Under the pieces are notes generated by a model. It made no database searches. It saw only the letters and a program-made list of their open reading frames with translations, and was not told the origin of the DNA. A DNA stretch of 64,000 bases, from IMG/VR virus record IMGVR_UViG_3300045988_155520, positions 224,001 through 288,000 of that record; one strand, written 5' to 3'. The stretch's first letter is position 1. Every line of letters starts with the position of its first letter. The translations under genes were made by a program, and so were the position numbers. This document shows positions 1 to 64,000 of this stretch, one piece after another. Source of the DNA: a virus.

Positions 1-776
1 TCCTCATAACTTTCTTTGTCATTATCATATATCTCTTCCTTTTTGTAAGCACATTCCAAATCATACTTGCTTGTGTTGAGAAATGACATAGAACACTCGT
101 CATTATCATAAATGATTTGAATGTTATTCTCATTGAGTTTATCCTTCATCTTCATAAACTCATCAACAAGTTCCTTCTGCTCGTCTGTTAGCGAAAGTGC
201 CTTGAGAATACCCTCCTTAATAGTTTCAGTTCCGTTCTCTGATACTTTAATATCATTCCAAGCCAAAGCCTCCTCCCTTGTCTTGTAAATACCCTTGAAA
301 GCGTTATCATACTTTCCATTCTCTCCATATATAATAGGTGCACCTATGTGTACCTCCTCAACATCACCATTTGCAAACTTGTAAGATACAAAATCATAGA
401 AATTAGTACCGCCATTATTAACAAGTTGTGCAGGCAATTCACGTACCGATGTTAAACCATTCAAGAAGTCTACAAGTGACAACTCCTCCTCGATACGGAT
501 ATCCTTCTCATAGTCCTCTACAGAATTGTAAGCGACAAAATTTTTCATTATCTTGCCTTCAAAAGGTTTCTGTGACACTTCAAAGAAAGTAACACCATTT
601 TTATTTTTGGAAATTACTTTCTCCTCACTTCCCTTTGATGTGACCATGTAAAGAATAACACCGCTTAATGTATCAACACTATGAAACTTGATAGAACACA
701 ATGTAAGAACATTGTTAATCATTACATACGCATCAACATTTGAAGATGTAATCACACGAATAGTTAAATTTTCCAT
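1..776 (-). CDS. hypothetical protein, C-terminus beyond left edge
   Basis: ATG at 776 (MENLTIRVITSSNVDAYV...). Minus-strand frame stays open to position 1 by hand translation. Absent from the ORF track because it runs off the edge. Promoter 815-846 lies just upstream. Confidence 0.7.
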   Translation of the reverse strand, partial: MENLTIRVITSSNVDAYVMINNVLTLCSIKFHSVDTLSGVILYMVTSKGSEEKVISKNKNGVTFFEVSQKPFEGKIMKNFVAYNSVEDYEKDIRIEEELSLVDFLNGLTSVRELPAQLVNNGGTNFYDFVSYKFANGDVEEVHIGAPIIYGENGKYDNAFKGIYKTREEALAWNDIKVSENGTETIKEGILKALSLTDEQKELVDEFMKMKDKLNENNIQIIYDNDECSMSFLNTSKYDLECAYKKEEIYDNDKESYE

Positions 777-814
777 AATTCTTAATTTGTTTGTTTATTA
801 CTGAATTGTGAGTG

Positions 815-846
815 CAAAGGTAAGCAATTATTTTTATACTACCAAA
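815..846 (-). promoter_or_regulatory. Bacteroidota-type promoter
   Basis: On the minus strand: -7 TACCTTTG (815-822), -33 TTTG (843-846), 20-nt spacer. ATG at 776. Confidence 0.75.
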
Positions 847-870
847 TATTTCCTTACTTTAAACTTTTAT

Positions 871-1512
871 TTAACACTTATCTTCCAAACAATCTATTAG
901 GTGTTGTAATAAATTGTATGTTCCCTCTATACTAAGCGCACCTAAAGGGAAAGTCTGTGTATTTGCTTTCAACATAACACGTTTATCTTCCACGCTTATG
1001 CTTTTAAAACTTTCTTCATTTGTAGCTATGCAAGTGTGGAACATATCGCAATCTTCAAAGATAAAAGTTCTCTCGTCCTCGTCTGAAAGAAGTTCGATAA
1101 ACTTTTTTTCAATATCCTTACGTAACTTGTAAATTTTATCATCAAAATACAAGAAATTTTGACAATAATACTCAATAGCAAGATACACTGCGTTATCGGT
1201 ATGGTAATAACAATCATTGCGACTAATATATCCTTCTTTGTCTACAAATACATGAGAAGACAAATCGGTAGTATTAACTACCTTGATGTATATATCGTCC
1301 TTAGTTAATAAATCGCCACGAACTAACTTAATATCAGTTACCTCTGTGTCGTAAACTTCTCCCTGCTTATTTGCAAGAAGAACGCATGGTGTATCGGTAT
1401 CTCTACCATAATTTGCATTATCTGTAATTGATATGTGGGTAATTTCATTATCCAACATCAACTTAATAGCTGTTTCTCTGTTTCTTTCTAAAACAGAATT
1501 TAATGATTCCAT
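871..1512 (-). CDS. hypothetical protein
   Basis: 213-aa ORF with its own promoter at 1559-1590. Overlapping plus-strand and other-frame ORFs look spurious. Confidence 0.8.
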   Translation of the reverse strand: MESLNSVLERNRETAIKLMLDNEITHISITDNANYGRDTDTPCVLLANKQGEVYDTEVTDIKLVRGDLLTKDDIYIKVVNTTDLSSHVFVDKEGYISRNDCYYHTDNAVYLAIEYYCQNFLYFDDKIYKLRKDIEKKFIELLSDEDERTFIFEDCDMFHTCIATNEESFKSISVEDKRVMLKANTQTFPLGALSIEGTYNLLQHLIDCLEDKC

Positions 1513-1558
1513 AACTCTAAATGTTTTGTTTAATTGTTTGTTTATTGATTTACGTTTG

Positions 1559-1590
1559 CAAAGATACTAACTTAATTGCAAACTGCCAAA
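1559..1590 (-). promoter_or_regulatory. Bacteroidota-type promoter
   Basis: -7 TATCTTTG (1559-1566), -33 TTTG (1587-1590), 20-nt spacer. Confidence 0.75.
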
Positions 1591-1764
1591 CATATTTCTG
1601 ATTTTAACACTTATTTAACATATCACTTTATAGGTTATATATTATATACGCACACACAATATATTATATAATCTCAAATAAGACGTTTTAAGACGTGAGA
1701 ATTACTCACGACTTGTAATTTATCATCGTATAACTTATAAAGTATTAGAATGAAAATAAACCAC

Positions 1765-1810
1765 ACATAAAAGGAAATCTATCACTACTTATCACAAGCA
1801 ATGATAGATT
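1765..1810 (-). terminator. hairpin terminator with conserved loop
   Basis: Stem AATCTATCA (1776-1784) pairs with TGATAGATT (1802-1810). On the minus strand a T-rich tract (TCCTTTTAT) follows. The loop ACTTATCACAAGCA is shared with 3126-3160. Confidence 0.55.
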
Positions 1811-1821
1811 AATAAAAAAAA

Positions 1822-2010
1822 CAAACTAAATTATAACCTATTCCGATAGTTGTTCGTTAACAAATCCTAACAAAAACGTCAGCTTTGTTACTAATCATCT
1901 GTAAGCATTTCAACCTACAGCGGAGCTATCTTTCATCGCCCGTATTAAGATGTTACGGGCACCATTAAGGTCTCTGTGAACCCTATTCCTTCATATTATC
2001 TATTTTATCC
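1822..2010 (-). ncRNA. orphan TnpB 3'-end / omega-RNA-like scaffold copy plus 21-nt flank
   Basis: 1843 to about 2010 aligns base for base with 21650 to about 21815, the 3' end of tnpB plus 67 nt downstream. It retains hairpin GCCCGTA (1938-1944) / TACGGGC (1954-1960). The coding frame is broken by a 1-nt deletion upstream of the HRDLNGARNI codons. Homology ends at 1843, followed in minus sense by the 21 nt AATAGGTTATAATTTAGTTTG and then T8 (1814-1821). Confidence 0.55.
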
Positions 2011-2077
2011 TTCCACTCATCGTAACTATGTGACGTTATAATCATGATTATAACTACCACCAAAATATAAATCATCA

Positions 2078-2440
2078 TCATTCTTTTGTCCGTGCATAAG
2101 TTCCTACAAGTTCGTCCAAAATAGCTATCCAATCTCCATAGTGAAAATCAGAACAATATTTTAAATCTTCTGTGAACTCTTCATTGTTAGCAATGTAAGT
2201 AATATCAATTGTTTCCGTTTCGTCATTTACAGACAATTCTTTTACATTGATATCCAACAATGAGTTATCCGACCACCCATCAAAATCAGGTGCCAAAGTT
2301 GAATAGATAACTTCCACTTTACCCCCACATGATATAACAATATCACGCATAACATTCAATACTTCCTCCGCACTCTTTTCTAAATTCTCTCGTGCTGACA
2401 TTGAAAGTTCCGAAAACTTTAATTTAAATGATTTATCCAT
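2078..2440 (-). CDS. hypothetical protein
   Basis: 120-aa ORF with promoter 2471-2502. Confidence 0.8.
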   Translation of the reverse strand: MDKSFKLKFSELSMSARENLEKSAEEVLNVMRDIVISCGGKVEVIYSTLAPDFDGWSDNSLLDINVKELSVNDETETIDITYIANNEEFTEDLKYCSDFHYGDWIAILDELVGTYARTKE

Positions 2441-2470
2441 AATTCTTTATATTTAATTTGTTTACGCTTG

Positions 2471-2502
2471 CAAAGTTAAGAAAATAAATTGAACTATCCA
2501 AA
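2471..2502 (-). promoter_or_regulatory. Bacteroidota-type promoter
   Basis: -7 TAACTTTG (2471-2478), -33 TTTG (2499-2502), 20-nt spacer. Confidence 0.75.
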
Positions 2503-2596
2503 TATTTTATACTAATAAAAGTTAATAGTCTATTAAATTAAAAGTAGTATGTCAACCATATTAGTTAAAACACACTACTTGAAAAAAAATATTGAA

Positions 2597-2926
2597 CTAT
2601 TTTTTGAAACTTTCTCCGATTGCATTAATAACATCATCACTTACATTTAATTCAGATGATATATATAGACGCTTATATCTCTCATTGTCATTCATAACAA
2701 ACATAAGTTTGATGATTTTTCCTTTATAATCTAAATACCAAATATGAGGTGACAAAACAGATTTACTATCGGTTTTTAATATAGTAGATACGTCCTTGCG
2801 TGTTAAGTCCACGTCAATAATAGTCCTATCAAAAAGAGTTTTAAAAAACTCACTAATCTTATTAGATTCATTTTTTGAATAAGACTTTAAATCTTTTATC
2901 TTATTATTTAAATTAATTGCATTCAT
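2597..2926 (-). CDS. hypothetical protein
   Basis: 109-aa ORF with promoter 2957-2988. Confidence 0.8.
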   Translation of the reverse strand: MNAINLNNKIKDLKSYSKNESNKISEFFKTLFDRTIIDVDLTRKDVSTILKTDSKSVLSPHIWYLDYKGKIIKLMFVMNDNERYKRLYISSELNVSDDVINAIGESFKK

Positions 2927-2956
2927 AATTTCTATTTGTTTATTGATTTACGACTA

Positions 2957-2988
2957 CAAAGATAATTATTTAATTTGATATATCCAAA
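2957..2988 (-). promoter_or_regulatory. Bacteroidota-type promoter
   Basis: -7 TATCTTTG (2957-2964), -33 TTTG (2985-2988), 20-nt spacer. Confidence 0.75.
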
Positions 2989-3115
2989 TAGATTTTATAT
3001 TTTAATATTAATTTAACACTTGATAGAATATTTGCTTTGTAAGACGTTAAAACAAACTATCTATATAAGTTATCAGATAAAACAAAAGAACTCTTTAGAA
3101 ACGAAATAAAGTGCA

Positions 3116-3160
3116 TAAAACAAAAAATCTACCATGACTTATCACAAGCAATGGTAGATT
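3116..3160 (-). terminator. hairpin terminator with conserved loop
   Basis: Stem AATCTACCAT (3126-3135) pairs with ATGGTAGATT (3151-3160). On the minus strand TTTTTTGTTTT follows. The loop matches the 1776-1810 hairpin and the stem differs by compensatory changes. Confidence 0.7.
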
Positions 3161-3212
3161 ATGAAAAACATTGACTAACTAACCAACTAAATTATTTTCT
3201 ATTGTATTTTTT

Positions 3213-3563
3213 TTAATCAAAATATATCCTATCAACTAAAGACAAAACGTCTTCCATGTGCATAGCATCAATATTTACCCACTTATCACACTTCTGTCCA
3301 TTTTCGACAACAACATGACCTTCAAAACTTGTAAAGTAATCAGTTTTATTGCTTCTTACTTTGTCGATATATAATAGCGAACAAGTTTTATTAATAGCTG
3401 TGCCTTGTAAAAGATAACACTTGAAAGGGTAGTTATTATTCAACACAGAAACACCTTCTTGTCCATACTTTTCAATTTCAGTTTTAACTTCATCAAAACA
3501 TTCACGATAGTAATTAGAAATATCGTCTAAATATCCCTTGATAATAGCTTGATTGTTTGTCAT
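3213..3563 (-). CDS. hypothetical protein (tandem paralog of 3569-3922)
   Basis: 116-aa ORF. Shares the C-terminal pattern CDKWVNIDAM.. / CDEWIAINDF.. with its neighbour. Confidence 0.8.
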   Translation of the reverse strand: MTNNQAIIKGYLDDISNYYRECFDEVKTEIEKYGQEGVSVLNNNYPFKCYLLQGTAINKTCSLLYIDKVRSNKTDYFTSFEGHVVVENGQKCDKWVNIDAMHMEDVLSLVDRIYFD

Positions 3564-3568
3564 AACGT

Positions 3569-3922
3569 TTACTTGCTTTGTTCAAATTTAATACAACCAA
3601 TAATACCAAATGCTGTTTCAATGTCAAAATCATTGATTGCTATCCACTCATCGCACACTTCATGGTTATTAGTTACCACGTGTACTTCAAGTATCGGTTC
3701 GGGCAATACACTATCAGCGACACGAATAGCGTTAATCTCGTAACGTACAGATTCGCAATCATCGTAAACAGCGTCCGCAACATAATTCTCATCGTCCCAA
3801 ACAACAGGTAAACCCTTCTCTCCAAATGGTTTCAAATAATTTACAACATAAGCAATTGTCATGTTATATCGGTTATATGTTTCATACATTAACCTATCAA
3901 ATTCTTTTTGAAATTCTTTCAT
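3569..3922 (-). CDS. hypothetical protein (tandem paralog of 3213-3563)
   Basis: 117-aa ORF separated from its paralog by a 5-nt gap. Confidence 0.8.
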   Translation of the reverse strand: MKEFQKEFDRLMYETYNRYNMTIAYVVNYLKPFGEKGLPVVWDDENYVADAVYDDCESVRYEINAIRVADSVLPEPILEVHVVTNNHEVCDEWIAINDFDIETAFGIIGCIKFEQSK

Positions 3923-3946
3923 AATTCTAAATGATTATTAGTTTGT

Positions 3947-4120
3947 TTATTCAATTTCAATATCGGTAAATTCAGTGTCAACTACTCTCATACCTTCAAT
4001 CTCATCAGCTGTTACTGAATAAGTACATTCTGTACCAAATGTATCTAATAACTCTTCTTCTGTCATGTTTTCGTCATGTTCAACCAAAACACTAATTGTT
4101 AATTGTAGTCTTGTTTTCAT
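3947..4120 (-). CDS. small acidic hypothetical protein (57 aa)
   Basis: Hand-translated MKTRLQLTISVLVEHDENMTEEELLDTF...EIE. ATG lies 42 nt downstream of the -7 box at 4162-4169. Below the ORF-track size cutoff. Confidence 0.6.
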   Translation of the reverse strand: MKTRLQLTISVLVEHDENMTEEELLDTFGTECTYSVTADEIEGMRVVDTEFTDIEIE

Positions 4121-4161
4121 AATTCCTTTTTGTTTGTTTGTTTGTTAATTGATTTGTAGTG

Positions 4162-4193
4162 CAAAGGTAATGAAATAAATTGAAACTACAAAA
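4162..4193 (-). promoter_or_regulatory. Bacteroidota-type promoter
   Basis: -7 TACCTTTG (4162-4169), -33 TTTG (4189-4192), 19-nt spacer. Confidence 0.75.
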
Positions 4194-4213
4194 TATTCCA
4201 TTACTATTAACAT

Positions 4214-4531
4214 TTATTTAACACTAATAAAGTTTTTGTTCTTATTGAATTGATTAAAAACATCAACACAAATTGTCATTTCGCTATATACGTTGTCTAC
4301 ATACATAGTCCTTGCCCATTCTTTTGCCTCCTCTAAAGTTGGAAAACTATTAGTAGGTGTCCTATCATCATATTCCCTATAGAAATCATAACAAGTTTTA
4401 TTTAAGTAAGAAGATTTACTAATTTTGCATATTCCTTCACTTGTTACGGCTAATAAATCACCTTCCATTTCAAACCATTCAAGACAAACAGACTTGGCTG
4501 CAATCTGACTTATGTTAATCTCTTTTTCCAT
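4214..4531 (-). CDS. hypothetical protein
   Basis: 105-aa ORF, last gene of the unit driven from promoter 5458-5489. Confidence 0.8.
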   Translation of the reverse strand: MEKEINISQIAAKSVCLEWFEMEGDLLAVTSEGICKISKSSYLNKTCYDFYREYDDRTPTNSFPTLEEAKEWARTMYVDNVYSEMTICVDVFNQFNKNKNFISVK

Positions 4532-4541
4532 AGGTAATTTA

Positions 4542-4790
4542 TTATAAATTCATTTCATATACTGCCTTCATGTTTCCTATCTTATTAATCTCAACATGAC
4601 AAGATTTATCAGACTTCTTACAATAGTAAACGTCCTCCGCTATTGAAGATGCACAATTTTCCAAATAACTCTTATCATTATTGAATGTAAGAAATTTTCT
4701 CGCAAGTTCCAAACCGCTATAAGTGCCGTTCTCTATTTCCTTTGCGTGTTCTCTAATTGATAGAATAGGGTTTATATATACATTATTCAT
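4542..4790 (-). CDS. hypothetical protein
   Basis: 82-aa ORF tightly packed with its neighbours. Confidence 0.75.
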   Translation of the reverse strand: MNNVYINPILSIREHAKEIENGTYSGLELARKFLTFNNDKSYLENCASSIAEDVYYCKKSDKSCHVEINKIGNMKAVYEMNL

Positions 4791-4823
4791 ATTTCTAAAT
4801 TTAATATATGTTAAAAAAATATG

Positions 4824-5426
4824 TTAACAATCTCCAATCATAGGAGGACATATTAAATCAAATAATTGTTCCTCAACAACCTTCTTGAAAATATGATATA
4901 ACATAATTTGGTCTTTTAATCGTAATTGATTTATATATATCCATTTGTCACTAACCTTATCATAGAACCTTATTGAACCATTATCACATACAACCTTTGT
5001 AAAAGTGAAATGTCCATTTACATTTGGTATGGTACGAACATTCTCATTAGCAATAATTTCATTATTATTTAAAGCTAAGAAAGTTGCAAACTTGTCAATT
5101 ATTTTCTGAGACAAATCACTTTCTTCCTCGCTTAATTCATAAATTGTTTCAGTCAATGAAATAGCCTTATAGATATGATTTAAACCATGTTCACTTGATA
5201 AATCAGACATAGGGATAAATTTATTATCCAAACAATCAAGTCTATTAACGCAATGGAAATAAATATCGCCCTTACTAAGTACAATGTTGCATACATCATA
5301 CTCTTCAATATCTTTTCTAACAATAGGACAATTATTAACGAATGAAATATTATTACGATATTTCTTTTGCATATACATACGCAAATTATTTACATCACTC
5401 TCGCTAAATTTTAATAATTTACTCAT
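4824..5426 (-). CDS. hypothetical protein
   Basis: 200-aa ORF with promoter 5458-5489. Confidence 0.8.
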   Translation of the reverse strand: MSKLLKFSESDVNNLRMYMQKKYRNNISFVNNCPIVRKDIEEYDVCNIVLSKGDIYFHCVNRLDCLDNKFIPMSDLSSEHGLNHIYKAISLTETIYELSEEESDLSQKIIDKFATFLALNNNEIIANENVRTIPNVNGHFTFTKVVCDNGSIRFYDKVSDKWIYINQLRLKDQIMLYHIFKKVVEEQLFDLICPPMIGDC

Positions 5427-5457
5427 AATTCTTAATTTGTTTTATTGATTTACAATG

Positions 5458-5489
5458 CAAAAGTAGGAAATTAATTTGATATACACAAA
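5458..5489 (-). promoter_or_regulatory. Bacteroidota-type promoter
   Basis: -7 TACTTTTG (5458-5465), -33 TTTG (5486-5489), 20-nt spacer. Confidence 0.75.
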
Positions 5490-5520
5490 TAATCCCTTAC
5501 TTTTAACTAAAATTTAACGT

Positions 5521-6171
5521 TTACATACTAATATAAAGGTTTTTATTCTCACCACCTTCTGTGAGGATATAGAAGTGTCTACATATCGTAATTTTATCTT
5601 CAAAGGTAAGTTCATTGAAGTTGATATATGTTTCACTTGCATTGTCATATGCAAACATTTCCCCTTCTTTAAATTTAATTTCGGTAAATTCATACCAAAG
5701 TTTCCCAAACTCATCATCAAAACCTTTTTTAATAAAACATGGTTCTAACTCGTTGTCAGTATCGGAAATTACATTACCAAACATTTCAAACATTCGTAAG
5801 AAATTATTTTCCAAAGCCGTTGTAATGAATTTAAAATTACGGAATACCATAGAAAGTGTATCATCTGTAAAGCCTATATGTTCATAAATAATAAGTTCTC
5901 CTTCATTATAGGAACTTAAAACATTTTCAATAGGTAATGAACAAATTTCACCATGTTCTGTTGTACCACTAACCATTAACTTATTGTTAATAAGTGTTAA
6001 TTCCTTAACATCTAAAGTAACAATAGAATTTGTATCTTCTTTGTCCTTGCTTGGAATAACAAATTTAACTTGTGGATATGGTGCCGTCAAAAAATATGTT
6101 GAATTATTCTTTTTCAACATAGAAATTACTTCATTTCTCTTTCTCTCTACTAAATTTGTATAAGCACTCAT
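5521..6171 (-). CDS. hypothetical protein
   Basis: 216-aa ORF with promoter 6213-6244. The overlapping 5514-5720 and 5615-5887 ORFs look spurious. Confidence 0.8.
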   Translation of the reverse strand: MSAYTNLVERKRNEVISMLKKNNSTYFLTAPYPQVKFVIPSKDKEDTNSIVTLDVKELTLINNKLMVSGTTEHGEICSLPIENVLSSYNEGELIIYEHIGFTDDTLSMVFRNFKFITTALENNFLRMFEMFGNVISDTDNELEPCFIKKGFDDEFGKLWYEFTEIKFKEGEMFAYDNASETYINFNELTFEDKITICRHFYILTEGGENKNLYISM

Positions 6172-6212
6172 AATTCTTATATTTTAATTTGTTTATAATT
6201 GAATTGTGGGTG

Positions 6213-6244
6213 CAAAGATAAAAAAATAACTTGAATTATACAAA
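6213..6244 (-). promoter_or_regulatory. Bacteroidota-type promoter
   Basis: -7 TATCTTTG (6213-6220), -33 TTTG (6241-6244), 20-nt spacer. Confidence 0.75.
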
Positions 6245-6262
6245 TAATCCAAGTTAATAAAA

Positions 6263-6361
6263 GTTAATTACCTTGCGGTAAAGTGTTACAAACATCACAA
6301 AAATTGGTGCGATAGTAATAGATACGTTGTGATTACCTTTCGGTATTATATTACAAACATC
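6263..6361. repeat. about 95-bp intergenic element with two TTACC-N4-GGTAA palindromes 65 bp apart (copy 1 of 2)
   Basis: ATTACCTTGCGGTAAAGTGTTACAAACATC (6267-6296) and ATTACCTTTCGGTATTATATTACAAACATC (6332-6361). The same architecture and spacing recur at 61734-61832. Confidence 0.7.
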
Positions 6362-6366
6362 TTTAT

Positions 6367-6531
6367 TTATTTTCTCTTTGGTTTATTCTTTTTCCTTCTA
6401 TTACGCTTATTGCTGTACGGTGTTGACCCACTTCTATTTTTACCTTCCGACTTAAATTTCCTAAGCATATAATCATGCAAATAGTCAGTAGTTGGTTTTA
6501 ACTCCCAAGCAATACTTCTAAAATCTTCCAT
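6367..6531 (-). CDS. small basic hypothetical protein (54 aa)
   Basis: Hand-translated MEDFRSIAWELKPTTDYLHDYMLRKFKSEGKNRSGSTPYSNKRNRRKKNKPKRK. Promoter 6560-6591 lies directly upstream. Confidence 0.55.
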   Translation of the reverse strand: MEDFRSIAWELKPTTDYLHDYMLRKFKSEGKNRSGSTPYSNKRNRRKKNKPKRK

Positions 6532-6559
6532 ATTTTCTAAATGTTTTGATAATTTGCCA

Positions 6560-6591
6560 CAAAGATAGATAATATTTTTAACATAACCAAA
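6560..6591 (-). promoter_or_regulatory. Bacteroidota-type promoter
   Basis: -7 TATCTTTG (6560-6567), -33 TTTG (6588-6591), 20-nt spacer. Confidence 0.7.
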
Positions 6592-6638
6592 TAATACATA
6601 GCATTTAACTATAATTTAACATCCTATGTACTACTTTG

Positions 6639-6652
6639 TACTTATTTAAGTA
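6639..6652. repeat. TACTTA-N2-TAAGTA palindrome, copy 1 of 6
   Basis: The sequence is gTACTTATTTAAGTAtg. It overlaps the stop codon of 6646-7398. Confidence 0.8.
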
Positions 6653-7398
6653 TGACTCTCTATGTTATTATACATTTCTTCTACATATTTAATAACTCTT
6701 TCGTACTCTTGTCCGCTTAACTTACTATCTTCATAAGCCTTCTTGATAAGTTCCTCACTTGTACCATAGAAACAACCTACCTTCCACTTCTTATTTGAAC
6801 GTGTATAAACAAAGTAACGACCACTACTCCATGTATTCTTTCCAACATAGTAGTCAGTAATTGATTTTATTTCAGCGTCTCCACATATATGAATGTTCCC
6901 GTATATTTCAGTGTAACCATGAACTTTAACATTATCATAAATTTGTACATCATTGAATATATAAGCATTTCCATAAATATATGCACATCCAAATACCTTT
7001 ACATTGTTATAAATTTGTGCGTTATTAGAAATTCTTGCATTATCAAAAATGTGTGCATTATCATATACTGAAACATCATTTTGTAAAATTGCGCAATCTT
7101 GTATTTTTGAATTACCTCCTACTTCTGCATTGTCAGTAACAATAGCATATCCAAATACCTTCGCATTGCCACAAACTATAGCTTTTCCACTGACATGAGC
7201 ATTCTGAAATACCATTGCTTCATCATACACCCAACATGTTCCTCTTTGAGATAGATTTTCTTCTTTCTCAATCCATCCCCCTAAATCACCCTTCTTGATT
7301 TGATAAAAATCTCTTAGTGCTTCTATTCTATAAAGGGTAATGCCATTGAACTCCTTTGAAATATCAGTTCTAATTTTATACTTGTTTATCGCATTCAT
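6646..7398 (-). CDS. beta-helix / bactofilin-like repeat protein
   Basis: 250 aa. Long run of short repeats of the form NAxVxGxAxV (NAKVFGYAIVTDNAEVGGNSKIQDCAILQNDVSVYDNAHIFDNARISNNAQIYNNVKVFG...). N-terminus is paralogous to 7429-7872. Confidence 0.6.
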   Translation of the reverse strand: MNAINKYKIRTDISKEFNGITLYRIEALRDFYQIKKGDLGGWIEKEENLSQRGTCWVYDEAMVFQNAHVSGKAIVCGNAKVFGYAIVTDNAEVGGNSKIQDCAILQNDVSVYDNAHIFDNARISNNAQIYNNVKVFGCAYIYGNAYIFNDVQIYDNVKVHGYTEIYGNIHICGDAEIKSITDYYVGKNTWSSGRYFVYTRSNKKWKVGCFYGTSEELIKKAYEDSKLSGQEYERVIKYVEEMYNNIESHT

Positions 7399-7408
7399 GT
7401 TCTATTTG

Positions 7409-7422
7409 TACTTATTTAAGTA
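7409..7422. repeat. TACTTA-N2-TAAGTA palindrome, copy 2 of 6
   Basis: The sequence is gTACTTATTTAAGTAtg, in the 30-nt gap between the two beta-helix paralogs. Confidence 0.8.
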
Positions 7423-7428
7423 TGGTTA

Positions 7429-7872
7429 TTATACTAATTCAGTATGTTCTAAAATATCATTTCCTCCAACTCTTGCAAAACCTGCAATTTTAGAATGACC
7501 TAAAACTTTAGCATTATGACATACCCATGCATCTCCGTACACTTCTGCGTAATCAAATACTTCTGCGTTATCACTTATATACGCATTTTCACATAGATTA
7601 GCATTACCATATACTCGGACCTCATTAAACAATCTTGCTTTATCACGAACTTTAGCATTGTCAAATACTTTGGCATTCTCACGGACGAAGGCATTACCAT
7701 ATACCCAACAGTCGCCTTCTTGAGATAGATTTTCCCCTTTCTCAATCCAACCACCAATATCTCCCTTTTTTACATCACTAAAGTCCTTTAACGCTTCAAT
7801 ACGATAAAGGGTAATACCACCATCAAGTTTTAATGACATATCTTCTCTAATTCTGTATTTCTTTTCTTCCAT
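7429..7872 (-). CDS. beta-helix / bactofilin-like repeat protein (shorter paralog)
   Basis: The track ORF 7429-7899 starts at a TTG inside the promoter. The first ATG (MEEKKYRIRED...) is at 7872 and matches the paralog start MNAINKYKIRTD. Repeats of the form NAKVFDNAKVRDKARLFNEVRVYGNA. Confidence 0.6.
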   Translation of the reverse strand: MEEKKYRIREDMSLKLDGGITLYRIEALKDFSDVKKGDIGGWIEKGENLSQEGDCWVYGNAFVRENAKVFDNAKVRDKARLFNEVRVYGNANLCENAYISDNAEVFDYAEVYGDAWVCHNAKVLGHSKIAGFARVGGNDILEHTELV

Positions 7873-7896
7873 AATTTCATTTATAATTGAATGATA

Positions 7897-7928
7897 CAAA
7901 ATTACAAAGAAAAAATCAATTATCCAAA
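7897..7928 (-). promoter_or_regulatory. Bacteroidota-type promoter
   Basis: -7 TAATTTTG (7897-7904), -33 TTTG (7925-7928), 20-nt spacer. Confidence 0.65.
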
Positions 7929-8147
7929 TTAATTAATTATGTTTAACAAACTTATTTATTTTCGTTTTAAGAAGCTTTATTCAACCAAACATATAAATTT
8001 ATAGTCTACATTCCGAAATACTCTCACAGGTGCTTAAAATAGTAAAATCTTTAAATATGTACGCATGTGTATATTATGCCAACACTTATATAGAACTTGT
8101 GTAACTGTTAAAAAATACTTATCATATAAAATTAATGGACCAAATAT

Positions 8148-8178
8148 TTTGTCAATTAAAAGAAATGTCTTACCTTTG
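8148..8178 (+). promoter_or_regulatory. Bacteroidota-type promoter (plus strand)
   Basis: -33 TTTG (8148-8151), -7 TACCTTTG (8171-8178), 19-nt spacer. It lies inside the track ORF 8135-8590, so that ORF's first 46 codons are probably not translated. Confidence 0.65.
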
Positions 8179-8259
8179 CATTGTGATTGAGAAAAACAGG
8201 TACTCTTTCACATATCCGACAGGAATGGTTCCTTTCTGGATACATACACACACTACCTG

Positions 8260-8273
8260 TACTTATTTAAGTA
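8260..8273. repeat. TACTTA-N2-TAAGTA palindrome, copy 3 of 6
   Basis: The sequence is gTACTTATTTAAGTAtg. The trailing ATG is the candidate start at 8273. Confidence 0.8.
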
Positions 8274-8590
8274 TGATAAATCGTTGTAAATCAACAAAGG
8301 TGTCTTATATTCAGTCACCTGAAAATATTGATAATGTAGAACTTAATGGAGATTATAAGCAGGAGGTTTATATTGATTTAACCAAGGAACAACTGGAAGC
8401 TTACAACCTTCATGTCAGAGAGTTCGAAAAAGAAAAATTGAACGGGTTGGATACTCATTCAATATTAAAGGAAGGTGTCAATAATTTGGATTCAAATGGA
8501 CTCCTTCAGATATTGTTCTATTTCAATGTTGAAACCGATGAACAATTCAAAGTATATAGAAATACAATTGTTCAAGTAAGTGTTTCTTAA
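8273..8590 (+). CDS. hypothetical protein
   Basis: Downstream part of track ORF 8135-8590. This ATG (MINRCKSTKVSYIQ...) lies downstream of the promoter at 8148-8178, but ATG 8225 (M31) is the first ATG after it, so start choice is uncertain. Confidence 0.5.
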   Translation: MINRCKSTKVSYIQSPENIDNVELNGDYKQEVYIDLTKEQLEAYNLHVREFEKEKLNGLDTHSILKEGVNNLDSNGLLQILFYFNVETDEQFKVYRNTIVQVSVS

Positions 8591-8759
8591 AAGGAGGTAT
8601 TAGGTTAATAAAGATTTTGAATGAAGTTTTTTCATAGTTTAAAATTAAGTTATTATTTATTATAGTGGAGTGCACGATGAAGGACTAAAGCGTTAGAACA
8701 CCCACGTGCACAGAAGCTATAAAACGTTATTAAACCACTTTTACAGGGGTATTAAAGTG

Positions 8760-8773
8760 TACTTATTTAAGTC
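8760..8773. repeat. TACTTA-N2-TAAGTA palindrome, copy 4 of 6 (imperfect)
   Basis: The sequence is gTACTTATTTAAGTC, with the last base diverged. Confidence 0.6.
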
Positions 8774-8974
8774 AGACACAGAAAGCATCATCACATTGTA
8801 CGATGCTAATTATTAAAAATGACTCACTTTAATTCCTGAAATATATCCAACATAAACAAGAAGTATCTCGAAATAGGTCGCATGATACGCAGATTAAACA
8901 TGGATGATGTGTCAAGTAATCCTTTACAGATGGTACATTATATGGTATATTATACCAAGGGTGTGAATTATATA

Positions 8975-9300
8975 TAAACATATAAATATATATTCTTCTC
9001 TACTACTCTGATGATTACTATCAACAAATACATATAATATAAGGTTATACAGAACAGACATGCAAGCAGAGATAATGTATACATACTATATATGATACGA
9101 TAATGATATAAGATACTACATCCATCATAACATGATACATATATCTTCTGTTCCAAATTAGAACACATGCTTATATGATAAGATACAAATACGATTAATA
9201 ATAGGATATAAAGATTATATATACTATCAAGATGAGAATAATAGATACAATATAAAGAAGAAAAGATATAAAAAGTATATGCAATAAAGATATAAATAAT
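8975..9300. repeat. purine-rich low-complexity region with AGATA(T/C)A-type motifs
   Basis: Plus strand is A/G-rich with many GATAYA / AGATATA units (gatacgataatgatataagatac, ggatataaagatta, agatacaatataaag, aagatataaaaag, aaagatataaata). No credible ORF. Confidence 0.6.
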
Positions 9301-9334
9301 AAGCCTTCAATCTACAGAATTTTTGAGGCGTATG

Positions 9335-9348
9335 TACTTAATTAAGTA
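9335..9348. repeat. TACTTA-N2-TAAGTA palindrome, copy 5 of 6
   Basis: TACTTAATTAAGTA is a perfect 14-bp palindrome, flanked as tatg...tatg. Confidence 0.8.
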
Positions 9349-9404
9349 TGGACTTTATGTAAAAGAAAAATATAACCACTATATAAAACGAGAATGTAAA
9401 TGCT

Positions 9405-9440
9405 AAGGGGTGTCCTAATTACGGAACATCCCTTCTTTTA
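9405..9440 (+). terminator. rho-independent-like terminator (plus strand)
   Basis: Stem AAGGGGTGT(CC) at 9405-9415 pairs with (GG)AACATCCCTT at 9423-9434, about 9 bp including one G-T. Followed by CTTTTATTAT. Confidence 0.5.
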
Positions 9441-9486
9441 TTATATCAATTTTCTTATTATAATATGATGCAGTACGTGCCAGTAT

Positions 9487-9542
9487 GGGTGGGCAGGTAG
9501 GCGGTTGTGTACCATAATGTGTACACGAGGTGGGTGGGATGG
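9487..9542 (+). other. G-rich island with internal hairpin (G-quadruplex candidate)
   Basis: The sequence is GGGTGGGCAGGTAGGCGGTT-GTGTAC-cataatgt-GTACAC-GAGGTGGGTGGGATGG. Two GGGTGGG pairs flank a 6-bp hairpin. The composition stands out against surrounding AT-rich DNA. Confidence 0.4.
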
Positions 9543-9689
9543 TAGATAGAAAACTTGCATAAATATTGCATATGAGTTAAACACTATGAAAGACATTTAA
9601 ACAATAATTTACAAATTATAGATTGTTAAATGAATTAACATAATGTATCTTTTATCCTTCTTTTTCTACGTAATTTTTGGGCAAGTATG

Positions 9690-9703
9690 TACTTATATAA
9701 GTA
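9690..9703. repeat. TACTTA-N2-TAAGTA palindrome, copy 6 of 6
   Basis: TACTTATATAAGTA is a perfect 14-bp palindrome, preceded by tatg. Confidence 0.8.
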
Positions 9704-9889
9704 TAACTTATTGATTATCAAGTAATATACAGTTTTCTGTATATTGTTAATTAGTGTTTATGTATATAGTAGTCTGTTTATCATAATAATATGTTATCTA
9801 ATATAATAATCTAAATCAAATAGTTCAATTAACAAATCTAAACCATATTCATGCATAAAACAAAATCCTTTCATTCCTCTAATATATTA

Positions 9890-9931
9890 ACTAAAAACCG
9901 CACAATGGGAGTAACAACAACCACTGTGCGG
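9890..9931 (-). terminator. rho-independent-like terminator (minus strand)
   Basis: Stem CCGCACAATGG (9898-9908) pairs with CCACTGTGCGG (9921-9931) with one mismatch. On the minus strand TTTTT (9893-9897) follows. Confidence 0.6.
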
Positions 9932-10040
9932 AACAACAAAATAAAACAATAAAAAATTAAAATTATACAGATTAATTAAATTTCAACTATTGTCAACAAA
10001 ATTCCAATACCTAATGACAAAATAGATAAAAGCATCATGT

Positions 10041-10154
10041 TTAGGAAAAAATTCTTTGCATCATCTGTATCCATTCCTGTTCTAATATATATCCCATCAA
10101 TGAAAATGCCATTAAACAACATAATAAAGCACAAAAAATAAATAACAAATTCAT
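10041..10154 (-). CDS. small hydrophobic peptide (37 aa)
   Basis: Hand-translated MNLLFIFCALLCCLMAFSLMGYILEQEWIQMMQRIFS. ATG lies 27 nt downstream of the canonical promoter at 10181-10212. Confidence 0.45.
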   Translation of the reverse strand: MNLLFIFCALLCCLMAFSLMGYILEQEWIQMMQRIFS

Positions 10155-10180
10155 AATGTATATCTTTTTAAAACTGTTTG

Positions 10181-10212
10181 CAAAGATAAAGAATAAATCT
10201 TGTTGTACCAAA
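10181..10212 (-). promoter_or_regulatory. Bacteroidota-type promoter
   Basis: -7 TATCTTTG (10181-10188), -33 TTTG (10209-10212), 20-nt spacer. Divergent from the plus-strand block promoter. Confidence 0.7.
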
Positions 10213-10273
10213 TAAACAGAATAATATTATTAACTTTTAACACAAAATTGTTGGATATATGAAAATTATAATA

Positions 10274-10281
10274 TAACTTTG
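10274..10281 (+). promoter_or_regulatory. -7 box of the plus-strand block promoter
   Basis: TAACTTTG lies 30 nt upstream of ATG 10311. No clean -33 TTTG (ATTG at 10247-10250). Confidence 0.5.
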
Positions 10282-10310
10282 CACCATATTAAAATAAAAA
10301 GAATAAATAT

Positions 10311-10676
10311 ATGGATATAAACGAAAAAGCAAGAGAATACGCTAATAAAAGATTTAAAGATAAAACTGGAGAATCTAACTTTATCAATCTTGATAAAAAG
10401 ATATTCACATATAATGATATCAAAAATGCTTTCATTAAAGGTTTTGAATGCATCAATCAAAATGTAAAGATTCAATGGCACGAAGAACCATATTGTTTCA
10501 AAGCCGATTTGCCTTTCATTAATATGATTATTAAAAAGGAAACAAATAATCAATATGTAGGATATATTAATAAAGAAAGAATCAATCTACCAAATTATAT
10601 TGATGAAACAAATATAAATGAAGTAATGAGATTTATGTCCGATAGAATTATTACTAATGTAAGAGATTATGAATAA
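10311..10676 (+). CDS. hypothetical protein (DIK-AF-G...W family)
   Basis: 121 aa. The motif YNDIKNAFIKGFECINQNVKIQWHEE resembles FDDIKAAFNAGSESVIESASKLEWKE in 51046-51435 and 50448-50813. Confidence 0.8.
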   Translation: MDINEKAREYANKRFKDKTGESNFINLDKKIFTYNDIKNAFIKGFECINQNVKIQWHEEPYCFKADLPFINMIIKKETNNQYVGYINKERINLPNYIDETNINEVMRFMSDRIITNVRDYE

Positions 10677-11073
10677 AGAACAACTTAAAATTGATGATTA
10701 TACTTCTTTCATAAAGAGATTAAATAATATAAAATCATTGGAAGAAACTTTAAAAGAAAAATTTTCAGATGACAAAATCCAAATAAAAGATGTTATTGAA
10801 TATTGTCAAATAAGTTATTGTTTAGGTGTTAGTGATGCAAAAGAAAGATTAAAAGATTTGGAATGGGATACTAACAATACCGCATACGGATATAAAGTTA
10901 AATATGAAATATATCCATCAGATTTTGGTGGTATTTATCAACTCTTTATTAATAACAATAAATATGGTAATTTCAATAACCTCAATGAAGCAAGAGAGAA
11001 AGCGCAAGAACATTACAAGTCAAGATTAAATGAATTATTCTATGGATATGAAATTGAAGGAAAACAATTATAA
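10669..11073 (+). CDS. hypothetical protein (LEW...EA+..A..Y family)
   Basis: 134 aa. The motif DLEWDTNNTAYGYKV...LNEAREKAQEHYKSRL is paralogous to the next gene. Confidence 0.8.
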   Translation: MNKEQLKIDDYTSFIKRLNNIKSLEETLKEKFSDDKIQIKDVIEYCQISYCLGVSDAKERLKDLEWDTNNTAYGYKVKYEIYPSDFGGIYQLFINNNKYGNFNNLNEAREKAQEHYKSRLNELFYGYEIEGKQL

Positions 11074-11422
11074 ATCTATCTTAGAACGCATTAATCACTA
11101 CGTAAGGCGCAAAAGTAACTTCGGTGATACATTACCAACCAAAGATGCTTTATTCGCCTTAGAGATAACGTATGGGGCTGCAATCAACGATATTATTGAT
11201 AGAATAAGTAAGTTAGAATGGAATGAAGATAATATAGCTTACGGGTTTAATAATAAATTCCACGTCAACATTAATGCAGACACTATGCATCCAGAACTCT
11301 ATATTAATGACGCAATCCAAGCTGAATACATTACAGTAGACGGAGCAAAAGAAGCAGCACTGGCATATAATACTGATAAGATAAGAGAAGAACTTGATAT
11401 TGTAAGTAAAGAAAATGGATAA
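11048..11422 (+). CDS. hypothetical protein (paralog of 10669-11073)
   Basis: The track ORF starts at 11030. ATG 11048 (MKLKENNYKSILERINH) parallels the paralog N-terminus. Carries KLEWNEDNIAYGFNN...GAKEAALAYNTDKI. Confidence 0.75.
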   Translation: MKLKENNYKSILERINHYVRRKSNFGDTLPTKDALFALEITYGAAINDIIDRISKLEWNEDNIAYGFNNKFHVNINADTMHPELYINDAIQAEYITVDGAKEAALAYNTDKIREELDIVSKENG

Positions 11423-11990
11423 GGATTTATTAACACCCGAAAGTAAAATGGAATTACGAAAAGGGGATTTCATTGTAAACACAGTTAATGACGATATTGT
11501 TATTGTTAAAGAGCCTGTAGATTTTGGAATAATATCAAAAGCATATAATAATTGTCAAGATAGTTCCATTATTGCCCGAGAGTTTATTTTAGGTGAAAAG
11601 TTTATATGTAATATAGGAACTTGGAGAAAAGCTACTCACGAAGAAAAGAATGAGTTTATTCAGGAACTTAAAGAACATGGTCATGAATGGGTTGAAGATG
11701 CAAAAGAATTATATTATGGTGGTAAAAGAACACCGATAGATTTTGAAAATAATCCTCCAAATAAAAATGATATCATTGTAAGAAGTGATGGTTTGATATA
11801 CGCAGAGTATCATCAAATGAATAGTACCAAAAATATATTCTTTGGAAAACTATGTATCTTTAGTGATAGAATGTATTTGGATGATTTGGTTATCATTGAT
11901 GATATGGCTTATACAGATGATTTGGAGTGGTATCATGCAAATGATAGAGAAATAGCAGTATTTAACAAATTACTTAAAACAAAGAAATAA
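11415..11990 (+). CDS. modular repeat protein, 2 modules
   Basis: 191 aa. Module is KGDFIV...about 55 aa...WRKATHEEKNEFIQELKEHGHEW. The same module recurs in 11992-14341 and in minus-strand genes 28361, 33086 and 35910. Confidence 0.8.
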   Translation: MDKDLLTPESKMELRKGDFIVNTVNDDIVIVKEPVDFGIISKAYNNCQDSSIIAREFILGEKFICNIGTWRKATHEEKNEFIQELKEHGHEWVEDAKELYYGGKRTPIDFENNPPNKNDIIVRSDGLIYAEYHQMNSTKNIFFGKLCIFSDRMYLDDLVIIDDMAYTDDLEWYHANDREIAVFNKLLKTKK

Positions 11991-11991
11991 A

Positions 11992-13467
11992 ATGGATAAA
12001 ATTCAAAAATTCGAATCAGGCACTTATATCACTAATGGAGAAATGAGTGGTATAGTTAAATGTTACTCAGCTGATATGTTTTATTTTCATAATAGATTCC
12101 CAGAAGAAGGAGGGAGTATATTTTTATACATAGCTTTTCTTAATGCAGATGATAAGCATACTATTCTCAAAGAAACGAAAACTTTTAATGATGGCTCATT
12201 CCGTGAAATGAATGATTCTGAAATTAATGAATTTAATCAAATGCTCTTGAAAAACGGATATATATGGGACGATGATTCTATGAAAGTCATTAAAATGGAA
12301 GCAACAGTCTCATCGGTTAATCAAGAAAATAAAACTGAAGAAATGAAAGAAACTAAACCAAAGTTCAAGACAGGTGATTTCCTTACAAGTATTGACGGAG
12401 TCGAAACATTTATCTTCATGAGATACGAAGAAGATGAATGGTTGTTAGGATGGAATATAGTATACGGTATAGACGAATGTTGTAATAAGTGTGAGGTGCA
12501 AAGATTTAATCCTGCACATCCTTGGCAATATTCAACCGATTATGAGAAACAACAATTTCTCTACAGACTAAGAGGCACATGTTATGTTTGGCATGATGAT
12601 GTAAAAGAAATGCGTAAGGAATATGAGTTAGATGATGATAAACTCAAATGTGGTGACGTTATTTATTTCAGAGATGGAGAAACTGTTATCTTCAAGGGAA
12701 TAACTGCTGATAAACTCAAGATGAGAGTATGGCATGCACCTACAGATGGTAACGTCTTAACTGAGTATAATAGATTTATTCCTTGGAAATATGCTACAGC
12801 TAATCAACAAGATTATATTCGTGATATATTAAAATTAAATGGATATGTATGGGATAAGGATGAAAATAACTTCTTCTCACACCCAAGAATGATAACTACT
12901 AATATTAGTGATAATTCCATTTCAATTCCAAATGAAATTCAACCTATCAATATTCCAGACGGATATATAGCAACTATTGAGAATGGAAAGATTTATTTCA
13001 CCAAAGAGTTTAAGGATGGTGATTTTATTAAAACGAAAACTGACTGTGCAATAGCAATCTTTAAAGAAATATCAGATGGAGGAGAGATTATTGGATACGC
13101 TGAATATTTTACTAAGAGTGACGGTTTTCTTATGGCAGAGGATGTTATCGGACACCATTTAAATCAATGGACAAAAGCTACAGATGAAGATATACAATTG
13201 TTCAAAGATAAATTGGCAGAACAGAATTATAAGTGGAATGAGGAATTAAAGCAACTTGTAGATTTATGCTGGATGCCTGAAATTGGAGAAACGTATTACT
13301 TTATTAATAGATATTTTAAGGTGATTAAAGCAAGAAATATTAATAGTAAAGCACAGCGAAAATATATATCATTACATAATTGTTTTAAGACAGAAGAAGA
13401 TGCAACGGAACTCTTAAAGGAACTGAAGCAAATGTTTGTAAACTATAATAAACAAAAATATGAATAA
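11992..13467 (+). CDS. modular repeat protein, about 5 modules
   Basis: 491 aa. Repeated units (F/Y)..GD(F/V)I... then (W/F).(K/Y)(A/S)T..(E/Q)...F...L...GY.W(D/N/H). Examples: FREMNDSEINEFNQMLLKNGYIWDD, WQYSTDYEKQQFLYRLRGTCYVWHD, WKYATANQQDYIRDILKLNGYVWDK, WTKATDEDIQLFKDKLAEQNYKWNE. Confidence 0.85.
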   Translation: MDKIQKFESGTYITNGEMSGIVKCYSADMFYFHNRFPEEGGSIFLYIAFLNADDKHTILKETKTFNDGSFREMNDSEINEFNQMLLKNGYIWDDDSMKVIKMEATVSSVNQENKTEEMKETKPKFKTGDFLTSIDGVETFIFMRYEEDEWLLGWNIVYGIDECCNKCEVQRFNPAHPWQYSTDYEKQQFLYRLRGTCYVWHDDVKEMRKEYELDDDKLKCGDVIYFRDGETVIFKGITADKLKMRVWHAPTDGNVLTEYNRFIPWKYATANQQDYIRDILKLNGYVWDKDENNFFSHPRMITTNISDNSISIPNEIQPINIPDGYIATIENGKIYFTKEFKDGDFIKTKTDCAIAIFKEISDGGEIIGYAEYFTKSDGFLMAEDVIGHHLNQWTKATDEDIQLFKDKLAEQNYKWNEELKQLVDLCWMPEIGETYYFINRYFKVIKARNINSKAQRKYISLHNCFKTEEDATELLKELKQMFVNYNKQKYE

Positions 13468-14341
13468 TGTTTTTAAGAACGGAGATATTATTACCAGTGT
13501 AAACACCACTGGTATCTTCAAAGATTATGATAAATCTACAGATAAGATAACGTTCTGGGTAGAAATTACATGGTCTGTTGACCCTACTGTTGAAATAAAT
13601 GCTGTTGCTACGGGTATTGAATACTTTACCAAAGCAACTCCAAGAAAAGAAATAGAAGCCGTTAATTTCTTAAATAAAGAGGGATATATATGGGATGATA
13701 AAAATGGTGTGTTAATAGATACCTATGCAAATCTTACTTATGATATCATCAAAAAGCATTTACTTGAAAATAGTTGGTATACAAATGATGAAACTGGTGA
13801 ATGTTTCCTAATGAGAGATTATATTTCTAAAAAGGATGGGGTTATCGGGACATACGCATTCATTGATAAAGATAATTTCATCCATATTGATGAAAATGTT
13901 TTTAAAATAGATGGCAATTGGAGATGTGTAAGAAGAAGTGAAGAGGAACATCTATTTGATAGATTAAGTCGAGTGGGCTATCTTTGGAATGATGTAACGG
14001 ATGAATTGGTCTATGTTGGTAAATATAATCTATCAAGCAAAGAAAAGGATAGATTAACAAAAGGAGATTTTATTGTTGATGAAACAAAAAATGAAATATT
14101 CATTTTAAAAGAACAAGATTATTTTATAACAGTTAGTGTCAAAAATTACACGCCTTATTATAAAACATGGGCTTCAATGAAACTTGGTAAACCAAAAAGT
14201 ATCTCTGTAACTAATGAGAAATATCCAATGTATTCAACACTAAGATACGCAACATTACCAGAAATAAATGATTTCCTCCAAGTTCTTAAAGATAATGGTT
14301 ATACTTGGAATAATAAAACAAAACAATTAATAGAAGAATAA
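13460..14341 (+). CDS. modular repeat protein, about 3 modules
   Basis: 293 aa of the same module family: FTKATPRKEIEAVNFLNKEGYIWDD, RRSEEEHLFDRLSRVGYLWND, LRYATLPEINDFLQVLKDNGYTWNN. Confidence 0.85.
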   Translation: MNNVFKNGDIITSVNTTGIFKDYDKSTDKITFWVEITWSVDPTVEINAVATGIEYFTKATPRKEIEAVNFLNKEGYIWDDKNGVLIDTYANLTYDIIKKHLLENSWYTNDETGECFLMRDYISKKDGVIGTYAFIDKDNFIHIDENVFKIDGNWRCVRRSEEEHLFDRLSRVGYLWNDVTDELVYVGKYNLSSKEKDRLTKGDFIVDETKNEIFILKEQDYFITVSVKNYTPYYKTWASMKLGKPKSISVTNEKYPMYSTLRYATLPEINDFLQVLKDNGYTWNNKTKQLIEE

Positions 14342-14344
14342 AAT

Positions 14345-14752
14345 ATGAATACAAGACAAAACGTATATATAGGATTATTATCCTTTACACTCTTTAATTT
14401 GTCAGCATATCAATTTTTGACATTAAACGATTATTTGAATTATTATTATTTAGTTTTTGTGTTCTTCTTTATTAATCAATCATTCATTGTAATGAATATA
14501 TTTGATATAATAACATTTGATGAAGAAAAAGATATAAAAGAAATCATTCAAAAAAATATTCAACTATATAGTATAGGGCAAGTAATTCTTATCACAGCAA
14601 TAAACATTATAATGATTGTCTTAGGATTTAACATACTATATGGAATCATCAACATAGGAACATATTATATCCTACTATATATCTTATATAAAATATCAAA
14701 GAATGTAATTACAAATTCAAAATCACAACATATTAAGAGAAAAACTATATAA
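14345..14752 (+). CDS. multi-pass membrane protein
   Basis: 135 aa with three or four hydrophobic segments (IGLLSFTLFNL, YYYLVFVFFFINQSFIVMNIF, VILITAINIIMIVLGFNILYGIINIGTYYILLYILY). Confidence 0.75.
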   Translation: MNTRQNVYIGLLSFTLFNLSAYQFLTLNDYLNYYYLVFVFFFINQSFIVMNIFDIITFDEEKDIKEIIQKNIQLYSIGQVILITAINIIMIVLGFNILYGIINIGTYYILLYILYKISKNVITNSKSQHIKRKTI

Positions 14753-14847
14753 AGAATACATAATACTAATATTTATAGGTAAGCAAATATATAATATACT
14801 GCTTGCCTATTTTTTTATAACTAATAAATTCAACAAAAAACAAAGTA

Positions 14848-15117
14848 ATGCGGATGAAAAAGACGTACTACCGAAAAACACCACCTAAAAAGTTTGAACC
14901 AGATAAATGCCACTGGACAAGAACTGACAAAAATAGATGGAAAAGTAAAGTCACTTACGAAACAGAAGACGATGCCGAAGAATGGCTTAAACAGCACCCT
15001 AAACTAATACAACAAGGAATGGTATCATATGTCTGCCCCATATGCAATAAATGGCACTGTGGACATAATACAATAGATAAAGACACAAAACAACTACTTA
15101 AAAATAATTTTAACTAA
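14848..15117 (+). CDS. small Cys/His protein, putative zinc-binding
   Basis: 89 aa. Basic N-terminus, C-terminal YVCPICNKWHCGHN. Followed by terminator 15133-15170. Confidence 0.7.
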   Translation: MRMKKTYYRKTPPKKFEPDKCHWTRTDKNRWKSKVTYETEDDAEEWLKQHPKLIQQGMVSYVCPICNKWHCGHNTIDKDTKQLLKNNFN

Positions 15118-15132
15118 TATAAAAACAATAAT

Positions 15133-15170
15133 CCCTCAATAGATAATAATATGCCTATTGAGGGGTTTTA
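15133..15170 (+). terminator. rho-independent-like terminator ending the plus-strand block
   Basis: Perfect 10-bp stem CCCTCAATAG (15133-15142) / CTATTGAGGG (15155-15164), followed by GTTTTAATG. Confidence 0.75.
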
Positions 15171-15180
15171 ATGTTATTTG

Positions 15181-15337
15181 TGACGTTTATATTGAGGTCC
15201 TGTAGTATATTCAGGATTATAAGGACAAACACCGCCAGCGCCCTTGCGATTAATCAAATCGTCAATAGTCTTAGCATCATGTTCGCATCCAACTTATATC
15301 ACACTGCATAATGGTCTTATATAATTAATCTTTTTCA
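15181..15337 (-). pseudogene. small ORF interrupted by an in-frame TAA
   Basis: Hand-translated MKKINYIRPLCSVI-TAA-VGCEHDAKTIDDLINRKGAGGVCPYNPEYTTGPQYKRHK-TAA. The stop at 15293-15295 is in frame. No canonical promoter seen. Confidence 0.3.
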
Positions 15338-15461
15338 TATTCAATATAAAAATCATCATAATAACAAATGTGTGTCTACCTATCACAGGCAAACACACAT
15401 CATATCTAATTATTAAAATCTAAACAAACTAAAATTTATATTTAAGTAATTATGAATCTCT

Positions 15462-15738
15462 TTAAAAGCGAGAGGGGATGCTGACCGCAGCAATCTCACT
15501 AAAAGGTCACGACATCGACCCTCTCACGCACCAAACTGAGCTGGATTATGGAATCGAACCACTCCTCTGTATTGGAAAAACACAGCGTGCACCATTACAC
15601 CTTATCCGCATATAAAATAGGAAGCAAAGTTGTTTAAATAAACCAATATTATATTCTGTATTAATACTGCTGTACGCTTCCACTAAGTATATATAAGTCT
15701 GAGTATGGAACTCAGAGGAGAATAAGACTTCTCTAAAT
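15462..15738 (-). ncRNA. promoter-driven noncoding transcript, about 275 nt, structured
   Basis: Canonical promoter 15746-15777 with no ORF longer than about 20 codons downstream. Contains hairpins GAGAA/UUCUC, CUGAGU/ACUCAG and GGAAGC/GCUUCC, a tRNA-like module (15545-15612), and a 9-bp GC-rich closing stem (GCG..AGAGGG / CCCUCUCGC, 15468-15533) followed by UUUU. Confidence 0.55.
15545..15612 (-). ncRNA. tRNA-like element, not a canonical tRNA
   Basis: Minus sense: GCGGATAAG-GTGT-AATGGT-GCAC-G-CTGTGT-TTTTCCA-ATACAG-AGGA-GTGG-TTCGATT-CCAT-AATCCAGC. Has a textbook T-loop (GGTTCGATTCC), a D-arm with GG, and a 6-bp anticodon-like helix with 7-nt loop UUUUCCA. The acceptor pairs only with a bulge (GC-GGAT / ATCC-A-GC) and the 49-65 pair is A-A. 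Confidence 0.35.
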
Positions 15739-15745
15739 CACAATG

Positions 15746-15777
15746 CAAAGATACTACTTTTATTTTAAACTGCCAAA
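15746..15777 (-). promoter_or_regulatory. Bacteroidota-type promoter of the ncRNA locus
   Basis: -7 TATCTTTG (15746-15753), -33 TTTG (15774-15777), 20-nt spacer. Confidence 0.7.
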
Positions 15778-15952
15778 TAAAATCATATAATTTTATATAC
15801 ATTAACTAAATTGATAAATAAGATAATTAATATAAACACTATTTAATACTATATTCCCAATTTTTTAAATTTTCAAAATTTTATAAAAAATTTTATTTTT
15901 TTTGTAAAAATGGACACCAAACAGTCCTTCCTGCACGTTTTCATCAATTTTC

Positions 15953-16167
15953 CTCCCTTGCAGTTACACTCCCTCGCAGACATACCTCAAAAGTCCTCCC
16001 TTGCAGTATATCTCTCCGAAAGTGTCCATTCAAGTTCCATTCCTTCCCCATTCCTCCCTTTCCCTACAAACTATATCATTCCACTATTCTCCCTTGCAGT
16101 TACACTTTCTTACAGTTGTCACTCATTCACATTTCCACTTGCTGTATATCTCCCTTTGCTGTTATAC
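15953..16167 (+). repeat. 17-bp iteron-like direct repeats in a pyrimidine-only strand
   Basis: CTCCCTTGCAGTTACAC at 15953 and 16089. Variants CTCCCTCGCAGACATAC (15969), CTCCCTTGCAGTATATC (15996), TCCACTTGCTGTATATC (16134), TCCCTTTGCTGTTATAC (16151). Three pairs are directly tandem with a 17-bp period. The plus strand is almost free of purine runs. Confidence 0.65.
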
Positions 16168-16541
16168 TTCTTTCCTATATATAATGACATATATAAAATC
16201 ATATATATTATTTCTATAATTTTATCTTATAATATCTCTATATCTCTATTCTTCTATAATATTTCAATATATCTATGTTTTTCTTTAATATTATATTTTC
16301 ATATCATGTATATATTTATCTATATTTCAATAACTCTATATTTCAGATAAGGATATTTCTATATAATATTATTTTTATCCTATCTTATTTCTTATTATAT
16401 CTCTATATAGTTAAAATTATTTCATAGTATATTTTTTCTTTCTTTTTATAGTTGGAAGGTAAGGATTTGTATTATGTACATATATGTTTATTTATAGTGG
16501 ATATATTAGTATTATATAGTTTATTCTTTCAATACTTTATT

Positions 16542-16772
16542 TTATCTATCTTTAGTTTCTTTATTCTTTCCAATTTGTTTTATTTCATCAAGTCGTTTTC
16601 TTCCTTCGTTTAAGACCTTATAATATGCCATAATTTCTTTATAAGACTTTTCATATTGTTCTTTGTTTTTAATATATTCCTTTTTGCTTTCTCTATAATC
16701 TCTTTCAGCGTTTGGACTAAGAAAAATGGGAGAATCATCATCTTTAAAATATCTTTCTTTAATATCTTTCAT
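16542..16772 (-). CDS. hypothetical protein, Lys/Glu-rich
   Basis: 76-aa ORF, the last gene of the long minus-strand block. Confidence 0.7.
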   Translation of the reverse strand: MKDIKERYFKDDDSPIFLSPNAERDYRESKKEYIKNKEQYEKSYKEIMAYYKVLNEGRKRLDEIKQIGKNKETKDR

Positions 16773-16820
16773 ACTTGATTTATTTTTATTTCAATTAAAT
16801 AAGTTATCTTCTTACATTTG

Positions 16821-16828
16821 CAAATATA
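16821..16828 (-). promoter_or_regulatory. -7 box
   Basis: TATATTTG on the minus strand, 49 nt upstream of ATG 16772. The -33 is only CTTG. Confidence 0.45.
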
Positions 16829-16896
16829 CATATAATATTTTATATTGGCAAGGATTTTTGTTTTATTATTAGATAGTTTGGTGATATATATATATA

Positions 16897-16941
16897 TAAA
16901 GAAAAGAGAGAACATGAATTATATTATATTCACATTCTCTC
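16897..16941 (-). terminator. rho-independent-like terminator
   Basis: Stem GAGAGAACATGAAT (16906-16919) pairs with ATTCACATTCTCTC (16928-16941): 12 of 14 bp. On the minus strand TTTTCTTTAT follows. Confidence 0.6.
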
Positions 16942-16985
16942 CTATATTAGAATAAGTATTTTCTTACATTATTTACTTTATTCAA

Positions 16986-17610
16986 TTACAAATGGTCAAA
17001 TCTTAAATGCAGACCTTTTGTTCGTTTCTCTGGTTCATGGTTATCCATATATTTAGAAAAATCTCTATGAACTTTACTTAACACATCTACTGTAGGGTGG
17101 TCAGGATTCGCTCTATTAACTCTTAATAAAATTGGATTATTATTACTATCAAAATAACAAGCAATCTCTCCTACGAAATCTCTCACATCGCTATCCTTTC
17201 TTTTTAGACCTGTTAATGTAAATTTGGTCACTAATCTACCGTCTTCTATCAAATCAAGAGAATCTGGCGTAATTGTTAAATTACATAAAAATAATGAAAT
17301 TTCATTATAAGTTAATCCTCGAATGCTTTCAATATTTTTAGAGTTATAGAATCCTTCACCTCTTATTGTTTCGTCATTAGACATGTCTTGTACAGTTGTC
17401 TTCACAGGTATATCTTCATTAGTAATATAGTTTCCATTTGAACCATTAATTAAAGAAGATTCAGAATAAGTATAGAACTTAAAATTTATATAGAATAGCT
17501 TATCTACTCCCCCCATTTTCTTTAACAAGTGCGACACGTAGTTGATTTAAATTCGTTTCTTTATCCTTGTTAAATTCTGTCATTGAATTAAAGATATTAA
17601 TGTATTTCAT
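16986..17610 (-). CDS. hypothetical protein, reading frame split at a G6 run
   Basis: ATG 17610 opens MKYINIFNSMTEFNKDKETNLNQLRVALVKENGGSR-stop (TAA right after the run). The 183-aa track ORF (16986-17537) continues in the +1 frame from the same G6 (C6 on plus, 17509-17514). Losing one G gives ...VKENGGVDKLFYINFKF... C-terminal GLKRKDSDVRDFVGEIACYFD is paralogous to 17647-17937. Confidence 0.55.
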
Positions 17611-17641
17611 AATATTTGTTTATATTTTTTTAATGTTATTT

Positions 17642-17649
17642 CAAATTTA
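17642..17649 (-). promoter_or_regulatory. candidate -7 box
   Basis: TAAATTTG on the minus strand, 32 nt upstream of ATG 17610. It overlaps the stop of the upstream gene. Confidence 0.35.
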
Positions 17650-17937
17650 GAACTTTGATACTGATTTATATAATTTAGTTCTGTAATCAGGCAGATATGT
17701 ATCATTATATTTGGAAAATGAATCTATTTCTACCCTCCCCCCTTGTGCCTTTTTAAGAACAAATGGTTGTTTATTTTTATCGCAATAACAAGCAATTTGA
17801 CCTATATAATCTCTTTGACCATTATCTTTTCTTTTTAGACCGTCAAATGAAAAGATTGTTGTTAATTTTTCTTCTTGATTATATTGAAGAACAAATATAT
17901 TTCCATTAGCATCAACAAATGTTGTTATTTGTTCCAC
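17647..17937 (-). CDS. hypothetical protein, possibly 5'-truncated paralog of 16986-17610
   Basis: 96 aa from a GTG start. The frame is open upstream to TAA near 17994 and encodes a further motif copy (VVFNFDGLRSKEDKSIRDC) without any ATG. Contains FSFDGLKRKDNGQRDYIGQIACYCD and an in-frame G6 (17737-17742). Confidence 0.5.
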   Translation of the reverse strand: MEQITTFVDANGNIFVLQYNQEEKLTTIFSFDGLKRKDNGQRDYIGQIACYCDKNKQPFVLKKAQGGRVEIDSFSKYNDTYLPDYRTKLYKSVSKF

Positions 17938-18091
17938 ACAATCTCTTATACTCTTATCTTCCTTACTTCTAAGTCCATCAAAATTAAATACAACTTATCT
18001 AACAGATTTGTGTTATAAGTGGTTACAAGCGATTCTAAAGTATATCTATCAAGAATATTAGAATATATATAAAAAGTTAGGTATATTATAA

Positions 18092-18127
18092 ATAAAAACT
18101 GGAGAGAACTTGATTATTCTCTCCAGT
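18092..18127 (-). terminator. rho-independent-like terminator
   Basis: Perfect 11-bp stem ACTGGAGAGAA (18098-18108) / TTCTCTCCAGT (18117-18127). On the minus strand TTTTTATTT follows. Confidence 0.75.
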
Positions 18128-18138
18128 TTACCTATTAA

Positions 18139-18573
18139 TTAGTGATAATATTTTTTCAATCCTGTAAGAAGATAATGTATTGTATCAGTTATCAGGCATG
18201 TATTTCTTTGCAAATAAATATCAATATATTCATTCAGTGGCATTATGGGATACTCCATTTGCCACCTTTTAAGAAGATGCCATGTGAAGTCTGCCAATGC
18301 AAAATTTTCAGAAGATGTTTTTGAAAAAACGAAATTAACGTTTAACCATTCCAATGCTTGAAATGCTACATCAAAATATTTACTGACTTGTATCCATAAT
18401 TCTTCACTAACAAAGCAATCGACCTTACGTTTAATCTTTGCATCTCCATAATGCACGGATACAATAATTTTACCAACATCGTCTTTGATATCTGATAGTT
18501 TATATGTGAAGCGAGTTGGTAAATTTGGAACTTCTTCATGTCCTGTTATTGCAAATGTAAATTTACGTTTCAT
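18139..18573 (-). CDS. hypothetical protein
   Basis: 144-aa ORF whose start overlaps the stop of the upstream gene. Confidence 0.8.
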   Translation of the reverse strand: MKRKFTFAITGHEEVPNLPTRFTYKLSDIKDDVGKIIVSVHYGDAKIKRKVDCFVSEELWIQVSKYFDVAFQALEWLNVNFVFSKTSSENFALADFTWHLLKRWQMEYPIMPLNEYIDIYLQRNTCLITDTIHYLLTGLKKYYH

Positions 18574-19370
18574 TATATTGTTTTTGCTGTTTGAATTAAA
18601 TCATATATTGCAGAAAAACTGTGTTCCAATTCTTTTTCAATTAAATACATTGAATCATCAATACTAACTGATTCCCAACACATATAATAAGACTTCTCCA
18701 AACCTACTTTTAATGCTGCTCTAAAGAAATCATAAAAAGCTGACATTTCGCTATTTTTTGTCTTGTGAAAAATTTTAAAAGACTTTGTATGTCTTTCTTT
18801 ATCGTCAGAGTCTTTCAATACATATACATAATTAACATTTACAAAATTATCTTCTGAATAAAATGAACATGTAAGAAATCTTATGGTAAAGAACTTCATA
18901 TCACTAACATTTTCATCTACCGTAATTCCAATTGTATACGGAGATAAAGTTGATGAGTCTTCGTCTTCGTCCTCTTCCATTATCTTTTCTTCTAAGATGC
19001 GTGCATATTCTTTAAAGAAAGCGGACTCAAATTCTTGTTGAATAAAATAGTGGAAAAGAAAATCTTCATCACGTTTGAAATGAGGTAATAATGCTTTAAT
19101 ATTTTTTTCAACTTCTTTAGCAACACTTTCAAAAGATGGAAGAATAATATTATAAGCCATTTCTGATTGATTTTCAAATACTTTAACTTCTTCCTTTTCT
19201 AACAAATCTTCTTGTGTATATTCATCAGCAGTCCATGTATAGCCGACTTCAATACACTTCTTAGCTGGATTCAAGAAGCACATCATTTTATTCACATACA
19301 TATCTCCAAGATAAATTCCATCTTGAAAGAGGCATGCATTGATAGGATATTTTTCATTTTTTCCTTCCAT
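18573..19370 (-). CDS. hypothetical protein (tandem paralog family)
   Basis: 265 aa. The N-terminus MEGKNEKYPINACLFQDGIYLGDMYVNKMMC parallels MKEKEINYPTNIQVFKDGLNLGDLCLTKMNC of 19387-20172. Confidence 0.85.
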   Translation of the reverse strand: MEGKNEKYPINACLFQDGIYLGDMYVNKMMCFLNPAKKCIEVGYTWTADEYTQEDLLEKEEVKVFENQSEMAYNIILPSFESVAKEVEKNIKALLPHFKRDEDFLFHYFIQQEFESAFFKEYARILEEKIMEEDEDEDSSTLSPYTIGITVDENVSDMKFFTIRFLTCSFYSEDNFVNVNYVYVLKDSDDKERHTKSFKIFHKTKNSEMSAFYDFFRAALKVGLEKSYYMCWESVSIDDSMYLIEKELEHSFSAIYDLIQTAKTI

Positions 19371-19386
19371 ATTATTTACAATTTAA

Positions 19387-20172
19387 TTATTTACTTAATT
19401 CTTTGAAGACTTGAATATGTGCGTAAGTAACTAAGAAACTTTTATTAAGTTCTTCTGTTATTGCGTCTTCTTCACTACAATATTGTCTAACATAATTCCA
19501 TTCATGTTTAGCATTATTTAGACCAGCAAATACAGCTAATTTAAAAATTGGATAATAGTCTATGATATCTCCAACATTATTATCTTTAAGAACTCTAAGT
19601 GTCGTTGAATATATAAAATCAGTAGAATACTCACCTGTATATTTGTATCTATATTTTACTAATAGAGTATTACTTAACGCATCAAAAAAACAACTTAAAT
19701 GAATGATTGAAATTTTTTCAAAATCCACCTTGTTATCTTCGTTAATAACATCGAGTACTATAGAATCTTCATCTATATTTTCAGTTACATTTTCTTTTTG
19801 AATGTGTGCAATAGTTTTATAGAAACACTGTTCAAAAGTTTCTTTAATTGTACATAAAGCTATGTCGACATCCATATCCACACCTTTAAGAGAAATACTT
19901 TTCATAATCATTAAGCCTTCCGCTTCTTTAACAGCATTTTCAAAAATCGCTAAAATTATTTCAAATGTATCTTCGTCTTCATCTTTTAGAATATGGAAAG
20001 TTTCAGTCCATTTGGAATTGTCATCTTTATAATTATATTTCATCTTAAGTACTATACGCTTAAGTGGGATATCAATTTTACAGTTCATTTTTGTGAGACA
20101 TAAATCCCCCAAATTTAAACCATCTTTAAACACTTGAATATTTGTTGGATAGTTTATTTCTTTTTCCTTCAT
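19387..20172 (-). CDS. hypothetical protein (tandem paralog family)
   Basis: 261 aa, a clear paralog of 18573-19370. Confidence 0.85.
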   Translation of the reverse strand: MKEKEINYPTNIQVFKDGLNLGDLCLTKMNCKIDIPLKRIVLKMKYNYKDDNSKWTETFHILKDEDEDTFEIILAIFENAVKEAEGLMIMKSISLKGVDMDVDIALCTIKETFEQCFYKTIAHIQKENVTENIDEDSIVLDVINEDNKVDFEKISIIHLSCFFDALSNTLLVKYRYKYTGEYSTDFIYSTTLRVLKDNNVGDIIDYYPIFKLAVFAGLNNAKHEWNYVRQYCSEEDAITEELNKSFLVTYAHIQVFKELSK

Positions 20173-21002
20173 AAGTTTTGATAAACTAATTTTATTTGTG
20201 AAACAATATTTTTTATATATTCTTTATTAACATTCTTTTCATCAAAGTTTTCTTCAGAAATAATAGAAGGAATTTTCTTAAATAAATCCAAAGCATAGAT
20301 TGATTTCATACCAACTGGATATCGTAAAATATAGTCATTGAATTTTTGTAAAAGAAAATTTATTTTATCTTCGTCCTCTATCCATTGTTCAGTAGTATAT
20401 TCCCATAAAGTATATGTATAAACTTCTTTGTAGATTGTATCATCTTCCGATGTAGTTGTGATACGCAATACGACCGTTCCATTATCTTCATCAATTGGCT
20501 CGTAAGTATAAGATACTTGGATAACATCTTCAGAACAATATTTCCATTTACATCTATCAACATAATATGTAAATTGTTTAACAAGACTCATTTTCTTATA
20601 AACAGATTTAAATAATTCACCCTCGTTATAGTTGGTAAGTATAAATGCTTTATAAGCCAATGCAAGTTTATCTTCAAATATTTGTTTAATTGTTTTTTCA
20701 ACAACGTTAATATCTGTTACATTTTTTAATGATTTTATGCAAACTTTTTTAGCATCATCAAGAACATAAGGAAGATAAGAAGTTGTATTATAACTATCTC
20801 CAATAGTATATTCAACAAATATCATTTCGTCTACGACTTTCACTTCTTCTCCATTAATATCACTGTATTCATAAATTAGATGATATGTGTTATATGCCAT
20901 GCTTGATTCACATTTCATTGAATGAATGGTAATGGAACCAAATTGACTTGGCTCTGTAATTAGTTGTACTACATTCGGGCTTATTCTGTTTGAAATTTCC
21001 AT
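20169..21002 (-). CDS. hypothetical protein
   Basis: 277 aa with a 4-nt start/stop overlap to its neighbour. Similar size and composition to the two downstream genes. Confidence 0.85.
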   Translation of the reverse strand: MEISNRISPNVVQLITEPSQFGSITIHSMKCESSMAYNTYHLIYEYSDINGEEVKVVDEMIFVEYTIGDSYNTTSYLPYVLDDAKKVCIKSLKNVTDINVVEKTIKQIFEDKLALAYKAFILTNYNEGELFKSVYKKMSLVKQFTYYVDRCKWKYCSEDVIQVSYTYEPIDEDNGTVVLRITTTSEDDTIYKEVYTYTLWEYTTEQWIEDEDKINFLLQKFNDYILRYPVGMKSIYALDLFKKIPSIISEENFDEKNVNKEYIKNIVSQIKLVYQNL

Positions 21003-21016
21003 ATTCTTTTATATTA

Positions 21017-21493
21017 TTACATATCTCTTTCACTAAAATAGTTTATCATTTCATCATATAGGGCAAGTTGCATTTCCGTGCAAGGAATAGATAACAGAGT
21101 AAACTTTCGAAAAAGAAATAAATCTTCGCTAAAAGAATTACAAGATATGTCCCAATTAAAGAATATATTGACAGCAAAATGTAATAAATCTGACAAATCA
21201 TTGATGTTAATCTTAGTTTTATTACAAAGATAAAAGTTATCAATACAGTCGAGTAAAAGAGGAAGTTTATCCTCTATTTCAATCCAGAGATATAGATTCA
21301 ATTCATCAATAACTTCTTCATTGATAGTAGACATTTCATCATCTTTAGAAAATGAATCCACACGCATAACAACGTTACCATACTCTTCAATAACGTCAGA
21401 AAGTTCGATATAACAACTAATCATTTTAATATCATTATGACCATCCATTGTTACACCATAAGAAAAATTATTTATATCTTTACAATAGTCCAT
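21017..21493 (-). CDS. hypothetical protein
   Basis: The track ORF extends to 21670, but promoter 21517-21548 lies inside that extension. First ATG after the promoter is 21493 (MDYCKDINNFSYG...). Confidence 0.75.
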   Translation of the reverse strand: MDYCKDINNFSYGVTMDGHNDIKMISCYIELSDVIEEYGNVVMRVDSFSKDDEMSTINEEVIDELNLYLWIEIEDKLPLLLDCIDNFYLCNKTKININDLSDLLHFAVNIFFNWDISCNSFSEDLFLFRKFTLLSIPCTEMQLALYDEMINYFSERDM

Positions 21494-21516
21494 ATCATGT
21501 ATATTTTTATTTGGTG

Positions 21517-21548
21517 CAAAGATAGCAAAAAATACTTTACCATACAAA
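21517..21548 (-). promoter_or_regulatory. Bacteroidota-type promoter
   Basis: -7 TATCTTTG (21517-21524), -33 TTTG (21545-21548), 20-nt spacer. Confidence 0.7.
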
Positions 21549-21626
21549 TAATAAAAGTTAAAAAAACAAAAGAGAGAAGCGACATTATTCATCACTTCTC
21601 TCTTTAATTTATAAAAAATATTTTTT

Positions 21627-21815
21627 GAATAACATGTTTCGTGAATACGCCGATAGTTGTTCGTTAACAAATCCTAACAATAGTGTCAGCCTTGTTACTA
21701 ATCATCCACAGGTATCTCAACCTGCAGCGGAGCTATCTCTCATCGCCCGTATTAAGATGTTACGGGCACCATTAAGGTCTCTATGGACCTTAATTCCATC
21801 ATACATAAACCACTC
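21627..21815 (-). ncRNA. omega-RNA-like 3' tail of tnpB (scaffold 21650 to about 21815, candidate guide 21627-21649)
   Basis: Block duplicated at 1843 to about 2010. Hairpins GCCCGTA (21745-21751) / TACGGGC (21761-21767) and CAGG (21709-21712) / CCTG (21721-24). Conservation ends abruptly at 21650. Confidence 0.5.
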
Positions 21816-23066
21816 TTTTCCACCCAAGTTAGTCATTAACTCACCAGTAAAGCTATTGGTCTTGCTTGTGTATGACTCATTTTGTTCTACATACGCCACA
21901 CCGCACTCCTTGCACTTTTGCTTCAATCTCTCCTTAAACTCAAAGAATCGAAGGGATAGCATAGAGCGTACAATACTCTTACGTAGCTTCCTACCTTTCT
22001 TCGTCATTCCTTTTACCTCGAAAGGAGGGAATACTACGACAGAAAAATTGTGCACAAGGTAGTTTATACACTGCCAGTGCAATTCATCAACCAAGTCTTG
22101 TATTCTGTGGTACGTCCTATTAAGCGTGCGCTTCAGTTTACCTTTCTTCTTCTTATCCTTTGTTAATGCCAACCTGCTTAGCAGGTGGTCACGCTTAAGG
22201 TTAAGTGTTAGTATTCTGTCAAAGGCGTGTACACCAAGCCATCCAAATCGTCCATCTTCACTGAAGTAGGTAAGGAAATTCCTAACCCCAGGGTCTAAGG
22301 CAACAATACCACCTTGGCTTTCGGTCGGCATGGTTGTTATCTTCTGAGGTACGGAAAGATACCATCTTCCGTGGTCATAAATGAGACGACAATCACAGAT
22401 GTCATTTTTAAAAAACTCTCTTTCAGAGAACTTGAGTTTACCACTGATAGTGCGGTAAATTCCACTTGTTGACACAGCGGATTTAGGAATGTAACAACTC
22501 TGAACAGGGTTTTTACGAGTCTTATAATGCAACTTAAATGGTTTACCAGACTTCTTTGTTTTATTGCAGTTTGTCCACCATGAAGTGTAAGCGTCCTTTA
22601 CTGCAATCTTCTTTATCTGATATGGCACAGATTTAATATAGCTTTCAGTAAATTCAGCTAAGATTGTAGTACTCATTTTCATCCACCCTTTAATTTCAAT
22701 TTCTTTGCCGTTAAAGTGTTTAATGCAAGTATTGTACACCTTTCTTTCAACGCCAAACCACTGCTTAAAGAGTTGCTTTTGCTGTTGTGATGGATAAATC
22801 CTTATCCGTCTTGCCTTCGTCACTATAGTTCCTGGGTCTATGCATTCTTTATGTAAATGTATAAAGAGTTGCAAATAAGTATTCTGTGGGTTATTATTCT
22901 TAGATGTGACTTGTTTTGTAGAAAACCATGGTTTAACATTCATTGCACAGGAAGTGTTATCACATTCTGACATAGCACATTCTATGTCTTTGTGTGACAA
23001 CAAGTGTGAACTAATGCTTTTACATAAATCATCATAAAAAGTCTTATGGTCTTCCTGTACAGTCAT
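21650..23066 (-). mobile_element. TnpB-only IS200/IS605-superfamily-like element; left-end boundary unresolved
   Basis: tnpB without a tnpA. The right-end position is inferred from the homology break with the orphan copy. No terminal structures identified upstream of 23066. Confidence 0.35.
21717..23066 (-). CDS. tnpB: TnpB-family RuvC nuclease lacking the zinc ribbon
   Basis: 449 aa. Motifs: RIRIYPSQQQKQLFKQWFGVERKVYN, GIVALDPGVRNF (RuvC-I D), VVFPPFEVKGM (RuvC-II E), NESYTSKT, VHRDLNGARNILIRA (RuvC-III D). No Cys between YTSKT and HRD. The first about 95 residues are an extension carrying 5 Cys and 5 His within the first 75 residues. Confidence 0.85.
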   Translation of the reverse strand: MTVQEDHKTFYDDLCKSISSHLLSHKDIECAMSECDNTSCAMNVKPWFSTKQVTSKNNNPQNTYLQLFIHLHKECIDPGTIVTKARRIRIYPSQQQKQLFKQWFGVERKVYNTCIKHFNGKEIEIKGWMKMSTTILAEFTESYIKSVPYQIKKIAVKDAYTSWWTNCNKTKKSGKPFKLHYKTRKNPVQSCYIPKSAVSTSGIYRTISGKLKFSEREFFKNDICDCRLIYDHGRWYLSVPQKITTMPTESQGGIVALDPGVRNFLTYFSEDGRFGWLGVHAFDRILTLNLKRDHLLSRLALTKDKKKKGKLKRTLNRTYHRIQDLVDELHWQCINYLVHNFSVVVFPPFEVKGMTKKGRKLRKSIVRSMLSLRFFEFKERLKQKCKECGVAYVEQNESYTSKTNSFTGELMTNLGGKEWFMYDGIKVHRDLNGARNILIRAMRDSSAAG

Positions 23067-23323
23067 TATTTTTTATTTCTCTATTTAAAATATAATAAAA
23101 CCATAGGCTTTATCAAGTTATTATAAAAAATTATTAGTAACTGAAGAATAGTTAATACGCCTCAATTTTATATATTTTTGTATTTATATATGTATATTAT
23201 AATATATTGATTATCAGATAGTTACAATATCTAAATAATTAACATTTATGATAACAGAACTTAATGAGGGCCGTGCGTTGATACGTATGTTTATTTGCTA
23301 AAATATCACATCATTTCATGTAT

Positions 23324-24991
23324 CTATCCAAATATTTCTCTAATATCCATTGGTGTAATGGTTGTAAATTCATTGAGTTTCTCGAAGTCCTTTAATGAAA
23401 CATTAGAGAAAAACCCTTTATTTTGTTTGAGAGCTATACCATGTGTTTTACACATAATCAAGTATACACATTCTTCAGGAACATCTTTCGATGGTGTAAC
23501 ATAGAAAGTCTCTTCTATTGGAAGCTGAGTTAGTAGCCCAAATTTTTCAGAAATAACAAACATTCCATCTTCATCTTGAATTAAGTATAAGGTTTGTTCA
23601 CCTTCTCCTATCTTGCTAATGATGTCTGCCCAATATATATAAATTTCACATGTATCTGTATTTATTACAGAAATTTGATTATCTTTAAAACAAACCAACC
23701 TACCATATTGGTATACACATTTATCCACAGACTCATCAAACATGACCTTATTAGTTTTTTTATCTATTACTTGTTTATCTCCATCATCATCAGTCAGTAT
23801 AAGAATATTTTGATAGTTATCTAATTCCCTAATAGAAATCTCTTTTAACTTTTCCAAGGTCTTTGCGTTATAAATTCCGCCACCATCTTCTTCTTCATCA
23901 GTATTGGCGACAAATAAAAGACCATTATTTTCAATTGTGTCTATCCATTCATCACCGAAAGCTGCCTCGTGAATTAAACCATTCCTATCAATTAGAGCAC
24001 AAATTTCATATCCTTCATCAGTTTCACCTTGATAGACAACATAGTTTTTACTGTTGAAACAAACATTATCGTTAAAGTTGTAACCATAAATGTACAAATT
24101 GCCAGTTGTTTTATTCTGACACAATTTAAAACCATAATTCAAATTATCATCCAAAACTTCCACACCTTCAGGAATTAAACTCTGAATATCATCTGGATTA
24201 AATATACTATATATATCAGTTCCAATTAATTTAGAAAGTTGTTCTGGAGTCATTACAGAGTCGTTACCTCCGTTGTCATGATTCCATCTACAGGTTACTG
24301 TATTTACAGAACCATCATGTCTAAAAGATAGGGCAATCATCGAAAGTCCATATTCATCCAATGGACAATTTGGGCCTACCTTTCTTGGAACATTTTCAAA
24401 ACCTTCTTTTAATAAGAAATAAAACAAACCCTTACCTATACCGACATAATTAATGAAATCCTGTGAACGGTGAGTTACACACCATGTGGTGTAATCGCTA
24501 TATTCAGATGCCTCTGAAAACGATGGGATTGGAACAATTGTATAGCCATTATTATGTCCATTACTCTGTCCATAATGTGCGGTATTTTCTCTATTAGCCT
24601 TATCCGCTTGATGAACATAGCCTTCAAAATTTCTAAAAAACTCATCCAATGGCATACCATTAAGATTCTGGTCAAGATTTAGTTCCTTAGATTTGGCTGC
24701 TGCAACACTAATAAATTTGTTAAGTTTTAATAATGTGTCAGCATTTATTGATTTAGGATTCTGTAATAAAAATCTTACAACCGCTGGAAACAAATGAAAG
24801 TTTTCTTTACGTACACTTGGTATGTCATGCAATACTTTCTCTGTAAACTCTTTATCATTTGTATTTGGGGATAGTTCTCTAACCATTTTTCTTGCAAGGG
24901 ATTGGTTCTTTGAAGCACGGTTCTCAGTAATTAAACGACTTCTTTTAAATAAACTTGCGAACTGGTTTTTGTCTATAATAATTCTTCTCAT
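23324..24991 (-). CDS. hypothetical protein (shares a domain with 25564-26577)
   Basis: 555 aa. Shared block GPNCPLDEYGLSMIALSFRHDGSVNTVTCRWNHDNGGNDSVMTPEQLSKLIGTDIYS. The C-terminal half is repeat-rich. Confidence 0.85.
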   Translation of the reverse strand: MRRIIIDKNQFASLFKRSRLITENRASKNQSLARKMVRELSPNTNDKEFTEKVLHDIPSVRKENFHLFPAVVRFLLQNPKSINADTLLKLNKFISVAAAKSKELNLDQNLNGMPLDEFFRNFEGYVHQADKANRENTAHYGQSNGHNNGYTIVPIPSFSEASEYSDYTTWCVTHRSQDFINYVGIGKGLFYFLLKEGFENVPRKVGPNCPLDEYGLSMIALSFRHDGSVNTVTCRWNHDNGGNDSVMTPEQLSKLIGTDIYSIFNPDDIQSLIPEGVEVLDDNLNYGFKLCQNKTTGNLYIYGYNFNDNVCFNSKNYVVYQGETDEGYEICALIDRNGLIHEAAFGDEWIDTIENNGLLFVANTDEEEDGGGIYNAKTLEKLKEISIRELDNYQNILILTDDDGDKQVIDKKTNKVMFDESVDKCVYQYGRLVCFKDNQISVINTDTCEIYIYWADIISKIGEGEQTLYLIQDEDGMFVISEKFGLLTQLPIEETFYVTPSKDVPEECVYLIMCKTHGIALKQNKGFFSNVSLKDFEKLNEFTTITPMDIREIFG

Positions 24992-25041
24992 TATTTTAAT
25001 ATTAATATATAAAAATAAATATTAAATTTAACATTAAAAGC

Positions 25042-25077
25042 AAAAAAAAAACTTGACAGAAATACATCTATCAAGTT
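25042..25077 (-). terminator. rho-independent-like terminator
   Basis: Stem AACTTGA (25050-25056) / TCAAGTT (25071-25077). On the minus strand T10 follows. Confidence 0.7.
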
Positions 25078-25102
25078 ATGTGATTTTAACAACTTTCTTA
25101 GT

Positions 25103-25489
25103 TTAATTAGAGGTTGCTCTCTTCATTCTGCAACTCAAAGTGCCTAAATAGTTATGCATGGCTTGAAGTTGTTCATTCAATAGGTTCCTATCAGTTTCTT
25201 CTAAAGAAGCAAATGAATCTGAATCTATGAATTTTTCCAATTTTTCAATACGTTCATCCAATTCATCCAGTTCTAATTTCATTCTATCAATGAATGAATC
25301 AGCTAATGCGAAGTTCTCTTCAAAAAATGATTTTGGAGTCCAAGTAAGCTCACCATAATGATTTTCCACTAAATAACCATCCATTTCTTCATCACAATCC
25401 ATGTTGAATGGAAGTACGCCATCGGGTACATCTTTTAATTTCATAGGCTCAGCCATACAACAAGTTGTCTTTGATAAATATTTCTTCAT
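25103..25489 (-). CDS. hypothetical protein (paralog of 27537-27866)
   Basis: 128 aa. TTCCMAEPMKLKD and ERIEKLEKFIDSDSF match TTYCMDEAMKSND and ERLEKLEKFIDPDSL. Confidence 0.8.
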   Translation of the reverse strand: MKKYLSKTTCCMAEPMKLKDVPDGVLPFNMDCDEEMDGYLVENHYGELTWTPKSFFEENFALADSFIDRMKLELDELDERIEKLEKFIDSDSFASLEETDRNLLNEQLQAMHNYLGTLSCRMKRATSN

Positions 25490-25512
25490 AACATATATTT
25501 TTTAATACTCTG

Positions 25513-25544
25513 CAAAGATATAGAAAAAATATAATATCTCAAAA
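25513..25544 (-). promoter_or_regulatory. Bacteroidota-type promoter
   Basis: -7 TATCTTTG (25513-25520), -33 TTTG (25540-25543), 19-nt spacer. Confidence 0.7.
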
Positions 25545-25563
25545 TTTCAATATATAAAATATG

Positions 25564-26577
25564 TTAAAAATCTATTATTGATTCATGACCTAATTCTTTT
25601 CCTGTTTTCGCATCAAATTTAACTATGACTCTTCCAAGTTCGATATAAAGAACGTTATCTTTAATATAAGCATTTCGTATAGTTCTTGATTGAGAAACAA
25701 AGGATAAACCATTTATAGTTGCACATACATCGTAAGAATTATCAGTATGTAAAACTATAACATCTTTACCTGCGAAGTATTTTTTAACCGAATTACTTTT
25801 ATCTGTTACCAAATAATCATTTGCTTGCTTATCATAGACCAATTTAAAACCGTCTTTTAAGTTCTTTACCAACTTCAAACTATCTGTATGTTGTTCGTTA
25901 TCTCTTAAATCGTGTTTAATCTCTCTGGTTAAGTCTATTACTACATCTCTACCAAAATCAAATTGTTTATTCAATACTATTGCATCACGTCCATGAAAAT
26001 ATTCTACATCTTCTAAGAATTTATCAGTTACCAAATAATCATTCTTAGATTTATCATAGAATAGCATTAATCTATCTGCTATTTTCTTAATATATCTCCA
26101 ATCTTTAGGATAAGAAATATTGTTATACACGGTGTTTTTTGTTACAGAGTATATATCAGTACCTATAAGGTGAGAAAGCTGCTTAGAAGACATTATATTG
26201 TCATTTCCGTCATTCTTATGACCCCACCTGCTTGTAACACTATTAATTTCACCATCTTTTCTAAATGACACTGCTATCATTGATAAACCGTATTCATCCA
26301 ATGGTGCGTTATCTCCCTCCTCTTCTGGTATTGAAGCAAATTCTTTCTTTAATATAAAATAGAAATAACCACCATTACGTATAAATTTCAGGAATGTATT
26401 TTTATCTTTGGTAAAGTTCCAATTTGCATAATTAGAATATGTATTTGCTTCCTCAAACGTTCTTATCAAAGCAAGCATGTGACCGTTAAATTCACCATAA
26501 GGACCTCTTTCTTCATTCATAATCTTCAGAACTATATTCTTAAATTGTTGCTCATTAATACGTACTAATCTTCTCAT
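25564..26577 (-). CDS. hypothetical protein (shares a domain with 23324-24991)
   Basis: 337 aa. Carries GDNAPLDEYGLSMIAVSFRKDGEINSVTSRWGHKNDGNDNIMSSKQLSHLIGTDIYS. Internal repeat of the form YDK..NDYLVTDK. Confidence 0.85.
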   Translation of the reverse strand: MRRLVRINEQQFKNIVLKIMNEERGPYGEFNGHMLALIRTFEEANTYSNYANWNFTKDKNTFLKFIRNGGYFYFILKKEFASIPEEEGDNAPLDEYGLSMIAVSFRKDGEINSVTSRWGHKNDGNDNIMSSKQLSHLIGTDIYSVTKNTVYNNISYPKDWRYIKKIADRLMLFYDKSKNDYLVTDKFLEDVEYFHGRDAIVLNKQFDFGRDVVIDLTREIKHDLRDNEQHTDSLKLVKNLKDGFKLVYDKQANDYLVTDKSNSVKKYFAGKDVIVLHTDNSYDVCATINGLSFVSQSRTIRNAYIKDNVLYIELGRVIVKFDAKTGKELGHESIIDF

Positions 26578-26706
26578 TAATTTATCTTTTATTTATAAAT
26601 ACCATAATTAACACAAAAGATAATATAGATAAAAATATAACAAATAAATATATATTATATAATCAAAGTATTATTTATTATAATAATAACAAATATTTTT
26701 TAATCT

Positions 26707-27485
26707 ATGAGTACATATTTAAAAATCTTTGATGATAACGACCAAAGACTGAATTATGAGTTTGGAGACACTTATGTAAAACCTTATGTGTCAGTAATAA
26801 ATGAAGAAAATGGGGGGGGGTAGTAGACCCTCACTACAATGTACCAGATGATATTTTGAGTATCGTTACAAAGTTTGATAAATCTATTGCATATCTAACA
26901 GGTGAAGGAGAAATAACTAAACAAAAATTACCTGATGCACCTATAATAAAAGCTATATTAACTAATAGATGTACTGGTATAGGTCCGTCAGCATTTAAAC
27001 ATAATATCTTACAGAAAATTACTATTTCCAATACGGTAACTTCAATAGGTAGTAATGCTTTTGAAGATTGCTACGGATTAGAAAATATTTCATTACCACA
27101 ATCATTAAAAACGATAGGAGATAAAGCTTTTAGTGGCTGTTGGGCAACAAATCTTGCAATACCAGATGGTGCTAAAACCATTGGGAATGATGCTATAAAT
27201 AACTGTCCAAAATTGGAGACCTTAGTATTACCAGCATCATTAGAAAATATAGGAAATAACTTAAACTTTGAAAACTGTCGGAAGCTATCTCAAATTGTTT
27301 TATATGGAAGTGTTTCCAGATTAAATGACGACTTTAAAGAATTTTTGAGCAGTAATAATGAGTTTAAAAATCAAAATAGAACATATGGAAGTCTAAGCAT
27401 AACTGTAGAAGCATCTATTGCAGCAGAATATGAAGACTTTAAAAATAGGATAAATGGTAATTTCAACATTAATATAATGTATTAA
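26707..27485 (+). CDS. BspA-type leucine-rich repeat protein, frame split at a G9 run
   Basis: LRR units such as IGSNAFEDCYGLENISLPQSLKTIGDKAFSGC...IPDGAKTIGNDAINNCPKLETLVLPASLENIG. The LRR frame has no ATG (track start is TTG 26856). An ATG frame from 26707 ends at TAG 26821-26823, right after G9 (26812-26820). It is the only plus-strand gene inside the minus block and has its own terminator. Confidence 0.65.
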
Positions 27486-27494
27486 AACAAAAAT

Positions 27495-27531
27495 ACGAGC
27501 TGTGAAACAAAATCATTAGCTCGTCTTTTTG
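27495..27531. terminator. bidirectional hairpin terminator
   Basis: Stem ACGAGCT (27495-27501) / AGCTCGT (27518-27524) with T-runs on both strands. It sits between convergent genes. Confidence 0.7.
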
Positions 27532-27536
27532 TTAGT

Positions 27537-27866
27537 CTACAAATTATCTTTTCTACCATTATTCGGGTTATGAACGTCGTTCTTTGTTACAGAACAACCA
27601 TTAGATTGAGTTGGTTCACCAGGAGTAAATCTACCTCCTGTTATTGAACCACCACAAAACATATCACACATTTCTATATATTCATCTACAGTCATCAACG
27701 AATCAGGGTCAATAAACTTTTCCAGTTTTTCAAGACGTTCATTGATTTTTCTTAATTCATTGATTTTTGCATCGTAATCAAAACTATCATTAGATTTCAT
27801 AGCTTCGTCCATACAATAAGTTGTCTGTGAAACTTTTTTTTCTATTTTAACCATAATATTTAACAC
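27537..27866 (-). CDS. hypothetical protein (paralog of 25103-25489)
   Basis: 109 aa. Overlaps the 3' end of the Panacea-like gene by 20 nt. Confidence 0.75.
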   Translation of the reverse strand: MLNIMVKIEKKVSQTTYCMDEAMKSNDSFDYDAKINELRKINERLEKLEKFIDPDSLMTVDEYIEMCDMFCGGSITGGRFTPGEPTQSNGCSVTKNDVHNPNNGRKDNL

Positions 27867-28368
27867 TATTTCTTATCATTTTTGTTGGAATTATTATATT
27901 AAAATTACCATTTGTTAAAGCAACGTCATAACAAATTTTCCAACAAGACCATTTCTGAACAATATCTACCAATTTAGTAGGTTGATAATATAGGATGTTT
28001 GGATTTTTTTCAAGTAATAAATTTATTGCTTCATCGACCACTTGTTTACTATCATTATCTAAATCAATACTAACACTATCGTTCTTTATGTTACAGGAGG
28101 AATTGGTAATAGAGTATTTTGATAAGATATCTGCTGCAATAAATTCACAAACATCTTCTTCTACTGGACCAAATGGTTTTGCTACAAACTTATTGAAAAT
28201 TTCTGTTAGTTGTTTATTCTCATCTGTTGAAAACAAACCAACAGTTAAAAACAATAATCTAATTAACTTAGGTGCAGTAAATGTATCTGTTTTATTATTG
28301 TTTTTACGTATTAATGCATCTACAAAATATTCAAAAAATAAACTTTTAGCTTTCATACTCTTATTCAT
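27847..28368 (-). CDS. Panacea/DUF4065-like (SocA-type antitoxin-like) protein
   Basis: 173 aa. FTAPKLIRLLFLTVGLF...FVAKPFGPVEEDVCEF resembles the DUF4065 pattern (T.LKLQKLLY...AW.YGPV...Y). This is from memory, not a search. Confidence 0.45.
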   Translation of the reverse strand: MNKSMKAKSLFFEYFVDALIRKNNNKTDTFTAPKLIRLLFLTVGLFSTDENKQLTEIFNKFVAKPFGPVEEDVCEFIAADILSKYSITNSSCNIKNDSVSIDLDNDSKQVVDEAINLLLEKNPNILYYQPTKLVDIVQKWSCWKICYDVALTNGNFNIIIPTKMIRNSVKYYG

Positions 28369-28960
28369 TTTTATGCATATTCAGATGATAATTTTCTTTT
28401 AATTCTTCATATCTGTCAAGAATGAGTTTCTTATCATCTTCAGTAAGTTTTTCAGCTTCTTCTTTTGTTTGAAAGTAGTTTCCTGCGAGCCATGCCAAAC
28501 TATTACTATGGATTATATCTTCAATAGATTCTTTTACTGTATTTTCTTCCAAATTATAATAGAAGAATCGTTCATTGTCATTTGCATCAAATTGATATCG
28601 TTTTAGATAACTATTCCAAGATACGTTCTTAAATTTTCTACATATGTTTTGTAAGTAGACGTAATGGTCAAAATATCCCTTTTCCCACTTATATTCTTCA
28701 GTATTATCAATTTCTACTGTGGTATCGAATTTAATTCCTTCTGAAGGTGAAAAATAACAAAAAACTTTAGCTTTAGTTTCTGTAATATACTCATTAAATA
28801 ATGCATAAATAGTTTCGTCTCTATTTTGCATTCTCATAATATCTTCTTTTTCAAACTTAGGATATTCAATCTGTTCGAAAGAGACTACACCATCTTCAAT
28901 AACTGGTTTGTAACCATCTGGAATATCTATGCGGTCACATTCGTCAAAAATAATTTTCAT
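28361..28960 (-). CDS. hypothetical protein (DIPDGY-type N-terminus family)
   Basis: 199 aa. The N-terminus IDIPDGYKPVIEDGVVSFEQ parallels 33086-33655 and 36167-36469. The C-terminal YFQTKEEAEKL resembles YFRTKDLAELY. Confidence 0.8.
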   Translation of the reverse strand: MKIIFDECDRIDIPDGYKPVIEDGVVSFEQIEYPKFEKEDIMRMQNRDETIYALFNEYITETKAKVFCYFSPSEGIKFDTTVEIDNTEEYKWEKGYFDHYVYLQNICRKFKNVSWNSYLKRYQFDANDNERFFYYNLEENTVKESIEDIIHSNSLAWLAGNYFQTKEEAEKLTEDDKKLILDRYEELKENYHLNMHKNE

Positions 28961-28981
28961 ATTCTTAAAATTACTAAATTA

Positions 28982-29185
28982 TTAATAAACATCATTTAAA
29001 AATTTATAAACTGCGAATACACATAATGGGAATAATGATGATATAACGTACATTATTCGAACAAAAACAATACCATAAAAATCAGAACTTATCCATTCCA
29101 AATTCCATAGAATAATAGCAAAGATAATGTACAGTGAGGTAAAACTTGTAATCGTAATGCAAGCTACTTTTGAAAACTTCTTCAT
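28982..29185 (-). CDS. small membrane protein
   Basis: 67 aa with two hydrophobic segments. Confidence 0.65.
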   Translation of the reverse strand: MKKFSKVACITITSFTSLYIIFAIILWNLEWISSDFYGIVFVRIMYVISSLFPLCVFAVYKFLNDVY

Positions 29186-29197
29186 ATTATTTTTTTT

Positions 29198-29794
29198 TTA
29201 AAATTTATCTCTCACATCAGTTTCTTGAACTATTCCATCTTTAACAGTATAATATGTGTCTGGTTTATACATTTTACCATCAACAACATACATTAATTCT
29301 CGTTCAGTTTCAAATGTATTATTTTCTTTATTATATCTTACGTCAGAAATGTTAACGATAGTTCCGACCGAAGCTATAACTATATCTCCGAAGCCATGGG
29401 CATAAATAGTACATTTTTCACCATCACATCTAACTTGATTTCCATTTCCTAAAGTATGGATTTTACAATCATTACCATGGTTTATTATAGTTGGAGAATC
29501 AGCATGAACAATAATAGAACAATTGTTGCCATAGTTTTCAATGTATCCACCTCTCTTCATCAACGATATTTTACAATGTTTACCACTATTAACGACATTT
29601 GTATTACAACCATTACAATACATATCAACTAAATCACCAGTATTATATATCTTAGCCAAGCTACCAGTTCCTAATATCGTTGTATATGAAGCATCATTTG
29701 TAATTTCAGTTTTGATTCTATTGTAAAACAATGTTTTATTTTCACAATGATTAACAAATGATTCATCGCTGAAAGGGATTTTCGTTATGTCCAT
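29198..29794 (-). CDS. Gly/Asn/Cys-rich repeat protein (paralog of 54829-55575)
   Basis: 198 aa. Repeats such as NSGKHCKI, NYGNNCSI, NHGNDCKI, GNGNQVRCDGEKCTI. The C-terminal VVDGKMYKPDTYYTVKDGIVQE matches VKVDGKIIKPNTFYILKDDKIVE. Confidence 0.75.
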   Translation of the reverse strand: MDITKIPFSDESFVNHCENKTLFYNRIKTEITNDASYTTILGTGSLAKIYNTGDLVDMYCNGCNTNVVNSGKHCKISLMKRGGYIENYGNNCSIIVHADSPTIINHGNDCKIHTLGNGNQVRCDGEKCTIYAHGFGDIVIASVGTIVNISDVRYNKENNTFETERELMYVVDGKMYKPDTYYTVKDGIVQETDVRDKF

Positions 29795-29817
29795 ATATTC
29801 TCTTATTAATTACACTG

Positions 29818-29849
29818 CAAAGATAATAAAACTATTCAATACAACAAAA
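29818..29849 (-). promoter_or_regulatory. Bacteroidota-type promoter
   Basis: -7 TATCTTTG (29818-29825), -33 TTTG (29845-29848), 19-nt spacer. Confidence 0.7.
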
Positions 29850-29861
29850 TAAAAATAGTTA

Positions 29862-29897
29862 AAAAAATAAAAGTGGAATACAAAAACATATTCCACT
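29862..29897 (-). terminator. rho-independent-like terminator
   Basis: Stem AGTGGAATA (29872-29880) / TATTCCACT (29889-29897). On the minus strand TTTTATTTTTTT follows. Confidence 0.7.
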
Positions 29898-29905
29898 AAT
29901 CCTAT

Positions 29906-30154
29906 TCACCAAGAAATACGGAGATATACACTTCCGTTAAAACCTTGACTTTCTTCAGCTACAGAAAAACCACTTTTCACCAACTCAGAACATATATAAT
30001 CATTCCATAAATCTCTATCATAAATATACGTTTCCCGTACACCCAAAAGAGCGTCGTGTTTTAATATATCGTTAAGTTTTTCAATTCTCTTAATATTGCC
30101 TTCAGTATCTTTTGAAAATTCAATTAATTCATTTGGAGATATAAAATTTACCAT
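29906..30154 (-). CDS. hypothetical protein (tandem paralog)
   Basis: 82 aa. Close to 30195-30443: P.ELI..S......IEK.ND.L......RE..IY...LWND...SEL...GF...EE. Confidence 0.8.
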   Translation of the reverse strand: MVNFISPNELIEFSKDTEGNIKRIEKLNDILKHDALLGVRETYIYDRDLWNDYICSELVKSGFSVAEESQGFNGSVYLRISW

Positions 30155-30194
30155 AACTATATATTTTTTTATAAATTATCAGACTACTATTAGT

Positions 30195-30443
30195 TCACCA
30201 AGAAATATAAAGAGAAGGGTCTTCGAAAAATCCCTCTTTCTCTTCAGTAATTGTAAAACCATTTTGAGATAATTCAGAAAGAATTTCATCATTCCATAAC
30301 TCTTTCTCATAAATAAAAATTTCTCGTTTACCATCACTTGCAGCTTCTATTAACATATCGTTAATTTTCTCAATTTTTTCTGCATTATTTTTTCTATTTT
30401 CAGAAATCTTAATTAATTCATCTGGTGTTGAAAATTTTGTCAT
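30195..30443 (-). CDS. hypothetical protein (tandem paralog)
   Basis: 82 aa, a paralog of 29906-30154. Confidence 0.8.
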   Translation of the reverse strand: MTKFSTPDELIKISENRKNNAEKIEKINDMLIEAASDGKREIFIYEKELWNDEILSELSQNGFTITEEKEGFFEDPSLYISW

Positions 30444-30455
30444 AACTATATATTT

Positions 30456-31193
30456 TTATATTGTAAATAATTTCTCTATTGGTTTCTTTGTGATTGTTTG
30501 ATTTAAAGAACATAATACAGGTTTCTCCCATATACATTCAAAATCATCTGGCATATTGTATTCAGAAACAAAAACTTTATATCCATCTTTACTACGCTCT
30601 CGACACCATTGATAGAATGCCTCGTAATCGAATGTTTTTGAAGTACTGTACTGTTTTACGCCTTTATATGGAATATCGCAATACACAATACATTTATCGG
30701 TTGGTGGAAGTATGAATTTATCATAATTCTCACAAGAGAAAACTATATCTTTAATTGCAGGTAATTGATTCATTACGTTTCTAATTGATTCAGAAATGTA
30801 ATCTCGTGGTTTACCATTACTTCCTTGCACATTATGACCACTATATCCACCAGCAAAGAAACGACCGTTAAAACTTGCCATATGACCTATCCAACCTAAT
30901 TCTGCTTTAGTGAAAGTTGAATAATCACATTTATTATATGCCTCACGTGCTTTGTTATAAAGTTCTCTTTCAATTGTAGTTTCTCCAACCCATTCATTTT
31001 GGAGAGCTTTCCACATTTCAATTAAGAACTCATTATTATCATTGGATAATCTGATAAAGTCACGAGGAACTTTATCTATTAAATTACAGCCACCACAAAA
31101 TAGGTCAACAAAATAATCACCTTTATTTAGCTTACCTGTCATAAGTGGTATAATCTCACTTGCCGTTCTATTTTTTGAACCTTGATATTTCAT
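30456..31193 (-). CDS. DNA N6-adenine methyltransferase, Dam/D12 class
   Basis: 245 aa. Motifs MKYQGSKNR, VDLFCGGCNL (SAM-binding FxGxG-like) and YCDIPYKG (DPPY-type catalytic motif). Confidence 0.8.
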   Translation of the reverse strand: MKYQGSKNRTASEIIPLMTGKLNKGDYFVDLFCGGCNLIDKVPRDFIRLSNDNNEFLIEMWKALQNEWVGETTIERELYNKAREAYNKCDYSTFTKAELGWIGHMASFNGRFFAGGYSGHNVQGSNGKPRDYISESIRNVMNQLPAIKDIVFSCENYDKFILPPTDKCIVYCDIPYKGVKQYSTSKTFDYEAFYQWCRERSKDGYKVFVSEYNMPDDFECIWEKPVLCSLNQTITKKPIEKLFTI

Positions 31194-31200
31194 GAACTAT

Positions 31201-31527
31201 TTAAACTTTTAATCCTATAGCTTCAAACCAATTCCATATTTTGATATATTTATCAGTATCATATTGAAAGCTACCAGTAACAAAATAATTAATTGGCATC
31301 ATAATAAACATTATTAATATTAGGATTATAGCCAATGGCATAGTTAATCTCAAAAGGGCAGGAACTTTCTTCTTATGGACCATGAAAAATCTCACATTAG
31401 ATTGAGAAAATCTTCTATATAGTTCATCACGTGATAGGTCTTTAAGTTCTGGAAAAATCTTATCAAAATCTGGAATATAGTTCATACTTCCAAATGATGT
31501 TACATTTTCTAATTTTGTAAAAATCAT
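31201..31527 (-). CDS. membrane protein
   Basis: 108 aa with hydrophobic core VPALLRLTMPLAIILILIMFIMMPINYFV. Confidence 0.7.
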   Translation of the reverse strand: MIFTKLENVTSFGSMNYIPDFDKIFPELKDLSRDELYRRFSQSNVRFFMVHKKKVPALLRLTMPLAIILILIMFIMMPINYFVTGSFQYDTDKYIKIWNWFEAIGLKV

Positions 31528-31537
31528 ATTTATCTAT

Positions 31538-31966
31538 TTATTTTATCTCAAAGAAATCAAAAGAAAATCTATATTTAAAGAAACGTGAAAGATATTCATC
31601 TAACATTTCAGTAAAAAAATAATTATAAAAATATAGCTTCTTATTATTTTGCGTCGATGATATTGTTAAAACGTCGCATTTTTTGCCACGTTTCATGTTT
31701 TTTGCAATAACATCTTGTAAAATTAAGTCATCACTACAGAAATCTATAGTTTTACAGTTTACTCGTAAAATATTCGTTCCATCTATTTTTAGAATATTCG
31801 CAATGTTTGATAAATCATCTGTTAAATCTAAAATATTATTTTCAACATAAAAATTTTTAGACAAACCAAAATGGTCATATTTATTATCTGTTAATTTCTT
31901 TATCTCGTAAGATAATTTAACTTCTTCAATTTCATATTCTAAATCGTAAAGTTTTATTCGTAACAT
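31538..31966 (-). CDS. hypothetical protein
   Basis: 142 aa. Start overlaps the stop of the upstream methyltransferase gene by 13 nt. Confidence 0.75.
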   Translation of the reverse strand: MLRIKLYDLEYEIEEVKLSYEIKKLTDNKYDHFGLSKNFYVENNILDLTDDLSNIANILKIDGTNILRVNCKTIDFCSDDLILQDVIAKNMKRGKKCDVLTISSTQNNKKLYFYNYFFTEMLDEYLSRFFKYRFSFDFFEIK

Positions 31967-32997
31967 ATTTCTGTTCTAAATAAATTATTACTATTATCTT
32001 CAACTATATTTAATATGGTACCAAAGTTAATTTTACTTTCTTGCTTGGTAACTACACCAACGTCATAAGTTGAATTATGATGTTTAACACTTAATCCAGC
32101 ATCTTGTCTATCCTTAATAAACGCCTTGTGAGAGTCTATTCTATTCTCTATGATAGAATTTAAGTCTGTCTTAACAAAGTCTCTCAGATTGCTTTTAATT
32201 ACGTTCTCAAACGTTTTATCTATCTCATATCCGACAGAATTTCTTCCTGTTAACATGGCAGCTTTCATTGTTGTGCCAGTTCCAAGAAAAGGGTCAAGGA
32301 CTTTATCACCTATTACAGAAAACATATTAATTAAGCGATATGGTATCTCCACAGGATATGATGCTGTTCGTTCTCTTCCACAAGATACTTTTAGTTTCTG
32401 AGAATCACCATGAACATTCCATATATTAGTGAACCATTTATTCCTTTCTTCCCAAAAGAAAGCACTTCTCGCACGCAGTTCTTTATCAGATTCAGTTAAA
32501 AACTTTCTTCTATCTCCTTTCCGTAAAATTAAAATCCACTCGTGTTCCAAAGTTACATAAGCACCACATGACAACATGCCACTTCCCATAAACTTATTGG
32601 GAGAATTAGTTTGTTTTAGCCACATTAAATTAGGAAGTGTAACAAACCCCAACTCAGTACATTTATTAATAATTCTTGCAGCATTATTATACAATGCAAA
32701 ATTTCCATTAATTGTTCGTGTTGCATCACCAATATTAATACACATGTAGCACCCATCTTTGAGTACTCGGTAACATTCAGACCATACACAATCTAATTGC
32801 TGGTGCATTAATTCAAAAGCATCAATTGGTCTATCTTTAAGAGAAGTTTCTATTTCAGTATTACCTGCAATAAATAATTCATCCCACATCTCAATCATAG
32901 GATATGGGGGTGATGTTACAACAAGTTCGATAGAATTATCTTCTAATTCTTGCATATCACAAGAAGAACCTATATGGTATTTATGTTCTGTAATCAT
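31954..32997 (-). CDS. DNA methyltransferase, beta class (N4-C / N6-A, ParB-less)
   Basis: 347 aa. Motif IV VVTSPPYP comes before motif I LDPFLGTGTTMKAA, the circular order typical of PF01555-type enzymes. Confidence 0.85.
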   Translation of the reverse strand: MITEHKYHIGSSCDMQELEDNSIELVVTSPPYPMIEMWDELFIAGNTEIETSLKDRPIDAFELMHQQLDCVWSECYRVLKDGCYMCINIGDATRTINGNFALYNNAARIINKCTELGFVTLPNLMWLKQTNSPNKFMGSGMLSCGAYVTLEHEWILILRKGDRRKFLTESDKELRARSAFFWEERNKWFTNIWNVHGDSQKLKVSCGRERTASYPVEIPYRLINMFSVIGDKVLDPFLGTGTTMKAAMLTGRNSVGYEIDKTFENVIKSNLRDFVKTDLNSIIENRIDSHKAFIKDRQDAGLSVKHHNSTYDVGVVTKQESKINFGTILNIVEDNSNNLFRTEICYE

Positions 32998-33016
32998 TCA
33001 ATAATAATTTCTGTTG

Positions 33017-33048
33017 CAAAGATACAAAAATAAAATCAATTAAACAAA
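33017..33048 (-). promoter_or_regulatory. Bacteroidota-type promoter
   Basis: -7 TATCTTTG (33017-33024), -33 TTTG (33045-33048), 20-nt spacer. Confidence 0.7.
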
Positions 33049-33083
33049 AAAAAGAGACAACAAATTTTGTTGTCTCTTTTTTA
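33045..33083. terminator. bidirectional hairpin terminator
   Basis: Near-perfect 12-bp palindrome AGAGACAACAAA / TTTGTTGTCTCT (33053-33077), flanked by A8 and T6. Confidence 0.75.
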
Positions 33084-33085
33084 TA

Positions 33086-33655
33086 TTATTCTTTTATTTC
33101 TTCATGAAATTTTCGTAATATTGACTTCAATTCCAACTTGTATAGTTCTGCTAAATCTTTTGTTCTAAAATAATTTCCTGATTCATAAAGTTCTCTATCA
33201 GGCAAGCTACCTGTTTCAGTCATTGATACCACTTTCATTCTTGAATTAAGATAGAAATATTTTTCATTCTGTTTAGCTCTCCATGTGATATATTCAAGTT
33301 TATAAACTTCTTTATTCCATTTCAAATTTTGACGTTTTAATTTTTCAAAGAATGTACATTGTTCTTCTATTGTAGCATGACGGAACATACTTGAGTCACA
33401 ATTTAATCTTCCATTTCTTTCTATAGTTTCATCAATATGCATCAAAATATGATAATGATAGCATCCTTCTTTATCTTTTTCACCATTATAAATAAACATA
33501 ATGTTAGGTTCATTAGTATGATATCTATCAACTATTAAAACATCACCATTTTTTAAAAAAGGTTGTTTCTTAAATGTAATATAAGTATCTTTGATGATTG
33601 GCTTTAAATATGGTGGCACGTTAATTGTATCACCATCTTGTATTGTTATTTCCAT
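33086..33655 (-). CDS. hypothetical protein (intact member of the DIPDGY / W..AT.EE family)
   Basis: 189 aa. TINVPPYLKPIIKDTYITFKK, FRHATIEEQCTFFEKLKRQNLKWN, YFRTKDLAELY. Confidence 0.85.
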   Translation of the reverse strand: MEITIQDGDTINVPPYLKPIIKDTYITFKKQPFLKNGDVLIVDRYHTNEPNIMFIYNGEKDKEGCYHYHILMHIDETIERNGRLNCDSSMFRHATIEEQCTFFEKLKRQNLKWNKEVYKLEYITWRAKQNEKYFYLNSRMKVVSMTETGSLPDRELYESGNYFRTKDLAELYKLELKSILRKFHEEIKE

Positions 33656-33676
33656 AACTAAATTTAAATATATTAT

Positions 33677-33796
33677 TTATAAATTATCTTCATACCAGTG
33701 ACAACCACATCCATTAGAGTGTGTTGTAATGTGTTCGTCTGCCTTATTAAAAGTTCTCTTAAACTTGTTTACAAAGTTATAAAATATTTTCTTCAT
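33677..33796 (-). CDS. small hypothetical protein (39 aa)
   Basis: Hand-translated MKKIFYNFVNKFKRTFNKADEHITTHSNGCGCHWYEDNL. It fills the gap between two genes. Confidence 0.4.
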   Translation of the reverse strand: MKKIFYNFVNKFKRTFNKADEHITTHSNGCGCHWYEDNL

Positions 33797-33802
33797 GATA
33801 AA

Positions 33803-34294
33803 CTAATCAAAAGAGTTTTTTACTAAATCTTCGATAGCATTACTATCACAATGCCAGTTTTTTATAAAACCATTTTCGTCTACTGACATTATAATATAAT
33901 CACCATAACCTTCATCTTCTGGATAAAGAACATAAGGAACATAACTTTCTACTGAAACCATTACATTATTATCTTTATCCAGTAATGTGTACTCTCCTTC
34001 ATCACACACCTTGTAATGAACAAAAGCAGATACACCTTGTTCCCAATTGATAATTTGTCCAGTATTGATATCAATAATTGGTTGCCATCTATAATGGTCA
34101 GAATAAATATTACTTGTCGGTTTATCTTTTACTTTTACAGCACAAGGCATTTTTGGAACACCTACACCTTCAGTTTCATAAAAATCAATATCTTCTTCAC
34201 CATTGACATCACTATCATTCCAATAACGTACACCAGCATCTACTTTTAAATAATGTACATCCAATTTCTTTTTTACAGTTAATTCTACTTCCAT
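33803..34294 (-). CDS. hypothetical protein
   Basis: 163-aa ORF. Confidence 0.8.
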   Translation of the reverse strand: MEVELTVKKKLDVHYLKVDAGVRYWNDSDVNGEEDIDFYETEGVGVPKMPCAVKVKDKPTSNIYSDHYRWQPIIDINTGQIINWEQGVSAFVHYKVCDEGEYTLLDKDNNVMVSVESYVPYVLYPEDEGYGDYIIMSVDENGFIKNWHCDSNAIEDLVKNSFD

Positions 34295-34305
34295 ATTATT
34301 TATTT

Positions 34306-35832
34306 TTATTTAAAAAACTTAGCGAACTCTTCTCCACCGTACTCATCAGCAGTTAATTTTATAATCTCTCTAATGGTGTACTTTTCCTTATGAGGAGTCA
34401 GCAATCTATTCTCAATAAAGTCTCTTGTACCAGTTGAACATGCGCCAGTAATAGACCTATATGCAACGATTGCTTCCTCAAAAGACAACGTATCATCCAG
34501 TGACAAATTCTTATAATCTGATGTATCTCTATCATTTATCTTATATATAAGGTCAGATTTAGCTTCTGCAAGAGTTGCCCCATGTGACCAATGACCTTCA
34601 CCATCAGTGATAAGATAAAGTGGATTATTTTCTTGCCCAAGTTTATGTACTTTATATACATTACCATGGTGAGAATCAATTACTGAGAAAATACCGTCAG
34701 CATTAATATACCTCACGCCATCTTTCTCCCATAAAGGAACCATATTTTTAATATCATGTATTTTCTTTTCCTGTTCTGGAGAAAGGACTCTATTAACTTG
34801 TGAAACATCTACAATTTCTGGATTATCTATTAAAACACAATCTACAACTGTTAAGTTATCTGGTAGTTCTATTATATCTGAACGATTTAGTTCAAGATAA
34901 TCACCGACAGTTAAGTTGTTAGGTAATTTTTTAATACGACTATTAACCAAAATAAGGCTATCAGTAACAGTTAAATTATCAGGTAGATGCAAATCATTCG
35001 TATGACATAGGTCTATGTCACCATTAACTTTCAAATTATCAGGAAGCGTTGTAATAGGAGTCTCACGAAGCGTAATAGAACCATTAACAACTAAGTTATC
35101 AGGAAGTTCTGTAATATTAGTATAACTTAGGTCCATACCTTCTCCAACTATTATGTTATTAGGTAACTTGGCTATATTTGTGTGATATGCACTGAGATAA
35201 CTACCAACTATCAAATTATCAGGAAGTTTTGTGATATCTGTATTACTTATATTAAGATATCCTCCGACTGTTAAGTTTTTTGGTAATTCTTTAATAGCAC
35301 TATAACTTAAACCAAGGTCTCCAAAAACGGTCAGGTTTTCTGGTAAACTGTTAATATCCGTATATTCCAAGTGAATACTTCTACCAACTGTTAGGTTATC
35401 AGGTAGTTTTGTGATATTACTGTAATCCAAACATAGAGAACCATTAACTATTAAGTTATTAGGTAACTCTGCTATAAACGTATTAATCAAAAATAAATCT
35501 CCGCCAACTTTTAAATTTTCTGGCAATTTTGTGACACCAGTACGGCATAATGATAAAAATCCACCAACTGTTAAATTATTTGGTAATTCTATAATATATG
35601 AATCAGTTAAGTCAAGAAAACCATTAACGGTTAAATTGTCTGGTAACTGACTAATATACTTATTACCAACCAAATCAAGATTTCCGTCATAATAAAACTT
35701 TCCCTCCTTAACTGAAAGTTCACACCAAGTTTCTTTATAGAATTTATCTATTATTTCTTTTTCTCTTTTAGTCATACGTTTTTTCTTTAAAAAATTCGCA
35801 TTTGGTATAAGGGCATTCTTTGAATTGTTCAT
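34306..35832 (-). CDS. LPxNLTV leucine-rich-repeat protein with conserved C-terminal domain
   Basis: 508 aa. About 13 tandem 23-aa units (LPDNLTVGGYLNISNTDITK...). C-terminal about 160 aa (WEKDGVRYINADGIFSVIDSHHGNVYKVHK...GEEFAKFFK) shared with 46974-48443. The true start may be MTKREKEIIDKF at 35775. Confidence 0.85.
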   Translation of the reverse strand: MNNSKNALIPNANFLKKKRMTKREKEIIDKFYKETWCELSVKEGKFYYDGNLDLVGNKYISQLPDNLTVNGFLDLTDSYIIELPNNLTVGGFLSLCRTGVTKLPENLKVGGDLFLINTFIAELPNNLIVNGSLCLDYSNITKLPDNLTVGRSIHLEYTDINSLPENLTVFGDLGLSYSAIKELPKNLTVGGYLNISNTDITKLPDNLIVGSYLSAYHTNIAKLPNNIIVGEGMDLSYTNITELPDNLVVNGSITLRETPITTLPDNLKVNGDIDLCHTNDLHLPDNLTVTDSLILVNSRIKKLPNNLTVGDYLELNRSDIIELPDNLTVVDCVLIDNPEIVDVSQVNRVLSPEQEKKIHDIKNMVPLWEKDGVRYINADGIFSVIDSHHGNVYKVHKLGQENNPLYLITDGEGHWSHGATLAEAKSDLIYKINDRDTSDYKNLSLDDTLSFEEAIVAYRSITGACSTGTRDFIENRLLTPHKEKYTIREIIKLTADEYGGEEFAKFFK

Positions 35833-35909
35833 TCAAATATTTCCAACAATTAACGGTAACTATTCCATCACTACACTGATAGATAGGATGTGTACAATAC
35901 TTAGGTATT

Positions 35910-36469
35910 TCACGCTCCGATTTCATAATGATAATTTTCAAGTGCTTCTTTAATTCTATTTCTCGCTTCTGTGGCTTGTTCATGAGTGCGAAATTGATTA
36001 AAGAAATTGTATCTTTCATTACTCGTGAACAATAAATCTTCTCTATTTTTTTCACTACCAATCATACCAGTAGCTGTAATAAAATAGTAAAATTCGTTTA
36101 CCATTGGTCTCCACCTTGTTTCTTCCACTTTCTTCTCCTCTGCATTCCATTTATATCCTTGCTTTTTCATCTTGTCAAAGAGTAATTGCTTTTCTTCTTC
36201 GGTAGCGTAGGATAAACTACTACCGCTCCACCTATTGCTTGGAGAGTCGCTGACAGAAATCTGATTGTATAATAGTATGAGTGGAACCCCCCTTTATCCG
36301 TACTTTTGTAAATAAAAGCATTATACCTTTTCCCATTTCCAACAGATACGAGAATGTCCCCGTCCTTAAACTCTTGACCTTTCTCAAAAACCACACTCCC
36401 GTCCTTAACGATTGCCTTGCAACCCTCAGGAATAGTGATAGAATCACCACATTTATATATTACTTCCAT
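35910..36469 (-). pseudogene. DIPDGY / W..AT.EE family gene split into two ORFs (36167-36469 and 35910-36170)
   Basis: The upstream ORF gives the family N-terminus SITIPEGCKAIVKDGSVVFEK...FIYKSTDKGG. The -1 frame opens exactly at G6 (36287-36292) and gives ...NRWSGSSLSYATEEEKQLLFDKMKKQGYKWN..., the family C-terminus. The intact paralog 33086-33655 has both in one frame. Confidence 0.6.
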
Positions 36470-36481
36470 AGTTTGTCTGTT

Positions 36482-36853
36482 TTAACCAATTAATTTAATA
36501 TGTTTAATCCCTTTCTCTTTCAGCTCAGCCAATATCATCTTCACTAAGTCGTAATACTTTCGATTCTGAAAAACAATATTAAGAGCATCTTCTGCATCGT
36601 TATGATATTCTTGAACATAATTTGTGATTGCTTCCTCAAAAGCGTAGTTATCGACTCCTTCGTAGTAGTCGCTGAAATCAATAATTGATGTCAGCTCACA
36701 GCACTCTTCATGCCCTTTGAAAGACCATACTTCACCGCTATAGTCTCGGATAAACTGCTTTCGGTACTTTTGCCCTTTGCGGATTTTGCGGCCACATAAG
36801 TCGCAAACATAGTCCTTACGTGCGATAGGCTTAGATTCATCTATTAACTCCAT
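36482..36853 (-). CDS. Cys/His small protein (paralog of 44780-45145)
   Basis: 123 aa. YVCDLCGRKIRKGQKYRKQ...HEECCEL versus HFCELCCCKINIGQKYKKV...HTECYEL. Confidence 0.8.
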   Translation of the reverse strand: MELIDESKPIARKDYVCDLCGRKIRKGQKYRKQFIRDYSGEVWSFKGHEECCELTSIIDFSDYYEGVDNYAFEEAITNYVQEYHNDAEDALNIVFQNRKYYDLVKMILAELKEKGIKHIKLIG

Positions 36854-36856
36854 ACG

Positions 36857-37531
36857 CTAATTAATTAATTCTAACTTAACACTGCATTCACAATTTAAAT
36901 CAGGTAACTTAGCCATAATGATAACACGTACATCCTTGTTTATAATAAACTCACTTGCAGCATAAGGGGCATTATGAACCATCTTAACAGTATCTACCTT
37001 AAAGTACTCCATTACAGACTTTAGAAATTTAAGACGATTAGCAAAGATATGGGCATTTCCGACTTCTATAACACTATCTTCTTCTATAATCTTCTTGCCT
37101 GTTTTCTTTGTTTTGCAAGGTTCAATTTCTCCAGTGCCATAGCATATAGGGCAATCCATCAAGCGTTCATGAGTCTCTCCGTGATTATCTTTGTATTCCC
37201 AATATACTTCACCTTTTCCATCACACTCTTCACATTCCACAGCACCCTCTACTACAATTTCTTCATCAAGCATAGGGCACAATTCAAATGCTTTATTTAA
37301 CGCCTCCATGGTTATTGTCTTTTCACAAGGGAACTCTAACTCAGGAAGAAGGTAATTCTCTTTAGGATATTCTTTGGTAAGAATTTCTGGATTAATTCCA
37401 ATAAATACTTTACCGTCAGTACTCCACACCTCATTGTATTCTGTGTTAAGAAATGGGGCACGTAACAAAGAAATACTATAAAATTCATCGCAGAACAAGT
37501 TTAACAGTTCTAATTCATTCTTGATTTCCAT
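36857..37531 (-). CDS. hypothetical protein with DnaJ-type CxxCxGxG zinc-finger pair
   Basis: 224 aa. Motifs CEECDGKGEV and CPICYGTGEI. Confidence 0.75.
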   Translation of the reverse strand: MEIKNELELLNLFCDEFYSISLLRAPFLNTEYNEVWSTDGKVFIGINPEILTKEYPKENYLLPELEFPCEKTITMEALNKAFELCPMLDEEIVVEGAVECEECDGKGEVYWEYKDNHGETHERLMDCPICYGTGEIEPCKTKKTGKKIIEEDSVIEVGNAHIFANRLKFLKSVMEYFKVDTVKMVHNAPYAASEFIINKDVRVIIMAKLPDLNCECSVKLELIN

Positions 37532-37544
37532 AATTCATTTACTT

Positions 37545-38186
37545 TTAATCTACTAATTCAAAACTGTATGTTACTACCCATGGGTTACTCCCCCATGTGC
37601 CTTTGCCACTGATTTTGTCAATTAATGATATAAAGGCTTCATGTGGGGTATCAAATAGAAGTAATCCGTTTTTATGTACATAATAACCCCACAGACTATC
37701 ATCAGAACATACTTCATCACGATAACGATGATATCCAATACCTTCATGACGACACTCTCCTTCAGAAATATCCTGCAACCTTTCTATCTTCACATCAGTA
37801 ATTCTGATGTGGTGGGGCATCAAGTTGGCTCTGACAAACATTTTATTCGTCCACCCAGCCTTATATTCTCTATTTATAGAACCATCTACATTGATTATAA
37901 TATCGCTGTACTCCGCCATACATTCGATAATATTCTTGTATGGCTGTGCAATCGCAACTATATCACCAACTTCATAATGAGGTTTCCAGCTGCCTAATAC
38001 GCATCCATTTTCATCAACCAAATCCACGCATTGTGTACCTGCATTATTAGTAAGCACATTGAAACTATACACTGCTTTACCATTACAAGTTTTAGGTACT
38101 TTCAACAACCGCCTTGTCATTGTCTTTGTGCCTGTAAGCACTGCCTGTGTGAGGCAGTACTTATCTGAAAACATTATCTTCATCAT
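37545..38186 (-). CDS. ASCH-domain-like protein
   Basis: 213 aa. LTQAVLTGTKTMTRR, HYEVGDIVAIAQPY, HHIRITDVKIERLQDISEGECRHEGI. Paralog of 41983-42588. Confidence 0.6.
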   Translation of the reverse strand: MMKIMFSDKYCLTQAVLTGTKTMTRRLLKVPKTCNGKAVYSFNVLTNNAGTQCVDLVDENGCVLGSWKPHYEVGDIVAIAQPYKNIIECMAEYSDIIINVDGSINREYKAGWTNKMFVRANLMPHHIRITDVKIERLQDISEGECRHEGIGYHRYRDEVCSDDSLWGYYVHKNGLLLFDTPHEAFISLIDKISGKGTWGSNPWVVTYSFELVD

Positions 38187-38189
38187 ACG

Positions 38190-38891
38190 CTAATCAAAAA
38201 GTTCTAAACCTTCTGCAAAATCTGTTCTAAAAGTATAACGTGAGTAATCTTCATTAATCTTTTCAACAGAATGCAGCCAACAGCCTTTGTAAGTATTTCT
38301 ATATGTTTTATCGTCAGGAATCCAAATTAATGTATTGTATTTGTTACTTATTATTGTTTCTTTTAATGATGTTAATGCTATAAAAGAAATTTCTCTTTTT
38401 CCTTCATATTCAGTATGCAATGCGTGGCTTCTTAATGAATTTGTATGTAGTTTAACATCACATTCTTTAATTTCTATATCAAAAAATGGTAAAGATGTAT
38501 ATTTCTGAAAAGGTGAATCATCCTTTTTAATTAGAGAGTATCCACATATATCTTTGTCCCAATATTCTTTTTCACCAAATTCATCAACATATATAACAGA
38601 ATATTCTGGATAACCATGTTCTTTGAGATAATCTTTCAAATGATTATATGCAGTTATTTTAGAATCAATCCAGCCTTTGCTATAAGTGTTAGGATAATCT
38701 TTATTAGTAAACCAATGTCCATCATCTTCATGGATATCAGTAATTACATCTTTATGAAGAACAAAAGCACCACAACCCCAGAGAGCAATGATTGTTTCCT
38801 TGTCATACACGTCAATCTCTCGGATTTCTTCTTCTCTTTGCTGATTATAATTTTCATTCAAATAATCAACTACTTTATTTAAATCAAACAT
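38190..38891 (-). CDS. hypothetical protein
   Basis: 233-aa ORF. Confidence 0.85.
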   Translation of the reverse strand: MFDLNKVVDYLNENYNQQREEEIREIDVYDKETIIALWGCGAFVLHKDVITDIHEDDGHWFTNKDYPNTYSKGWIDSKITAYNHLKDYLKEHGYPEYSVIYVDEFGEKEYWDKDICGYSLIKKDDSPFQKYTSLPFFDIEIKECDVKLHTNSLRSHALHTEYEGKREISFIALTSLKETIISNKYNTLIWIPDDKTYRNTYKGCWLHSVEKINEDYSRYTFRTDFAEGLELFD

Positions 38892-38892
38892 A

Positions 38893-39264
38893 TTATTTTG
38901 TATTAAAATTTGTTCCTAATTCAAGTGCTGCGTTTAAACATTCATTCAACTTTTCTACGAAATATTCTTCTGTTATTTTTGTGTAAGTGGATAACAGGAA
39001 ATCAATAGTAAAACTACATCCATAATCAAAAGAAACTTCTTCATGTTCAATATCAGTAAATACAGTCATATATTTAACGTATCTTCCGTCTATTTCAACT
39101 ATGCGGATAAATGTAGAGTTATATTCGAAACAATCTCCGACTTTCACATTCTTTTCTAATACTGTAGTAAGTTTATCTATTTCATCTCGTAATTTATTTT
39201 CTTCTTGAATAGTTTTTTGAAGCTGGTTCTTCAAACTCTTTATTTTCTGCTCTGTATCATTCAT
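38893..39264 (-). CDS. hypothetical protein, N-terminal coiled coil
   Basis: 123-aa ORF. Confidence 0.8.
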   Translation of the reverse strand: MNDTEQKIKSLKNQLQKTIQEENKLRDEIDKLTTVLEKNVKVGDCFEYNSTFIRIVEIDGRYVKYMTVFTDIEHEEVSFDYGCSFTIDFLLSTYTKITEEYFVEKLNECLNAALELGTNFNTK

Positions 39265-39328
39265 AATTTTATCTTTTTAAATCTATAATATAAAGTTAAA
39301 GAAAATATATTATTTTGCGTTTATAAAA

Positions 39329-39454
39329 TTATCTATCAGTACTTCTGTTTTTAATATCTTTATCATAATCCAAATAACTGGAAAACATTCCATTTTTAAT
39401 AATATCGAAAAGTTGTTTCTTTATAATTTTCTCTTTTTGTTTCGTATAATTCAT
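39329..39454 (-). CDS. small hypothetical protein (41 aa)
   Basis: Hand-translated MNYTKQKEKIIKKQLFDIIKNGMFSSYLDYDKDIKNRSTDR. ATG lies 28 nt downstream of the -7 box of promoter 39482-39513. Confidence 0.5.
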   Translation of the reverse strand: MNYTKQKEKIIKKQLFDIIKNGMFSSYLDYDKDIKNRSTDR

Positions 39455-39481
39455 AATTTTCTTGTTTTAAATTATATTCTA

Positions 39482-39513
39482 CAAAGTTATAAAAAATATA
39501 TCATATAATCAAA
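39482..39513 (-). promoter_or_regulatory. Bacteroidota-type promoter
   Basis: -7 TAACTTTG (39482-39489), -33 TTTG (39510-39513), 20-nt spacer. Confidence 0.65.
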
Positions 39514-39575
39514 TTTTATATAATAAAAAAAGTTAATTCGCAAGAATTTTCATCAAACGAATTAACTATAGTATT

Positions 39576-39950
39576 TTAATCTACTTCTAATGATAGATTA
39601 TATTTTTCAACAAATTCAGTAAGTATCTTTTTAATTTTCTCTCCAAATTCTCTCTGAAAAACCTTAGCATCCGAAAATGAACGTGGACGGTTATCGTAAC
39701 ATTCATATAGTAATCCACGTAGATTGTCTATTTTATTGACATCTTGAATGAAATATTCCAAATTGAAAGTATCAAATGCTTCTTCTCTTAATTTATCTGC
39801 TAAAAAACGTGTATAACCATTAGGAATAATAGAAACATGTATTTCAGATAGCCATTCTTTCTTTTCGGAATTAAATTCTTTAAGATAATATTCTATGTCA
39901 AACATAGTATATTTCTCTCCGTTGGTGTTATATTTTATATAATATATCAT
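39576..39950 (-). CDS. hypothetical protein (tandem paralog)
   Basis: 124 aa. The C-terminus EFVEKYNLSLEVD matches KFVEKYNLILKQ of the neighbour. Confidence 0.8.
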   Translation of the reverse strand: MIYYIKYNTNGEKYTMFDIEYYLKEFNSEKKEWLSEIHVSIIPNGYTRFLADKLREEAFDTFNLEYFIQDVNKIDNLRGLLYECYDNRPRSFSDAKVFQREFGEKIKKILTEFVEKYNLSLEVD

Positions 39951-39957
39951 AATCTCC

Positions 39958-40320
39958 TTATTGTTTTAGAATCAAATTATATTTCTCAACAAATTTCTGA
40001 ACAATATCATTTATCTCTTTATTTATCGCTTCATAGTGTTCTCGAGTTTCTTTAATACGAATAGAATCAACAAAATGTTCTTTACTAATATGTTCTCTAA
40101 TCATTTCAATATCAAGACAATCTTTTGCAAAATCTTGATAGACAAAATTTGCTTCATCTTTTTTCTTCTGCAAGAAATGAATAATACCTGTTGAATAAGT
40201 CGTGACATTTACCTCGTTCTGGTCATATATCTTATTTTTAAAATTTGTTACAACTTCAATACTAAACATTGGATAAAGCCAATTCTGTGATGTATCTTTT
40301 GATGAAATTTCAAATACCAT
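39958..40320 (-). CDS. hypothetical protein (tandem paralog)
   Basis: 120 aa. Confidence 0.8.
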   Translation of the reverse strand: MVFEISSKDTSQNWLYPMFSIEVVTNFKNKIYDQNEVNVTTYSTGIIHFLQKKKDEANFVYQDFAKDCLDIEMIREHISKEHFVDSIRIKETREHYEAINKEINDIVQKFVEKYNLILKQ

Positions 40321-40588
40321 AACTTTTTATTTTATTAATTAAACCATTAAAATCTTCACAATCACTCAAACAAGTATCACATTCAATATTATTGAAATGT
40401 GTATTCTTAAACTCTTCAAGAAGATTAATTACATATTCTTTGCTAATTGTATCTTTCAAATCTTCTTTAGTCAATATCGTCATATTAACATCCACATCAC
40501 CCATTGTTTCAAGGGCAGCCTGCATTTCTTCAACACATTTATTTAACTTCATATATGTTATATTTTTATTTATCGTGAATATTTCCAA
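40310..40588 (-). CDS. hypothetical protein
   Basis: 92 aa, overlapping both neighbours. Confidence 0.7.
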   Translation of the reverse strand: MEIFTINKNITYMKLNKCVEEMQAALETMGDVDVNMTILTKEDLKDTISKEYVINLLEEFKNTHFNNIECDTCLSDCEDFNGLINKIKSYGI

Positions 40589-40925
40589 CGACTACCATTT
40601 TACTATTTAATAGCATTGGTGTTTTACGTGTAGAAGAACCAGAATGATATCCAACATTGAAACATCCATCAGAGAAAACAACGGTTGATTCTTTATTACC
40701 ATGATATCCTGTATGTCTAACAATGTCATTTTCAAAAATAGGTTGTTTATTTTTATCATATACACCACTAAAGTAACAAATTGTTTTACTATCTAATCTT
40801 GTTAAATCGACTTCATAATCTGTTAAATAATAAACAATGGAGAAATGTTTTGATAAATCTAATTCACAATTTACCCATTCTCCTGTATCTTTTGTTTTCG
40901 CTTTGAAAAGTATTGTTCTAATCAT
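40566..40925 (-). CDS. YopX-family protein
   Basis: 119 aa. ILFKAKTKDTGEWV, YFSGVYDKNKQPIFENDIV, VVGNIHD. Confidence 0.7.
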   Translation of the reverse strand: MIRTILFKAKTKDTGEWVNCELDLSKHFSIVYYLTDYEVDLTRLDSKTICYFSGVYDKNKQPIFENDIVRHTGYHGNKESTVVFSDGCFNVGYHSGSSTRKTPMLLNSKMVVVGNIHDK

Positions 40926-40932
40926 ATATCAA

Positions 40933-41754
40933 TTATTTAGCTTCTTCCACAAATTTAACAACATCATCAACATAATTCTCTGACATCTCAATAATGTTAA
41001 CATGACTACATTTTGAAAGTTTATAAATCAAAATTGGATTATGAATGACTGCAATTATTTGCGTATTTTCTTTCTTATGCGTTAGAATGTCGTATATTTC
41101 TTTAACTCTATTTATATCAAGATTCCTATCTGGTTCATCCATTAATACAGTAAATTCAAAATCTGCAGGATTATCATATTGAAATGAATTTTCTTTATAA
41201 TATTGAAGTAACTGTTTTGCTTTATCTTGATGAGGTAAGAAATCACTATTAGCTATTTCTTTTAGTTTCTTAAATGGAAATTCCAAATTTGTTTTAGAGT
41301 CAAACATCGTTTTGAAAAGCATATCTATCCCAGAAGAAATACCTTCTCCTGTAGAACAATGAAGATTATTAAAGTATGTCTGGAATTTAACATGGTTTTG
41401 AAGGAAATTCTCTCTTTTTTCAAGAGTTTTGTATTCCAACATGTTAAATACAACACCTTGATAATCGCTAATGATTTTAACTCCATCGCAAATTTTATCA
41501 CCACTTCCATACTTAGTCAACAAATCACTAAATTCCAAGTTTCCAGATGGACAAGTAGAAGTCATATCATTTAAACATAGAGTATATCTACGGATTAGAT
41601 TTAACAGAGTTGTCTTTCCACAACCATTGAGTCCAACTACTACATTAATACCAGATTTGAAAGAAACCGACTTGTTCTTATTGAAGAAATCAATGTCTCC
41701 TAAATAACTAATAGGTGAATTATTAATGTCGGTAAAATCAATACGCTTAATCAT
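40933..41754 (-). CDS. P-loop ATPase (ABC/AAA_15-like)
   Basis: 273 aa. Walker A GLNGCGKTTLLNLI, Walker B VLMDEPDRNLD, and a His-loop-like IAVIHNP. Confidence 0.75.
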   Translation of the reverse strand: MIKRIDFTDINNSPISYLGDIDFFNKNKSVSFKSGINVVVGLNGCGKTTLLNLIRRYTLCLNDMTSTCPSGNLEFSDLLTKYGSGDKICDGVKIISDYQGVVFNMLEYKTLEKRENFLQNHVKFQTYFNNLHCSTGEGISSGIDMLFKTMFDSKTNLEFPFKKLKEIANSDFLPHQDKAKQLLQYYKENSFQYDNPADFEFTVLMDEPDRNLDINRVKEIYDILTHKKENTQIIAVIHNPILIYKLSKCSHVNIIEMSENYVDDVVKFVEEAK

Positions 41755-41784
41755 ATCTTTATCTTAATTATTTAATTGATGATG

Positions 41785-41816
41785 CAAAGATAATAAAAAC
41801 AAATGGTATTACAAAA
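41785..41816 (-). promoter_or_regulatory. Bacteroidota-type promoter
   Basis: -7 TATCTTTG (41785-41792), -33 TTTG (41812-41815), 19-nt spacer. Confidence 0.7.
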
Positions 41817-41834
41817 TTATTTATGTTAATAAAA

Positions 41835-41862
41835 CAAAAAAGCAGACAAATAAATGTCTGCT
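41835..41862 (-). terminator. rho-independent-like terminator
   Basis: Stem AGCAGACA (41841-41848) / TGTCTGCT (41855-41862). On the minus strand TTTTTTGTTTT follows. Confidence 0.7.
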
Positions 41863-41870
41863 TTAATATG

Positions 41871-41981
41871 TTAAGATTTATTATTCTTTCGCACTTCTTC
41901 TGTTCCATAGAAATATTCCATATCTTCATCGAGTCCTGCCATTAACCATTTCCTACGACGTTGTGATTTTGTTAATCCCAT
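41871..41981 (-). CDS. small hypothetical protein (36 aa)
   Basis: Hand-translated MGLTKSQRRRKWLMAGLDEDMEYFYGTEEVRKNNKS. ATG lies 1 nt after the ASCH gene stop. Confidence 0.4.
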   Translation of the reverse strand: MGLTKSQRRRKWLMAGLDEDMEYFYGTEEVRKNNKS

Positions 41982-41982
41982 A

Positions 41983-42588
41983 CTAATCCACTAATTCAAA
42001 TGTATATGCTGCAACTAAAGGATTCTTATCCCAATCACCTTTCTTTCCTACCTTATCAATTAAAAAGGCAAATGCATCACGTGGCATAAGAAATGGTTTA
42101 GAATAATCATTTGGTAGAAAATAATCAAAACAAAATTCTTCAATTCCTTCTCTTAATGCATCTTCTTCAGAAATATCCTGCAAACGTTCTATCTTAATAT
42201 CCGTAATTCTGATATGGTGTGGGAGCAAATCAGCTTTTACGAACATCTTGTTATTCCATCCAGCAGTATTCTCATATTCTTTTTTGAATTGCTCTGCAGC
42301 ATCTTTGTCTTCCATTTCTGCATATATGGTTTTGTAGCTTTGTGCAATAGCCACGATGTCACCTACTTTGTAGTGTGGAATTAAATCACCAATAATGTCT
42401 CCATTCTCATTGTAAAGGGTAAATATCCATCGACCTTTATCGTCAAAGCCTCCCTCAATGTTATAGATTTCGTCAAACATACGAGCATCTGGTTCAAATC
42501 GTGCAAAACTACGTCTTGTCATTGTCTTATTTCCTGCAAGGACTTCTTGCGTAAGACTATATTTATCATTAAATAATATTTTTCTCAT
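41983..42588 (-). CDS. ASCH-domain-like protein
   Basis: 201 aa. LTQEVLAGNKTMTRR, HYKVGDIVAIAQSY, HHIRITDIKIERLQDISEEDALREGI. Confidence 0.6.
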   Translation of the reverse strand: MRKILFNDKYSLTQEVLAGNKTMTRRSFARFEPDARMFDEIYNIEGGFDDKGRWIFTLYNENGDIIGDLIPHYKVGDIVAIAQSYKTIYAEMEDKDAAEQFKKEYENTAGWNNKMFVKADLLPHHIRITDIKIERLQDISEEDALREGIEEFCFDYFLPNDYSKPFLMPRDAFAFLIDKVGKKGDWDKNPLVAAYTFELVD

Positions 42589-42598
42589 ATATCATTCA

Positions 42599-43132
42599 TT
42601 AAAAGTAATCAGGATTATCTGTAACATTTCCTATGATTTCAACGCCAAGAATTGTATCATCAAGTGTATATCCATTGGTATCGAAATAAGAATTGTTCTC
42701 TATATTTTGTTTTATTTCATTAATTTCATCTTCATATAAACCACAATCTGATATTGGTATTGGATAACAAGTTTCATTATCTAAACAAAAACCATCAAAA
42801 ATATATTCTACAGGTAATTCTAACTTTACAATCTTACCAGAATAACCCTGTAAAGCAAGGTCGCAATCTGGATTAATGCAATAACTATCTATCTTATAAC
42901 ATCTTAAGACATCTCCTTCGAAAATTTTTTCATCATTTTTATCCATTAACCCTGTATATTGTCCTATTGATGAAATATCTGTAATTGGGTAACAATGTTT
43001 ATCATTAGTTATAATGAAATCATTGTATTTGGAATTAAAGAATGGATTTGTTGGTTTTTTATCAAAATGTACATAATGACCATAACGCCAGACACCAGCA
43101 CACTTTGCTCTAAATATAACTTCTCGTTTCAT
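42599..43132 (-). CDS. YopX-family protein
   Basis: 177 aa. VIFRAKCAGVWRYG, IGQYTGLMDKNDEKIFEGDVL, IIGNVTDNPDY. Confidence 0.75.
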   Translation of the reverse strand: MKREVIFRAKCAGVWRYGHYVHFDKKPTNPFFNSKYNDFIITNDKHCYPITDISSIGQYTGLMDKNDEKIFEGDVLRCYKIDSYCINPDCDLALQGYSGKIVKLELPVEYIFDGFCLDNETCYPIPISDCGLYEDEINEIKQNIENNSYFDTNGYTLDDTILGVEIIGNVTDNPDYF

Positions 43133-43146
43133 AAGTTCTACATTTA

Positions 43147-43458
43147 TTAGTATTCTTTCAGTTTTCTTATTAATGTATCAGCAAGTGTCACAGAATATAT
43201 TGCAACATCTTCTGCACTTGGATTCGGATTTACTCCTTCCACAATAGGTGCTGTCAAAATGCTATTCATTGCGATTTTTGCTAATTCGTACCTTCGTTGT
43301 TCCCAATCAACAGTACTTTCCATAAATTCAAGTTCTCTCTTATGATAGCTTTCTTCCTTGTCCTTACACCACCAATAAGTGTCGTCAACGTCAGGATTAG
43401 GGTGAACAGCAAACTTTACATCTACTATCTCGCCCGTGTCTTTTACTTTTGCTTTCAT
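43147..43458 (-). CDS. hypothetical protein
   Basis: 103 aa. The C-terminus YELAKIAMNSIL...VTLADTLIRKLKE resembles 46744-46953. Confidence 0.8.
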   Translation of the reverse strand: MKAKVKDTGEIVDVKFAVHPNPDVDDTYWWCKDKEESYHKRELEFMESTVDWEQRRYELAKIAMNSILTAPIVEGVNPNPSAEDVAIYSVTLADTLIRKLKEY

Positions 43459-43628
43459 TGTTTACCTCCTTTCCTCAAATTCTGTAACCGTTTACCATCC
43501 ATAGGGCAATATTCTCCAACAGGACTGCCACCATCTTTCAATCCAAAGCAACAAGACTGATTATCAATACGGTCATTGCCTGGCATAGGGTTGTAACAGT
43601 ATTCACACTTTAGACATCTACGCTTCAT
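43455..43628 (-). CDS. small Cys-rich protein (57 aa)
   Basis: Hand-translated MKRRCLKCEYCYNPMPGNDRIDNQSCCFGLKDGGSPVGEYCPMDGKRLQNLRKGGKQ. Its stop overlaps the next start (ATGA) and its start overlaps the upstream stop. Confidence 0.5.
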   Translation of the reverse strand: MKRRCLKCEYCYNPMPGNDRIDNQSCCFGLKDGGSPVGEYCPMDGKRLQNLRKGGKQ

Positions 43629-44082
43629 TGAGTCCTCCTTTCACCATTTCGGGGTTATCTGTTACGTTGCCAATCAACTCACCTTGCAATATCTCGTCAT
43701 CTATCGCAATGGTAAATCCATCTGCACGCTTGAATACCCACCCATAAGTGGTATAAACATCAGTTATCTTTCTACGATGCTCCATATGGGTACATTCTTC
43801 TTCTGCTCGTCCAAAAACGACTTCACCGATAGACCCACGTGGAGTTTTGATTATATCCCCCTCAAATATTTTAACTCCGTTCTTGTCTTTCAAACCTGTG
43901 TACTGACCGATGGATTCTGGATTGACGGTATAAAGATTATATGCCTCTTTCCACGACTTAGGCACACAGACGCAGATACAAGGTACATTAGTAGGTGCTG
44001 TTAGTCCATAATTGAACAAATATCCATAAAGCCACTCACCTGTACCGATAGACTTGCCTCTGAATAATATTTCACGTTTCAT
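43618..44082 (-). CDS. YopX-family protein
   Basis: 154 aa. ILFRGKSIGTGEWLYG, IGQYTGLKDKNGVKIFEGDII, LIGNVTDNPEMV. Confidence 0.8.
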   Translation of the reverse strand: MKREILFRGKSIGTGEWLYGYLFNYGLTAPTNVPCICVCVPKSWKEAYNLYTVNPESIGQYTGLKDKNGVKIFEGDIIKTPRGSIGEVVFGRAEEECTHMEHRRKITDVYTTYGWVFKRADGFTIAIDDEILQGELIGNVTDNPEMVKGGLNEA

Positions 44083-44342
44083 GACTTCTCTAATGTTTCT
44101 ATTGCTCTATCAATTTCTTTTATAAGACGGTCCAATTGAAACTTACATTTATCTTCTTTAGTTATCATAAATGATTTTTGTGGTCCATCAATTAAATCTT
44201 TAACTAATGAAAAATATTGTTTATTTAATGTAATTTGATATTTAAATCTATCATCTATATGTTTATGAAAATGTAAAATTGCTATAATGTTACCAACACA
44301 CAATATGAATATAACAGCTATAAATCCCAAAAATAATTCCAT
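44079..44342 (-). CDS. membrane-anchored hypothetical protein
   Basis: 87 aa with an N-terminal TM segment LFLGFIAVIFILCVGNIIAIL. Confidence 0.7.
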   Translation of the reverse strand: MELFLGFIAVIFILCVGNIIAILHFHKHIDDRFKYQITLNKQYFSLVKDLIDGPQKSFMITKEDKCKFQLDRLIKEIDRAIETLEKS

Positions 44343-44355
44343 ACGTAATAATATA

Positions 44356-44505
44356 TTATTCTTCTATTTTAATTGGGTTTCCATAACCATCCATTGCACC
44401 TAAAACTACTAAACAACCATTTTCTAATTTGAAACCAGCTTTAAGGTGTCCATCAAAATCAACCTCGATATAACCATTTCTGTTTGAATAATGTCTTTTC
44501 TTCAT
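44356..44505 (-). CDS. small hypothetical protein (49 aa)
   Basis: Hand-translated MKKRHYSNRNGYIEVDFDGHLKAGFKLENGCLVVLGAMDGYGNPIKIEE. Confidence 0.45.
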   Translation of the reverse strand: MKKRHYSNRNGYIEVDFDGHLKAGFKLENGCLVVLGAMDGYGNPIKIEE

Positions 44506-44516
44506 AATTGTTAATA

Positions 44517-44774
44517 TTAATAAGTTTCAAAATTAGCAGGTTCAATAAAACCATCCTGTTCCATTATTTGCAATGCTTCTGAAATCATCAAATATAGACC
44601 ATGATAAAATAGAATGAAATCCATATCATCATTTAAATCTATTACAGGACGATATTCAAAATTCTTATAAACAAACATATTATTTAATTCATCAAGACTA
44701 TTATAAGCTGAACAGAATTTCTTATGTGTCTCTTTAATTTTCTTTTTCAGATTTTCATTCTTCTTTTTATCCAT
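44517..44774 (-). CDS. hypothetical protein
   Basis: 85 aa. The C-terminus EALQIMEQDGFIEPANF resembles 50810-51049 and 54482-54823. Confidence 0.75.
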   Translation of the reverse strand: MDKKKNENLKKKIKETHKKFCSAYNSLDELNNMFVYKNFEYRPVIDLNDDMDFILFYHGLYLMISEALQIMEQDGFIEPANFETY

Positions 44775-44779
44775 ATTTT

Positions 44780-45145
44780 TTAATATTCTATATTTGTTAT
44801 ATTCTTTTCTTTTATTTCACCTAATACTTTCTTAACTGTATCATATTTTGACAAATTCTTCCAATCATCTTCTATAACACCAGTTGTTTCATCACGGTGA
44901 TGTTCATCTATATAATCATATATGAAGCAATCAAACGCATCTGATAAAACTTGAGGGTCTTCTTCAGTCCAATGTATACGTGAGAATAACTCATAACACT
45001 CAGTATGATATGAGTTACTATCAATTCCATACTCATTGGCATCTGTTACTTTTTTATACTTTTGTCCTATATTAATTTTGCAACAACATAGTTCACAGAA
45101 ATGTTCCTTGCGTGCAGTAAGAACTTTGGAAGAAATATAACTCAT
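44780..45145 (-). CDS. Cys/His small protein (paralog of 36482-36853)
   Basis: 121 aa. Confidence 0.8.
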   Translation of the reverse strand: MSYISSKVLTARKEHFCELCCCKINIGQKYKKVTDANEYGIDSNSYHTECYELFSRIHWTEEDPQVLSDAFDCFIYDYIDEHHRDETTGVIEDDWKNLSKYDTVKKVLGEIKEKNITNIEY

Positions 45146-45154
45146 ACTACAATA

Positions 45155-45544
45155 TTATTTAATTAATTCTGGATTTTCAAAAACATTACCAATGATGCTA
45201 CGTGTTTCATTTTCACGTATACCAAACAGATTATGGTCAAATTTATTGCCTGAAATGATGAAAATGTCTTTTGAATATACTATTACACCAATTTCATATT
45301 CAATTTCTCCATTTGGAAAATTAAATAATTTAATCTTGGTAATATCTCCTTCGAACATTTTCTTACCATTCCCATCTTTAGCACCTGTATATTGACCGAT
45401 GCTATCACTATCAACTCTTGTGAATGACATAATATCATCTTCAATTTTTCTAATAGCATAACCATTAGAAAGATGAATAAGGTCGCCATAAACCCACTCA
45501 TTTTTGATATTATCAAACCCACGAAACAGTATTTCTCTTTCCAT
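45155..45544 (-). CDS. YopX-family protein
   Basis: 129 aa. ILFRGFDNIKNEWVYG, IGQYTGAKDGNGKKMFEGDI, IIGNVFENPELI. Confidence 0.8.
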   Translation of the reverse strand: MEREILFRGFDNIKNEWVYGDLIHLSNGYAIRKIEDDIMSFTRVDSDSIGQYTGAKDGNGKKMFEGDITKIKLFNFPNGEIEYEIGVIVYSKDIFIISGNKFDHNLFGIRENETRSIIGNVFENPELIK

Positions 45545-45561
45545 ATACTAAATGATTATTG

Positions 45562-46011
45562 TTATTTGAAAAGATTATGAACTATCATAGCACCAGCAAG
45601 TGCCCATCCGCTAAGTGCTATACCATATAGAATATATTTAGCAAAACGGAATAACTTTATTTCTTTGTCTACTTCTTTAAGAAATTCATCAGTTGGTCCA
45701 TATTTCTTTTCGTATTGTTCACGGACAAACTTTTCGGCTAAAGAATTAATACGTTTTCTATTTTCTTCTGAAATTATAGGTTTAAATCCATGCTGTTTAC
45801 CTAAAGCATTTTCAAAACAGATAGAATCAACTCGATATCTTTTATATACACCATCATAATCTTTCCATTGTTGAGTAATAATACTTTCGCAAACACCACG
45901 TTCCTGATAGTATTTCTCAGCCAATTCTTTGATTTGAGAATCAGTTACGGATGCTTTCTCTTTAAGCTCGTCATATTCTGTTTCATTTAATTGAACAATT
46001 CTTTTTTCCAT
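45562..46011 (-). CDS. C-terminally membrane-anchored hypothetical protein
   Basis: 149 aa. C-terminal segment YILYGIALSGWALAGAMIVHNLF. Confidence 0.8.
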   Translation of the reverse strand: MEKRIVQLNETEYDELKEKASVTDSQIKELAEKYYQERGVCESIITQQWKDYDGVYKRYRVDSICFENALGKQHGFKPIISEENRKRINSLAEKFVREQYEKKYGPTDEFLKEVDKEIKLFRFAKYILYGIALSGWALAGAMIVHNLFK

Positions 46012-46015
46012 AAGA

Positions 46016-46189
46016 TTATTCTATTTTAAGTTCTTTAAAAACACCTACTATTTTATCATCTAATAAACCGCCAAATCCATTACAGATGAATTGACATTTG
46101 TTGAAAATATTACGCAAATCACAGTCAGAGCAATCTTCTGATTCGTTTGTGTAAATGTACTGTTTATCGTTAATTGTTATGCTATTCAT
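46016..46189 (-). CDS. small Cys-containing hypothetical protein
   Basis: The track ORF runs to 46246, overlapping the upstream gene. ATG 46189 (MNSITINDKQYIY...) lies 5 nt after that gene's stop. Confidence 0.6.
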   Translation of the reverse strand: MNSITINDKQYIYTNESEDCSDCDLRNIFNKCQFICNGFGGLLDDKIVGVFKELKIE

Positions 46190-46193
46190 TTTT

Positions 46194-46412
46194 TTAATAT
46201 GTTTCTTTAAAGGATGGTAAATCTGATAAATCAATCCAATATTCAACTTTTAATATTTTATCAAAACGAGAATAATTATCAAGAAATTCTAAAGTTCTTT
46301 TATTAAACCACGCAACAAAATATTCATCATTATGATAACATAGATAATCTCCATTTTCTTTAGGATAATCAAATAAATTTACATCATGCCATTTAAGTTC
46401 TTTCTTTTTCAT
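46194..46412 (-). CDS. DUF551-like protein
   Basis: 72 aa. LKWHDVNLFDYPKENGDYLC...VEYWIDLSDLP. ATG lies only 4 nt from the -7 box, so the mRNA is leaderless or nearly so. Confidence 0.65.
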   Translation of the reverse strand: MKKKELKWHDVNLFDYPKENGDYLCYHNDEYFVAWFNKRTLEFLDNYSRFDKILKVEYWIDLSDLPSFKETY

Positions 46413-46416
46413 AACG

Positions 46417-46448
46417 CAAAGATAAGAAATAATTTATTAATATCCAAA
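46417..46448 (-). promoter_or_regulatory. Bacteroidota-type promoter abutting a start codon
   Basis: -7 TATCTTTG (46417-46424), -33 TTTG (46445-46448), 20-nt spacer. ATG at 46412. Confidence 0.65.
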
Positions 46449-46485
46449 TATAAGAACTTATTTTAAAATTTATTAACTATATCAT

Positions 46486-46740
46486 TTATAAATTGAAATA
46501 ATCTTCGATAGGACTTGAAAGAAAATCCCAATTCTTATCGTCTGTTGTTATTTGAAATTCAAGTAATGGACAATTATCATAATCATAAAAATCGAATTTC
46601 TCATTAAAATCTATTAAGCAGTTGTAATTATCTTCTTGAAATTCTTTATTCCATTCATCGCCAGGATACATCGGAGAGCGATAATATTCTTTAATAACTT
46701 TATTATTATCTCCTAATTCTACTAATCTGAATCTTGCCAT
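46486..46740 (-). CDS. hypothetical protein
   Basis: 84-aa ORF. Confidence 0.75.
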   Translation of the reverse strand: MARFRLVELGDNNKVIKEYYRSPMYPGDEWNKEFQEDNYNCLIDFNEKFDFYDYDNCPLLEFQITTDDKNWDFLSSPIEDYFNL

Positions 46741-46743
46741 AAT

Positions 46744-46953
46744 TTAATCTTCTTCTTTTGTTAATTCTTCAATCAGCGCATCAGCAAAAGCCACTGCAAA
46801 GCGAGCCAAAGATTTTGGTATAGTTCTTTTCTCATTTTCTGTATATGGTGCAGTTGATAAAATATAATCTAAATTGTCGTCGTTTGATAATGATGATGTC
46901 ATTATATCTTTAGCAATTTCATAACGTCTATTCAGTAAATAAGATGATGTCAT
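46744..46953 (-). CDS. hypothetical protein
   Basis: 69-aa ORF. Confidence 0.7.
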   Translation of the reverse strand: MTSSYLLNRRYEIAKDIMTSSLSNDDNLDYILSTAPYTENEKRTIPKSLARFAVAFADALIEELTKEED

Positions 46954-46973
46954 ACTTTTATTTTTTTAAATTA

Positions 46974-48443
46974 TTATTTCTTTTTATTCTTCTTAAAGAA
47001 CTTTGCAAACTTCTCCCCACCATACTCACCAGTAGTTAAATCTATAATCTCCCTAATGGTGTACTTGTCTTTATGGGGGTCTGGTAGTCGGCTCTCAATG
47101 AAGTATCTTGTACCGACTGAACATGCACCAGTAATAATACGATATGCAGCGATAGCTTCTTCATAAGATAAAGTATCGTCCAATGACAATTTTTCATAAT
47201 CCGAGGTGTCCCTATTGCTTAACTTATATATAAGGTCGGCTTTAGCTTCTGCAAGAGTCTTACCATGCGCCCAATTGTTATCGCCATCTGTGACAAGGTA
47301 AAAAGGTTTATCTTCTTCTCCAATTTTATGTACTTTGTATACATTGCCATGGTGAGAATCAATAACTGAGAAAATTCCATCAGCTTTAATATATCTCACA
47401 CCATTTCTCTCCCAGAAAAGAGCCATATTTTCTAAATCATGAATCTTTTTCTGCTGTTCTCGAGAAAGAGTCGTATTTACTTCTACGTTATCTGTAATAC
47501 TTGTATCTCTTATATCAATAACTCCATCAACTGTAAGGCTATCTGGTAATGAGGTGATACCCGTACCTCTTAGGTCAAGAGAGTCACCCACTGTAAGATT
47601 GTCAGGTAGAGACTTAATGGGTGTATTGCTTAAGTCAAGATATCCACCAACCGTTAGATTATTAGGTAAAGATACAATATTTGTATCACTTAAATCAATT
47701 TCCCCTCCAACTATTAAGTTGTCTGGTATCTCTGTAATAAGTGATTTAGATAAATTAAGCCATGACCTAACGGTTAAGTTGTTAGGAATCTTTTTAAGTT
47801 TAGTATTCATTAAACTAAGATAACCATTAACAGACAAATTATCTGGAAGAGTTTCAATAGGGGTGTTGTTTAAATGCAGATTTCCGTTAACTATTAAAGA
47901 ATTATGTAGCTCTGTGATATCTGTATTTTGCAAATATAGACTATTACCCACCTTTAAGTTATCAGGTAACTTTTTTATAGGTGTACAACTTAAAACAAGA
48001 CTTTTACCAACTATTAAGTTGTCAGGAAGTTCCCTGATAGATGAGTCAGTTAGAATTAAATCTTTATCAACTGTCAAGTTATATGGTAATTTCGTAATCT
48101 TTGTCCCCACCAAACTTAAATTTCCTCTTACATTTAAATTATCAGGGAGTTTCGTGATAAGTGTGTAGTCCAAAATTATACTATCTCCTACTTTTAAACT
48201 ATCTGGAATCTCGGTGATTTGTGTAAATAATAAAAAGAGAGTTTCTGAAACGGTTAAATTATTTGGTAACTTGTCGATATTTGTTTCAGATAAATTAAGA
48301 GAACCATTCACAGTAAGGTTATCAGGTAACTCTGTAATACTTGTGTTCATTAAGTTAAGATAACCGTCATAAAATAACTTCCCATCCTTAATGGTCAGTT
48401 TATAACCTGTTTCTTCCTTGAACTTTTCTATTATTTCATTCAT
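46974..48443 (-). CDS. LPxNLTV leucine-rich-repeat protein with conserved C-terminal domain
   Basis: 489 aa with about 13 repeats. The C-terminal domain matches 34306-35832 at both protein and nucleotide level. Confidence 0.9.
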   Translation of the reverse strand: MNEIIEKFKEETGYKLTIKDGKLFYDGYLNLMNTSITELPDNLTVNGSLNLSETNIDKLPNNLTVSETLFLLFTQITEIPDSLKVGDSIILDYTLITKLPDNLNVRGNLSLVGTKITKLPYNLTVDKDLILTDSSIRELPDNLIVGKSLVLSCTPIKKLPDNLKVGNSLYLQNTDITELHNSLIVNGNLHLNNTPIETLPDNLSVNGYLSLMNTKLKKIPNNLTVRSWLNLSKSLITEIPDNLIVGGEIDLSDTNIVSLPNNLTVGGYLDLSNTPIKSLPDNLTVGDSLDLRGTGITSLPDSLTVDGVIDIRDTSITDNVEVNTTLSREQQKKIHDLENMALFWERNGVRYIKADGIFSVIDSHHGNVYKVHKIGEEDKPFYLVTDGDNNWAHGKTLAEAKADLIYKLSNRDTSDYEKLSLDDTLSYEEAIAAYRIITGACSVGTRYFIESRLPDPHKDKYTIREIIDLTTGEYGGEKFAKFFKKNKKK

Positions 48444-48447
48444 TATC

Positions 48448-48669
48448 CTACTTATTATGTTCTTTTTGCAACTGTTTCATTCTTTCCATCAAACCATTTC
48501 TTCTTTTATCTTCTTCGTCCATTCTTTGCTTTATAATTGTTTCAAAAGAATTTCTCTCTTTTTTTGTATATCTGATGTGATTATACACATGAATAAACAA
48601 AAACGCAATTATCGCTAATATTAATGGCGAAAATACAATTAAAAAAAGTAAATTATAACTGATATACAT
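48448..48669 (-). CDS. N-terminally membrane-anchored small protein
   Basis: 73 aa. Hydrophobic segment LLFLIVFSPLILAIIAFLFIHV. Confidence 0.7.
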   Translation of the reverse strand: MYISYNLLFLIVFSPLILAIIAFLFIHVYNHIRYTKKERNSFETIIKQRMDEEDKRRNGLMERMKQLQKEHNK

Positions 48670-48670
48670 A

Positions 48671-49054
48671 TTATTCTTTATTATTAGGTATACTTGGTAT
48701 TTCCATCCAATATTCTATTTCAGTTCCAGATTCCCAACAGTCTTTCCCATTAAAATAATCTATCCAGCAACTATCCTCTTTTCCATCTGAAGCTAAAAGA
48801 GGTTTATTGTAAAGACGTTCTGGTGGATAACCATCAGTAGGAACATAATTCCAAGGACTTGGCTCCTCTAATTTATATTGCTCTTTAAATATATTTTTAC
48901 TAATATCACTTAAATAAGGTTCTGCTTCATATACCACTTTACCATCTCCCAAAGGTTTAGGTCCGCATACTCTTGTTTCATTTATATAGCAAGACTTGCC
49001 TTCTACACTTTGAACTATTGTTATTTTTACTCTATAATCATTATTTTTATCCAT
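48671..49054 (-). CDS. DUF551-like protein
   Basis: 127 aa, ending in EYWMEIPSIP. Confidence 0.65.
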   Translation of the reverse strand: MDKNNDYRVKITIVQSVEGKSCYINETRVCGPKPLGDGKVVYEAEPYLSDISKNIFKEQYKLEEPSPWNYVPTDGYPPERLYNKPLLASDGKEDSCWIDYFNGKDCWESGTEIEYWMEIPSIPNNKE

Positions 49055-49068
49055 ACTAATATATTTCT

Positions 49069-49422
49069 TTATTCTGTTGGTAATTTAGGAATTTCCATCC
49101 AATAATCTACGTCGTAAATATCAAGATATGGTGCAAACCCATCATCAAAGTGCAGAGTTTTGTCATCAAACATAAAACCTTTAAAAATATCTCCTTGATA
49201 ACTAAATAAACAATCCTTTGCCTCTTGTGGTAAATCACCAACTTTAACAGAGTGCCAATGAGTTACGGGATATTGCTTGTAAAACTGCAACATATCTCGA
49301 CACTTATATTTAATTGTAGCAATATTGTGAGATACATTACCAGATGTTGTTTTCTCACATATCTCTGAGATATTTTCTAAAATTCCGATAAACATCTCAT
49401 CTATTTCTTTTTGTGTCGTCAT
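49069..49422 (-). CDS. DUF551-like protein
   Basis: 117 aa. HWHSVKVGDLPQEAKD...VDYWMEIPKLP. Close paralog of 49461-49814. Confidence 0.7.
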   Translation of the reverse strand: MTTQKEIDEMFIGILENISEICEKTTSGNVSHNIATIKYKCRDMLQFYKQYPVTHWHSVKVGDLPQEAKDCLFSYQGDIFKGFMFDDKTLHFDDGFAPYLDIYDVDYWMEIPKLPTE

Positions 49423-49460
49423 AACTTTAATTTAATTCTGTATGGTTTCATAATCTTCTT

Positions 49461-49814
49461 TTATTTTGTTGGTGACTTAGGTATCTCTATCCAATAATCG
49501 ACATCATAAATACAAAGTGTAGAGTCATCTTTACCATCTAAAGATAGAGTTTTATCCCATTCCATAAAACCCTGTGCGCAAGTCCCTTGATAGACGAATA
49601 TGTAATCCTTAGCTACTTTCGGAAAATCTCCGTCAGCAACAGAGTGCCAAGGTCTTGCAGGACATTGATTGTAAAAATTCATTATCTCTCCACATTGACG
49701 TTTAATAGTGGTGATACTGTTAGATTCATTGCCAGATGTTGTAGTATTACAAGTATACAATATACTTACTATTGCAGAAATAAATGCTTCATTTAATTTT
49801 TCTTGTGGTGTCAT
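49461..49814 (-). CDS. DUF551-like protein
   Basis: 117 aa. PWHSVADGDFPKVAKD...VDYWIEIPKSP. Confidence 0.7.
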   Translation of the reverse strand: MTPQEKLNEAFISAIVSILYTCNTTTSGNESNSITTIKRQCGEIMNFYNQCPARPWHSVADGDFPKVAKDYIFVYQGTCAQGFMEWDKTLSLDGKDDSTLCIYDVDYWIEIPKSPTK

Positions 49815-50077
49815 AATTTCAACTTTTTATTAATAAGTTCTTGAATTTCTTTCTCTGACTTAAAGTAGGGCATTTCCCCATTGAGTTGTGTGATAGCTGT
49901 CTTTGTTGCTAAGTTCCAAACTTGAATTATAAATGAAGATGATGGATGTTCGTCTGCATACTTTGCACCCTCAACAAATCCACGCCAAACATCATCAATG
50001 TTACAGTTAGCAAAAGCATCATATTGAGCATATTCAGAAGCTCTTCCTTCAATTTCTTCTTCTCTATTCATAATCAA
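49811..50077 (-). CDS. hypothetical protein
   Basis: 88-aa ORF with a 4-nt overlap to its neighbour. Confidence 0.75.
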   Translation of the reverse strand: MIMNREEEIEGRASEYAQYDAFANCNIDDVWRGFVEGAKYADEHPSSSFIIQVWNLATKTAITQLNGEMPYFKSEKEIQELINKKLKL

Positions 50078-50267
50078 TATATTCGTTTAATATTTCTCCG
50101 TGTTTAGTCGAATATGAAGTTTCATAATCCCTCATATAAGGTTGATACACATCTATTCTACCTAATAATTGTGTGTGTACATATCGCAACCACTTTGTAT
50201 TAAGAGATGCAACATTTCTGTATTTTTTACAAGCCTTTTTTATCTTGCGTGGAATAAATTTACTCAT
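50064..50267 (-). CDS. basic hypothetical protein
   Basis: The track ORF starts at TTG 50294. The first ATG (MSKFIPRKIKKACKKYRN...) is at 50267. Confidence 0.6.
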   Translation of the reverse strand: MSKFIPRKIKKACKKYRNVASLNTKWLRYVHTQLLGRIDVYQPYMRDYETSYSTKHGEILNEYIDYE

Positions 50268-50343
50268 AACCTTATTTTTTTTACGATAAAACAACTATTT
50301 CTTTATAGTATAGCGATTTACATTCTACATTTTTAAAACTTCT

Positions 50344-50451
50344 TTAACCCTCGTAGTAATATCTATCATCACCATTTTGAATGAGGACTTCTATATTACC
50401 AGACTTTTCGTATATTTTTTGGAGTTCTTTTTGTAATTCTAATATTGTCAT
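50344..50451 (-). CDS. small hypothetical protein (35 aa)
   Basis: Hand-translated MTILELQKELQKIYEKSGNIEVLIQNGDDRYYYEG. ATGA overlap with the upstream stop. Confidence 0.4.
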   Translation of the reverse strand: MTILELQKELQKIYEKSGNIEVLIQNGDDRYYYEG

Positions 50452-50813
50452 AATTCTAAGGCTTTTTTAATATATTGTTTATAATGTTCGTTGGCTGCCT
50501 GCTTGGCATCTGAAAGTGAAATATAACAACTAATAAAATAGCCATTACTGAATAAATGAAATTTGTTGTCAACAAATTCTATCCTGTAGAACCATTCAAA
50601 AACTGTTACGGAAAGGTATGGTCCATCTTTGTAAACTCTTTTCCATTTCAATTCTGGTACATTCTCTATTACACTCTCACGTCCAGCATTGAAAGCTGCT
50701 TTAATGTCGCTTTCTTGATACAAAGGCATATTAGGAAAATTGTCATTCTTGAAGCTTATTGCGTTCTCTCTTGCCTTTGTGATATATTTTTCTGCTAAAT
50801 CTTTCTGTATCAT
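50448..50813 (-). CDS. hypothetical protein (DIKAAFNAG...W family)
   Basis: 121 aa. DIKAAFNAGRESVIENVPELKWK...SLSDAKQAANEHYKQYIKKAL. Confidence 0.8.
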   Translation of the reverse strand: MIQKDLAEKYITKARENAISFKNDNFPNMPLYQESDIKAAFNAGRESVIENVPELKWKRVYKDGPYLSVTVFEWFYRIEFVDNKFHLFSNGYFISCYISLSDAKQAANEHYKQYIKKALEL

Positions 50814-51049
50814 ACTCTAAAATCATTTTTACTTATGTACCCCACATTCTCCATTATTTCGACGGCTTCCTTGATATCAATTTCACTTCCCTGATACACA
50901 ACAATTATCTCACACCCACCACACATTGTTACAATTGGCGTTTCATTTTGGAAATCTCTGAACACCAATTCTTTTTCGATATTTTGCAAAGCGCCAGAAA
51001 GTTCACTTTCTATCTTTTCTGCTATTTCCACAAGTTTTCTTAAATTCAT
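50810..51049 (-). CDS. hypothetical protein
   Basis: 79 aa. Paralogous to 54482-54823 (LVF+DF..E.P.V...G....). Confidence 0.75.
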   Translation of the reverse strand: MNLRKLVEIAEKIESELSGALQNIEKELVFRDFQNETPIVTMCGGCEIIVVYQGSEIDIKEAVEIMENVGYISKNDFRV

Positions 51050-51435
51050 AAACCTAATACTTTTTTAATTCTTTCCTCATAAACTTTAACTGCATAAGAT
51101 TTTGCCTCTTCAATAGAATTAAAACATCCTTTTCCCAATCCATTACTCAAAAGTTCTATCTTTTTAGAGGGAGACCACTTTCTAATTAAAAAATTGTCCA
51201 ATGGTTTATCTGCTTTGCAAACTTCAAGATATATTCCACAATCTTCGTAGAAACCTATTTCTTTCCATTCTAATTTGGATGCACTCTCTATTACACTCTC
51301 ACTCCCTGCATTGAAAGCTGCTTTAATATCGTCAAATGTAAAACATCTGTTGTCTTCAAAAATAAGGTCGCTATCTCCATTTGCACATTCATACTCTTTG
51401 ATAGCGTACTCTTCTGCTAAATCTTTCTTTTTCAT
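51046..51435 (-). CDS. hypothetical protein (DIKAAFNAG...W family)
   Basis: 129 aa. Confidence 0.8.
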   Translation of the reverse strand: MKKKDLAEEYAIKEYECANGDSDLIFEDNRCFTFDDIKAAFNAGSESVIESASKLEWKEIGFYEDCGIYLEVCKADKPLDNFLIRKWSPSKKIELLSNGLGKGCFNSIEEAKSYAVKVYEERIKKVLGL

Positions 51436-51947
51436 TTTATTTTCTTATTACCAATTGGATAGTTTCTCATACATCCAATATGCGCTACTTTTAATTTTTC
51501 TTCTAAGAATAGTTTACGACTTTTGGGATTACTTGAGTAAGAGAAATTACCTTTTAAAATATGTTCCTCCCCATTATATACTTTCCCATCGTCAGTGAAT
51601 CCAAAAACAAAATATGGCTTCCCATTAAATGTTACATCTTTACAATGTTCATTATTATAATCAATACATTCTTTTAGAATTGACTTAGGTACAAAATATC
51701 CAAATCTTGATACACGTTCATCTGTATCGTGGTAGTTCTTTTTCTTAAAATCTGCTTTGAAATCTTCAAACGAACGTTTTATTTCCACTTCTGTAAGATA
51801 ACCATTTTTGTCAATACTAACAAAATCCGCTTCATGATTGAGTAATCCCCATGATAAGTTTGGAACCATTATGTTAGTTCTAACACCACCTAAAAAAATC
51901 ACAAGTATATTCTCAATTTCTTTAACAGACAAATTTGTTGCAACCAT
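51432..51947 (-). CDS. PD-(D/E)xK nuclease-like (MmcB-like) protein
   Basis: 171 aa. HEADFVSIDKNGYLTEVEIKRS fits the D...E.K arrangement. The family assignment is from memory. Confidence 0.4.
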   Translation of the reverse strand: MVATNLSVKEIENILVIFLGGVRTNIMVPNLSWGLLNHEADFVSIDKNGYLTEVEIKRSFEDFKADFKKKNYHDTDERVSRFGYFVPKSILKECIDYNNEHCKDVTFNGKPYFVFGFTDDGKVYNGEEHILKGNFSYSSNPKSRKLFLEEKLKVAHIGCMRNYPIGNKKIK

Positions 51948-51961
51948 AAGTTATATTTTCT

Positions 51962-52153
51962 TTAATTCATTCTTTTTGGCAACCAATAAGGTTCGTTTTC
52001 TTTTTCCGCAGCTGAAATTACCGAACATAGATACCTAAATCTATCAATGGAAATACTTTCATCATCTATAAGTTTACATAATTTTTCTGAGTGAAAAGAA
52101 TTAAAACTGTCTTCTGTAAAAATTTTCCGTTTTTTATTTGAATCGTTTGTCAT
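51962..52153 (-). CDS. hypothetical protein
   Basis: 63-aa ORF. Confidence 0.65.
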   Translation of the reverse strand: MTNDSNKKRKIFTEDSFNSFHSEKLCKLIDDESISIDRFRYLCSVISAAEKENEPYWLPKRMN

Positions 52154-52156
52154 AAC

Positions 52157-52315
52157 TTATACTTTTATATTCACTAATATTCGAGATTCACCCAGATTGT
52201 CTTCTACAAACTTTTCTACATCACCGCTTTCAAGTGCTTTCTTAGCAAAGTTGAGACCACAACCATATTTTTCTCTTATTTTAGTAATCTCTTGTAGTTC
52301 TTTCTTGGAAAGCAT
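52157..52315 (-). CDS. small protein with EF-Ts N-terminal (UBA-like) resemblance
   Basis: Hand-translated MLSKKELQEITKIREKYGCGLNFAKKALESGDVEKFVEDNLGESRILVNIKV. Compare the EF-Ts pattern VKELRE.TGAG...CKKAL.E..GD.EKA. Confidence 0.4.
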   Translation of the reverse strand: MLSKKELQEITKIREKYGCGLNFAKKALESGDVEKFVEDNLGESRILVNIKV

Positions 52316-52318
52316 AAT

Positions 52319-52618
52319 TTATGCATTAAATTTGAAATTTAACAACACTTCATACAAAGCATTATCATCAATATCCGCTTCGTAAAACTCGAAATGAACA
52401 GGAGTGTCATCGTCATAATTATATTCACCACCTTTCCATCCTGTACAAGTTTTTCTTGTTGCATCTTCCAAAAGGGATAAAGTTTCCTCTTTAGTACCAT
52501 TTGTGGCTGGTGTGAAAGCAATTTCGCTATAATTTCCTCTCCAAGAAAAGAAATCTTTTAAAAAGAATTTTGGCTCTTCAGTATACTTAAAATACTCTTT
52601 TAAATCAAAAATTGTCAT
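52319..52618 (-). CDS. hypothetical protein
   Basis: 99-aa ORF with promoter 52647-52678. Confidence 0.8.
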   Translation of the reverse strand: MTIFDLKEYFKYTEEPKFFLKDFFSWRGNYSEIAFTPATNGTKEETLSLLEDATRKTCTGWKGGEYNYDDDTPVHFEFYEADIDDNALYEVLLNFKFNA

Positions 52619-52646
52619 AATTAGATGTGTATTGGTTTATATGACA

Positions 52647-52678
52647 CAAAGGTATAAAAATAAAATAGAAAAACCAAA
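52647..52678 (-). promoter_or_regulatory. Bacteroidota-type promoter
   Basis: -7 TACCTTTG (52647-52654), -33 TTTG (52675-52678), 20-nt spacer. Confidence 0.7.
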
Positions 52679-52738
52679 TATAAAACTGTTTTTAACATAA
52701 TTTTAACAGTGATATATTTGGTTGTTAAATGTAATTAA

Positions 52739-53041
52739 CTATACATTATTGTTCAAATCTTTTTCTTTTTCTTGAACTTTCTTGATATCTTCTACAAGTT
52801 GTTCCATTGTTTCTTTACAATCAATATGTGTATACCTTGTAACGTGGCACATACTATTCTCTTCTAAGTTCCACTTATTATCTTCGGTCACAAAACCTAC
52901 TTGGTATGAATACCGATAACCAAATGCTGCATCAAGATTTAATGTTTGACACAAATACAATTTTGGTAATCCATAAAGATTAGTTCTCTGTGGTGGGATT
53001 CCTGTACTCCACTTCTCTGGTTCAAAATTTGGTTTAAACAT
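52739..53041 (-). CDS. hypothetical protein
   Basis: 100-aa ORF. Confidence 0.75.
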   Translation of the reverse strand: MFKPNFEPEKWSTGIPPQRTNLYGLPKLYLCQTLNLDAAFGYRYSYQVGFVTEDNKWNLEENSMCHVTRYTHIDCKETMEQLVEDIKKVQEKEKDLNNNV

Positions 53042-53062
53042 AATGAATAATATTTTTATTGA

Positions 53063-53476
53063 TTATTGTAGAAGACTAACATTTTCATCATCATAGAATA
53101 CTGCTTCTTTTATTTTTTTTATATAATCTTCATCAGCCACTTCCATGGCATCACTATACAATTCCATATTTGCTTTTACAAATTGATTCTCGAAATATAA
53201 CGTATAATCATCTGTAGCATTCCAATGCATAATAGAATATGCACCAAATGGAGTTATCGCATAATATTCTTCTTTATAATCTTTTGAAATATCATTTCTA
53301 CATCCTTGAATCCATTTTAGTTTAGGTAACTTAAATAGCATATATTCATAGCCACGATTAAACATATATTCAAGATGACGATAAATAAAGAAAGGCAAAG
53401 TAGATTTATCTTCAAAAATAAATCCTTTCTCTTTAATATCATTATAACACTTCTTAAGATATTCTAATTTATTCAT
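53063..53476 (-). CDS. hypothetical protein
   Basis: 137-aa ORF. LPKLKWIQ...SDAMEVADEDYIKKIKE resembles the DIKAAF..W family C-terminal half. Confidence 0.8.
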   Translation of the reverse strand: MNKLEYLKKCYNDIKEKGFIFEDKSTLPFFIYRHLEYMFNRGYEYMLFKLPKLKWIQGCRNDISKDYKEEYYAITPFGAYSIMHWNATDDYTLYFENQFVKANMELYSDAMEVADEDYIKKIKEAVFYDDENVSLLQ

Positions 53477-53505
53477 AATTTTTGATTTATATTGTTGAAT
53501 TAATA

Positions 53506-54480
53506 CTATTTGTTAACGAAATCATGTAGCAAAGCATTTCCACATGTAATTCTATCTTCATCTTCTTCTAATGATGGAATAAACACAATAACATCCCATC
53601 CTGCATCTAAAAGAGGTTTTTCAAATTGACGGTAAACATCATATTTATAGTACCCCATTTGTGTCTGAAGATTAAAATCCTTTGCTTCGTTCGTTTCATG
53701 GATAGGAGTAATTTTTACAATGAATTTATCTTTATCAAACAGATTAGATAGAACAACTGGGTCGAGTTTTGTCTCAGCTGTTACTGGGAAATTCAATGTG
53801 TATTTACGCCCAACAGGCATAGGTAATCTATCGGCTATCTTAGAAATAGTAATAAGTGAACAAGAACGATTTCTAAATAAAGTATTTCGTTGATTATTGC
53901 TTGTAGAATTAATTGACAACTGTAGTCCTGCTTCACCTAAATATGTGTCATTCTTAATAGCACAAAAATCATTCAGAATTGAAGTTAAATCATCTTTTTT
54001 TGCTTTTGGTAGCATTGTCGTAAATACAGGATGAATAACATCAGCTTTCATACTATTTGAAACAGTATTTTGTAACTTATTATCGAGAAAAGATAAAACT
54101 CGAGAAGCATTAAAAGAAGGTTCCCCCATTCTTGCCAAATGGAGGTTGAAACGTTTAGTATATTGACAACCACTATTTCTGATAGCATGTGCAACTTGGA
54201 ACCATAAGTCCTCCATACTTGCATCACCATTGTAACCTACTTTAGGGCAATCACAGAACATACAGCGCATAGGGCATCCTTTTTGGGTAGAAATTGTAAC
54301 AACCATTTTGTCACTCAAATCTACATCATGATGCTTTACACCATTAATTTCTTTATTAAGTCCTAAGAAATCAGCTTTGATGTTATTCTCTTTGCCATAG
54401 TCTCCGACATAAAGCCATTCTAAGCGATTAACATCATCACTAAAAATACATCCTGTTCTTGTTTTAAATTCTTTAATCAT
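53506..54480 (-). CDS. radical SAM enzyme, RlmN/Cfr-like core
   Basis: 324 aa. ISTQKGCPMRCMFCDCP (CX3CX2C), LARMGEPSFN (compare GMGEPLLN), LQLSINS, VKITPIH, and C-terminal DRITCGNAL (compare AACGQL). Confidence 0.7.
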   Translation of the reverse strand: MIKEFKTRTGCIFSDDVNRLEWLYVGDYGKENNIKADFLGLNKEINGVKHHDVDLSDKMVVTISTQKGCPMRCMFCDCPKVGYNGDASMEDLWFQVAHAIRNSGCQYTKRFNLHLARMGEPSFNASRVLSFLDNKLQNTVSNSMKADVIHPVFTTMLPKAKKDDLTSILNDFCAIKNDTYLGEAGLQLSINSTSNNQRNTLFRNRSCSLITISKIADRLPMPVGRKYTLNFPVTAETKLDPVVLSNLFDKDKFIVKITPIHETNEAKDFNLQTQMGYYKYDVYRQFEKPLLDAGWDVIVFIPSLEEDEDRITCGNALLHDFVNK

Positions 54481-54481
54481 A

Positions 54482-54823
54482 CTATTTCTTGATTACAATG
54501 TTTTTACAAAGTTCTTGAAGAGTTAATAAATCTTTCTCTTTATATTCACCCTTCATAATTTTGCTACAGATAACTGGTACAAAACATGCTGGAGTGATGT
54601 AACCTATTTTATCCATTATAACAGCAGCATATTCAATAGGTAATTCTCTCTCATTATCATCTAATAAATAAATCGAATAGCCATCACCATATTGTTCAAC
54701 TGTGGGTAGTTCATCTTCAAAATCTTTGAAAACAAGACTTTCTTCAATTTCTTTCAAGGTTTGATTAACAATAGAAAAATTCTCTCTGACTTTACTTACC
54801 AATTTATCTATTTTTTCTTTCAT
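54482..54823 (-). CDS. hypothetical protein
   Basis: 113 aa, paralog of 50810-51049. Confidence 0.8.
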   Translation of the reverse strand: MKEKIDKLVSKVRENFSIVNQTLKEIEESLVFKDFEDELPTVEQYGDGYSIYLLDDNERELPIEYAAVIMDKIGYITPACFVPVICSKIMKGEYKEKDLLTLQELCKNIVIKK

Positions 54824-54828
54824 ATCCT

Positions 54829-55575
54829 TTACTCTTTAAATTCTACTATTTTATCATCTTTTAAAATGTAAAATGTATTTGGTTTAATAATTTTCCCATC
54901 TACTTTTACAACTTTAATATTTTTGATAGGGCTAATTTCTTTTCTTCTCTTTTCTCTTTCAGTTAAAACTAACCAGCAACCAACTTCTCCTCTTGCTGCA
55001 CAATCAACTCCAGTAGTAATGGCAACGGATTCTCCTCCTTCTACGATAGCTTTTGATTTATGAAAACTTGCTACGGATGTTGAACAATCTCCACTATTTG
55101 AAGCAATACTACCATATCCTGTAACGACTGACAAAGACCAAATTCCATGATTAGATGCTTCTGAGTAATCTGCAGTTGTGCAACTAATTGCCAAATAACC
55201 ATTATTTCTAGACGAACTTTCTATGGCTGTAGATGATGAAATGCTTCTATCTCCTTTTACTTTACATTCTGAACGACTACCAGTTATAGAACCTATTGTT
55301 GCATATCCAGATGTTAGAACTTTTGAATACGCACCAGAAGAAACACTCACAGAAGACCTACCATTAGTTATTGACCAAGATTTATGCCCTAATGTGGCGG
55401 AAATAGAAAAATCACCACAACTACAAGACCAAGATTTTCCACCTGTATTGACAGATATTGACTCTCTCGAATAATTTACTGCTGTAGAATCATAGAAATA
55501 GTTATATGCTATAGAGTGATACTTTTTATTCTCTACATCCAAAAATCTCTCAGTATTTATTTTTTCTTTTTCCAT
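54829..55575 (-). CDS. Ser/Gly-rich repeat protein (paralog of 29198-29794)
   Basis: The track ORF starts at TTG 55584; the first ATG is at 55575. Repeats of the form S.S.G..S.A..S/TG. The C-terminus is VKVDGKIIKPNTFYILKDDKIVEFKE. Confidence 0.75.
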   Translation of the reverse strand: MEKEKINTERFLDVENKKYHSIAYNYFYDSTAVNYSRESISVNTGGKSWSCSCGDFSISATLGHKSWSITNGRSSVSVSSGAYSKVLTSGYATIGSITGSRSECKVKGDRSISSSTAIESSSRNNGYLAISCTTADYSEASNHGIWSLSVVTGYGSIASNSGDCSTSVASFHKSKAIVEGGESVAITTGVDCAARGEVGCWLVLTEREKRRKEISPIKNIKVVKVDGKIIKPNTFYILKDDKIVEFKE

Positions 55576-55580
55576 ATCTA

Positions 55581-55733
55581 TCAAACATTCTTAATGAATA
55601 AATCACATTCGTTTATATAATCATTTGGTACATACATCATGACCATTCCTTGAGGTAGTTCTTTTGTGAATCGCTTACAACTTTTGCAAGTACTTAACTT
55701 TCCCCCTTTACAATATGTGAAATCTAAATTCAT
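55581..55733 (-). CDS. small Cys-containing protein (50 aa)
   Basis: Hand-translated MNLDFTYCKGGKLSTCKSCKRFTKELPQGMVMMYVPNDYINECDLFIKNV. Promoter 55759-55790 lies upstream. Confidence 0.5.
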   Translation of the reverse strand: MNLDFTYCKGGKLSTCKSCKRFTKELPQGMVMMYVPNDYINECDLFIKNV

Positions 55734-55758
55734 AAGTCCAATTCATTTATTAACGTCA

Positions 55759-55790
55759 CAAAGGTATGCAAAAAACGTGGATTATACAAA
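55759..55790 (-). promoter_or_regulatory. Bacteroidota-type promoter overlapping a terminator hairpin
   Basis: -7 TACCTTTG (55759-55766), -33 TTTG (55787-55790, in the hairpin loop), 20-nt spacer. Confidence 0.65.
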
Positions 55791-55801
55791 TAATCCACGT
55801 T
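55768..55801 (-). terminator. rho-independent terminator after the tnpB-like gene
   Basis: Perfect 12-bp stem AACGTGGATTAT (55774-55785) / ATAATCCACGTT (55790-55801) with a 4-nt loop. On the minus strand T6 follows. Confidence 0.8.
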
Positions 55802-55859
55802 AATTTTTATTAATTAATCAAATAATCCTGCCCGAAGAATTAAACATTTCAAAAAGTCG

Positions 55860-57479
55860 TCATACACTTCCAATACATTCACGACCTACCTTTGGTAGGC
55901 TTCTTCGAAACGATAACAATACTTCTTTCACTTTCTCACGTCTAAGTAACCTTGGCTCAAAAGCACCATTATCAAGCTGTTTTAAGAGTTTATCTCGTAA
56001 CACGGTTACAAGAACTCTATTTTTTATATTTTTTGCAGCATTAAAGTCTGCATTATCTTTATGCCCACATTCAACACATTCAAATGTTTCTTGATTTGGT
56101 CTATTACCATCTTCAATGCAGCCACATACAGGACACATCTTTGATGTATAACTTGCTTGAACAGTTGAAACTGCGATGTCATACTTCCTTGCAATATGTT
56201 CCACCTCTTGTTTCAAACTACTTAAACCAAGAAAGCTAACCTTTCGGTTGTAATTTATATCTTTATTGTCACCATCTTTGACGTAACACTTTCCAAATCC
56301 ATTATTAAGATTTTCCATTACAATGTGACCAGTTCCTTTAATTTTTTCATTCTTACACATAGTAGCTATGGTTTGCTGTTCATTCTTAATAATTTTCTCC
56401 TTTAACTTGTTAAGTTTACGTTGTTTGCGTTTGCCTACCTTATATTCTTTATTTTTCCCTTTAAATCTATCAATCTCAAGAGATAACTTGCAAAAATCAT
56501 TAACTAATTTTCTATCATAGTCATAAGTGGTTTCATCTGATAAGCAGAACAAATTGTGTTTGCAATTAACATCTATGCCAATAGTCTGTCCATTTGGTTC
56601 TGGGATATACCTTTCACCATCTTTACATATGTTTACATTCACTTGATGCTTCTTTTCATCGAATGTAAGAGTATATACATAATCAGGAGTGTTCTTTCTA
56701 TAATCCTTCATACTTCCGTGCCATCCTTTATTAAAGGTAACTGGTATGTCAAATGATTTCCTACTGAGCCCACTAAGACTTATGAATGAATTGATAACTG
56801 ACCCAAACCTGCGATTATAATCAATTATCTTTTTCTTTCTACATCTACCACGAAAGGTTAATGACCTGAACTCTATAGGATTGTTGGCATATTTGTCAAT
56901 AATACGTTTTCTCTTTGATAATGCAAGTGCATATAACCTTTCAAAACCGAATTTATCACAACATCTTATTATATTGTTATAGAAGTCACGTTTATTAGCA
57001 TCACATTTGTCAACGTTAGATTTGATATAAGCAATAGTACCTTCATTTCCATACCTTGCAAGGTAAGTAAGACAATTGGATAAAGATGTGTGTTTCTTAT
57101 CAACAATTACTTTTTTCAAGTCACCCTTTTTATTATTCTTTGTATCACGTTTATAACATTCAAAACCTTTGAATACAGATATTTCAAAGACAAGCTTACG
57201 TTGTATTGCATCAAATTTATTCTGATAACAAGTAAATACTTGTGTATAAATTTGCGTATCAAAGGAACTTGGTACCGAACCTTTGAATTTTGTTCTCATT
57301 TCTTTTGCAAATTGGAACTTTGTATAATCAAGATAGTGCAATAAGTTTTCATTTACATGTTGTGATACTATGTTTTTATGTTTTTGAATAAGTACAGCAA
57401 AGTTATGTAACTCGTCATATTTCTGACGAGTTAAATCCTTTGAATGGAATACCTTTGTGTACTTACTCTGTATAATCAT
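55860..57479 (-). CDS. tnpB: TnpB/Cas12-like RuvC nuclease with intact zinc ribbon
   Basis: 539 aa. TIGIDVNCKHNLF (RuvC-I D), GHIVMENLNNGFGK (RuvC-II E), SYTSKMCPVCGC...FECVECGHKDNADFNAAKNIKNR (CxxC..CxxC plus RuvC-III D). Confidence 0.85.
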   Translation of the reverse strand: MIIQSKYTKVFHSKDLTRQKYDELHNFAVLIQKHKNIVSQHVNENLLHYLDYTKFQFAKEMRTKFKGSVPSSFDTQIYTQVFTCYQNKFDAIQRKLVFEISVFKGFECYKRDTKNNKKGDLKKVIVDKKHTSLSNCLTYLARYGNEGTIAYIKSNVDKCDANKRDFYNNIIRCCDKFGFERLYALALSKRKRIIDKYANNPIEFRSLTFRGRCRKKKIIDYNRRFGSVINSFISLSGLSRKSFDIPVTFNKGWHGSMKDYRKNTPDYVYTLTFDEKKHQVNVNICKDGERYIPEPNGQTIGIDVNCKHNLFCLSDETTYDYDRKLVNDFCKLSLEIDRFKGKNKEYKVGKRKQRKLNKLKEKIIKNEQQTIATMCKNEKIKGTGHIVMENLNNGFGKCYVKDGDNKDINYNRKVSFLGLSSLKQEVEHIARKYDIAVSTVQASYTSKMCPVCGCIEDGNRPNQETFECVECGHKDNADFNAAKNIKNRVLVTVLRDKLLKQLDNGAFEPRLLRREKVKEVLLSFRRSLPKVGRECIGSV

Positions 57480-57536
57480 ACCATTTAAAATTTATTTAAT
57501 TTTGAATAATTTTAAATATAAAAGATTATATTTTAT

Positions 57537-57698
57537 TTATATGTTTAACCCTGCACCATATAAAAGTCCTATGAATATAATTGTTGACACTAAATTATAC
57601 CAAAAATTAAATTTAATTGGTCTTGTTTGGTTGTGCCATGCTAAACTAATTCCTAATCGCATCATTATCAATGCTAAAATAATAATTTTACAAATCAT
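57537..57698 (-). CDS. small membrane protein (53 aa)
   Basis: Hand-translated MICKIIILALIMMRLGISLAWHNQTRPIKFNFWYNLVSTIIFIGLLYGAGLNI. ATG lies 5 nt after the upstream stop codon. Confidence 0.5.
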   Translation of the reverse strand: MICKIIILALIMMRLGISLAWHNQTRPIKFNFWYNLVSTIIFIGLLYGAGLNI

Positions 57699-57703
57699 AA
57701 CTT

Positions 57704-59851
57704 TTAATTTTTAAATTTATCATACAAATCAATGATACTCATTTCTCCATCGTCTTCTTCCTCAAGGAAATTAACGAAATTCTTTTCCATATCATTACGG
57801 CATATTTTTTCATTAAATAGAGTACCGTCACGCTTACACTTTCTGAATATCTGAGTAATACGTCTAAGGTTCTTTACCATAAGATAATAATTGAACTTTA
57901 CTTTAAATTTGAATCCAGTAGCATCTGTGACTACAACGCCTTCTACCGTATTATTAGTGCCTATATTAGTTCGTAAATAATCCCATAACTCATCATTAGT
58001 ATTAATAATAAATTCGTCTGGCATTCTAAAAGATGTATTTTCTCTTAAGAAATTCTTGAACTTATCTGACTCTTCGGTATATTTTTCACCAAGATTAAGC
58101 ACATTATGGATAATATCCAACAATACTACATCTTCCTTATCATATCTAATAATATGTGGGTCTTCTGTAGGACTAATCACTTCAAACACAGCCGAAGCAT
58201 TCTCTTTCTTAAGAATATTCTTCAACAGGTCTTTATCGTGCTTACTAACAGTTTCGTTAAAAATACGTTCAAAACGTTCAGCAAAAGGACCACTATCGGT
58301 TGTCTTAGATGCAAATACTAACTGATTGTCAACTACTGACATAATACCAAGATATCCATTCTCCTTTATCGTTACTTTTACAGGGAACTTAAGAGTTTCT
58401 TCAAGTTTCTTTCTCTTAGTTGACTTATGTTCGTCAATATTAAAGAACTTGTCATAAGAACGCATCTTTACTTCTCCTGTATTCTTATCAACGAATAAAC
58501 CACGTGCCTTGATAGTAGCAAAGTTCCATTTCTTTCCAATAAATGCATTACGATTAAAGTTGATAGAGTACATATTATGCTTACAACCCTTTACATTAAC
58601 AAGACGACTGTTCATTATCTTCTTAACTTCTGGGTCATCAACCTTATATACTACTTGCTGAAAAGCGTTCATATTCTCAATACTAAACACTTTATTCTCG
58701 TAATTTAATATAGCAGCATATTCTGGAGTTATAGAGAAAACTTTTAAGTTTCCACCAAACTCAACACTATCTTCAAGACAAATGGAATGGTCTGTAGACA
58801 GAGTGTTACGATGACCATGTATCTGTATAAAGTCCTGACACTTTCCAAGTAGATAATTATCTTCATAAATTTTATCTACTTCCATATCATATCCGCCAAC
58901 ACCCTTAATCATATCGTTTGTTGGAATCGTAGTAAGGTTTGGAACAGATGTAAGACCGCCATGTGTTATCAAGTATTTCTGACCGCAGTATGTGAAAGCA
59001 AAGCACTGACGCATACGATAGTAAATCTTCTTTAACTCCTTGCGGACCTGTTCTAAAGGATAAACCTTGGTTATCTCATCAAGTGTCATCTTGAAGTATT
59101 CTGAAGTTATCTCCTCACCGTTAATCAAACGCCAGATATGCTTCTCGTGATTTCCTTCAAGAAGGACCACGTTGTCATCATTATAATGTGACAATAGGAA
59201 CTCATACACTTCTTTATTTTCGATACCACGGTCGAAATAATCACCAACGAATACATATAACACGTCTGGGTTTAAAGAGCCACCAATGGCTTCTAAAAGG
59301 CATGTATGACAACCATGTACATCACCAATAATCTTTACTTCTTTATATTCGGAAGCATCGGTAATGTAATAATTGAGAATATCTTCTACATTAGTAATTT
59401 CCTTAAAACGATTGGATAATTTATTTTCTTGAAGTATACTGTATGCACGACGAATATCAGCATCTGGAACACGTCTAACTGTGTCACGTAGTAAATTACG
59501 TTCCAAACATTCTTCCAAGGTTGCTTCAACGTTATGCTGATAACAATTATAACGATACTTGTCAGCTAATTCTACATACTTAGATACAGCCTTGGATGTC
59601 TTATGAGTAGCATCAATCACTGTGAAATCACCATTACGCATACGATTCTCAAGCATAGTATGTAATGTGTCCCATACCATTTTATCGGAACGTGCGCTAA
59701 TAGTCATGTCTCCTTCCTCATTCATCTTTGGAGAATGAAACATTAAACGTATATCATCGGCTGATAATGTATAATTAGTAAGACCATTTTCCTTAATGAA
59801 AGTAGACTTACCACTGCCCATACAACCTCTTAGAATTAGTAAAGTACGCAT
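57704..59851 (-). CDS. polynucleotide kinase - metallophosphatase - RNA ligase-like fusion (Pnkp-like RNA repair enzyme)
   Basis: 715 aa. Walker A LILRGCMGSGKSTF. Calcineurin-type motifs IGDVHGC, GDYFDRG, LEGNHE, ITHGG, IHGHRN. C-terminal nucleotidyltransferase-like TIKENGYLG (KxxG), EGVVV, KFKVKFNYY. Confidence 0.7.
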   Translation of the reverse strand: MRTLLILRGCMGSGKSTFIKENGLTNYTLSADDIRLMFHSPKMNEEGDMTISARSDKMVWDTLHTMLENRMRNGDFTVIDATHKTSKAVSKYVELADKYRYNCYQHNVEATLEECLERNLLRDTVRRVPDADIRRAYSILQENKLSNRFKEITNVEDILNYYITDASEYKEVKIIGDVHGCHTCLLEAIGGSLNPDVLYVFVGDYFDRGIENKEVYEFLLSHYNDDNVVLLEGNHEKHIWRLINGEEITSEYFKMTLDEITKVYPLEQVRKELKKIYYRMRQCFAFTYCGQKYLITHGGLTSVPNLTTIPTNDMIKGVGGYDMEVDKIYEDNYLLGKCQDFIQIHGHRNTLSTDHSICLEDSVEFGGNLKVFSITPEYAAILNYENKVFSIENMNAFQQVVYKVDDPEVKKIMNSRLVNVKGCKHNMYSINFNRNAFIGKKWNFATIKARGLFVDKNTGEVKMRSYDKFFNIDEHKSTKRKKLEETLKFPVKVTIKENGYLGIMSVVDNQLVFASKTTDSGPFAERFERIFNETVSKHDKDLLKNILKKENASAVFEVISPTEDPHIIRYDKEDVVLLDIIHNVLNLGEKYTEESDKFKNFLRENTSFRMPDEFIINTNDELWDYLRTNIGTNNTVEGVVVTDATGFKFKVKFNYYLMVKNLRRITQIFRKCKRDGTLFNEKICRNDMEKNFVNFLEEEDDGEMSIIDLYDKFKN

Positions 59852-59881
59852 AATTTATTTTTTAATTGTTTATTATGTCTG

Positions 59882-59913
59882 CAAAGTTAATAAATTAATT
59901 TAATATTACAAAA
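59882..59913 (-). promoter_or_regulatory. Bacteroidota-type promoter
   Basis: -7 TAACTTTG (59882-59889), -33 TTTG (59909-59912), 19-nt spacer. No further -7 box seen before the terminator at 55768-55801. Confidence 0.7.
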
Positions 59914-59937
59914 TCAATTTAGTTAAATATATATAAA

Positions 59938-59972
59938 ACAAAAAATAATCCACCAAATGATTAGTGGATTAT
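59938..59972 (-). terminator. rho-independent-like terminator
   Basis: Stem ATAATCCAC (59945-59953) / GTGGATTAT (59964-59972). On the minus strand TTTTTTGTTTT follows. Confidence 0.7.
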
Positions 59973-59981
59973 TATCTATTT

Positions 59982-60512
59982 TCACGAAAATTCAGTACTG
60001 TATGAGAAACGAAGTCCATCGTTAACAAAACTATTATGGTAACTATAATCTCCGTTAGGATAATCTTTTTTCAAAAAGTTGATATAAGTATTTTTATTAC
60101 TATCTCTCCAATAATAATTAGTTGCATCATCCATCTCAACTATATCATTCTTTTTGCTGTCAACCATTTTCCAAAACTCATCAGGAGTAATAGTTGGAGT
60201 CATTGAATCCTCATAGTCTTCGTCTACAATTATATACTCATCTTGACGTATAAATTTATCAATACCTTCTCTTGTTAATGGAAAAGTATAGATAATTTCT
60301 ATACCACCTGTCTCATAATTAAATTGTACTTTGTAATTTGGATTAAAATCAAACTGCCACCCCAAAGAACTCTTACCTAAATGTATCAGATTATTATACA
60401 TATTATTAGTAAGAGTTCTTATCGTACTCACATCATCATTTTTTATTGCTTCTATAAGTTCTTCTTTTCGTACCTTAGAAGGAATCTTCTTCAAATAATA
60501 ATTTACACCCAT
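59982..60512 (-). CDS. hypothetical protein
   Basis: 176-aa ORF. Confidence 0.8.
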   Translation of the reverse strand: MGVNYYLKKIPSKVRKEELIEAIKNDDVSTIRTLTNNMYNNLIHLGKSSLGWQFDFNPNYKVQFNYETGGIEIIYTFPLTREGIDKFIRQDEYIIVDEDYEDSMTPTITPDEFWKMVDSKKNDIVEMDDATNYYWRDSNKNTYINFLKKDYPNGDYSYHNSFVNDGLRFSYSTEFS

Positions 60513-60515
60513 ATC

Positions 60516-60866
60516 TTATCTGATTAATATCTCGGTTTCACTATTTATCACTGGTCTATCAAAAAGATGCTCGGTGAACCATGATTCATAATATTCATCT
60601 ATATTACAATTTGGATTATTAAATTTCCAAGGAATTTTTTCTTCGTCTTCTTTGACACATTCATATTCTAACGTTTCAAAGTAATTGTTTCCTTGCCACA
60701 TAACTCTTTTCCCTTTTGGAAACCATGGTACAATATAGACAAAATGTTCTATTTCATCTTGGTCAAAAGGTTTTCTTCTTTCATCGAAAAGAGTAACTGT
60801 TATGTCTAAATTTAACAAACGTATTGAAAAATCTCTATTTATGGTTAAATCAACATTACTTTTCAT
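60516..60866 (-). CDS. hypothetical protein
   Basis: 116-aa ORF. Confidence 0.8.
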   Translation of the reverse strand: MKSNVDLTINRDFSIRLLNLDITVTLFDERRKPFDQDEIEHFVYIVPWFPKGKRVMWQGNNYFETLEYECVKEDEEKIPWKFNNPNCNIDEYYESWFTEHLFDRPVINSETEILIR

Positions 60867-61647
60867 TTTTACTGAAAATGGATTTTATACGGCCAAAGAA
60901 ACCTTTATTCTTTTTAAAATATTCATTTGATGATAAATCTCGATTGCTACTTAATGTAAAATGATTATTATTACGATGAATGTCATCAGGTGTATTGCTC
61001 TTGTTAGTTTCAGTATATTGTCTAAGAGTATTAATCAATTCATCTGTTGTAGCAGGCATTGTGATAGTTATTGCTGGGTCTTGATGCTTCTCAGCTTTAT
61101 ATTCGGCAACCAACTTGTCTAATGTAAGGTCACAAAATTCATCCTCCCAATCACCTAAATAATAGAATCTATCAGACACAACTTTTCTGTCGGTAAAAAC
61201 ACCAAAGAGAATAGGGTCTTTATCTCTACGTTCTTGTTGTACTTTTCTTTCTGTTGTACCAGTATAATCAGTAAATACTACATAGAACTTATCAAAGATA
61301 TCTTTTGTTTTTGCTACAACTTCCACTATTTCATCTGGTATTTCACGGGTGTAACTTTCTAAATCTTGAATTTTAACAACATCTTTTGTTACATTATCAA
61401 TATAATCTTCGATAACACTACGATAAATAAATTTATCAACGCCAATTTCCAACAACTTTTCTTCCTTCTGCATTACTTCTGCAAGGAACTTAAGTTTTTC
61501 CAAAGATTTAATTTGACCTGTCTTTTTATACTTTTCACTTAAAAAACAGATATTATTAAAAGATTGTTTTAAATTCTCGTTACTAATACTTTCTACATTA
61601 CTTTTTAGCTGTAAAAAGTAATCATGAGGTGTCAATTCTTTTTCCAT
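60856..61647 (-). CDS. hypothetical protein
   Basis: 263-aa ORF with a -7 box at 61674-61681. Confidence 0.85.
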   Translation of the reverse strand: MEKELTPHDYFLQLKSNVESISNENLKQSFNNICFLSEKYKKTGQIKSLEKLKFLAEVMQKEEKLLEIGVDKFIYRSVIEDYIDNVTKDVVKIQDLESYTREIPDEIVEVVAKTKDIFDKFYVVFTDYTGTTERKVQQERRDKDPILFGVFTDRKVVSDRFYYLGDWEDEFCDLTLDKLVAEYKAEKHQDPAITITMPATTDELINTLRQYTETNKSNTPDDIHRNNNHFTLSSNRDLSSNEYFKKNKGFFGRIKSIFSKNEK

Positions 61648-61673
61648 ATCATTTATATATTTAAATTATAGTG

Positions 61674-61681
61674 CAAAGATA
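61674..61681 (-). promoter_or_regulatory. -7 box
   Basis: TATCTTTG on the minus strand, 27 nt upstream of ATG 61647. No clean -33. Confidence 0.5.
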
Positions 61682-61733
61682 ACAAATTATGTTGAATATT
61701 GAGTATTTTTATAGTTAAAAATATATAATTTAA

Positions 61734-61832
61734 TGTGATTACCTTGCGGTATAACTTTACTAACATCCAGTTGACTACAAATTGAAGCCAAGTTACGTTG
61801 TAATTACCTTGCGGTATAATATTTATAACAGT
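61734..61832. repeat. about 95-bp intergenic element with two TTACC-N4-GGTAA palindromes 65 bp apart (copy 2 of 2)
   Basis: ATTACCTTGCGGTATAACTTTACTAACATC (61738-61767) and ATTACCTTGCGGTATAATATTTATAACA (61803-61830). The second unit is preceded by ACGTTGT, as in copy 1. Confidence 0.7.
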
Positions 61833-61919
61833 GGGTCTGTATAAGTGACTGATATATAAGTGTTTATATTGAAAATAAAATTCAAAAAACAGCCTTTATC
61901 AATCAGTTTTACATCTCTT

Positions 61920-63152
61920 CTATTCATTTTTATTTTTAAAATATTCTCTAAAATTGAAAGCGCAATGTTCGTCTGATGTATATTCCATTATATCTCCAAT
62001 TGTATATGTATCTTGGATTGGTTTTGGTAGAACTTTATAAAGAGTATTAAAAGTTTCAGTTGAACTTAAACCTGTGATGTTTTGAAAACACTCTGATATA
62101 TCTGAAATAGAAAGACGATTTGCTTGTGTATAATATTTGTAGTCGTGGACATATCTTCTCTTACGTACTTGGTTCAGATTGCTCTTCGCTTCTTCCATAG
62201 TTTCACCTTTTCCCCAATTATCATTTTCATCAGTTATAACAATGTATTCTTTATTATTGTAAAAATGTCTTACTTTAAACACATTATTATTTTGTTCAAT
62301 TATTTCACTGAAAAACCCATTATAATCATTATTAAAATATTCTTTTCCATTAATTTTCCATGTAACTCCTAAATCTTTTAATACCCACAATTCTCTATTT
62401 TCTCTACTAAAGTGTTCATATTGTGAATTACGTTTAGGTTTGAATAACCAAGGTTTATCTACAATCAATTTACGTGTTGGACACTTAAATAATGATAGGT
62501 CCCGTAAACTTTCGGGAGTTCCTTTTATAGAATCTATAGCAAGAAATTCTTCTGGGAAACGAATCCTATTATTAGGTAAAATTATATTTCTACAGATTAA
62601 TCCATTTTGTAACTCACTTATATTACTCTCTGATAAATCAATCGTATCGTACACAACTAAGTTTTCTGGAAGTTTATTCAAAGTCCCACTTTTTATAATT
62701 AGACTTCCTTTAATAATTAAATTTTTGGGTATTTCTTCAATAGATACATTATCAATAGATAAAGTTCCATTTATTTCGGTCCAGTCAGGTAATACTCTTA
62801 ATGGCAAAAATGATAAATTGACACTTCCGTTTAATTTTAAGTTTGTTGGTAATGAAGTTATATAACAATATGAAATAGTGGTAACTCCGTTAAATGTTGT
62901 ATGCTTACCAATCAATAGAATTTCACAACATTCAATACAAATATCATCTCTCACATATTGGTTATCTGGAAGAAATACTAATCGGCACAACTTGATAGTT
63001 AAACAACCATTGATAGTTAAGTTGTTCGGTAGCCAAACTTCATTTTTATGAGTAATCGTTATATCCCCATCACAAATGAAGCGTTCATCAATATATTGAA
63101 GTTCTTTATTATATTCTTCTTTGAATTTAAGTATAATTTCACTATTCGTCAT
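61920..63152 (-). CDS. LPxNL leucine-rich-repeat protein, divergent third family member
   Basis: 410 aa. LPNNLTINGCLTI, LPTNLKLNGSVNL, IPKNLIIKGSLII, LPENLVVYDTIDL. The C-terminal domain is distantly similar (NNVFKVRHF...NWGKGETMEEAKSNL). Confidence 0.85.
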   Translation of the reverse strand: MTNSEIILKFKEEYNKELQYIDERFICDGDITITHKNEVWLPNNLTINGCLTIKLCRLVFLPDNQYVRDDICIECCEILLIGKHTTFNGVTTISYCYITSLPTNLKLNGSVNLSFLPLRVLPDWTEINGTLSIDNVSIEEIPKNLIIKGSLIIKSGTLNKLPENLVVYDTIDLSESNISELQNGLICRNIILPNNRIRFPEEFLAIDSIKGTPESLRDLSLFKCPTRKLIVDKPWLFKPKRNSQYEHFSRENRELWVLKDLGVTWKINGKEYFNNDYNGFFSEIIEQNNNVFKVRHFYNNKEYIVITDENDNWGKGETMEEAKSNLNQVRKRRYVHDYKYYTQANRLSISDISECFQNITGLSSTETFNTLYKVLPKPIQDTYTIGDIMEYTSDEHCAFNFREYFKNKNE

Positions 63153-63157
63153 ACTCT

Positions 63158-63454
63158 TTAATATAAATCTTCAGAAAACAAACGTTTAACTTGCTCTCTT
63201 ATTTGACCTGACTCGTATGCCATTTTAGCTGCTTTCTCTCTATTTACAAAACGTCCACAAGATGTGATAAACCCTTGTATAGTTTTATATTCTTTCTCAT
63301 CATTTCTATGTTTATTATTAGTAGGAAAAACACCAATAATATTATAATGTCTGAAACCGCAGATAACAAACCCACTATCCACACCGTAAATTTCTTGATG
63401 TGGATAGCGCTTTCCGTCATCATACCAAATAGCAGCGCAAAGTATTGTCTCCAT
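63158..63454 (-). CDS. hypothetical protein
   Basis: 98-aa ORF. Confidence 0.8.
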   Translation of the reverse strand: METILCAAIWYDDGKRYPHQEIYGVDSGFVICGFRHYNIIGVFPTNNKHRNDEKEYKTIQGFITSCGRFVNREKAAKMAYESGQIREQVKRLFSEDLY

Positions 63455-63609
63455 TACAACAAGTTGTACGCTTTACATAAAATTTCTGCATCTTCTTTAT
63501 ACTGTTTTAGCACATCTTCAGGAATATCTATTGGGCTCTTACCTTTTCTAATTGCCCACGAACTCACAAAGTGTAAAGTTGCAATGAAAATTTGTTGTTC
63601 TTGTGTCAT
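63454..63609 (-). CDS. small hypothetical protein (51 aa)
   Basis: Hand-translated MTQEQQIFIATLHFVSSWAIRKGKSPIDIPEDVLKQYKEDAEILCKAYNLL. TAATG overlap with the next start. Confidence 0.5.
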   Translation of the reverse strand: MTQEQQIFIATLHFVSSWAIRKGKSPIDIPEDVLKQYKEDAEILCKAYNLL

Positions 63610-63630
63610 ATATTATCTTATTTTTATTTT

Positions 63631-63978
63631 TTAACATGTAAAATAAACGCAAAAGAATCTATCCATTCGAAGACCAGTATCTAATGGAAGAAGCAAATAT
63701 CCATAATAGCTATCTTCCCATTGAGTTCTTTGATATACTCCCATGCCATCTTGGTACTCGAAAAGTACATCCTCAAGTTTATCATTTGCTTCCAAATCTT
63801 TTTTTGAAATTCTAAAGCATAAACGATTATCCTTGATTACATGATTTACATTCACATATCCAAGAGAATAGAGGGTATCAATATTGTCAGAACTAATCAT
63901 GTCACATAAAGCCATGATATCGAATGTTATATGATGTTCTGAGAGAAATCGGATAACTTCCTTGTATACACCCATCAT
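63631..63978 (-). CDS. hypothetical protein
   Basis: 115-aa ORF. Confidence 0.8.
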   Translation of the reverse strand: MMGVYKEVIRFLSEHHITFDIMALCDMISSDNIDTLYSLGYVNVNHVIKDNRLCFRISKKDLEANDKLEDVLFEYQDGMGVYQRTQWEDSYYGYLLLPLDTGLRMDRFFCVYFTC

Positions 63979-64000
63979 GTCTTTTTCAGTACTGGTATAA

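What the first reader, a model, noticed from the sequence alone, without database searches (positions are those of the whole stretch)
1822..2010. Orphan omega-RNA-like copy 20 kb from its tnpB, with a different 21-nt 3' flank, a T8 stop and a compensatory stem change
Positions 1843 to about 2010 align base for base with 21650 to about 21815, the 3' end of tnpB plus its downstream tail. The protein cannot be made here. Only the last 22 codons (VHRDLNGARNILIRAMKDSSAVG) stay in frame, and a 1-nt deletion plus divergence destroys everything upstream.

RNA-level features are kept. The GCCCGTA/TACGGGC hairpin is identical (1938-1960). In the second hairpin the C21709-G21724 pair of the gene-linked copy is T1902-A1917 here, so the change is compensatory.

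Homology ends at exactly the same scaffold position (CCGATAGTTG...). It is followed, in minus sense, by an unrelated 21 nt (AATAGGTTATAATTTAGTTTG), then T8 (1814-1821), then a terminator hairpin.

One reading is a decayed solo right end of a second insertion. A more interesting reading is a retained second guide RNA for the single TnpB, giving a two-guide, one-nuclease arrangement in a phage.
Basis: partly seen in the sequence, partly recalled or inferred. Interest (0 to 1): 0.75.

Follow-up and report, generated by a model that had tools for sequence, protein, structure and literature searches.

The report
Solo guide-RNA module of a phage transposon
The "orphan" is a 139-bp piece of an IS607-type TnpB transposon, consisting only of its guide-RNA (ωRNA) scaffold and right end, inserted at a site that is empty in most related oral jumbo phages. 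It may still supply a second guide to the phage's TnpB nuclease, but that has not been shown.

Summary
Window 1843-1981 (minus strand) is a complete copy of the 139-nt ωRNA scaffold that ends the tnpB element at 21650-23159: 90% identity, and 157.5 versus 165.6 bits on a covariance model.

It is not a full insertion worn down by random deletions. At least 10 related phage contigs have an empty site exactly here, and a metagenome contig (L069) carries the same orphan. Orphans with the same 5' edge sit at a second site in relatives, where this window is the empty allele. A third site holds a decayed copy.

The family is IS607-like:
- One relative keeps an intact serine recombinase, TnpA_S.
- Elements end in ...CTATC-GG and insert at RA-GG.
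- The orphan's 5' edge coincides with an internal TTAA-GG motif inside tnpB.

Whether the orphan acts as a second guide is untested. It is intact, sense-oriented and lies in a 3' UTR. However, no TAM-bearing target was found, and each orphan carries one private change at a predicted paired position.

Best reading: a non-autonomous, guide-only derivative that could use TnpB in trans for homing or retention. It is a new variant of a known kind, of moderate interest.

The parts
1843..1981 (-). Orphan ωRNA scaffold and right end (139 nt), ending ...CTATC-GG at 1843
   Evidence: Covariance model 157.5 bits, E 1.9e-35. 90% identity to 21650-21788. Absent from at least 10 relatives that have an empty site. 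Same copy in L069.
1822..1842 (-). Guide-equivalent 3' flank AATAGGTTATAATTTAGTTTG
   Evidence: The sequence diverges from the linked copy exactly after CTATCGG. It is unique in the window. It is homologous to the empty-site sequence of relatives except for the extra AATAGG.
1982..1989 (-). 5' junction GGAATAGG (TAM-like TA-GG). It is repeated at 1837-1844 across the 3' junction.
   Evidence: Coordinates. Relatives have a single GAATAG here.
1776..1821 (-). T8 run (1814-1821) and terminator-like hairpin (1776-1810). Both are pre-existing 3'-UTR features of the locus.
   Evidence: The same hairpin and a T-run occur in empty-site relatives.
1983..2132 (-). Small conserved ORF (49 aa, hydrophobic). 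Its stop codon TAG (1983-1985) abuts the orphan.
   Evidence: Conserved in relatives.
2078..2440 (-). Upstream 120-aa gene of the same transcription unit. Read-through from it would carry the orphan.
   Evidence: 83-91% identical protein in 15 related contigs. A recurring TGCAAAG promoter-like motif lies upstream at 2470-2505 (family D8).
21650..23159 (-). Non-autonomous IS607-type element: LE, tnpB and ωRNA/RE, 1510 bp. It is flanked by GG at 23160-23161 and ends in GG at 21650-21651.
   Evidence: At least 11 relatives have the empty site TTGA-GG-CGTATTCACGAAGC. Boundary coordinates.
21717..23066 (-). tnpB, 449 aa, with RuvC residues D258, E350 and D430 intact
   Evidence: Pfam Cas12f1-like_TNB, HTH_OrfB_IS605 and OrfB_IS605. 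PDB best hit is mimivirus Fanzor2 L79, 1.6e-20. dN/dS is 0.09-0.14 and the triad is invariant in 9 copies.
21650..21788 (-). tnpB-linked ωRNA scaffold. It overlaps the last 23 codons and runs 67 nt past the stop.
   Evidence: Covariance model 165.6 bits. Structure.
21629..21649 (-). Guide of the linked ωRNA, CGTATTCACGAAACATGTTAT
   Evidence: It matches the empty alleles of relatives directly after TTGAGG. The first 12 nt are identical in several of them.
36486..36513 (-). Empty site B in this window: AAGG followed by a 24-nt exact match to the guide of the orphan carried by relatives
   Evidence: L001, L014, L070 and L084 carry a 139-nt orphan exactly here.
55860..57479 (-). Second, divergent TnpB-like gene (539 aa). 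It is not related to the orphan scaffold.
   Evidence: PHROG 506 at 9e-27 and Pfam Cas12f1-like_TNB at 9e-17. There is no meaningful similarity to the 449-aa TnpB.

Best explanation
The orphan is a non-autonomous, guide-RNA-only derivative of the IS607-type tnpB element that populates this family of human oral jumbo phages. It consists of exactly the 139 bp between an internal RA-GG motif in the 3' end of tnpB (TTAA-GG|TCCACAG) and the element's right end (...CTATC-GG). That stretch is the complete ωRNA scaffold.

Shown:
- It is an insertion relative to at least 10 relatives.
- The same unit with the same 5' edge occurs at a second site in relatives, with a decayed copy at a third.
- The family uses GG-core junctions and an RAGG 5' motif.
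- An intact serine recombinase, TnpA_S, exists in a relative.
- The scaffold fold is supported by covariation and is intact in the orphan.

Inferred:
- It arose by TnpA_S-type GG-core recombination at the internal pseudo-target. Either a 139-bp circle was excised and re-inserted, or the left end plus tnpB was deleted in situ.
- In this genome, which has no TnpA_S, it is immobile.
- It is transcribed as the 3' UTR of the 2440-to-1983 transcription unit.
- The 449-aa TnpB can load it in trans. The resulting complex would cut an empty allele (RAGG followed by AATAGGTTATAATTT...) in a co-infecting relative, so that recombinational repair retains or copies the module.

On this reading it is a selfish hitch-hiker on TnpB and not a domesticated weapon, and it may already be drifting towards decay.
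For: Precise presence and absence:
- Site A: the window reads ...GAATAGG|GTTCAC...CTATCGG|AATAGGTTATAA, while L022-L031 and L035 read ...GAATAG|TTATAA.
- Site B: L001 reads ...GAAA-GG|TCCACAG...CTATC-GG|GATTAAAC, while the window reads ...GAAA-GG-GATTAAAC.
- Further orphans are L069 (site A), L070 and L084 (site B) and L081 (site C).

IS607 identity:
- L014 9700-10308 encodes a 202-aa protein with MerR HTH and Resolvase domains, overlapping tnpB.
- The 5' flank of the left end is RA-GG at about 15 insertion sites.
- Empty alleles confirm the GG-core junctions of the linked element and of the L014b copy.
- Published IS607 biology matches: a strict GG target, a TnpB TAM equal to the target motif, a scaffold ending ...UCGG (PMC10690162), and TAMs AGGAG or GAGGG (PMC11061315).

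Pseudo-target: GGAATTAAG|GTYCAYAG is present in all tnpB copies.

RNA:
- 42 pairs, 98.8% of cells paired; 0 of 500 shuffles reach the observed covariation; slid controls give 30-51%.
- The orphan keeps 82 of 83 linked-invariant columns and has only one private change.

TnpB is functional by sequence: dN/dS about 0.1, with D, E and D invariant.

Context: sense orientation, immediately after a stop codon and before a terminator.

Homing logic holds elsewhere:
- The linked guide matches relatives' empty alleles after GAGG.
- The site-B orphan guide matches the window's empty site after AAGG.
- A tract of about 2 kb at 99-100% identity surrounds the site-B orphan in otherwise mosaic genomes.

Precedent: ωRNA-only elements that need TnpB in trans are noted for IS605 PATEs (PMC10055086).
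Against: - No expression or binding data exist.
- The guide found no TAM-bearing target. The six exact 18-mer matches in IMG/VR are in unrelated contigs without RAGG.
- The sampled empty alleles read GAATAG-TTATAA. They have no GG and differ from the guide by a 1-nt indel, so they would not be cut.
- The 5' motif at site A is TAGG, whereas the family motif is RAGG.
- Each orphan lineage has one private substitution, and each falls on a predicted paired position: 13:50 C.A in the window, 56:133 in L014, 68:77 in L001/L070. Orphans 3 of 4 versus linked copies 4 of 33, Fisher p 0.016. Covariance-model scores are also lower, Mann-Whitney p 0.02. However, two of the three changes lie in helices with no covariation support, at positions that are coding in the linked copies.
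- Clearly decayed copies exist: L081, and the partial L045 copy next to a tRNA gene.
- The module lacks the left end and its motifs (GTTACTAAT, and the left-end copy of AACTATC), so mobilisation as a unit is uncertain.
- The site-A junction carries a 6-nt duplication that a GG-core serine recombinase should not produce.
Confidence: 0.6

Rival explanations
1. Inert fossil. The module has the same origin, a solo right end of an IS607-type element, but it is not used by TnpB. It persists only because it is young, harmless in a 3' UTR, and occasionally homogenised by gene conversion from tnpB-linked copies.
For: The private changes fall on predicted paired positions, and orphans score lower on the covariance model. 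Decayed and partial orphans exist: L081 and L045. No cleavable target was found. L001 and L014 orphans differ at 6 of 139 positions, while 1.3 kb of flank is 100% identical; four of the six differences cluster in one loop, as expected from ectopic conversion. With one private change per copy, purifying selection cannot be demonstrated.
Against: The orphans are 10-12 differences from any sampled linked copy, yet they keep 82-83 of the 83 invariant columns. The same unit persists at a second site and in diverged, mosaic genomes, for example window versus L069. The orientation and 3'-UTR position are those expected for expression.
Confidence: 0.3
2. Domesticated second guide. The phage keeps the orphan to aim its TnpB at a host, plasmid or rival-phage sequence, in a two-guide, one-nuclease arrangement that benefits the phage.
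For: The scaffold is intact and a cognate, catalytically intact TnpB is present in the same genome. Relatives' site-B orphan guide matches this window perfectly after AAGG, so orphan guides could in principle hit rival phages.
Against: The guide is simply the sequence flanking the insertion, as for every transposon copy. It has no other match in the window and no TAM-bearing match in IMG/VR. The scaffold's right-end pattern found nothing real in 185,579 bacterial and archaeal species genomes. The orphan is absent from most relatives. The downstream T8 and terminator predate it.
Confidence: 0.05
3. Ordinary wreck. A full tnpB element once sat at 1843 and lost its left part through random deletions, leaving the right end by chance.
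For: Truncated tnpB copies do exist in the family: L060 (residues about 360-449), L088, and the L097 pseudogene.
Against: The 5' edge is identical to the nucleotide at site B and homologous at site C, and it coincides with the GG of an internal RAGG motif. No full copy was found at sites A or B among about 45 scaffold-bearing loci, and no orphan at about 25 sites occupied by full copies. Sequence upstream of the edge is the native flank seen in empty-site relatives, not tnpB debris.
Confidence: 0.05

Closest known systems
IS607-family insertion sequences (TnpA_S serine recombinase, TnpB and ωRNA), e.g. the Clostridium botulinum IStron/IS607 system (PMC10690162) and ISFba1 (PMC11061315)
   Same: - TnpA_S with MerR HTH and resolvase domains overlaps tnpB in one relative.
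- Elements end in GG and insert at GG without inverted repeats.
- The 5' motif is G-rich (RAGG; compare the published TGGG, GAGGG and AGGAG).
- The ωRNA overlaps the 3' end of tnpB and ends ...UCGG.
- The guide equals the right-end flank and matches the empty allele.
   Different: - The elements are carried by large lytic-type phage genomes, often 2-4 copies per contig, and mostly without tnpA.
- The TnpB has lost its four zinc-finger cysteines and is closest in the PDB to mimivirus Fanzor2.
- No Rfam family matches the scaffold, including at a lenient threshold over 21560-21900.
- The orphan itself has neither tnpA, tnpB nor a left end.
PATE-like minimal IS200/IS605 elements that encode only an ωRNA and need TnpB in trans (Meers et al., PMC10055086)
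   Same: A protein-less derivative of a TnpB transposon that retains the ωRNA. Its guide would have to be used by a TnpB encoded elsewhere.
   Different: PATEs keep both transposon ends and are mobilised by the Y1 transposase TnpA. This unit has only the right end, and its 5' edge lies inside tnpB at a pseudo-target GG. It belongs to the serine-recombinase (IS607) lineage and sits in a phage.
Homing endonuclease genes and 'transposon non-restorative homing' between co-infecting phages or plasmids (review PMC13565253; IS605 gene drive in plasmids PMC11870625)
   Same: Presence/absence polymorphism at exact sites among related genomes. The nuclease target equals the empty allele. A near-identical tract surrounds an insertion in otherwise mosaic genomes.
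   Different: Here the putative homing unit would carry no nuclease gene, only the guide. Homing has not been demonstrated.

Membership tests
IS607-family transposon | Serine recombinase TnpA_S (HTH plus resolvase catalytic domain) encoded next to or overlapping tnpB | tested here: met
   L014 9700-10308 is an intact 202-aa ORF; Pfam gives Resolvase 3.4e-8 and MerR 2.4e-7 on its first 120 residues. Truncated copies occur in L082, L078 and L064. There is no tnpA in the window itself, so both window copies are non-autonomous.
IS607-family transposon | Element terminates in GG and is integrated at a GG dinucleotide, with no terminal inverted repeats and no target-site duplication | tested here: met
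   The linked element reads TTGA-GG|CGTATTAAC...CTATC-GG|CGTATTCAC, and the empty allele reads TTGA-GG-CGTATTCAC. The site-B orphan is equally clean. For the window orphan (site A), GG is present at both junctions, but AATAGG is duplicated relative to empty alleles, so that one case is inconclusive.
IS607-family transposon | TnpB with an intact RuvC D-E-D triad | tested here: met
   D258, E350 and D430 are invariant in 9 copies, and dN/dS is 0.09-0.14.
TnpB ωRNA (reRNA) | Scaffold overlaps the 3' end of tnpB and ends at the transposon right end; the sequence beyond it differs from copy to copy | tested here: met
   The linked scaffold at 21650-21788 spans the last 23 codons plus 67 nt and the GG. 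About 30 different downstream flanks follow ...CTATCG(G/T/C). The orphan is homologous over all 139 positions.
TnpB ωRNA (reRNA) | Conserved secondary structure supported by covariation | tested here: met
   42 pairs, 98.8% paired. 7 pairs and 63 cells show changes on both sides. 0 of 500 shuffles reach the observed covariation, and slid controls give 30-51% paired. Hairpins 2 and 3 carry most of the support. Helices 13-16/47-50 and 52-56/133-137 never vary and so remain untested.
TnpB ωRNA (reRNA) | Transcribed, processed and bound by TnpB; guides TAM-dependent DNA cleavage | not testable with these tools
   Only context is available: sense orientation, 3' UTR, terminator at 1776-1810.
PATE / MITE-like non-autonomous element | Retains both transposon ends (left and right) without protein genes | tested here: not met
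   The 5' edge is inside tnpB (codon 427). The left-end motifs (GTTACTAAT, and the left-end copy of AACTATC) are absent from the 139-bp unit.
PATE / MITE-like non-autonomous element | Several dispersed copies with identical boundaries at sites that are empty in relatives | tested here: met
   Sites A, B and C, of which C is a decayed copy. Empty alleles were seen for A and B.
Domesticated RNA-guided system (TldR-like or CRISPR-like multi-guide) | Guide complementary to a non-self target next to the required motif, or an inactivated nuclease | tested here: not met
   The nuclease triad is intact. The guide matches only its own flank in the window. The IMG/VR 18-mer matches lack RAGG and are in unrelated contigs.

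The most novel reading that the evidence does not exclude
The 139-bp module is a guide-only selfish element. It is a free-standing ωRNA gene that parasitises the phage's TnpB (and, where present, TnpA_S) in trans. It directs cleavage of empty alleles in co-infecting jumbo phages and is copied into them by recombinational repair. That would make it a natural case of guide RNA genes uncoupled from their nuclease and multiplying a nuclease's target repertoire, which is a plausible step between transposon ωRNAs and multi-guide CRISPR-like systems, and a means of competition between phages.
Probability: 0.25. Interest if true: 0.8.

Novelty: new variant of a known kind. Interest (0 to 1): 0.5.

Why it matters
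If the orphan is used by TnpB in trans, it would be a natural example of a guide-RNA gene separated from its nuclease gene in a virus. It would also be the smallest conceivable homing element: 139 bp with no protein.

Two open questions would become testable. One is how single-guide transposon nucleases became multi-guide systems. The other is whether RNA-guided nucleases mediate competition between co-infecting phages.

There is also a practical yield. The family provides a compact 449-aa, Fanzor2-like TnpB. It comes with a defined 139-nt scaffold, an inferred RAGG TAM, dozens of natural guide and empty-site pairs, and an intact partner recombinase.

If the orphan is inert, the result is still useful. 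Solo ωRNA copies can arise by precise recombination at an internal pseudo-target, so a clean boundary is not in itself evidence of function.

Tried and rejected
- GenBank phage collection: no DNA match to window 1-6000 or to the orphan. Protein matches to TnpB reach only about 32% identity, in Vibrio phages.
- Rfam: no family reaches its gathering score. The lenient search over 21560-21900 gave only noise.
- Bacterial and archaeal species genomes: the 5 pattern matches all lack the scaffold, so they are chance hits. No host or chromosomal source was identified.
- Further decayed copies in the window: none, using the covariance model with filters off.
- Reciprocal product of mini-circle excision (tnpB ending at ...TTAAGG followed by flank): the only candidate was an unrelated gene.
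- Targets of the orphan guide: none with a TAM.
- Random-deletion origin: rejected because the 5' edge recurs and empty alleles are exact.
- Test for purifying selection on the orphan: not informative. There is only one private substitution per copy, and the window and L069 differ at 1 of 139 positions against about 3% in 260 nt of flank.
- Re-insertion of a 139-bp circle versus in-situ deletion: could not be separated. No site shows both a full copy and a clean orphan.
- The 6-nt duplication at site A remains unexplained (note).

Full report
**1. The observation**

The window holds two copies of one sequence: 1843-1985 and 21650-21792, 90% identical without gaps (family D11; alignment). The second copy is the 3' end of a 449-aa gene on the minus strand (21717-23066) plus 67 nt beyond its stop. 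Pfam assigns that gene to the TnpB family through Cas12f1-like TNB, HTH_OrfB_IS605 and OrfB_IS605.

In both copies homology stops at ...AACTATCGG, and unrelated sequence follows. A covariance model built later from 37 family members finds exactly these two copies in the 64 kb, at 165.6 and 157.5 bits, and nothing else above 14 bits.

Homology does not extend to 2010. Positions 1982-1995 are native flank.

**2. What the family is**

The window comes from a 250.7-kb contig of a human oral metagenome. It has no close relative among GenBank phages.

IMG/VR and metagenome scans recovered about 45 loci with the same scaffold, in related phage contigs of up to 222 kb. Several contigs carry two to four tnpB copies. 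The scaffold always ends ...CTATCG(G/T/C) and is followed by about 30 different flanks.

One copy, L014 9598-11425, carries an intact 202-aa ORF between its left end and tnpB. That ORF has a MerR-type HTH and a resolvase catalytic domain, and it overlaps tnpB. This is the hallmark of IS607-family elements.

The 5' flank of the left end reads RA-GG at about 15 independent sites. Comparison with empty alleles confirms the junctions:
- The window's own element is TTGA-GG|CGTATTAAC...CTATC-GG|CGTATTCACGAAAC. At least 11 relatives have TTGA-GG-CGTATTCACGAAGC.
- The autonomous L014b copy is an insertion at window 45327/45332, though there the flank sequences differ around the junction.

This agrees with published IS607 biology. 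The target requires a strict GG. The TnpB TAM equals the target motif. The scaffold ends ...UCGG (PMC10690162). Reported TAMs are AGGAG or GAGGG (PMC11061315). IS607 elements have no inverted repeats and make no duplication (PMC13565253).

The TnpB is under strong purifying selection (dN/dS 0.09-0.14 at dS 0.7-1.0), and D258, E350 and D430 are invariant. Its best solved relative is mimivirus Fanzor2 L79 at 1.6e-20.

**3. The RNA**

An alignment of 37 distinct 139-nt scaffolds gives a consensus fold with three well-defined hairpins and a closing helix that pairs GAUAG with the terminal CUAUC.

On a 42-pair structure, 98.8% of cells are paired. Seven pairs and 63 cells show changes on both sides. 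No shuffle out of 500 reaches the observed covariation, and sliding the partners drops pairing to 30-51%.

It is a polymorphism shared with tnpB-linked copies.

The scaffold diverges by about 10% between copies, whereas synonymous divergence in tnpB is about 0.8. The RNA and right-end region is therefore constrained at the nucleotide level.

**4. What the orphan is**

Relatives found through the neighbouring 120-aa gene show an empty site exactly here:
- Empty alleles (L022-L031, L035): ...GATAATATGGAAGAATAG|TTATAATTTAGTTTG...
- Window...ATGAAGGAATAGG|GTTCACAG...CTATCGG|AATAGGTTATAATTTAGTTTG.

No sampled relative has a full tnpB at this site. Metagenome contig L069 has the same orphan with one difference, in flanks that are 94-98% identical and then become unrelated.

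The same 139-bp unit occurs at a second site in L001, L014, L070 and L084. There it reads ...GAAA-GG|TCCACAG...CTATC-GG|GATTAAAC, and this window is the empty allele...GAAA-GG-GATTAAAC (36486-36517). A third site (L081) holds a copy with the same 5' edge but a decayed 5' part. L060 has a tnpB fragment at that same site. A partial copy lies next to a tRNA gene in L045.

The shared 5' edge coincides with TTAA-GG|T(C/T)CACAG inside tnpB. This is a perfect copy of the family's RA-GG target motif, and it is present in every tnpB copy. The orphan is thus the segment between an internal pseudo-target GG and the right-end GG. Its junctions are of the kind a GG-core serine recombinase makes.

It is not a PATE in the strict sense, because it lacks the left end and its motifs.

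I could not decide between two origins: excision of a 139-bp circle followed by re-insertion, or deletion of the left end plus tnpB in situ. No site shows both a full copy and a clean orphan. The orphans at sites A and B are not each other's closest relatives.

Site A is also less clean than site B. GGAATAGG is present at both junctions, whereas empty alleles have one GAATAG. This is unexplained (note).

**5. Does it work as a guide?**

For:
- The scaffold is complete and keeps 82 of the 83 columns that are invariant among linked copies.
- It lies in sense orientation, one base after the stop codon of a conserved small ORF and upstream of the terminator of that transcription unit.
- A cognate, intact TnpB is encoded 20 kb away.
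- The homing logic holds for neighbouring cases. The linked guide matches relatives' empty alleles after GAGG. The site-B orphan's guide matches this window perfectly after AAGG. A tract of about 2 kb at 99-100% identity surrounds the site-B orphan in otherwise mosaic genomes.

Against:
- There are no expression data.
- The guide has no TAM-bearing match in IMG/VR.
- The sampled empty alleles lack the GG and differ from the guide by a 1-nt indel.
- The 5' motif here is TAGG, whereas the family motif is RAGG.
- Each orphan lineage has exactly one private substitution, and each falls on a predicted paired position. Orphans also score lower on the model (p about 0.02, small and non-independent samples). 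Two of those three changes lie in helices without covariation support, at positions that are coding in linked copies, so this is weak evidence of relaxed constraint.
- Decayed orphans exist.
- With one private change per copy, selection cannot be tested.

**6. Verdict**

The orphan is a guide-only, non-autonomous derivative of an IS607-type TnpB element in a jumbo phage. It was generated precisely at an internal pseudo-target. At most it acts as a selfish trans-user of TnpB for retention or homing. The idea of a domesticated second guide has no support.

The T8 run and the terminator predate the insertion. The window also contains a second, very divergent TnpB-like gene (55860-57479).

ωRNA-only elements that need TnpB in trans have been noted before, for IS605 PATEs (PMC10055086). 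Homing between co-infecting phages has been proposed in general terms (PMC13565253). The new points are a solo-right-end form without a left end, the serine-recombinase lineage, the phage setting, and the recurrent pseudo-target boundary.

Noticed in passing
window 55860-57479 (minus): A second TnpB-like gene of 539 aa (PHROG 506 at 9e-27; Pfam Cas12f1-like TNB at 9e-17). It keeps the CxxC...CxxC zinc finger and has no meaningful similarity to the 449-aa TnpB. It is conserved in relatives (L016, L010/L011, L073). Its guide RNA, if any, was not looked for.
   Followed up: partly
window 36486-36513 (minus): This window is the empty allele for the orphan carried by relatives L001, L014, L070 and L084. 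AAGG is followed by a 24-nt exact match to their guide, so this phage is a predicted target of their orphan ωRNA.
   Followed up: yes
window 45315-45340 (minus); L014 9598-11425: Empty site of the autonomous tnpA_S + tnpB copy found in a relative. The window differs from the occupied allele mainly in the GG core and the first 6 nt of the target (AAGATTAAAT versus AAGGTGAAGC), with conservative coding changes. That is the pattern expected of a cleavage-resistant allele.
   Followed up: partly
window 46623-46733; L015 9897-11404: Many relatives (L015, L017, L003, L006, L014a, L061) carry a full tnpB element here. It replaces about 100 nt at the start of an ORF that is intact in the window.
   Followed up: partly
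window 21717-23066: The 449-aa TnpB has lost all four zinc-finger cysteines (ESYTSKTNSFTGE...MYDGIKVHRD). Its closest solved structure is mimivirus Fanzor2 L79 (9b0l, 1.6e-20), far ahead of the only bacterial TnpB-like chain found (8iaz, 0.0017).
   Followed up: partly
L115-L125, junction near locus position 5830: Empty alleles of the window's tnpB site vary. Most keep TTGAGG and the first 12 nt of the guide. L116 and L120 have GG changed to AG, and L115, L119 and L122 have mismatches from position 7 of the target. These may be resistant alleles.
   Followed up: no
window 6263-6361 and 61734-61830; L018-L021 at site A: Short hairpin repeats (ATTATACCGNAAGGTAATCACAA). In relatives L018-L021 they occupy the same intergenic spot as the orphan, flanked by GAATAG. 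This spot seems to be a hotspot for small insertions.
   Followed up: no
L045 7296-7406 (= L013 4905-5015): A partial scaffold lacking hairpin 1 (covariance model 99 bits). It lies directly after a tRNA gene and a T9 run, about 6 kb from a full tnpB in a 222-kb contig.
   Followed up: partly
L001 9333-9471 versus L014 18007-18145: Two orphans at the same site differ at 6 of 139 positions, four of them clustered in the hairpin-1 loop. Meanwhile 1.3 kb of right flank is 100% identical. This suggests ectopic gene conversion from tnpB-linked scaffolds.
   Followed up: partly
window, many sites, e.g. 813-846, 1557-1590, 2470-2505, 4160-4196: A recurring motif TGCAAAG(A/G)TA lies upstream of minus-strand genes. 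Its reverse complement, TAnnTTTGCA, resembles the Bacteroidota -7 promoter element from my own knowledge, which hints at a Bacteroidota host. This was not tested.
   Followed up: no
window 34306-35832 and 46974-48443 (minus): Two paralogous genes of about 500 aa are built from 60-nt (20-aa) tandem repeats, in a leucine-rich-repeat-like pattern. The two regions are 60-76% identical.
   Followed up: no

What the first reader, a model, noticed from the sequence alone, without database searches (positions are those of the whole stretch)
21627..23066. TnpB with no zinc ribbon, a Cys/His N-terminal extension and a structured, conserved 3' tail
The 449-aa ORF carries the TnpB signature in the right order: RIRIYPSQQQKQLFKQWFGVERKVYN, ALDPGVRNF (RuvC-I Asp), FPPFEVKG (RuvC-II Glu), NESYTSKT, HRDLNGARNILIRA (RuvC-III Asp). 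It departs from typical TnpB/Cas12 in two ways.

- Where those proteins carry CxxC...CxxC between YTSKT and the last Asp, this one reads SKTNSFTGELMTNLGGKEWFMYDGIKVHRD, with no Cys at all.
- About 95 extra N-terminal residues precede the first TnpB motif, with 5 Cys and 5 His in the first 75.

The LDPGVRxF / ESYTSKT / RDxNGARNI spelling is what I associate with the IS607-linked TnpB / Fanzor branch. That is recollection and has not been searched.

The last 22 codons plus 67 nt downstream are duplicated elsewhere in the window (see the 1822-2010 finding). This block holds two hairpins: a GC-rich one (GCCCGTA-N9-TACGGGC, 21745-21767) and a second (21706-21727). Conservation stops sharply at 21650. 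Minus-sense CGTATTCACGAAACATGTTATTC (21649 to 21627) therefore sits where an omega-RNA guide would be. There is no tnpA in the window.
Basis: partly seen in the sequence, partly recalled or inferred. Interest (0 to 1): 0.7.

Follow-up and report, generated by a model that had tools for sequence, protein, structure and literature searches.

The report
Phage IS607-type TnpB with guide RNA
A gut-phage genome carries a stripped-down IS607 jumping gene whose RNA-guided nuclease (TnpB, a close cousin of the Fanzor2 enzyme of giant viruses) and built-in guide RNA both look functional; the features that looked odd are normal for its branch, so this is a well-supported new member of a known kind.

Summary
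ORF 21717-23066(-) is a TnpB: it passes NCBIfam guided_TnpB above cut-off, and its closest solved structure is mimivirus Fanzor2.

It belongs to the published "pro-Fanzor/TnpB2" branch:
- It has the DPG motif.
- Pro347 sits at the canonical RuvC-II position.

The four zinc-ligand positions are N/T/Y/I. The ribbon fold is still predicted, and Cys loss is common across a large clade and is already reported. The N-terminal extension is the Fanzor2-type NTD, and its Cys/His are not conserved.

The element spans 21650-23159 and is a tnpA-deleted IS607. A sister copy (L006) keeps an IS607 serine transposase behind the same left end. Insertions sit at RAGG/GG targets.

The 141-nt 3' block (21650-21790) is a real structured RNA:
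- It shows compensatory changes.
- It has a sharp boundary across about 30 insertion sites.
- A covariance model finds it at the tnpB 3' ends of distant relatives.

The guide (21649 downward) matches empty sites in sister phages.

A tnpB-less copy of the RNA gene (1843-1983) and 8-bp target duplications at both window insertions are unexplained by IS607 chemistry.

Verdict: new member of a known kind, of moderate interest.

The parts
21650..23159 (-). Whole mobile element: a tnpA-less (non-autonomous) IS607-family element, about 1.51 kb. It sits between the stop codon of gene 23324-24991 and that gene's terminator.
   Evidence: Sister phages have the uninterrupted site ...AAAATTGAGGCGTATTCACGAAGC... 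(L017, L022, L025, L011). LE and RE are conserved at more than 25 different insertion sites.
23160..23163 (-). Left-flank target motif GAGG (RAGG). It contains the GG crossover dinucleotide and is the likely TAM.
   Evidence: 15 of 18 distinct full-length insertions, plus the orphan, have RAGG immediately before the LE. Empty sites show that it belongs to the target. IS607 targets GG (PMC6188088). ApmFz2 and ISXfa1 have a GGG TAM (PMC11832414, PMC10711439).
23067..23159 (-). Left end (LE), non-coding. It has a variable 5-6 nt (CGTATT), then the conserved AACTATTCTTCAGTTACTAATA, a hairpin ATAAAGCC-N3-GGTTTTAT (about 23095-23113), an A/T-rich leader and the ATG.
   Evidence: Alignment A3. The identical LE precedes tnpA in the autonomous copy L006. 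The terminal motif AACTATY recurs as a direct repeat at the RE.
21717..23066 (-). tnpB, 449 aa, pro-Fanzor/TnpB2-type RNA-guided endonuclease.
   Evidence: NF040570 scores 136.7 bits against a cut-off of 100. Pfam HTH_OrfB_IS605 and a full-length Cas12f1-like_TNB also match, as does PHROG 506. The AF2 model has pLDDT 87.9 and pTM 0.85. The Foldseek top hit is 9b0l ApmFz2 at E 3e-22. dN/dS is 0.115 over 299 pairs of copies.
22782..23066 (-). N-terminal domain (aa 1 to about 95), homologous to the Fanzor2 NTD (RuvC-R segment, W47-F48 motif). In autonomous copies these codons overlap the 3' half of tnpA in another frame.
   Evidence: The family profile aligns SWFS to SWYE of ApmFz2 around residue 83, at E 5.5e-68 overall. 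W47 and F48 are nearly invariant while the Cys/His are not. L006 tnpA 2700-3308 overlaps the tnpB match that starts at 3001.
22293..22295 (-). RuvC-I Asp258, in the DPG motif.
   Evidence: Invariant in 142/142 family members and in 25/25 copies.
21876..21878 (-). Catalytic 'alternative' Glu397 (NESYTSKT), seven residues before the first former zinc-ligand position.
   Evidence: Present in 141/142 (the remaining row has a gap) and in 25/25 copies. It aligns to the NE of ApmFz2 NEYLTTKTC, which contains the catalytic E467 (PMC11832414).
21792..21857 (-). Degenerate zinc ribbon (aa 404-425). The ligand positions read N404, T407, Y422, I425.
   Evidence: pLDDT is 88-93, and a beta-hairpin at 419-428 is retained.
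21777..21779 (-). RuvC-III Asp430 (HRDLNGARN).
   Evidence: Present in 141/142 (the remaining row has a gap) and in 25/25 copies.
21650..21790 (-). Omega-RNA (reRNA) scaffold, 141 nt. It covers the last 24 codons, the stop codon and 67 nt downstream, forms five helices, and ends ...CUAUCGG.
   Evidence: RNAalifold predicts 41 pairs. 98.9% of cells are paired, 7 pairs show compensatory change, and 0/500 shuffles reach the observed values. CM R1 scores 171.9 bits. On a diverse alignment 31/41 pairs are compensatory and 91% of cells are paired, against about 35% when the pairing is slid. The fold z-score is -2.66. Synonymous diversity drops to 0.10-0.17 in the overlapped codons, against 0.21-0.42 elsewhere.
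21627..21649 (-). Guide segment, CGUAUUCACGAAACAUGUUAUUC. The functional length is probably about 16-20 nt.
   Evidence: It is the first variable sequence after the RE in all copies. It matches the empty sites of sister phages with 2-4 PAM-distal mismatches directly after TTGAGG.
21644..21651 (-). Right copy of the 8-bp direct repeat GGCGTATT. The left copy is at 23154-23161.
   Evidence: The empty sites carry one copy and the filled site carries two. This is not expected for IS607 (PMC6188088).
21561..21604 (-). Intrinsic-terminator-like hairpin plus T-run of the upstream host gene. It is the likely 3' end of the tnpB/omega-RNA primary transcript.
   Evidence: The sequence is. It is present and conserved in empty sites. 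That it acts as a terminator is an inference.
1843..1983 (-). Orphan omega-RNA gene. It has a complete scaffold and no tnpB, lies in the 3' UTR of gene 2078-2440, and has the guide AAUAGGUUAUAAUUUAGUUU at 1823-1842.
   Evidence: CM R1 scores 162.9 bits over positions 1-141. It is 90% identical to the main copy, with helix 4 kept through 5 changed pairs. The same orphan at the same site in L076 differs by 1 of 141 nt. Empty sites are seen in L178-L191.
1837..1844 (-). Right copy of the 8-bp direct repeat GGAATAGG that flanks the orphan. The left copy is at 1982-1989.
   Evidence: The empty sites carry a single GAATAG.

Best explanation
The locus is a non-autonomous IS607-family insertion sequence living in a large AT-rich phage. 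The host is probably a Bacteroidota bacterium. The element keeps its left end, its tnpB gene and its right end, but has lost the serine-recombinase gene tnpA.

**The protein.** TnpB here belongs to the pro-Fanzor/TnpB2 branch, the branch that gave rise to Fanzor2 of giant viruses.
- Its catalytic triad is D258, E397 and D430. The Glu is the 'rearranged' one, and Pro347 occupies the canonical RuvC-II position.
- Its N-terminal domain is of the Fanzor2 type.
- Its TNB ribbon has lost the four zinc-binding Cys but keeps its fold.

**The RNA.** Transcription through tnpB continues across the right end to the host gene's terminator. The last 141 nt of the element fold into the omega-RNA scaffold. 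The 16-20 nt that follow (21649 downward) come from the flanking DNA and serve as the guide.

**The activity (inferred).**
- The TnpB-RNA complex recognises RAGG followed by a guide match. That combination is exactly the unoccupied version of its own insertion site in replicating or co-infecting sister phage genomes.
- It cuts that site.
- Repair from an occupied copy reinstalls the element. This is homing or retention, as shown for IS605/IS607 TnpBs.
- The occupied site is spared because the RE ends in TCGG rather than RAGG.

**Movement to new sites.** This needs TnpA supplied in trans by the roughly 10% of sister copies that still encode it, through crossover at GG dinucleotides.

**What is shown and what is inferred.**
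- Shown: family membership, element boundaries, empty sites, RNA structure and its conservation, purifying selection, and the existence of autonomous sisters.
- Inferred: transcription and processing, the identity of the TAM, cleavage, homing, and trans-mobilisation.
For: **Protein**
- It is a TnpB by HMM.
- The best sequence and fold match in the PDB is ApmFz2 9b0l (E 1.6e-20). A profile of an alignment of the query with 61 homologs matches it at E 5.5e-68, and Foldseek at E 3e-22 with TM 0.66.
- D258, E397 and D430 are invariant, while E350 is variable and P347 is conserved.
- The triad is intact in 25/25 copies and dN/dS is 0.115.

**IS607 membership**
- L006 carries a 202-aa IS607 transposase (NF033518, 4e-54, 183 bits against a cut-off of 110) behind the same LE and in front of an 83%-identical tnpB.
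- L061 (filled) compared with L022 (empty) shows a clean GG crossover.
- RAGG precedes the LE in 15 of 18 insertions.

**RNA**
- The conservation boundary is sharp.
- Covariation is seen in closely related copies and across phage and cyanobacterial relatives.
- G-U to G-C to A-U series place the structure on the tnpB sense strand.

**Guide and target**
- Ten sister phages carry TTGAGG/TTGAAG followed by CGTATTCACGAAGC... at the empty site. The first 12 nt match perfectly in nine of the ten.

**Published mechanism for relatives**: PMC10711439, PMC10530073, PMC11832414, PMC6188088.
Against: - No expression or cleavage data exist for this element or its close relatives.
- The TAM is inferred only from insertion-site flanks.
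- Both insertions in this window carry an 8-bp target duplication, which IS607 GG crossover does not produce.
- 3 of 18 insertions lack the GG.
- No tnpA is present in the 64-kb window, and it is unknown whether this genome has one elsewhere.
- The effect of losing the zinc ligands on activity is untested.
- The sampled empty sites differ from the guide at 2-4 distal positions, so whether they are cleaved is uncertain.
Confidence: 0.8

Rival explanations
1. Exapted TnpB: the phage has domesticated the nuclease and its RNA for its own use, rather than the unit being a selfish mobile element. Possible uses are RNA-guided exclusion of competitor phages, attack on the host, or transcriptional control as with TldR.
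For: - The element lacks tnpA.
- The gene is under strong purifying selection.
- This lineage is found on phage contigs only; no close relative was found among GTDB species genomes.
- A tnpB-less RNA gene with a different guide is kept at a second locus in two phages.
- The empty alleles sampled at two of the three sites lack the AGG motif, and so do 2 of the 10 sampled at the main site. That would fit real cleavage pressure between phages.
Against: - Copies sit at more than 25 different sites, with guides that simply equal their own flank. That is typical of a mobile element.
- Autonomous sisters with tnpA exist.
- The catalytic residues are intact, unlike in TldR-type regulators.
- Neither guide matches any other place in the window or in the fetched loci apart from its own site.
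Confidence: 0.12
2. The conserved 3' tail is only the DNA right end that TnpA needs (binding sites), and no functional RNA is made from it.
For: - The terminal direct-repeat motif AACTATY lies in the tail and also at the LE.
- IS607 ends carry subterminal repeats that TnpA binds (PMC6188088).
Against: - 31 of 41 predicted pairs change on both sides while staying paired across distant relatives.
- The helices tolerate G-U intermediates, which would be C-A mismatches on the other strand.
- The structure extends into the coding region, where synonymous sites are suppressed.
- The same architecture is found by a covariance model at tnpB 3' ends in relatives with 26-48% protein identity.
Confidence: 0.04
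3. A decaying, inactive relic. Loss of the zinc ligands and of tnpA would mark a dead element.
For: - There are no Cys at the four ligand positions.
- There is no tnpA.
- Truncated remnants exist, namely the orphan at 1843-1983 and those in L069 and L084.
Against: - dN/dS is 0.115 at dS of about 0.77 across copies at different sites.
- The catalytic triad is intact in 25/25 copies.
- The same N/T/Y/I ligand replacements are fixed in all 25 copies and are common in a large multicopy clade.
- The AF2 model is confident.
Confidence: 0.03
4. An IS200/IS605-type (Y1/HUH) element, or an IStron, rather than an IS607.
For: - The ends contain hairpins.
- Pfam names include OrfB_IS605.
Against: - The sister copy encodes a serine IS607 transposase, not a Y1 transposase.
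- The junctions are at GG.
- The protein has the DPG/alternative-Glu signature.
- No group I intron or any other Rfam family is found.
- The insertion is intergenic.
Confidence: 0.01

Closest known systems
Fanzor2 of Acanthamoeba polyphaga mimivirus (ApmFz2, protein L79; PDB 9b0l)
   Same: - Best sequence, profile and fold match.
- DPG motif and the shifted catalytic Glu (NE..T.KT).
- Structured N-terminal domain, with the SWF/SWY RuvC-R segment.
- Resident in a large dsDNA virus inside an IS607-type element.
- G-rich TAM next to a GG crossover.
- Omega-RNA that overlaps the 3' end of the gene.
   Different: - Only 19% identity.
- ApmFz2 keeps the C4 zinc finger and has a disordered NLS-bearing N-terminus.
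- ApmFz2 sits beside its tnpA.
- Its non-coding RNA region extends about 200 nt past the ORF, against 67 nt here.
- Its host is a eukaryotic virus.
ISXfa1 TnpB and other 'pro-Fanzor'/TnpB2 IS607 TnpBs (PMC10711439, PMC10530073)
   Same: - Prokaryotic IS607 context with GG crossover.
- Right-end RNA of about 150 nt whose scaffold includes the right-flanking G.
- DPG plus alternative Glu.
- GGG-type TAM.
   Different: - Those were collected with a pattern that required CxxC...CxxC, so zinc-less relatives like this one were excluded by construction.
- The N-terminal domain is not discussed for them.
- They are chromosomal rather than phage-borne.
ISFba1 TnpB with RAGATH-18-derived reRNA (PDB 8iaz; PMC11061315)
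   Same: IS607-associated TnpB. It is the second-best structural match.
   Different: - No match to RAGATH-18 or to any other Rfam family here.
- ISFba1 lacks the N-terminal domain (384 aa).
ISDra2 TnpB (IS200/IS605; PDB 8h1j, 8exa)
   Same: - Overall WED-REC-RuvC-TNB architecture.
- Omega-RNA from the 3' end of the gene plus the right end.
- Homing/retention logic.
   Different: - Canonical RuvC-II Glu and a C4 zinc finger.
- Y1 transposase partner.
- TTGAT TAM.
- No N-terminal domain.
Zinc-finger-less and virus-enriched TnpB branches in the TnpB/Cas12 census (PMC10691335: RIIIr-4 lacks the ZF; RIIr-4, Y1-5 and RIIIr-4 are enriched in viruses)
   Same: Loss of the C4 motif and rearranged RuvC-II in large, apparently active branches, some of them virus-specific.
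   Different: I could not map this protein onto their named branches, because no tree or sequences were available here. RIIIr-4 has a RuvC-III rearrangement, which this protein lacks.
Free-standing homing endonucleases of T4-like phages (Seg, Mob)
   Same: This is a works-like comparison only: a phage-borne nuclease gene between conserved genes that would cut the allele lacking it during mixed infection and be copied in.
   Different: Those are protein-guided GIY-YIG/HNH enzymes, with no guide RNA and no transposon ends. Membership is not claimed.

Membership tests
TnpB (RNA-guided endonuclease, OMEGA) | Profile match above the curated cut-off across WED/REC/RuvC/TNB | tested here: met
   NF040570 scores 136.7 bits against a cut-off of 100, over residues 87-440. 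Pfam HTH_OrfB_IS605 and the TNB domain are above cut-off.
TnpB (RNA-guided endonuclease, OMEGA) | RuvC D-E-D catalytic triad present | tested here: met
   D258, E397 (in the alternative position) and D430 are invariant in the family and in 25/25 copies.
TnpB (RNA-guided endonuclease, OMEGA) | Structured RNA that overlaps the 3' end of the gene, ends at the transposon right end, and is followed by a flank-derived guide | tested here: met
TnpB (RNA-guided endonuclease, OMEGA) | RNA-guided, TAM-dependent DNA cleavage | not testable with these tools
   This needs biochemistry or plasmid-interference assays.
IS607 family | Serine-recombinase TnpA (MerR-like HTH plus resolvase catalytic domain) | tested here: not met
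   Absent from this copy and from the 64-kb window. It is present in the sister copy L006, with the same LE/RE and an 83%-identical tnpB (NF033518, 4e-54). This copy is therefore a non-autonomous derivative.
IS607 family | Insertion by crossover at a GG dinucleotide present at the target and at the transposon termini | tested here: met
   The RE ends CTATCGG in 20 of 32 copies. The left flank ends ..AGG in 15 of 18 insertions. L061 against L022 shows an exact GG exchange.
IS607 family | No target-site duplication | tested here: not met
   This copy is flanked by GGCGTATT on both sides while the empty sites carry it once. The feature is met for L061. This is an unexplained departure.
IS607 family | No terminal inverted repeats; short directly repeated motifs near the ends | tested here: met
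   AACTATTC at the LE and AACTATC at the RE form a direct repeat, and no inverted repeat is seen. TnpA binding was not tested.
pro-Fanzor / TnpB2 / Fanzor2 clade | DPG at RuvC-I, and an alternative Glu six residues before the first zinc-knuckle position, with a non-acidic residue at the canonical RuvC-II site | tested here: met
   ALDPG is present. E397 is separated from N404 by six residues. P347 aligns to the Gly of ApmFz2 'ciGkl'.
pro-Fanzor / TnpB2 / Fanzor2 clade | C4 zinc finger between RuvC-II and RuvC-III | tested here: not met
   The ligand positions read N/T/Y/I. Cys is likewise missing at these positions in most of the closest representative clusters; across all 135 representatives scored, 75 have fewer than 3 Cys in this region.
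pro-Fanzor / TnpB2 / Fanzor2 clade | Fanzor2-type N-terminal domain (RuvC-R plus thumb) | tested here: met
   The profile aligns from ApmFz2 residue 76 onward, including the SWF/SWY strand. The Foldseek alignment spans 474 columns. This rests on sequence and model only.
pro-Fanzor / TnpB2 / Fanzor2 clade | GGG-type TAM | tested here: inconclusive
   The insertion flanks give RAGG. No depletion assay was done.
IS200/IS605 family | Y1 (HUH) TnpA, and insertion 3' of a 4-5-nt motif with subterminal hairpins recognised as ssDNA | tested here: not met
   There is no Y1 transposase in the window or in sister copies, and the partner is a serine recombinase.
IStron | Group I intron fused to the element, inserted within a gene | tested here: not met
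   There are no Rfam intron hits, and the insertion is intergenic.
Type V CRISPR-Cas (Cas12) | Adjacent CRISPR array | tested here: not met
   The whole-window repeat search found no array near the gene. Only two scaffold copies exist, about 20 kb apart.

The most novel reading that the evidence does not exclude
Besides classical TnpA transposition, the element spreads by a right-end-anchored, repair-type copying process triggered by its own RNA-guided cut.

The supporting pattern is as follows.
- The RE/GG junction is always exact, while the left junction forms wherever microhomology allows.
- This yields full-length copies with 8-bp target duplications and 5'-truncated 'orphan' omega-RNA genes.
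- Two independent orphans (window 1843-1983 and L084) begin at the same nucleotide. That nucleotide lies at the 5' edge of the region modelled as the RNA scaffold (helix 1).
- A shared start of this kind would even be compatible with copying from the RNA itself.

The orphan would then act in trans as a second guide for the single TnpB. That would make a natural two-guide system in a virus.

The TAM-less empty alleles seen in sister phages would be drive-resistance alleles. If so, TnpB homing would be an active gene drive among co-infecting gut phages.
Probability: 0.2. Interest if true: 0.75.

Novelty: new member of a known kind. Interest (0 to 1): 0.45.

Why it matters
**What it adds**
- It places a Fanzor2-like TnpB in abundant gut phages. 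The protein has the alternative catalytic Glu, the DPG motif and the N-terminal RuvC-R domain.
- The N-terminal domain was described as unique to the mimivirus enzyme among solved structures. This locus shows it is already present in prokaryotic viruses and in cyanobacterial IS copies.
- A zinc-free TNB ribbon is compatible with long-term purifying selection. That is useful for people who engineer compact editors.
- The published pattern-based census of pro-Fanzors required CxxC motifs, so it would have missed this clade.

**A testable system**
- The multicopy, mostly tnpA-less phage elements come with matching empty and TAM-mutated alleles in sister genomes.
- This gives a natural system in which RNA-guided homing between viruses could be measured.

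**What it does not change**
- It does not alter what a TnpB is or how it works.

Tried and rejected
**Searches that found nothing or failed**
- Megablast of the locus against 50,697 phage records gave no match.
- Rfam found nothing at gathering threshold on the whole window. At E<=10 on 21550-21900 it returned only chance hits to unrelated families (miRNA, snoRNA), none at gathering score and nothing for RAGATH-18 or any intron.
- ARAGORN found no tRNA.
- The genome-collection scan with the single protein found no close relative in GTDB species genomes.
It worked with the narrower A9.
- An exact-pattern search for an empty site of the orphan found nothing. The empty sites were found instead through the neighbouring gene.
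- My first LE regular expression was too strict and found nothing, so I replaced it with fuzzy matching.

**Hypotheses rejected**
- The N-terminal Cys/His form a replacement zinc site. Rejected because they are not conserved.
- A DDE-type mechanism produces the 8-bp duplication. Rejected because there are no terminal inverted repeats, and the orphan has the duplication without any LE.
- The element interrupts the downstream gene. The tblastn match that starts at the RE boundary turned out to be an artefact of an open frame through conserved intergenic DNA. The real gene starts at 21493.

**Considered and left open**
- Tn916-like 'coupling sequences'.
- One-ended recombination followed by microhomology joining.
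- RNA-templated repair, as a source of the duplications and of the orphans.


Full report
**1. The observation**

- Between YTSKT and HRD there is no cysteine.
- The 82 residues before the first TnpB motif hold 5 Cys and 5 His.
- A 143-nt block (21650-21792) recurs at 1843-1985 with 90% identity.
- The window is 29% G+C.
- It has no tRNA and no Rfam family at gathering threshold.

**2. What the protein is**

Profile searches identify a TnpB.
- NCBIfam guided_TnpB scores 136.7 bits against a cut-off of 100.
- Pfam HTH_OrfB_IS605 matches, and the Cas12f1-like TNB domain matches end to end.
- PHROG 506 also matches.

The closest solved structure is mimivirus L79, the Fanzor2 ApmFz2 (PDB 9b0l).
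- By sequence the match is E 1.6e-20.
- With a profile of 62 family members it is E 5.5e-68.
- An AlphaFold2 model (pLDDT 87.9, pTM 0.85) matches 9b0l first (E 3e-22, TM 0.66). The IS607 enzyme ISFba1 comes next, followed by ISDra2 TnpB and Cas12f.

Conservation in an alignment of 142 homologs:
- D258, in the motif DPG, is invariant.
- E397 in NESYTSKT, and D430, are each present in 141 of 142 rows (the remaining row has a gap).
- P347 aligns with the Gly that replaces the canonical Glu in ApmFz2. It is conserved in 139 of 142.

This is the published 'rearranged' active site of Fanzors and their prokaryotic ancestors, known as TnpB2 or pro-Fanzor (PMC10530073, PMC10711439, PMC11832414). The assignment of the Glu was wrong.

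**3. The missing zinc ligands**

The four ligand positions read N404, T407, Y422 and I425.
- These are fixed in all 25 full-length copies I collected.
- Most of the nearest representative clusters (clusters at 50% identity) also lack the Cys, while more distant ones keep CxxC...CxxC. Among 135 representatives, 75 have fewer than three Cys there.
- A genome scan seeded with the zinc-less spelling YTSKTNSF found 105 loci. Most are multicopy elements in cyanobacterial chromosomes, for example several copies in Anabaenopsis elenkinii.
- The ribbon itself is still predicted with confidence: a hairpin at 419-428 with pLDDT 88-93.

The accurate description is therefore a zinc-free TNB ribbon, not an absent one. 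Loss of the zinc finger in large TnpB branches has been reported (PMC10691335).

**4. The N-terminal extension**

About two thirds of the family carry the extension, whether or not they keep the zinc finger.
- Its conserved residues are aromatic and aliphatic (PYW, LWLPT, SWFS). W47 and F48 are nearly invariant.
- The Cys and His are not conserved.
- The family profile aligns this region with residues 76 onward of ApmFz2, SWFS onto SWYE. [quoted passage not shown]

The extension is therefore the Fanzor2-type domain, already present in prokaryotic relatives.

**5. The element and its family**

Related genes (80-85% identical) occur in many metagenomic contigs, with longest contigs of up to about 300-420 kb, often several per contig. 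Nine loci from IMG/VR sit in different genomic contexts.
- Conservation begins at TTAACTATTCTTCAGTTACTAATA upstream.
- It ends at ...GTTAACGAACAACTATCG(G) downstream.

Sister phages have the neighbouring genes without the element. Their sequence...AAAATTGAGGCGTATTCACGAAGC..., equals the window's left flank joined to its right flank. The element is thus 21650-23159. It is inserted between the stop codon of gene 23324-24991 and that gene's terminator.

One sister copy (L006) has the same left end followed by a 202-aa ORF. That ORF is an IS607 serine transposase (NF033518, 4e-54, 183 bits against a cut-off of 110).
- Its 3' half overlaps the first ~100 codons of tnpB in another frame.
- In the window copy, the tnpB coding sequence follows directly after an ATG at the position of that tnpA start codon, so the 5' half of tnpA is missing.
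- Three of 25 full-length copies are of the long, tnpA-bearing kind.

No transposase of any kind is found among 66 ORFs of the window.

Junctions:
- A filled/empty pair (L061/L022) shows an exact exchange at GG. This is the hallmark of IS607 (PMC6188088).
- The base after CTATCG is G in 20 of 32 copies.
- The left flank ends in RAGG in 15 of 18 distinct insertions. From base composition I expect under 1% by chance.

**6. The RNA**

Conservation across 30 copies:
- The 67 nt after the stop codon are as conserved as the gene.
- Diversity then jumps from 0.02 to 0.67 at the RE boundary.

Synonymous diversity falls to 0.10-0.17 in the last 30 codons, against 0.21-0.42 elsewhere.

RNAalifold on 32 distinct copies gives five helices and 41 pairs.
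- 98.9% of cells are paired.
- Seven pairs show changes on both sides.
- None of 500 shuffles reaches the observed values.
- Pairing collapses to 33-48% when partners are slid.

Several pairs run through G-U, G-C and A-U. That fits RNA on the tnpB sense strand and does not fit the opposite strand.

A covariance model built from these copies gave two results.
- In the window it finds only 21650-21790 (172 bits) and 1843-1983 (163 bits).
- Elsewhere it finds full-length matches at the 3' ends of tnpB relatives with 26-48% protein identity, in a Vibrio phage and in cyanobacteria.

On that diverse alignment 31 of 41 pairs have compensatory changes. The long-range helix GAUAG/CUAUC that closes the scaffold at the RE is 99% paired, with four of five pairs covarying. 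That alignment was fitted to the model, so the counts lean towards the structure. The slid controls (about 35% paired) still argue strongly for it.

The single sequence folds with z = -2.66.

The refuting condition 'tail conservation explained purely by coding' is therefore not met.

**7. Guide and target**

- Ten sister phages carry TTGAGG (or TTGAAG in two) followed by CGTATTCACGAAGC... at the empty site. The first 12 nt match perfectly in nine of the ten, and there are 2-4 mismatches in all.
- The RE ends TCGG, not RAGG. This would spare the occupied allele if the A matters, which is an inference.
- ApmFz2 and ISXfa1 use a GGG TAM, and in ISXfa1 the right-flanking G belongs to the scaffold (PMC11832414, PMC10711439).

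**8. Is it alive?**

Across 299 pairs of copies at different sites, the median dN/dS is 0.115 at dS of about 0.77. D258, E397 and D430 are intact in 25/25 copies. This is a functional gene family, not debris.

**9. Things IS607 chemistry does not explain**

**Target duplications.** Both insertions in this window are flanked by 8-bp direct repeats of target DNA.
- GGCGTATT flanks the full element.
- GGAATAGG flanks the orphan.
- In both cases the empty sites carry the sequence once.
- L051 and L066 show similar repeats, whereas L061 shows none.

**Orphans.**
- The orphan has no left end at all.
- A second, independent orphan (L084) begins at the same tnpB nucleotide (GTTCAC, codons 427-428). 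That nucleotide lies at the 5' edge of the region modelled as the RNA scaffold (helix 1).
- L084 is flanked by a diverged duplication of about 60-75 nt of the target gene's 3' end.
- The window orphan is kept, with 1 difference in 141 nt, at the same site in another phage (L076).

**Empty sites.** At two of three sites the sampled empty alleles lack the AGG motif, and the orphan's also carry a 1-nt deletion in the target.
- L005 site: GAAGT.
- Orphan site: GAAG plus a 1-nt deletion in the target.
- Main site: 2 of 10 lack it.

**Possible reading.** The pattern is an exact right junction, a microhomology-type left junction, truncations and variable duplications. It would fit a repair-type, right-end-anchored copying process triggered by a double-strand break, with resistant alleles accumulating. 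This is a hypothesis, not a result.

**10. Context**

The window looks like a Bacteroidota phage.
- The intergenic motif TTATCTTTGCA is repeated more than 15 times. To my knowledge it matches the Bacteroidota -7 box TAnnTTTG.
- There is a crAss001_48-like ORF, BspA-type LRR proteins, YopX proteins, a Pnkp-like RNA-repair enzyme and DNA methylases.
- No close relative of the tnpB is present in GTDB species genomes.

A second, unrelated TnpB/Cas12f-like ORF with an intact zinc ribbon and a canonical Glu lies at 55860-57479.

**11. Verdict**

The finding is real and the core interpretation is correct. The two 'departures' are clade-typical and already in the literature. The gene is a new member of the pro-Fanzor IS607 TnpB kind, in a phage. 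What deserves follow-up is the orphan guide-RNA gene, the target duplications and the possible homing drive among phages.

Noticed in passing
window 55860-57479 (-): A second, unrelated TnpB/Cas12f-like ORF of 539 aa. It has IGIDVN, a canonical RuvC-II MENLNN and an intact CxxC...CxxC ribbon (YTSKMCPVCG...FECVECG...DNADFNAAKNI). NF040570 scores 94 bits, just below the cut-off. One phage window therefore carries two different TnpB lineages.
   Followed up: partly
window 1823-1990 (-); also L076 276-440: An orphan omega-RNA gene without tnpB, in the 3' UTR of gene 2078-2440. It is flanked by the 8-bp repeat GGAATAGG, and it is kept with 1/141 differences at the same site in another phage. Sister phages with the empty site have GAAG+AATAGTTAT, which lacks the AGG and has a 1-nt deletion in the target.
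   Followed up: yes
L084 about 5170-5640 (reverse strand) and L069 about 11800-12290: A second orphan site. The remnant starts at the same tnpB nucleotide (GTTCAC) as the window orphan. About 60-75 nt of the 3' end of a small lipoprotein-like target gene is present on both sides, and the left copy is diverged and lacks the GG. L069 at the same site keeps tnpB codons 366-449 preceded by a 17-nt degenerate duplicate of the RNA's 5' start.
   Followed up: partly
L006 2700-3308 versus 3001-4353: In autonomous copies, the 3' half of the IS607 tnpA and the first ~100 codons of tnpB (its N-terminal domain) occupy the same DNA in different frames. Both match their family profiles across that stretch. 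The shared stretch is about 250-300 nt.
   Followed up: partly
L002/L041 about 300 and 6825; L012 and L016 about 7826: Empty alleles of occupied sites often differ at the presumed TAM. At the L005 site it is GAAGT in place of GAGG. At the window's main site, 2 of 10 phages have TTGAAG in place of TTGAGG.
   Followed up: partly
window 57704-59851 (-): A 715-aa fusion of a P-loop kinase, a calcineurin-like phosphoesterase and a T4-type RNA ligase. This is a Pnkp-like RNA repair enzyme, probably a counter-measure to host tRNA nucleases.
   Followed up: no
window 34306-35832 and 46974-48443 (-): Two paralogous BspA-type leucine-rich-repeat ORFs, with a 60-nt periodic DNA repeat of 21 units in all.
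   Followed up: no
window, more than 15 intergenic sites (e.g. 2446-2526, 6188-6268, 21515-21571, 29816-29872, 59880-59936): A recurrent intergenic motif TGCAAAGATAA (reverse complement TTATCTTTGCA) that resembles the Bacteroidota -7 promoter box. There is also a recurrent terminator-like hairpin family (1745-1818, 3095-3168).
   Followed up: no
L010-L021 (e.g. L011 1174-7656): The 555-aa gene next to the element (window 23324-24991) belongs to a family of 3-4 tandem paralogs in sister phages, at 39-59% identity.
   Followed up: no
L062 (Vibrio phage 184E37.1, MW824371.1 111158-112639): Isolated Vibrio crassostreae phages carry a 493-aa homolog (32% identity, including the N-terminal domain) annotated only as 'transposase', next to thyA and without tnpA. 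The covariance model finds the RNA at its 3' end (E 6e-6). This would be a cultivable system for experiments.
   Followed up: partly
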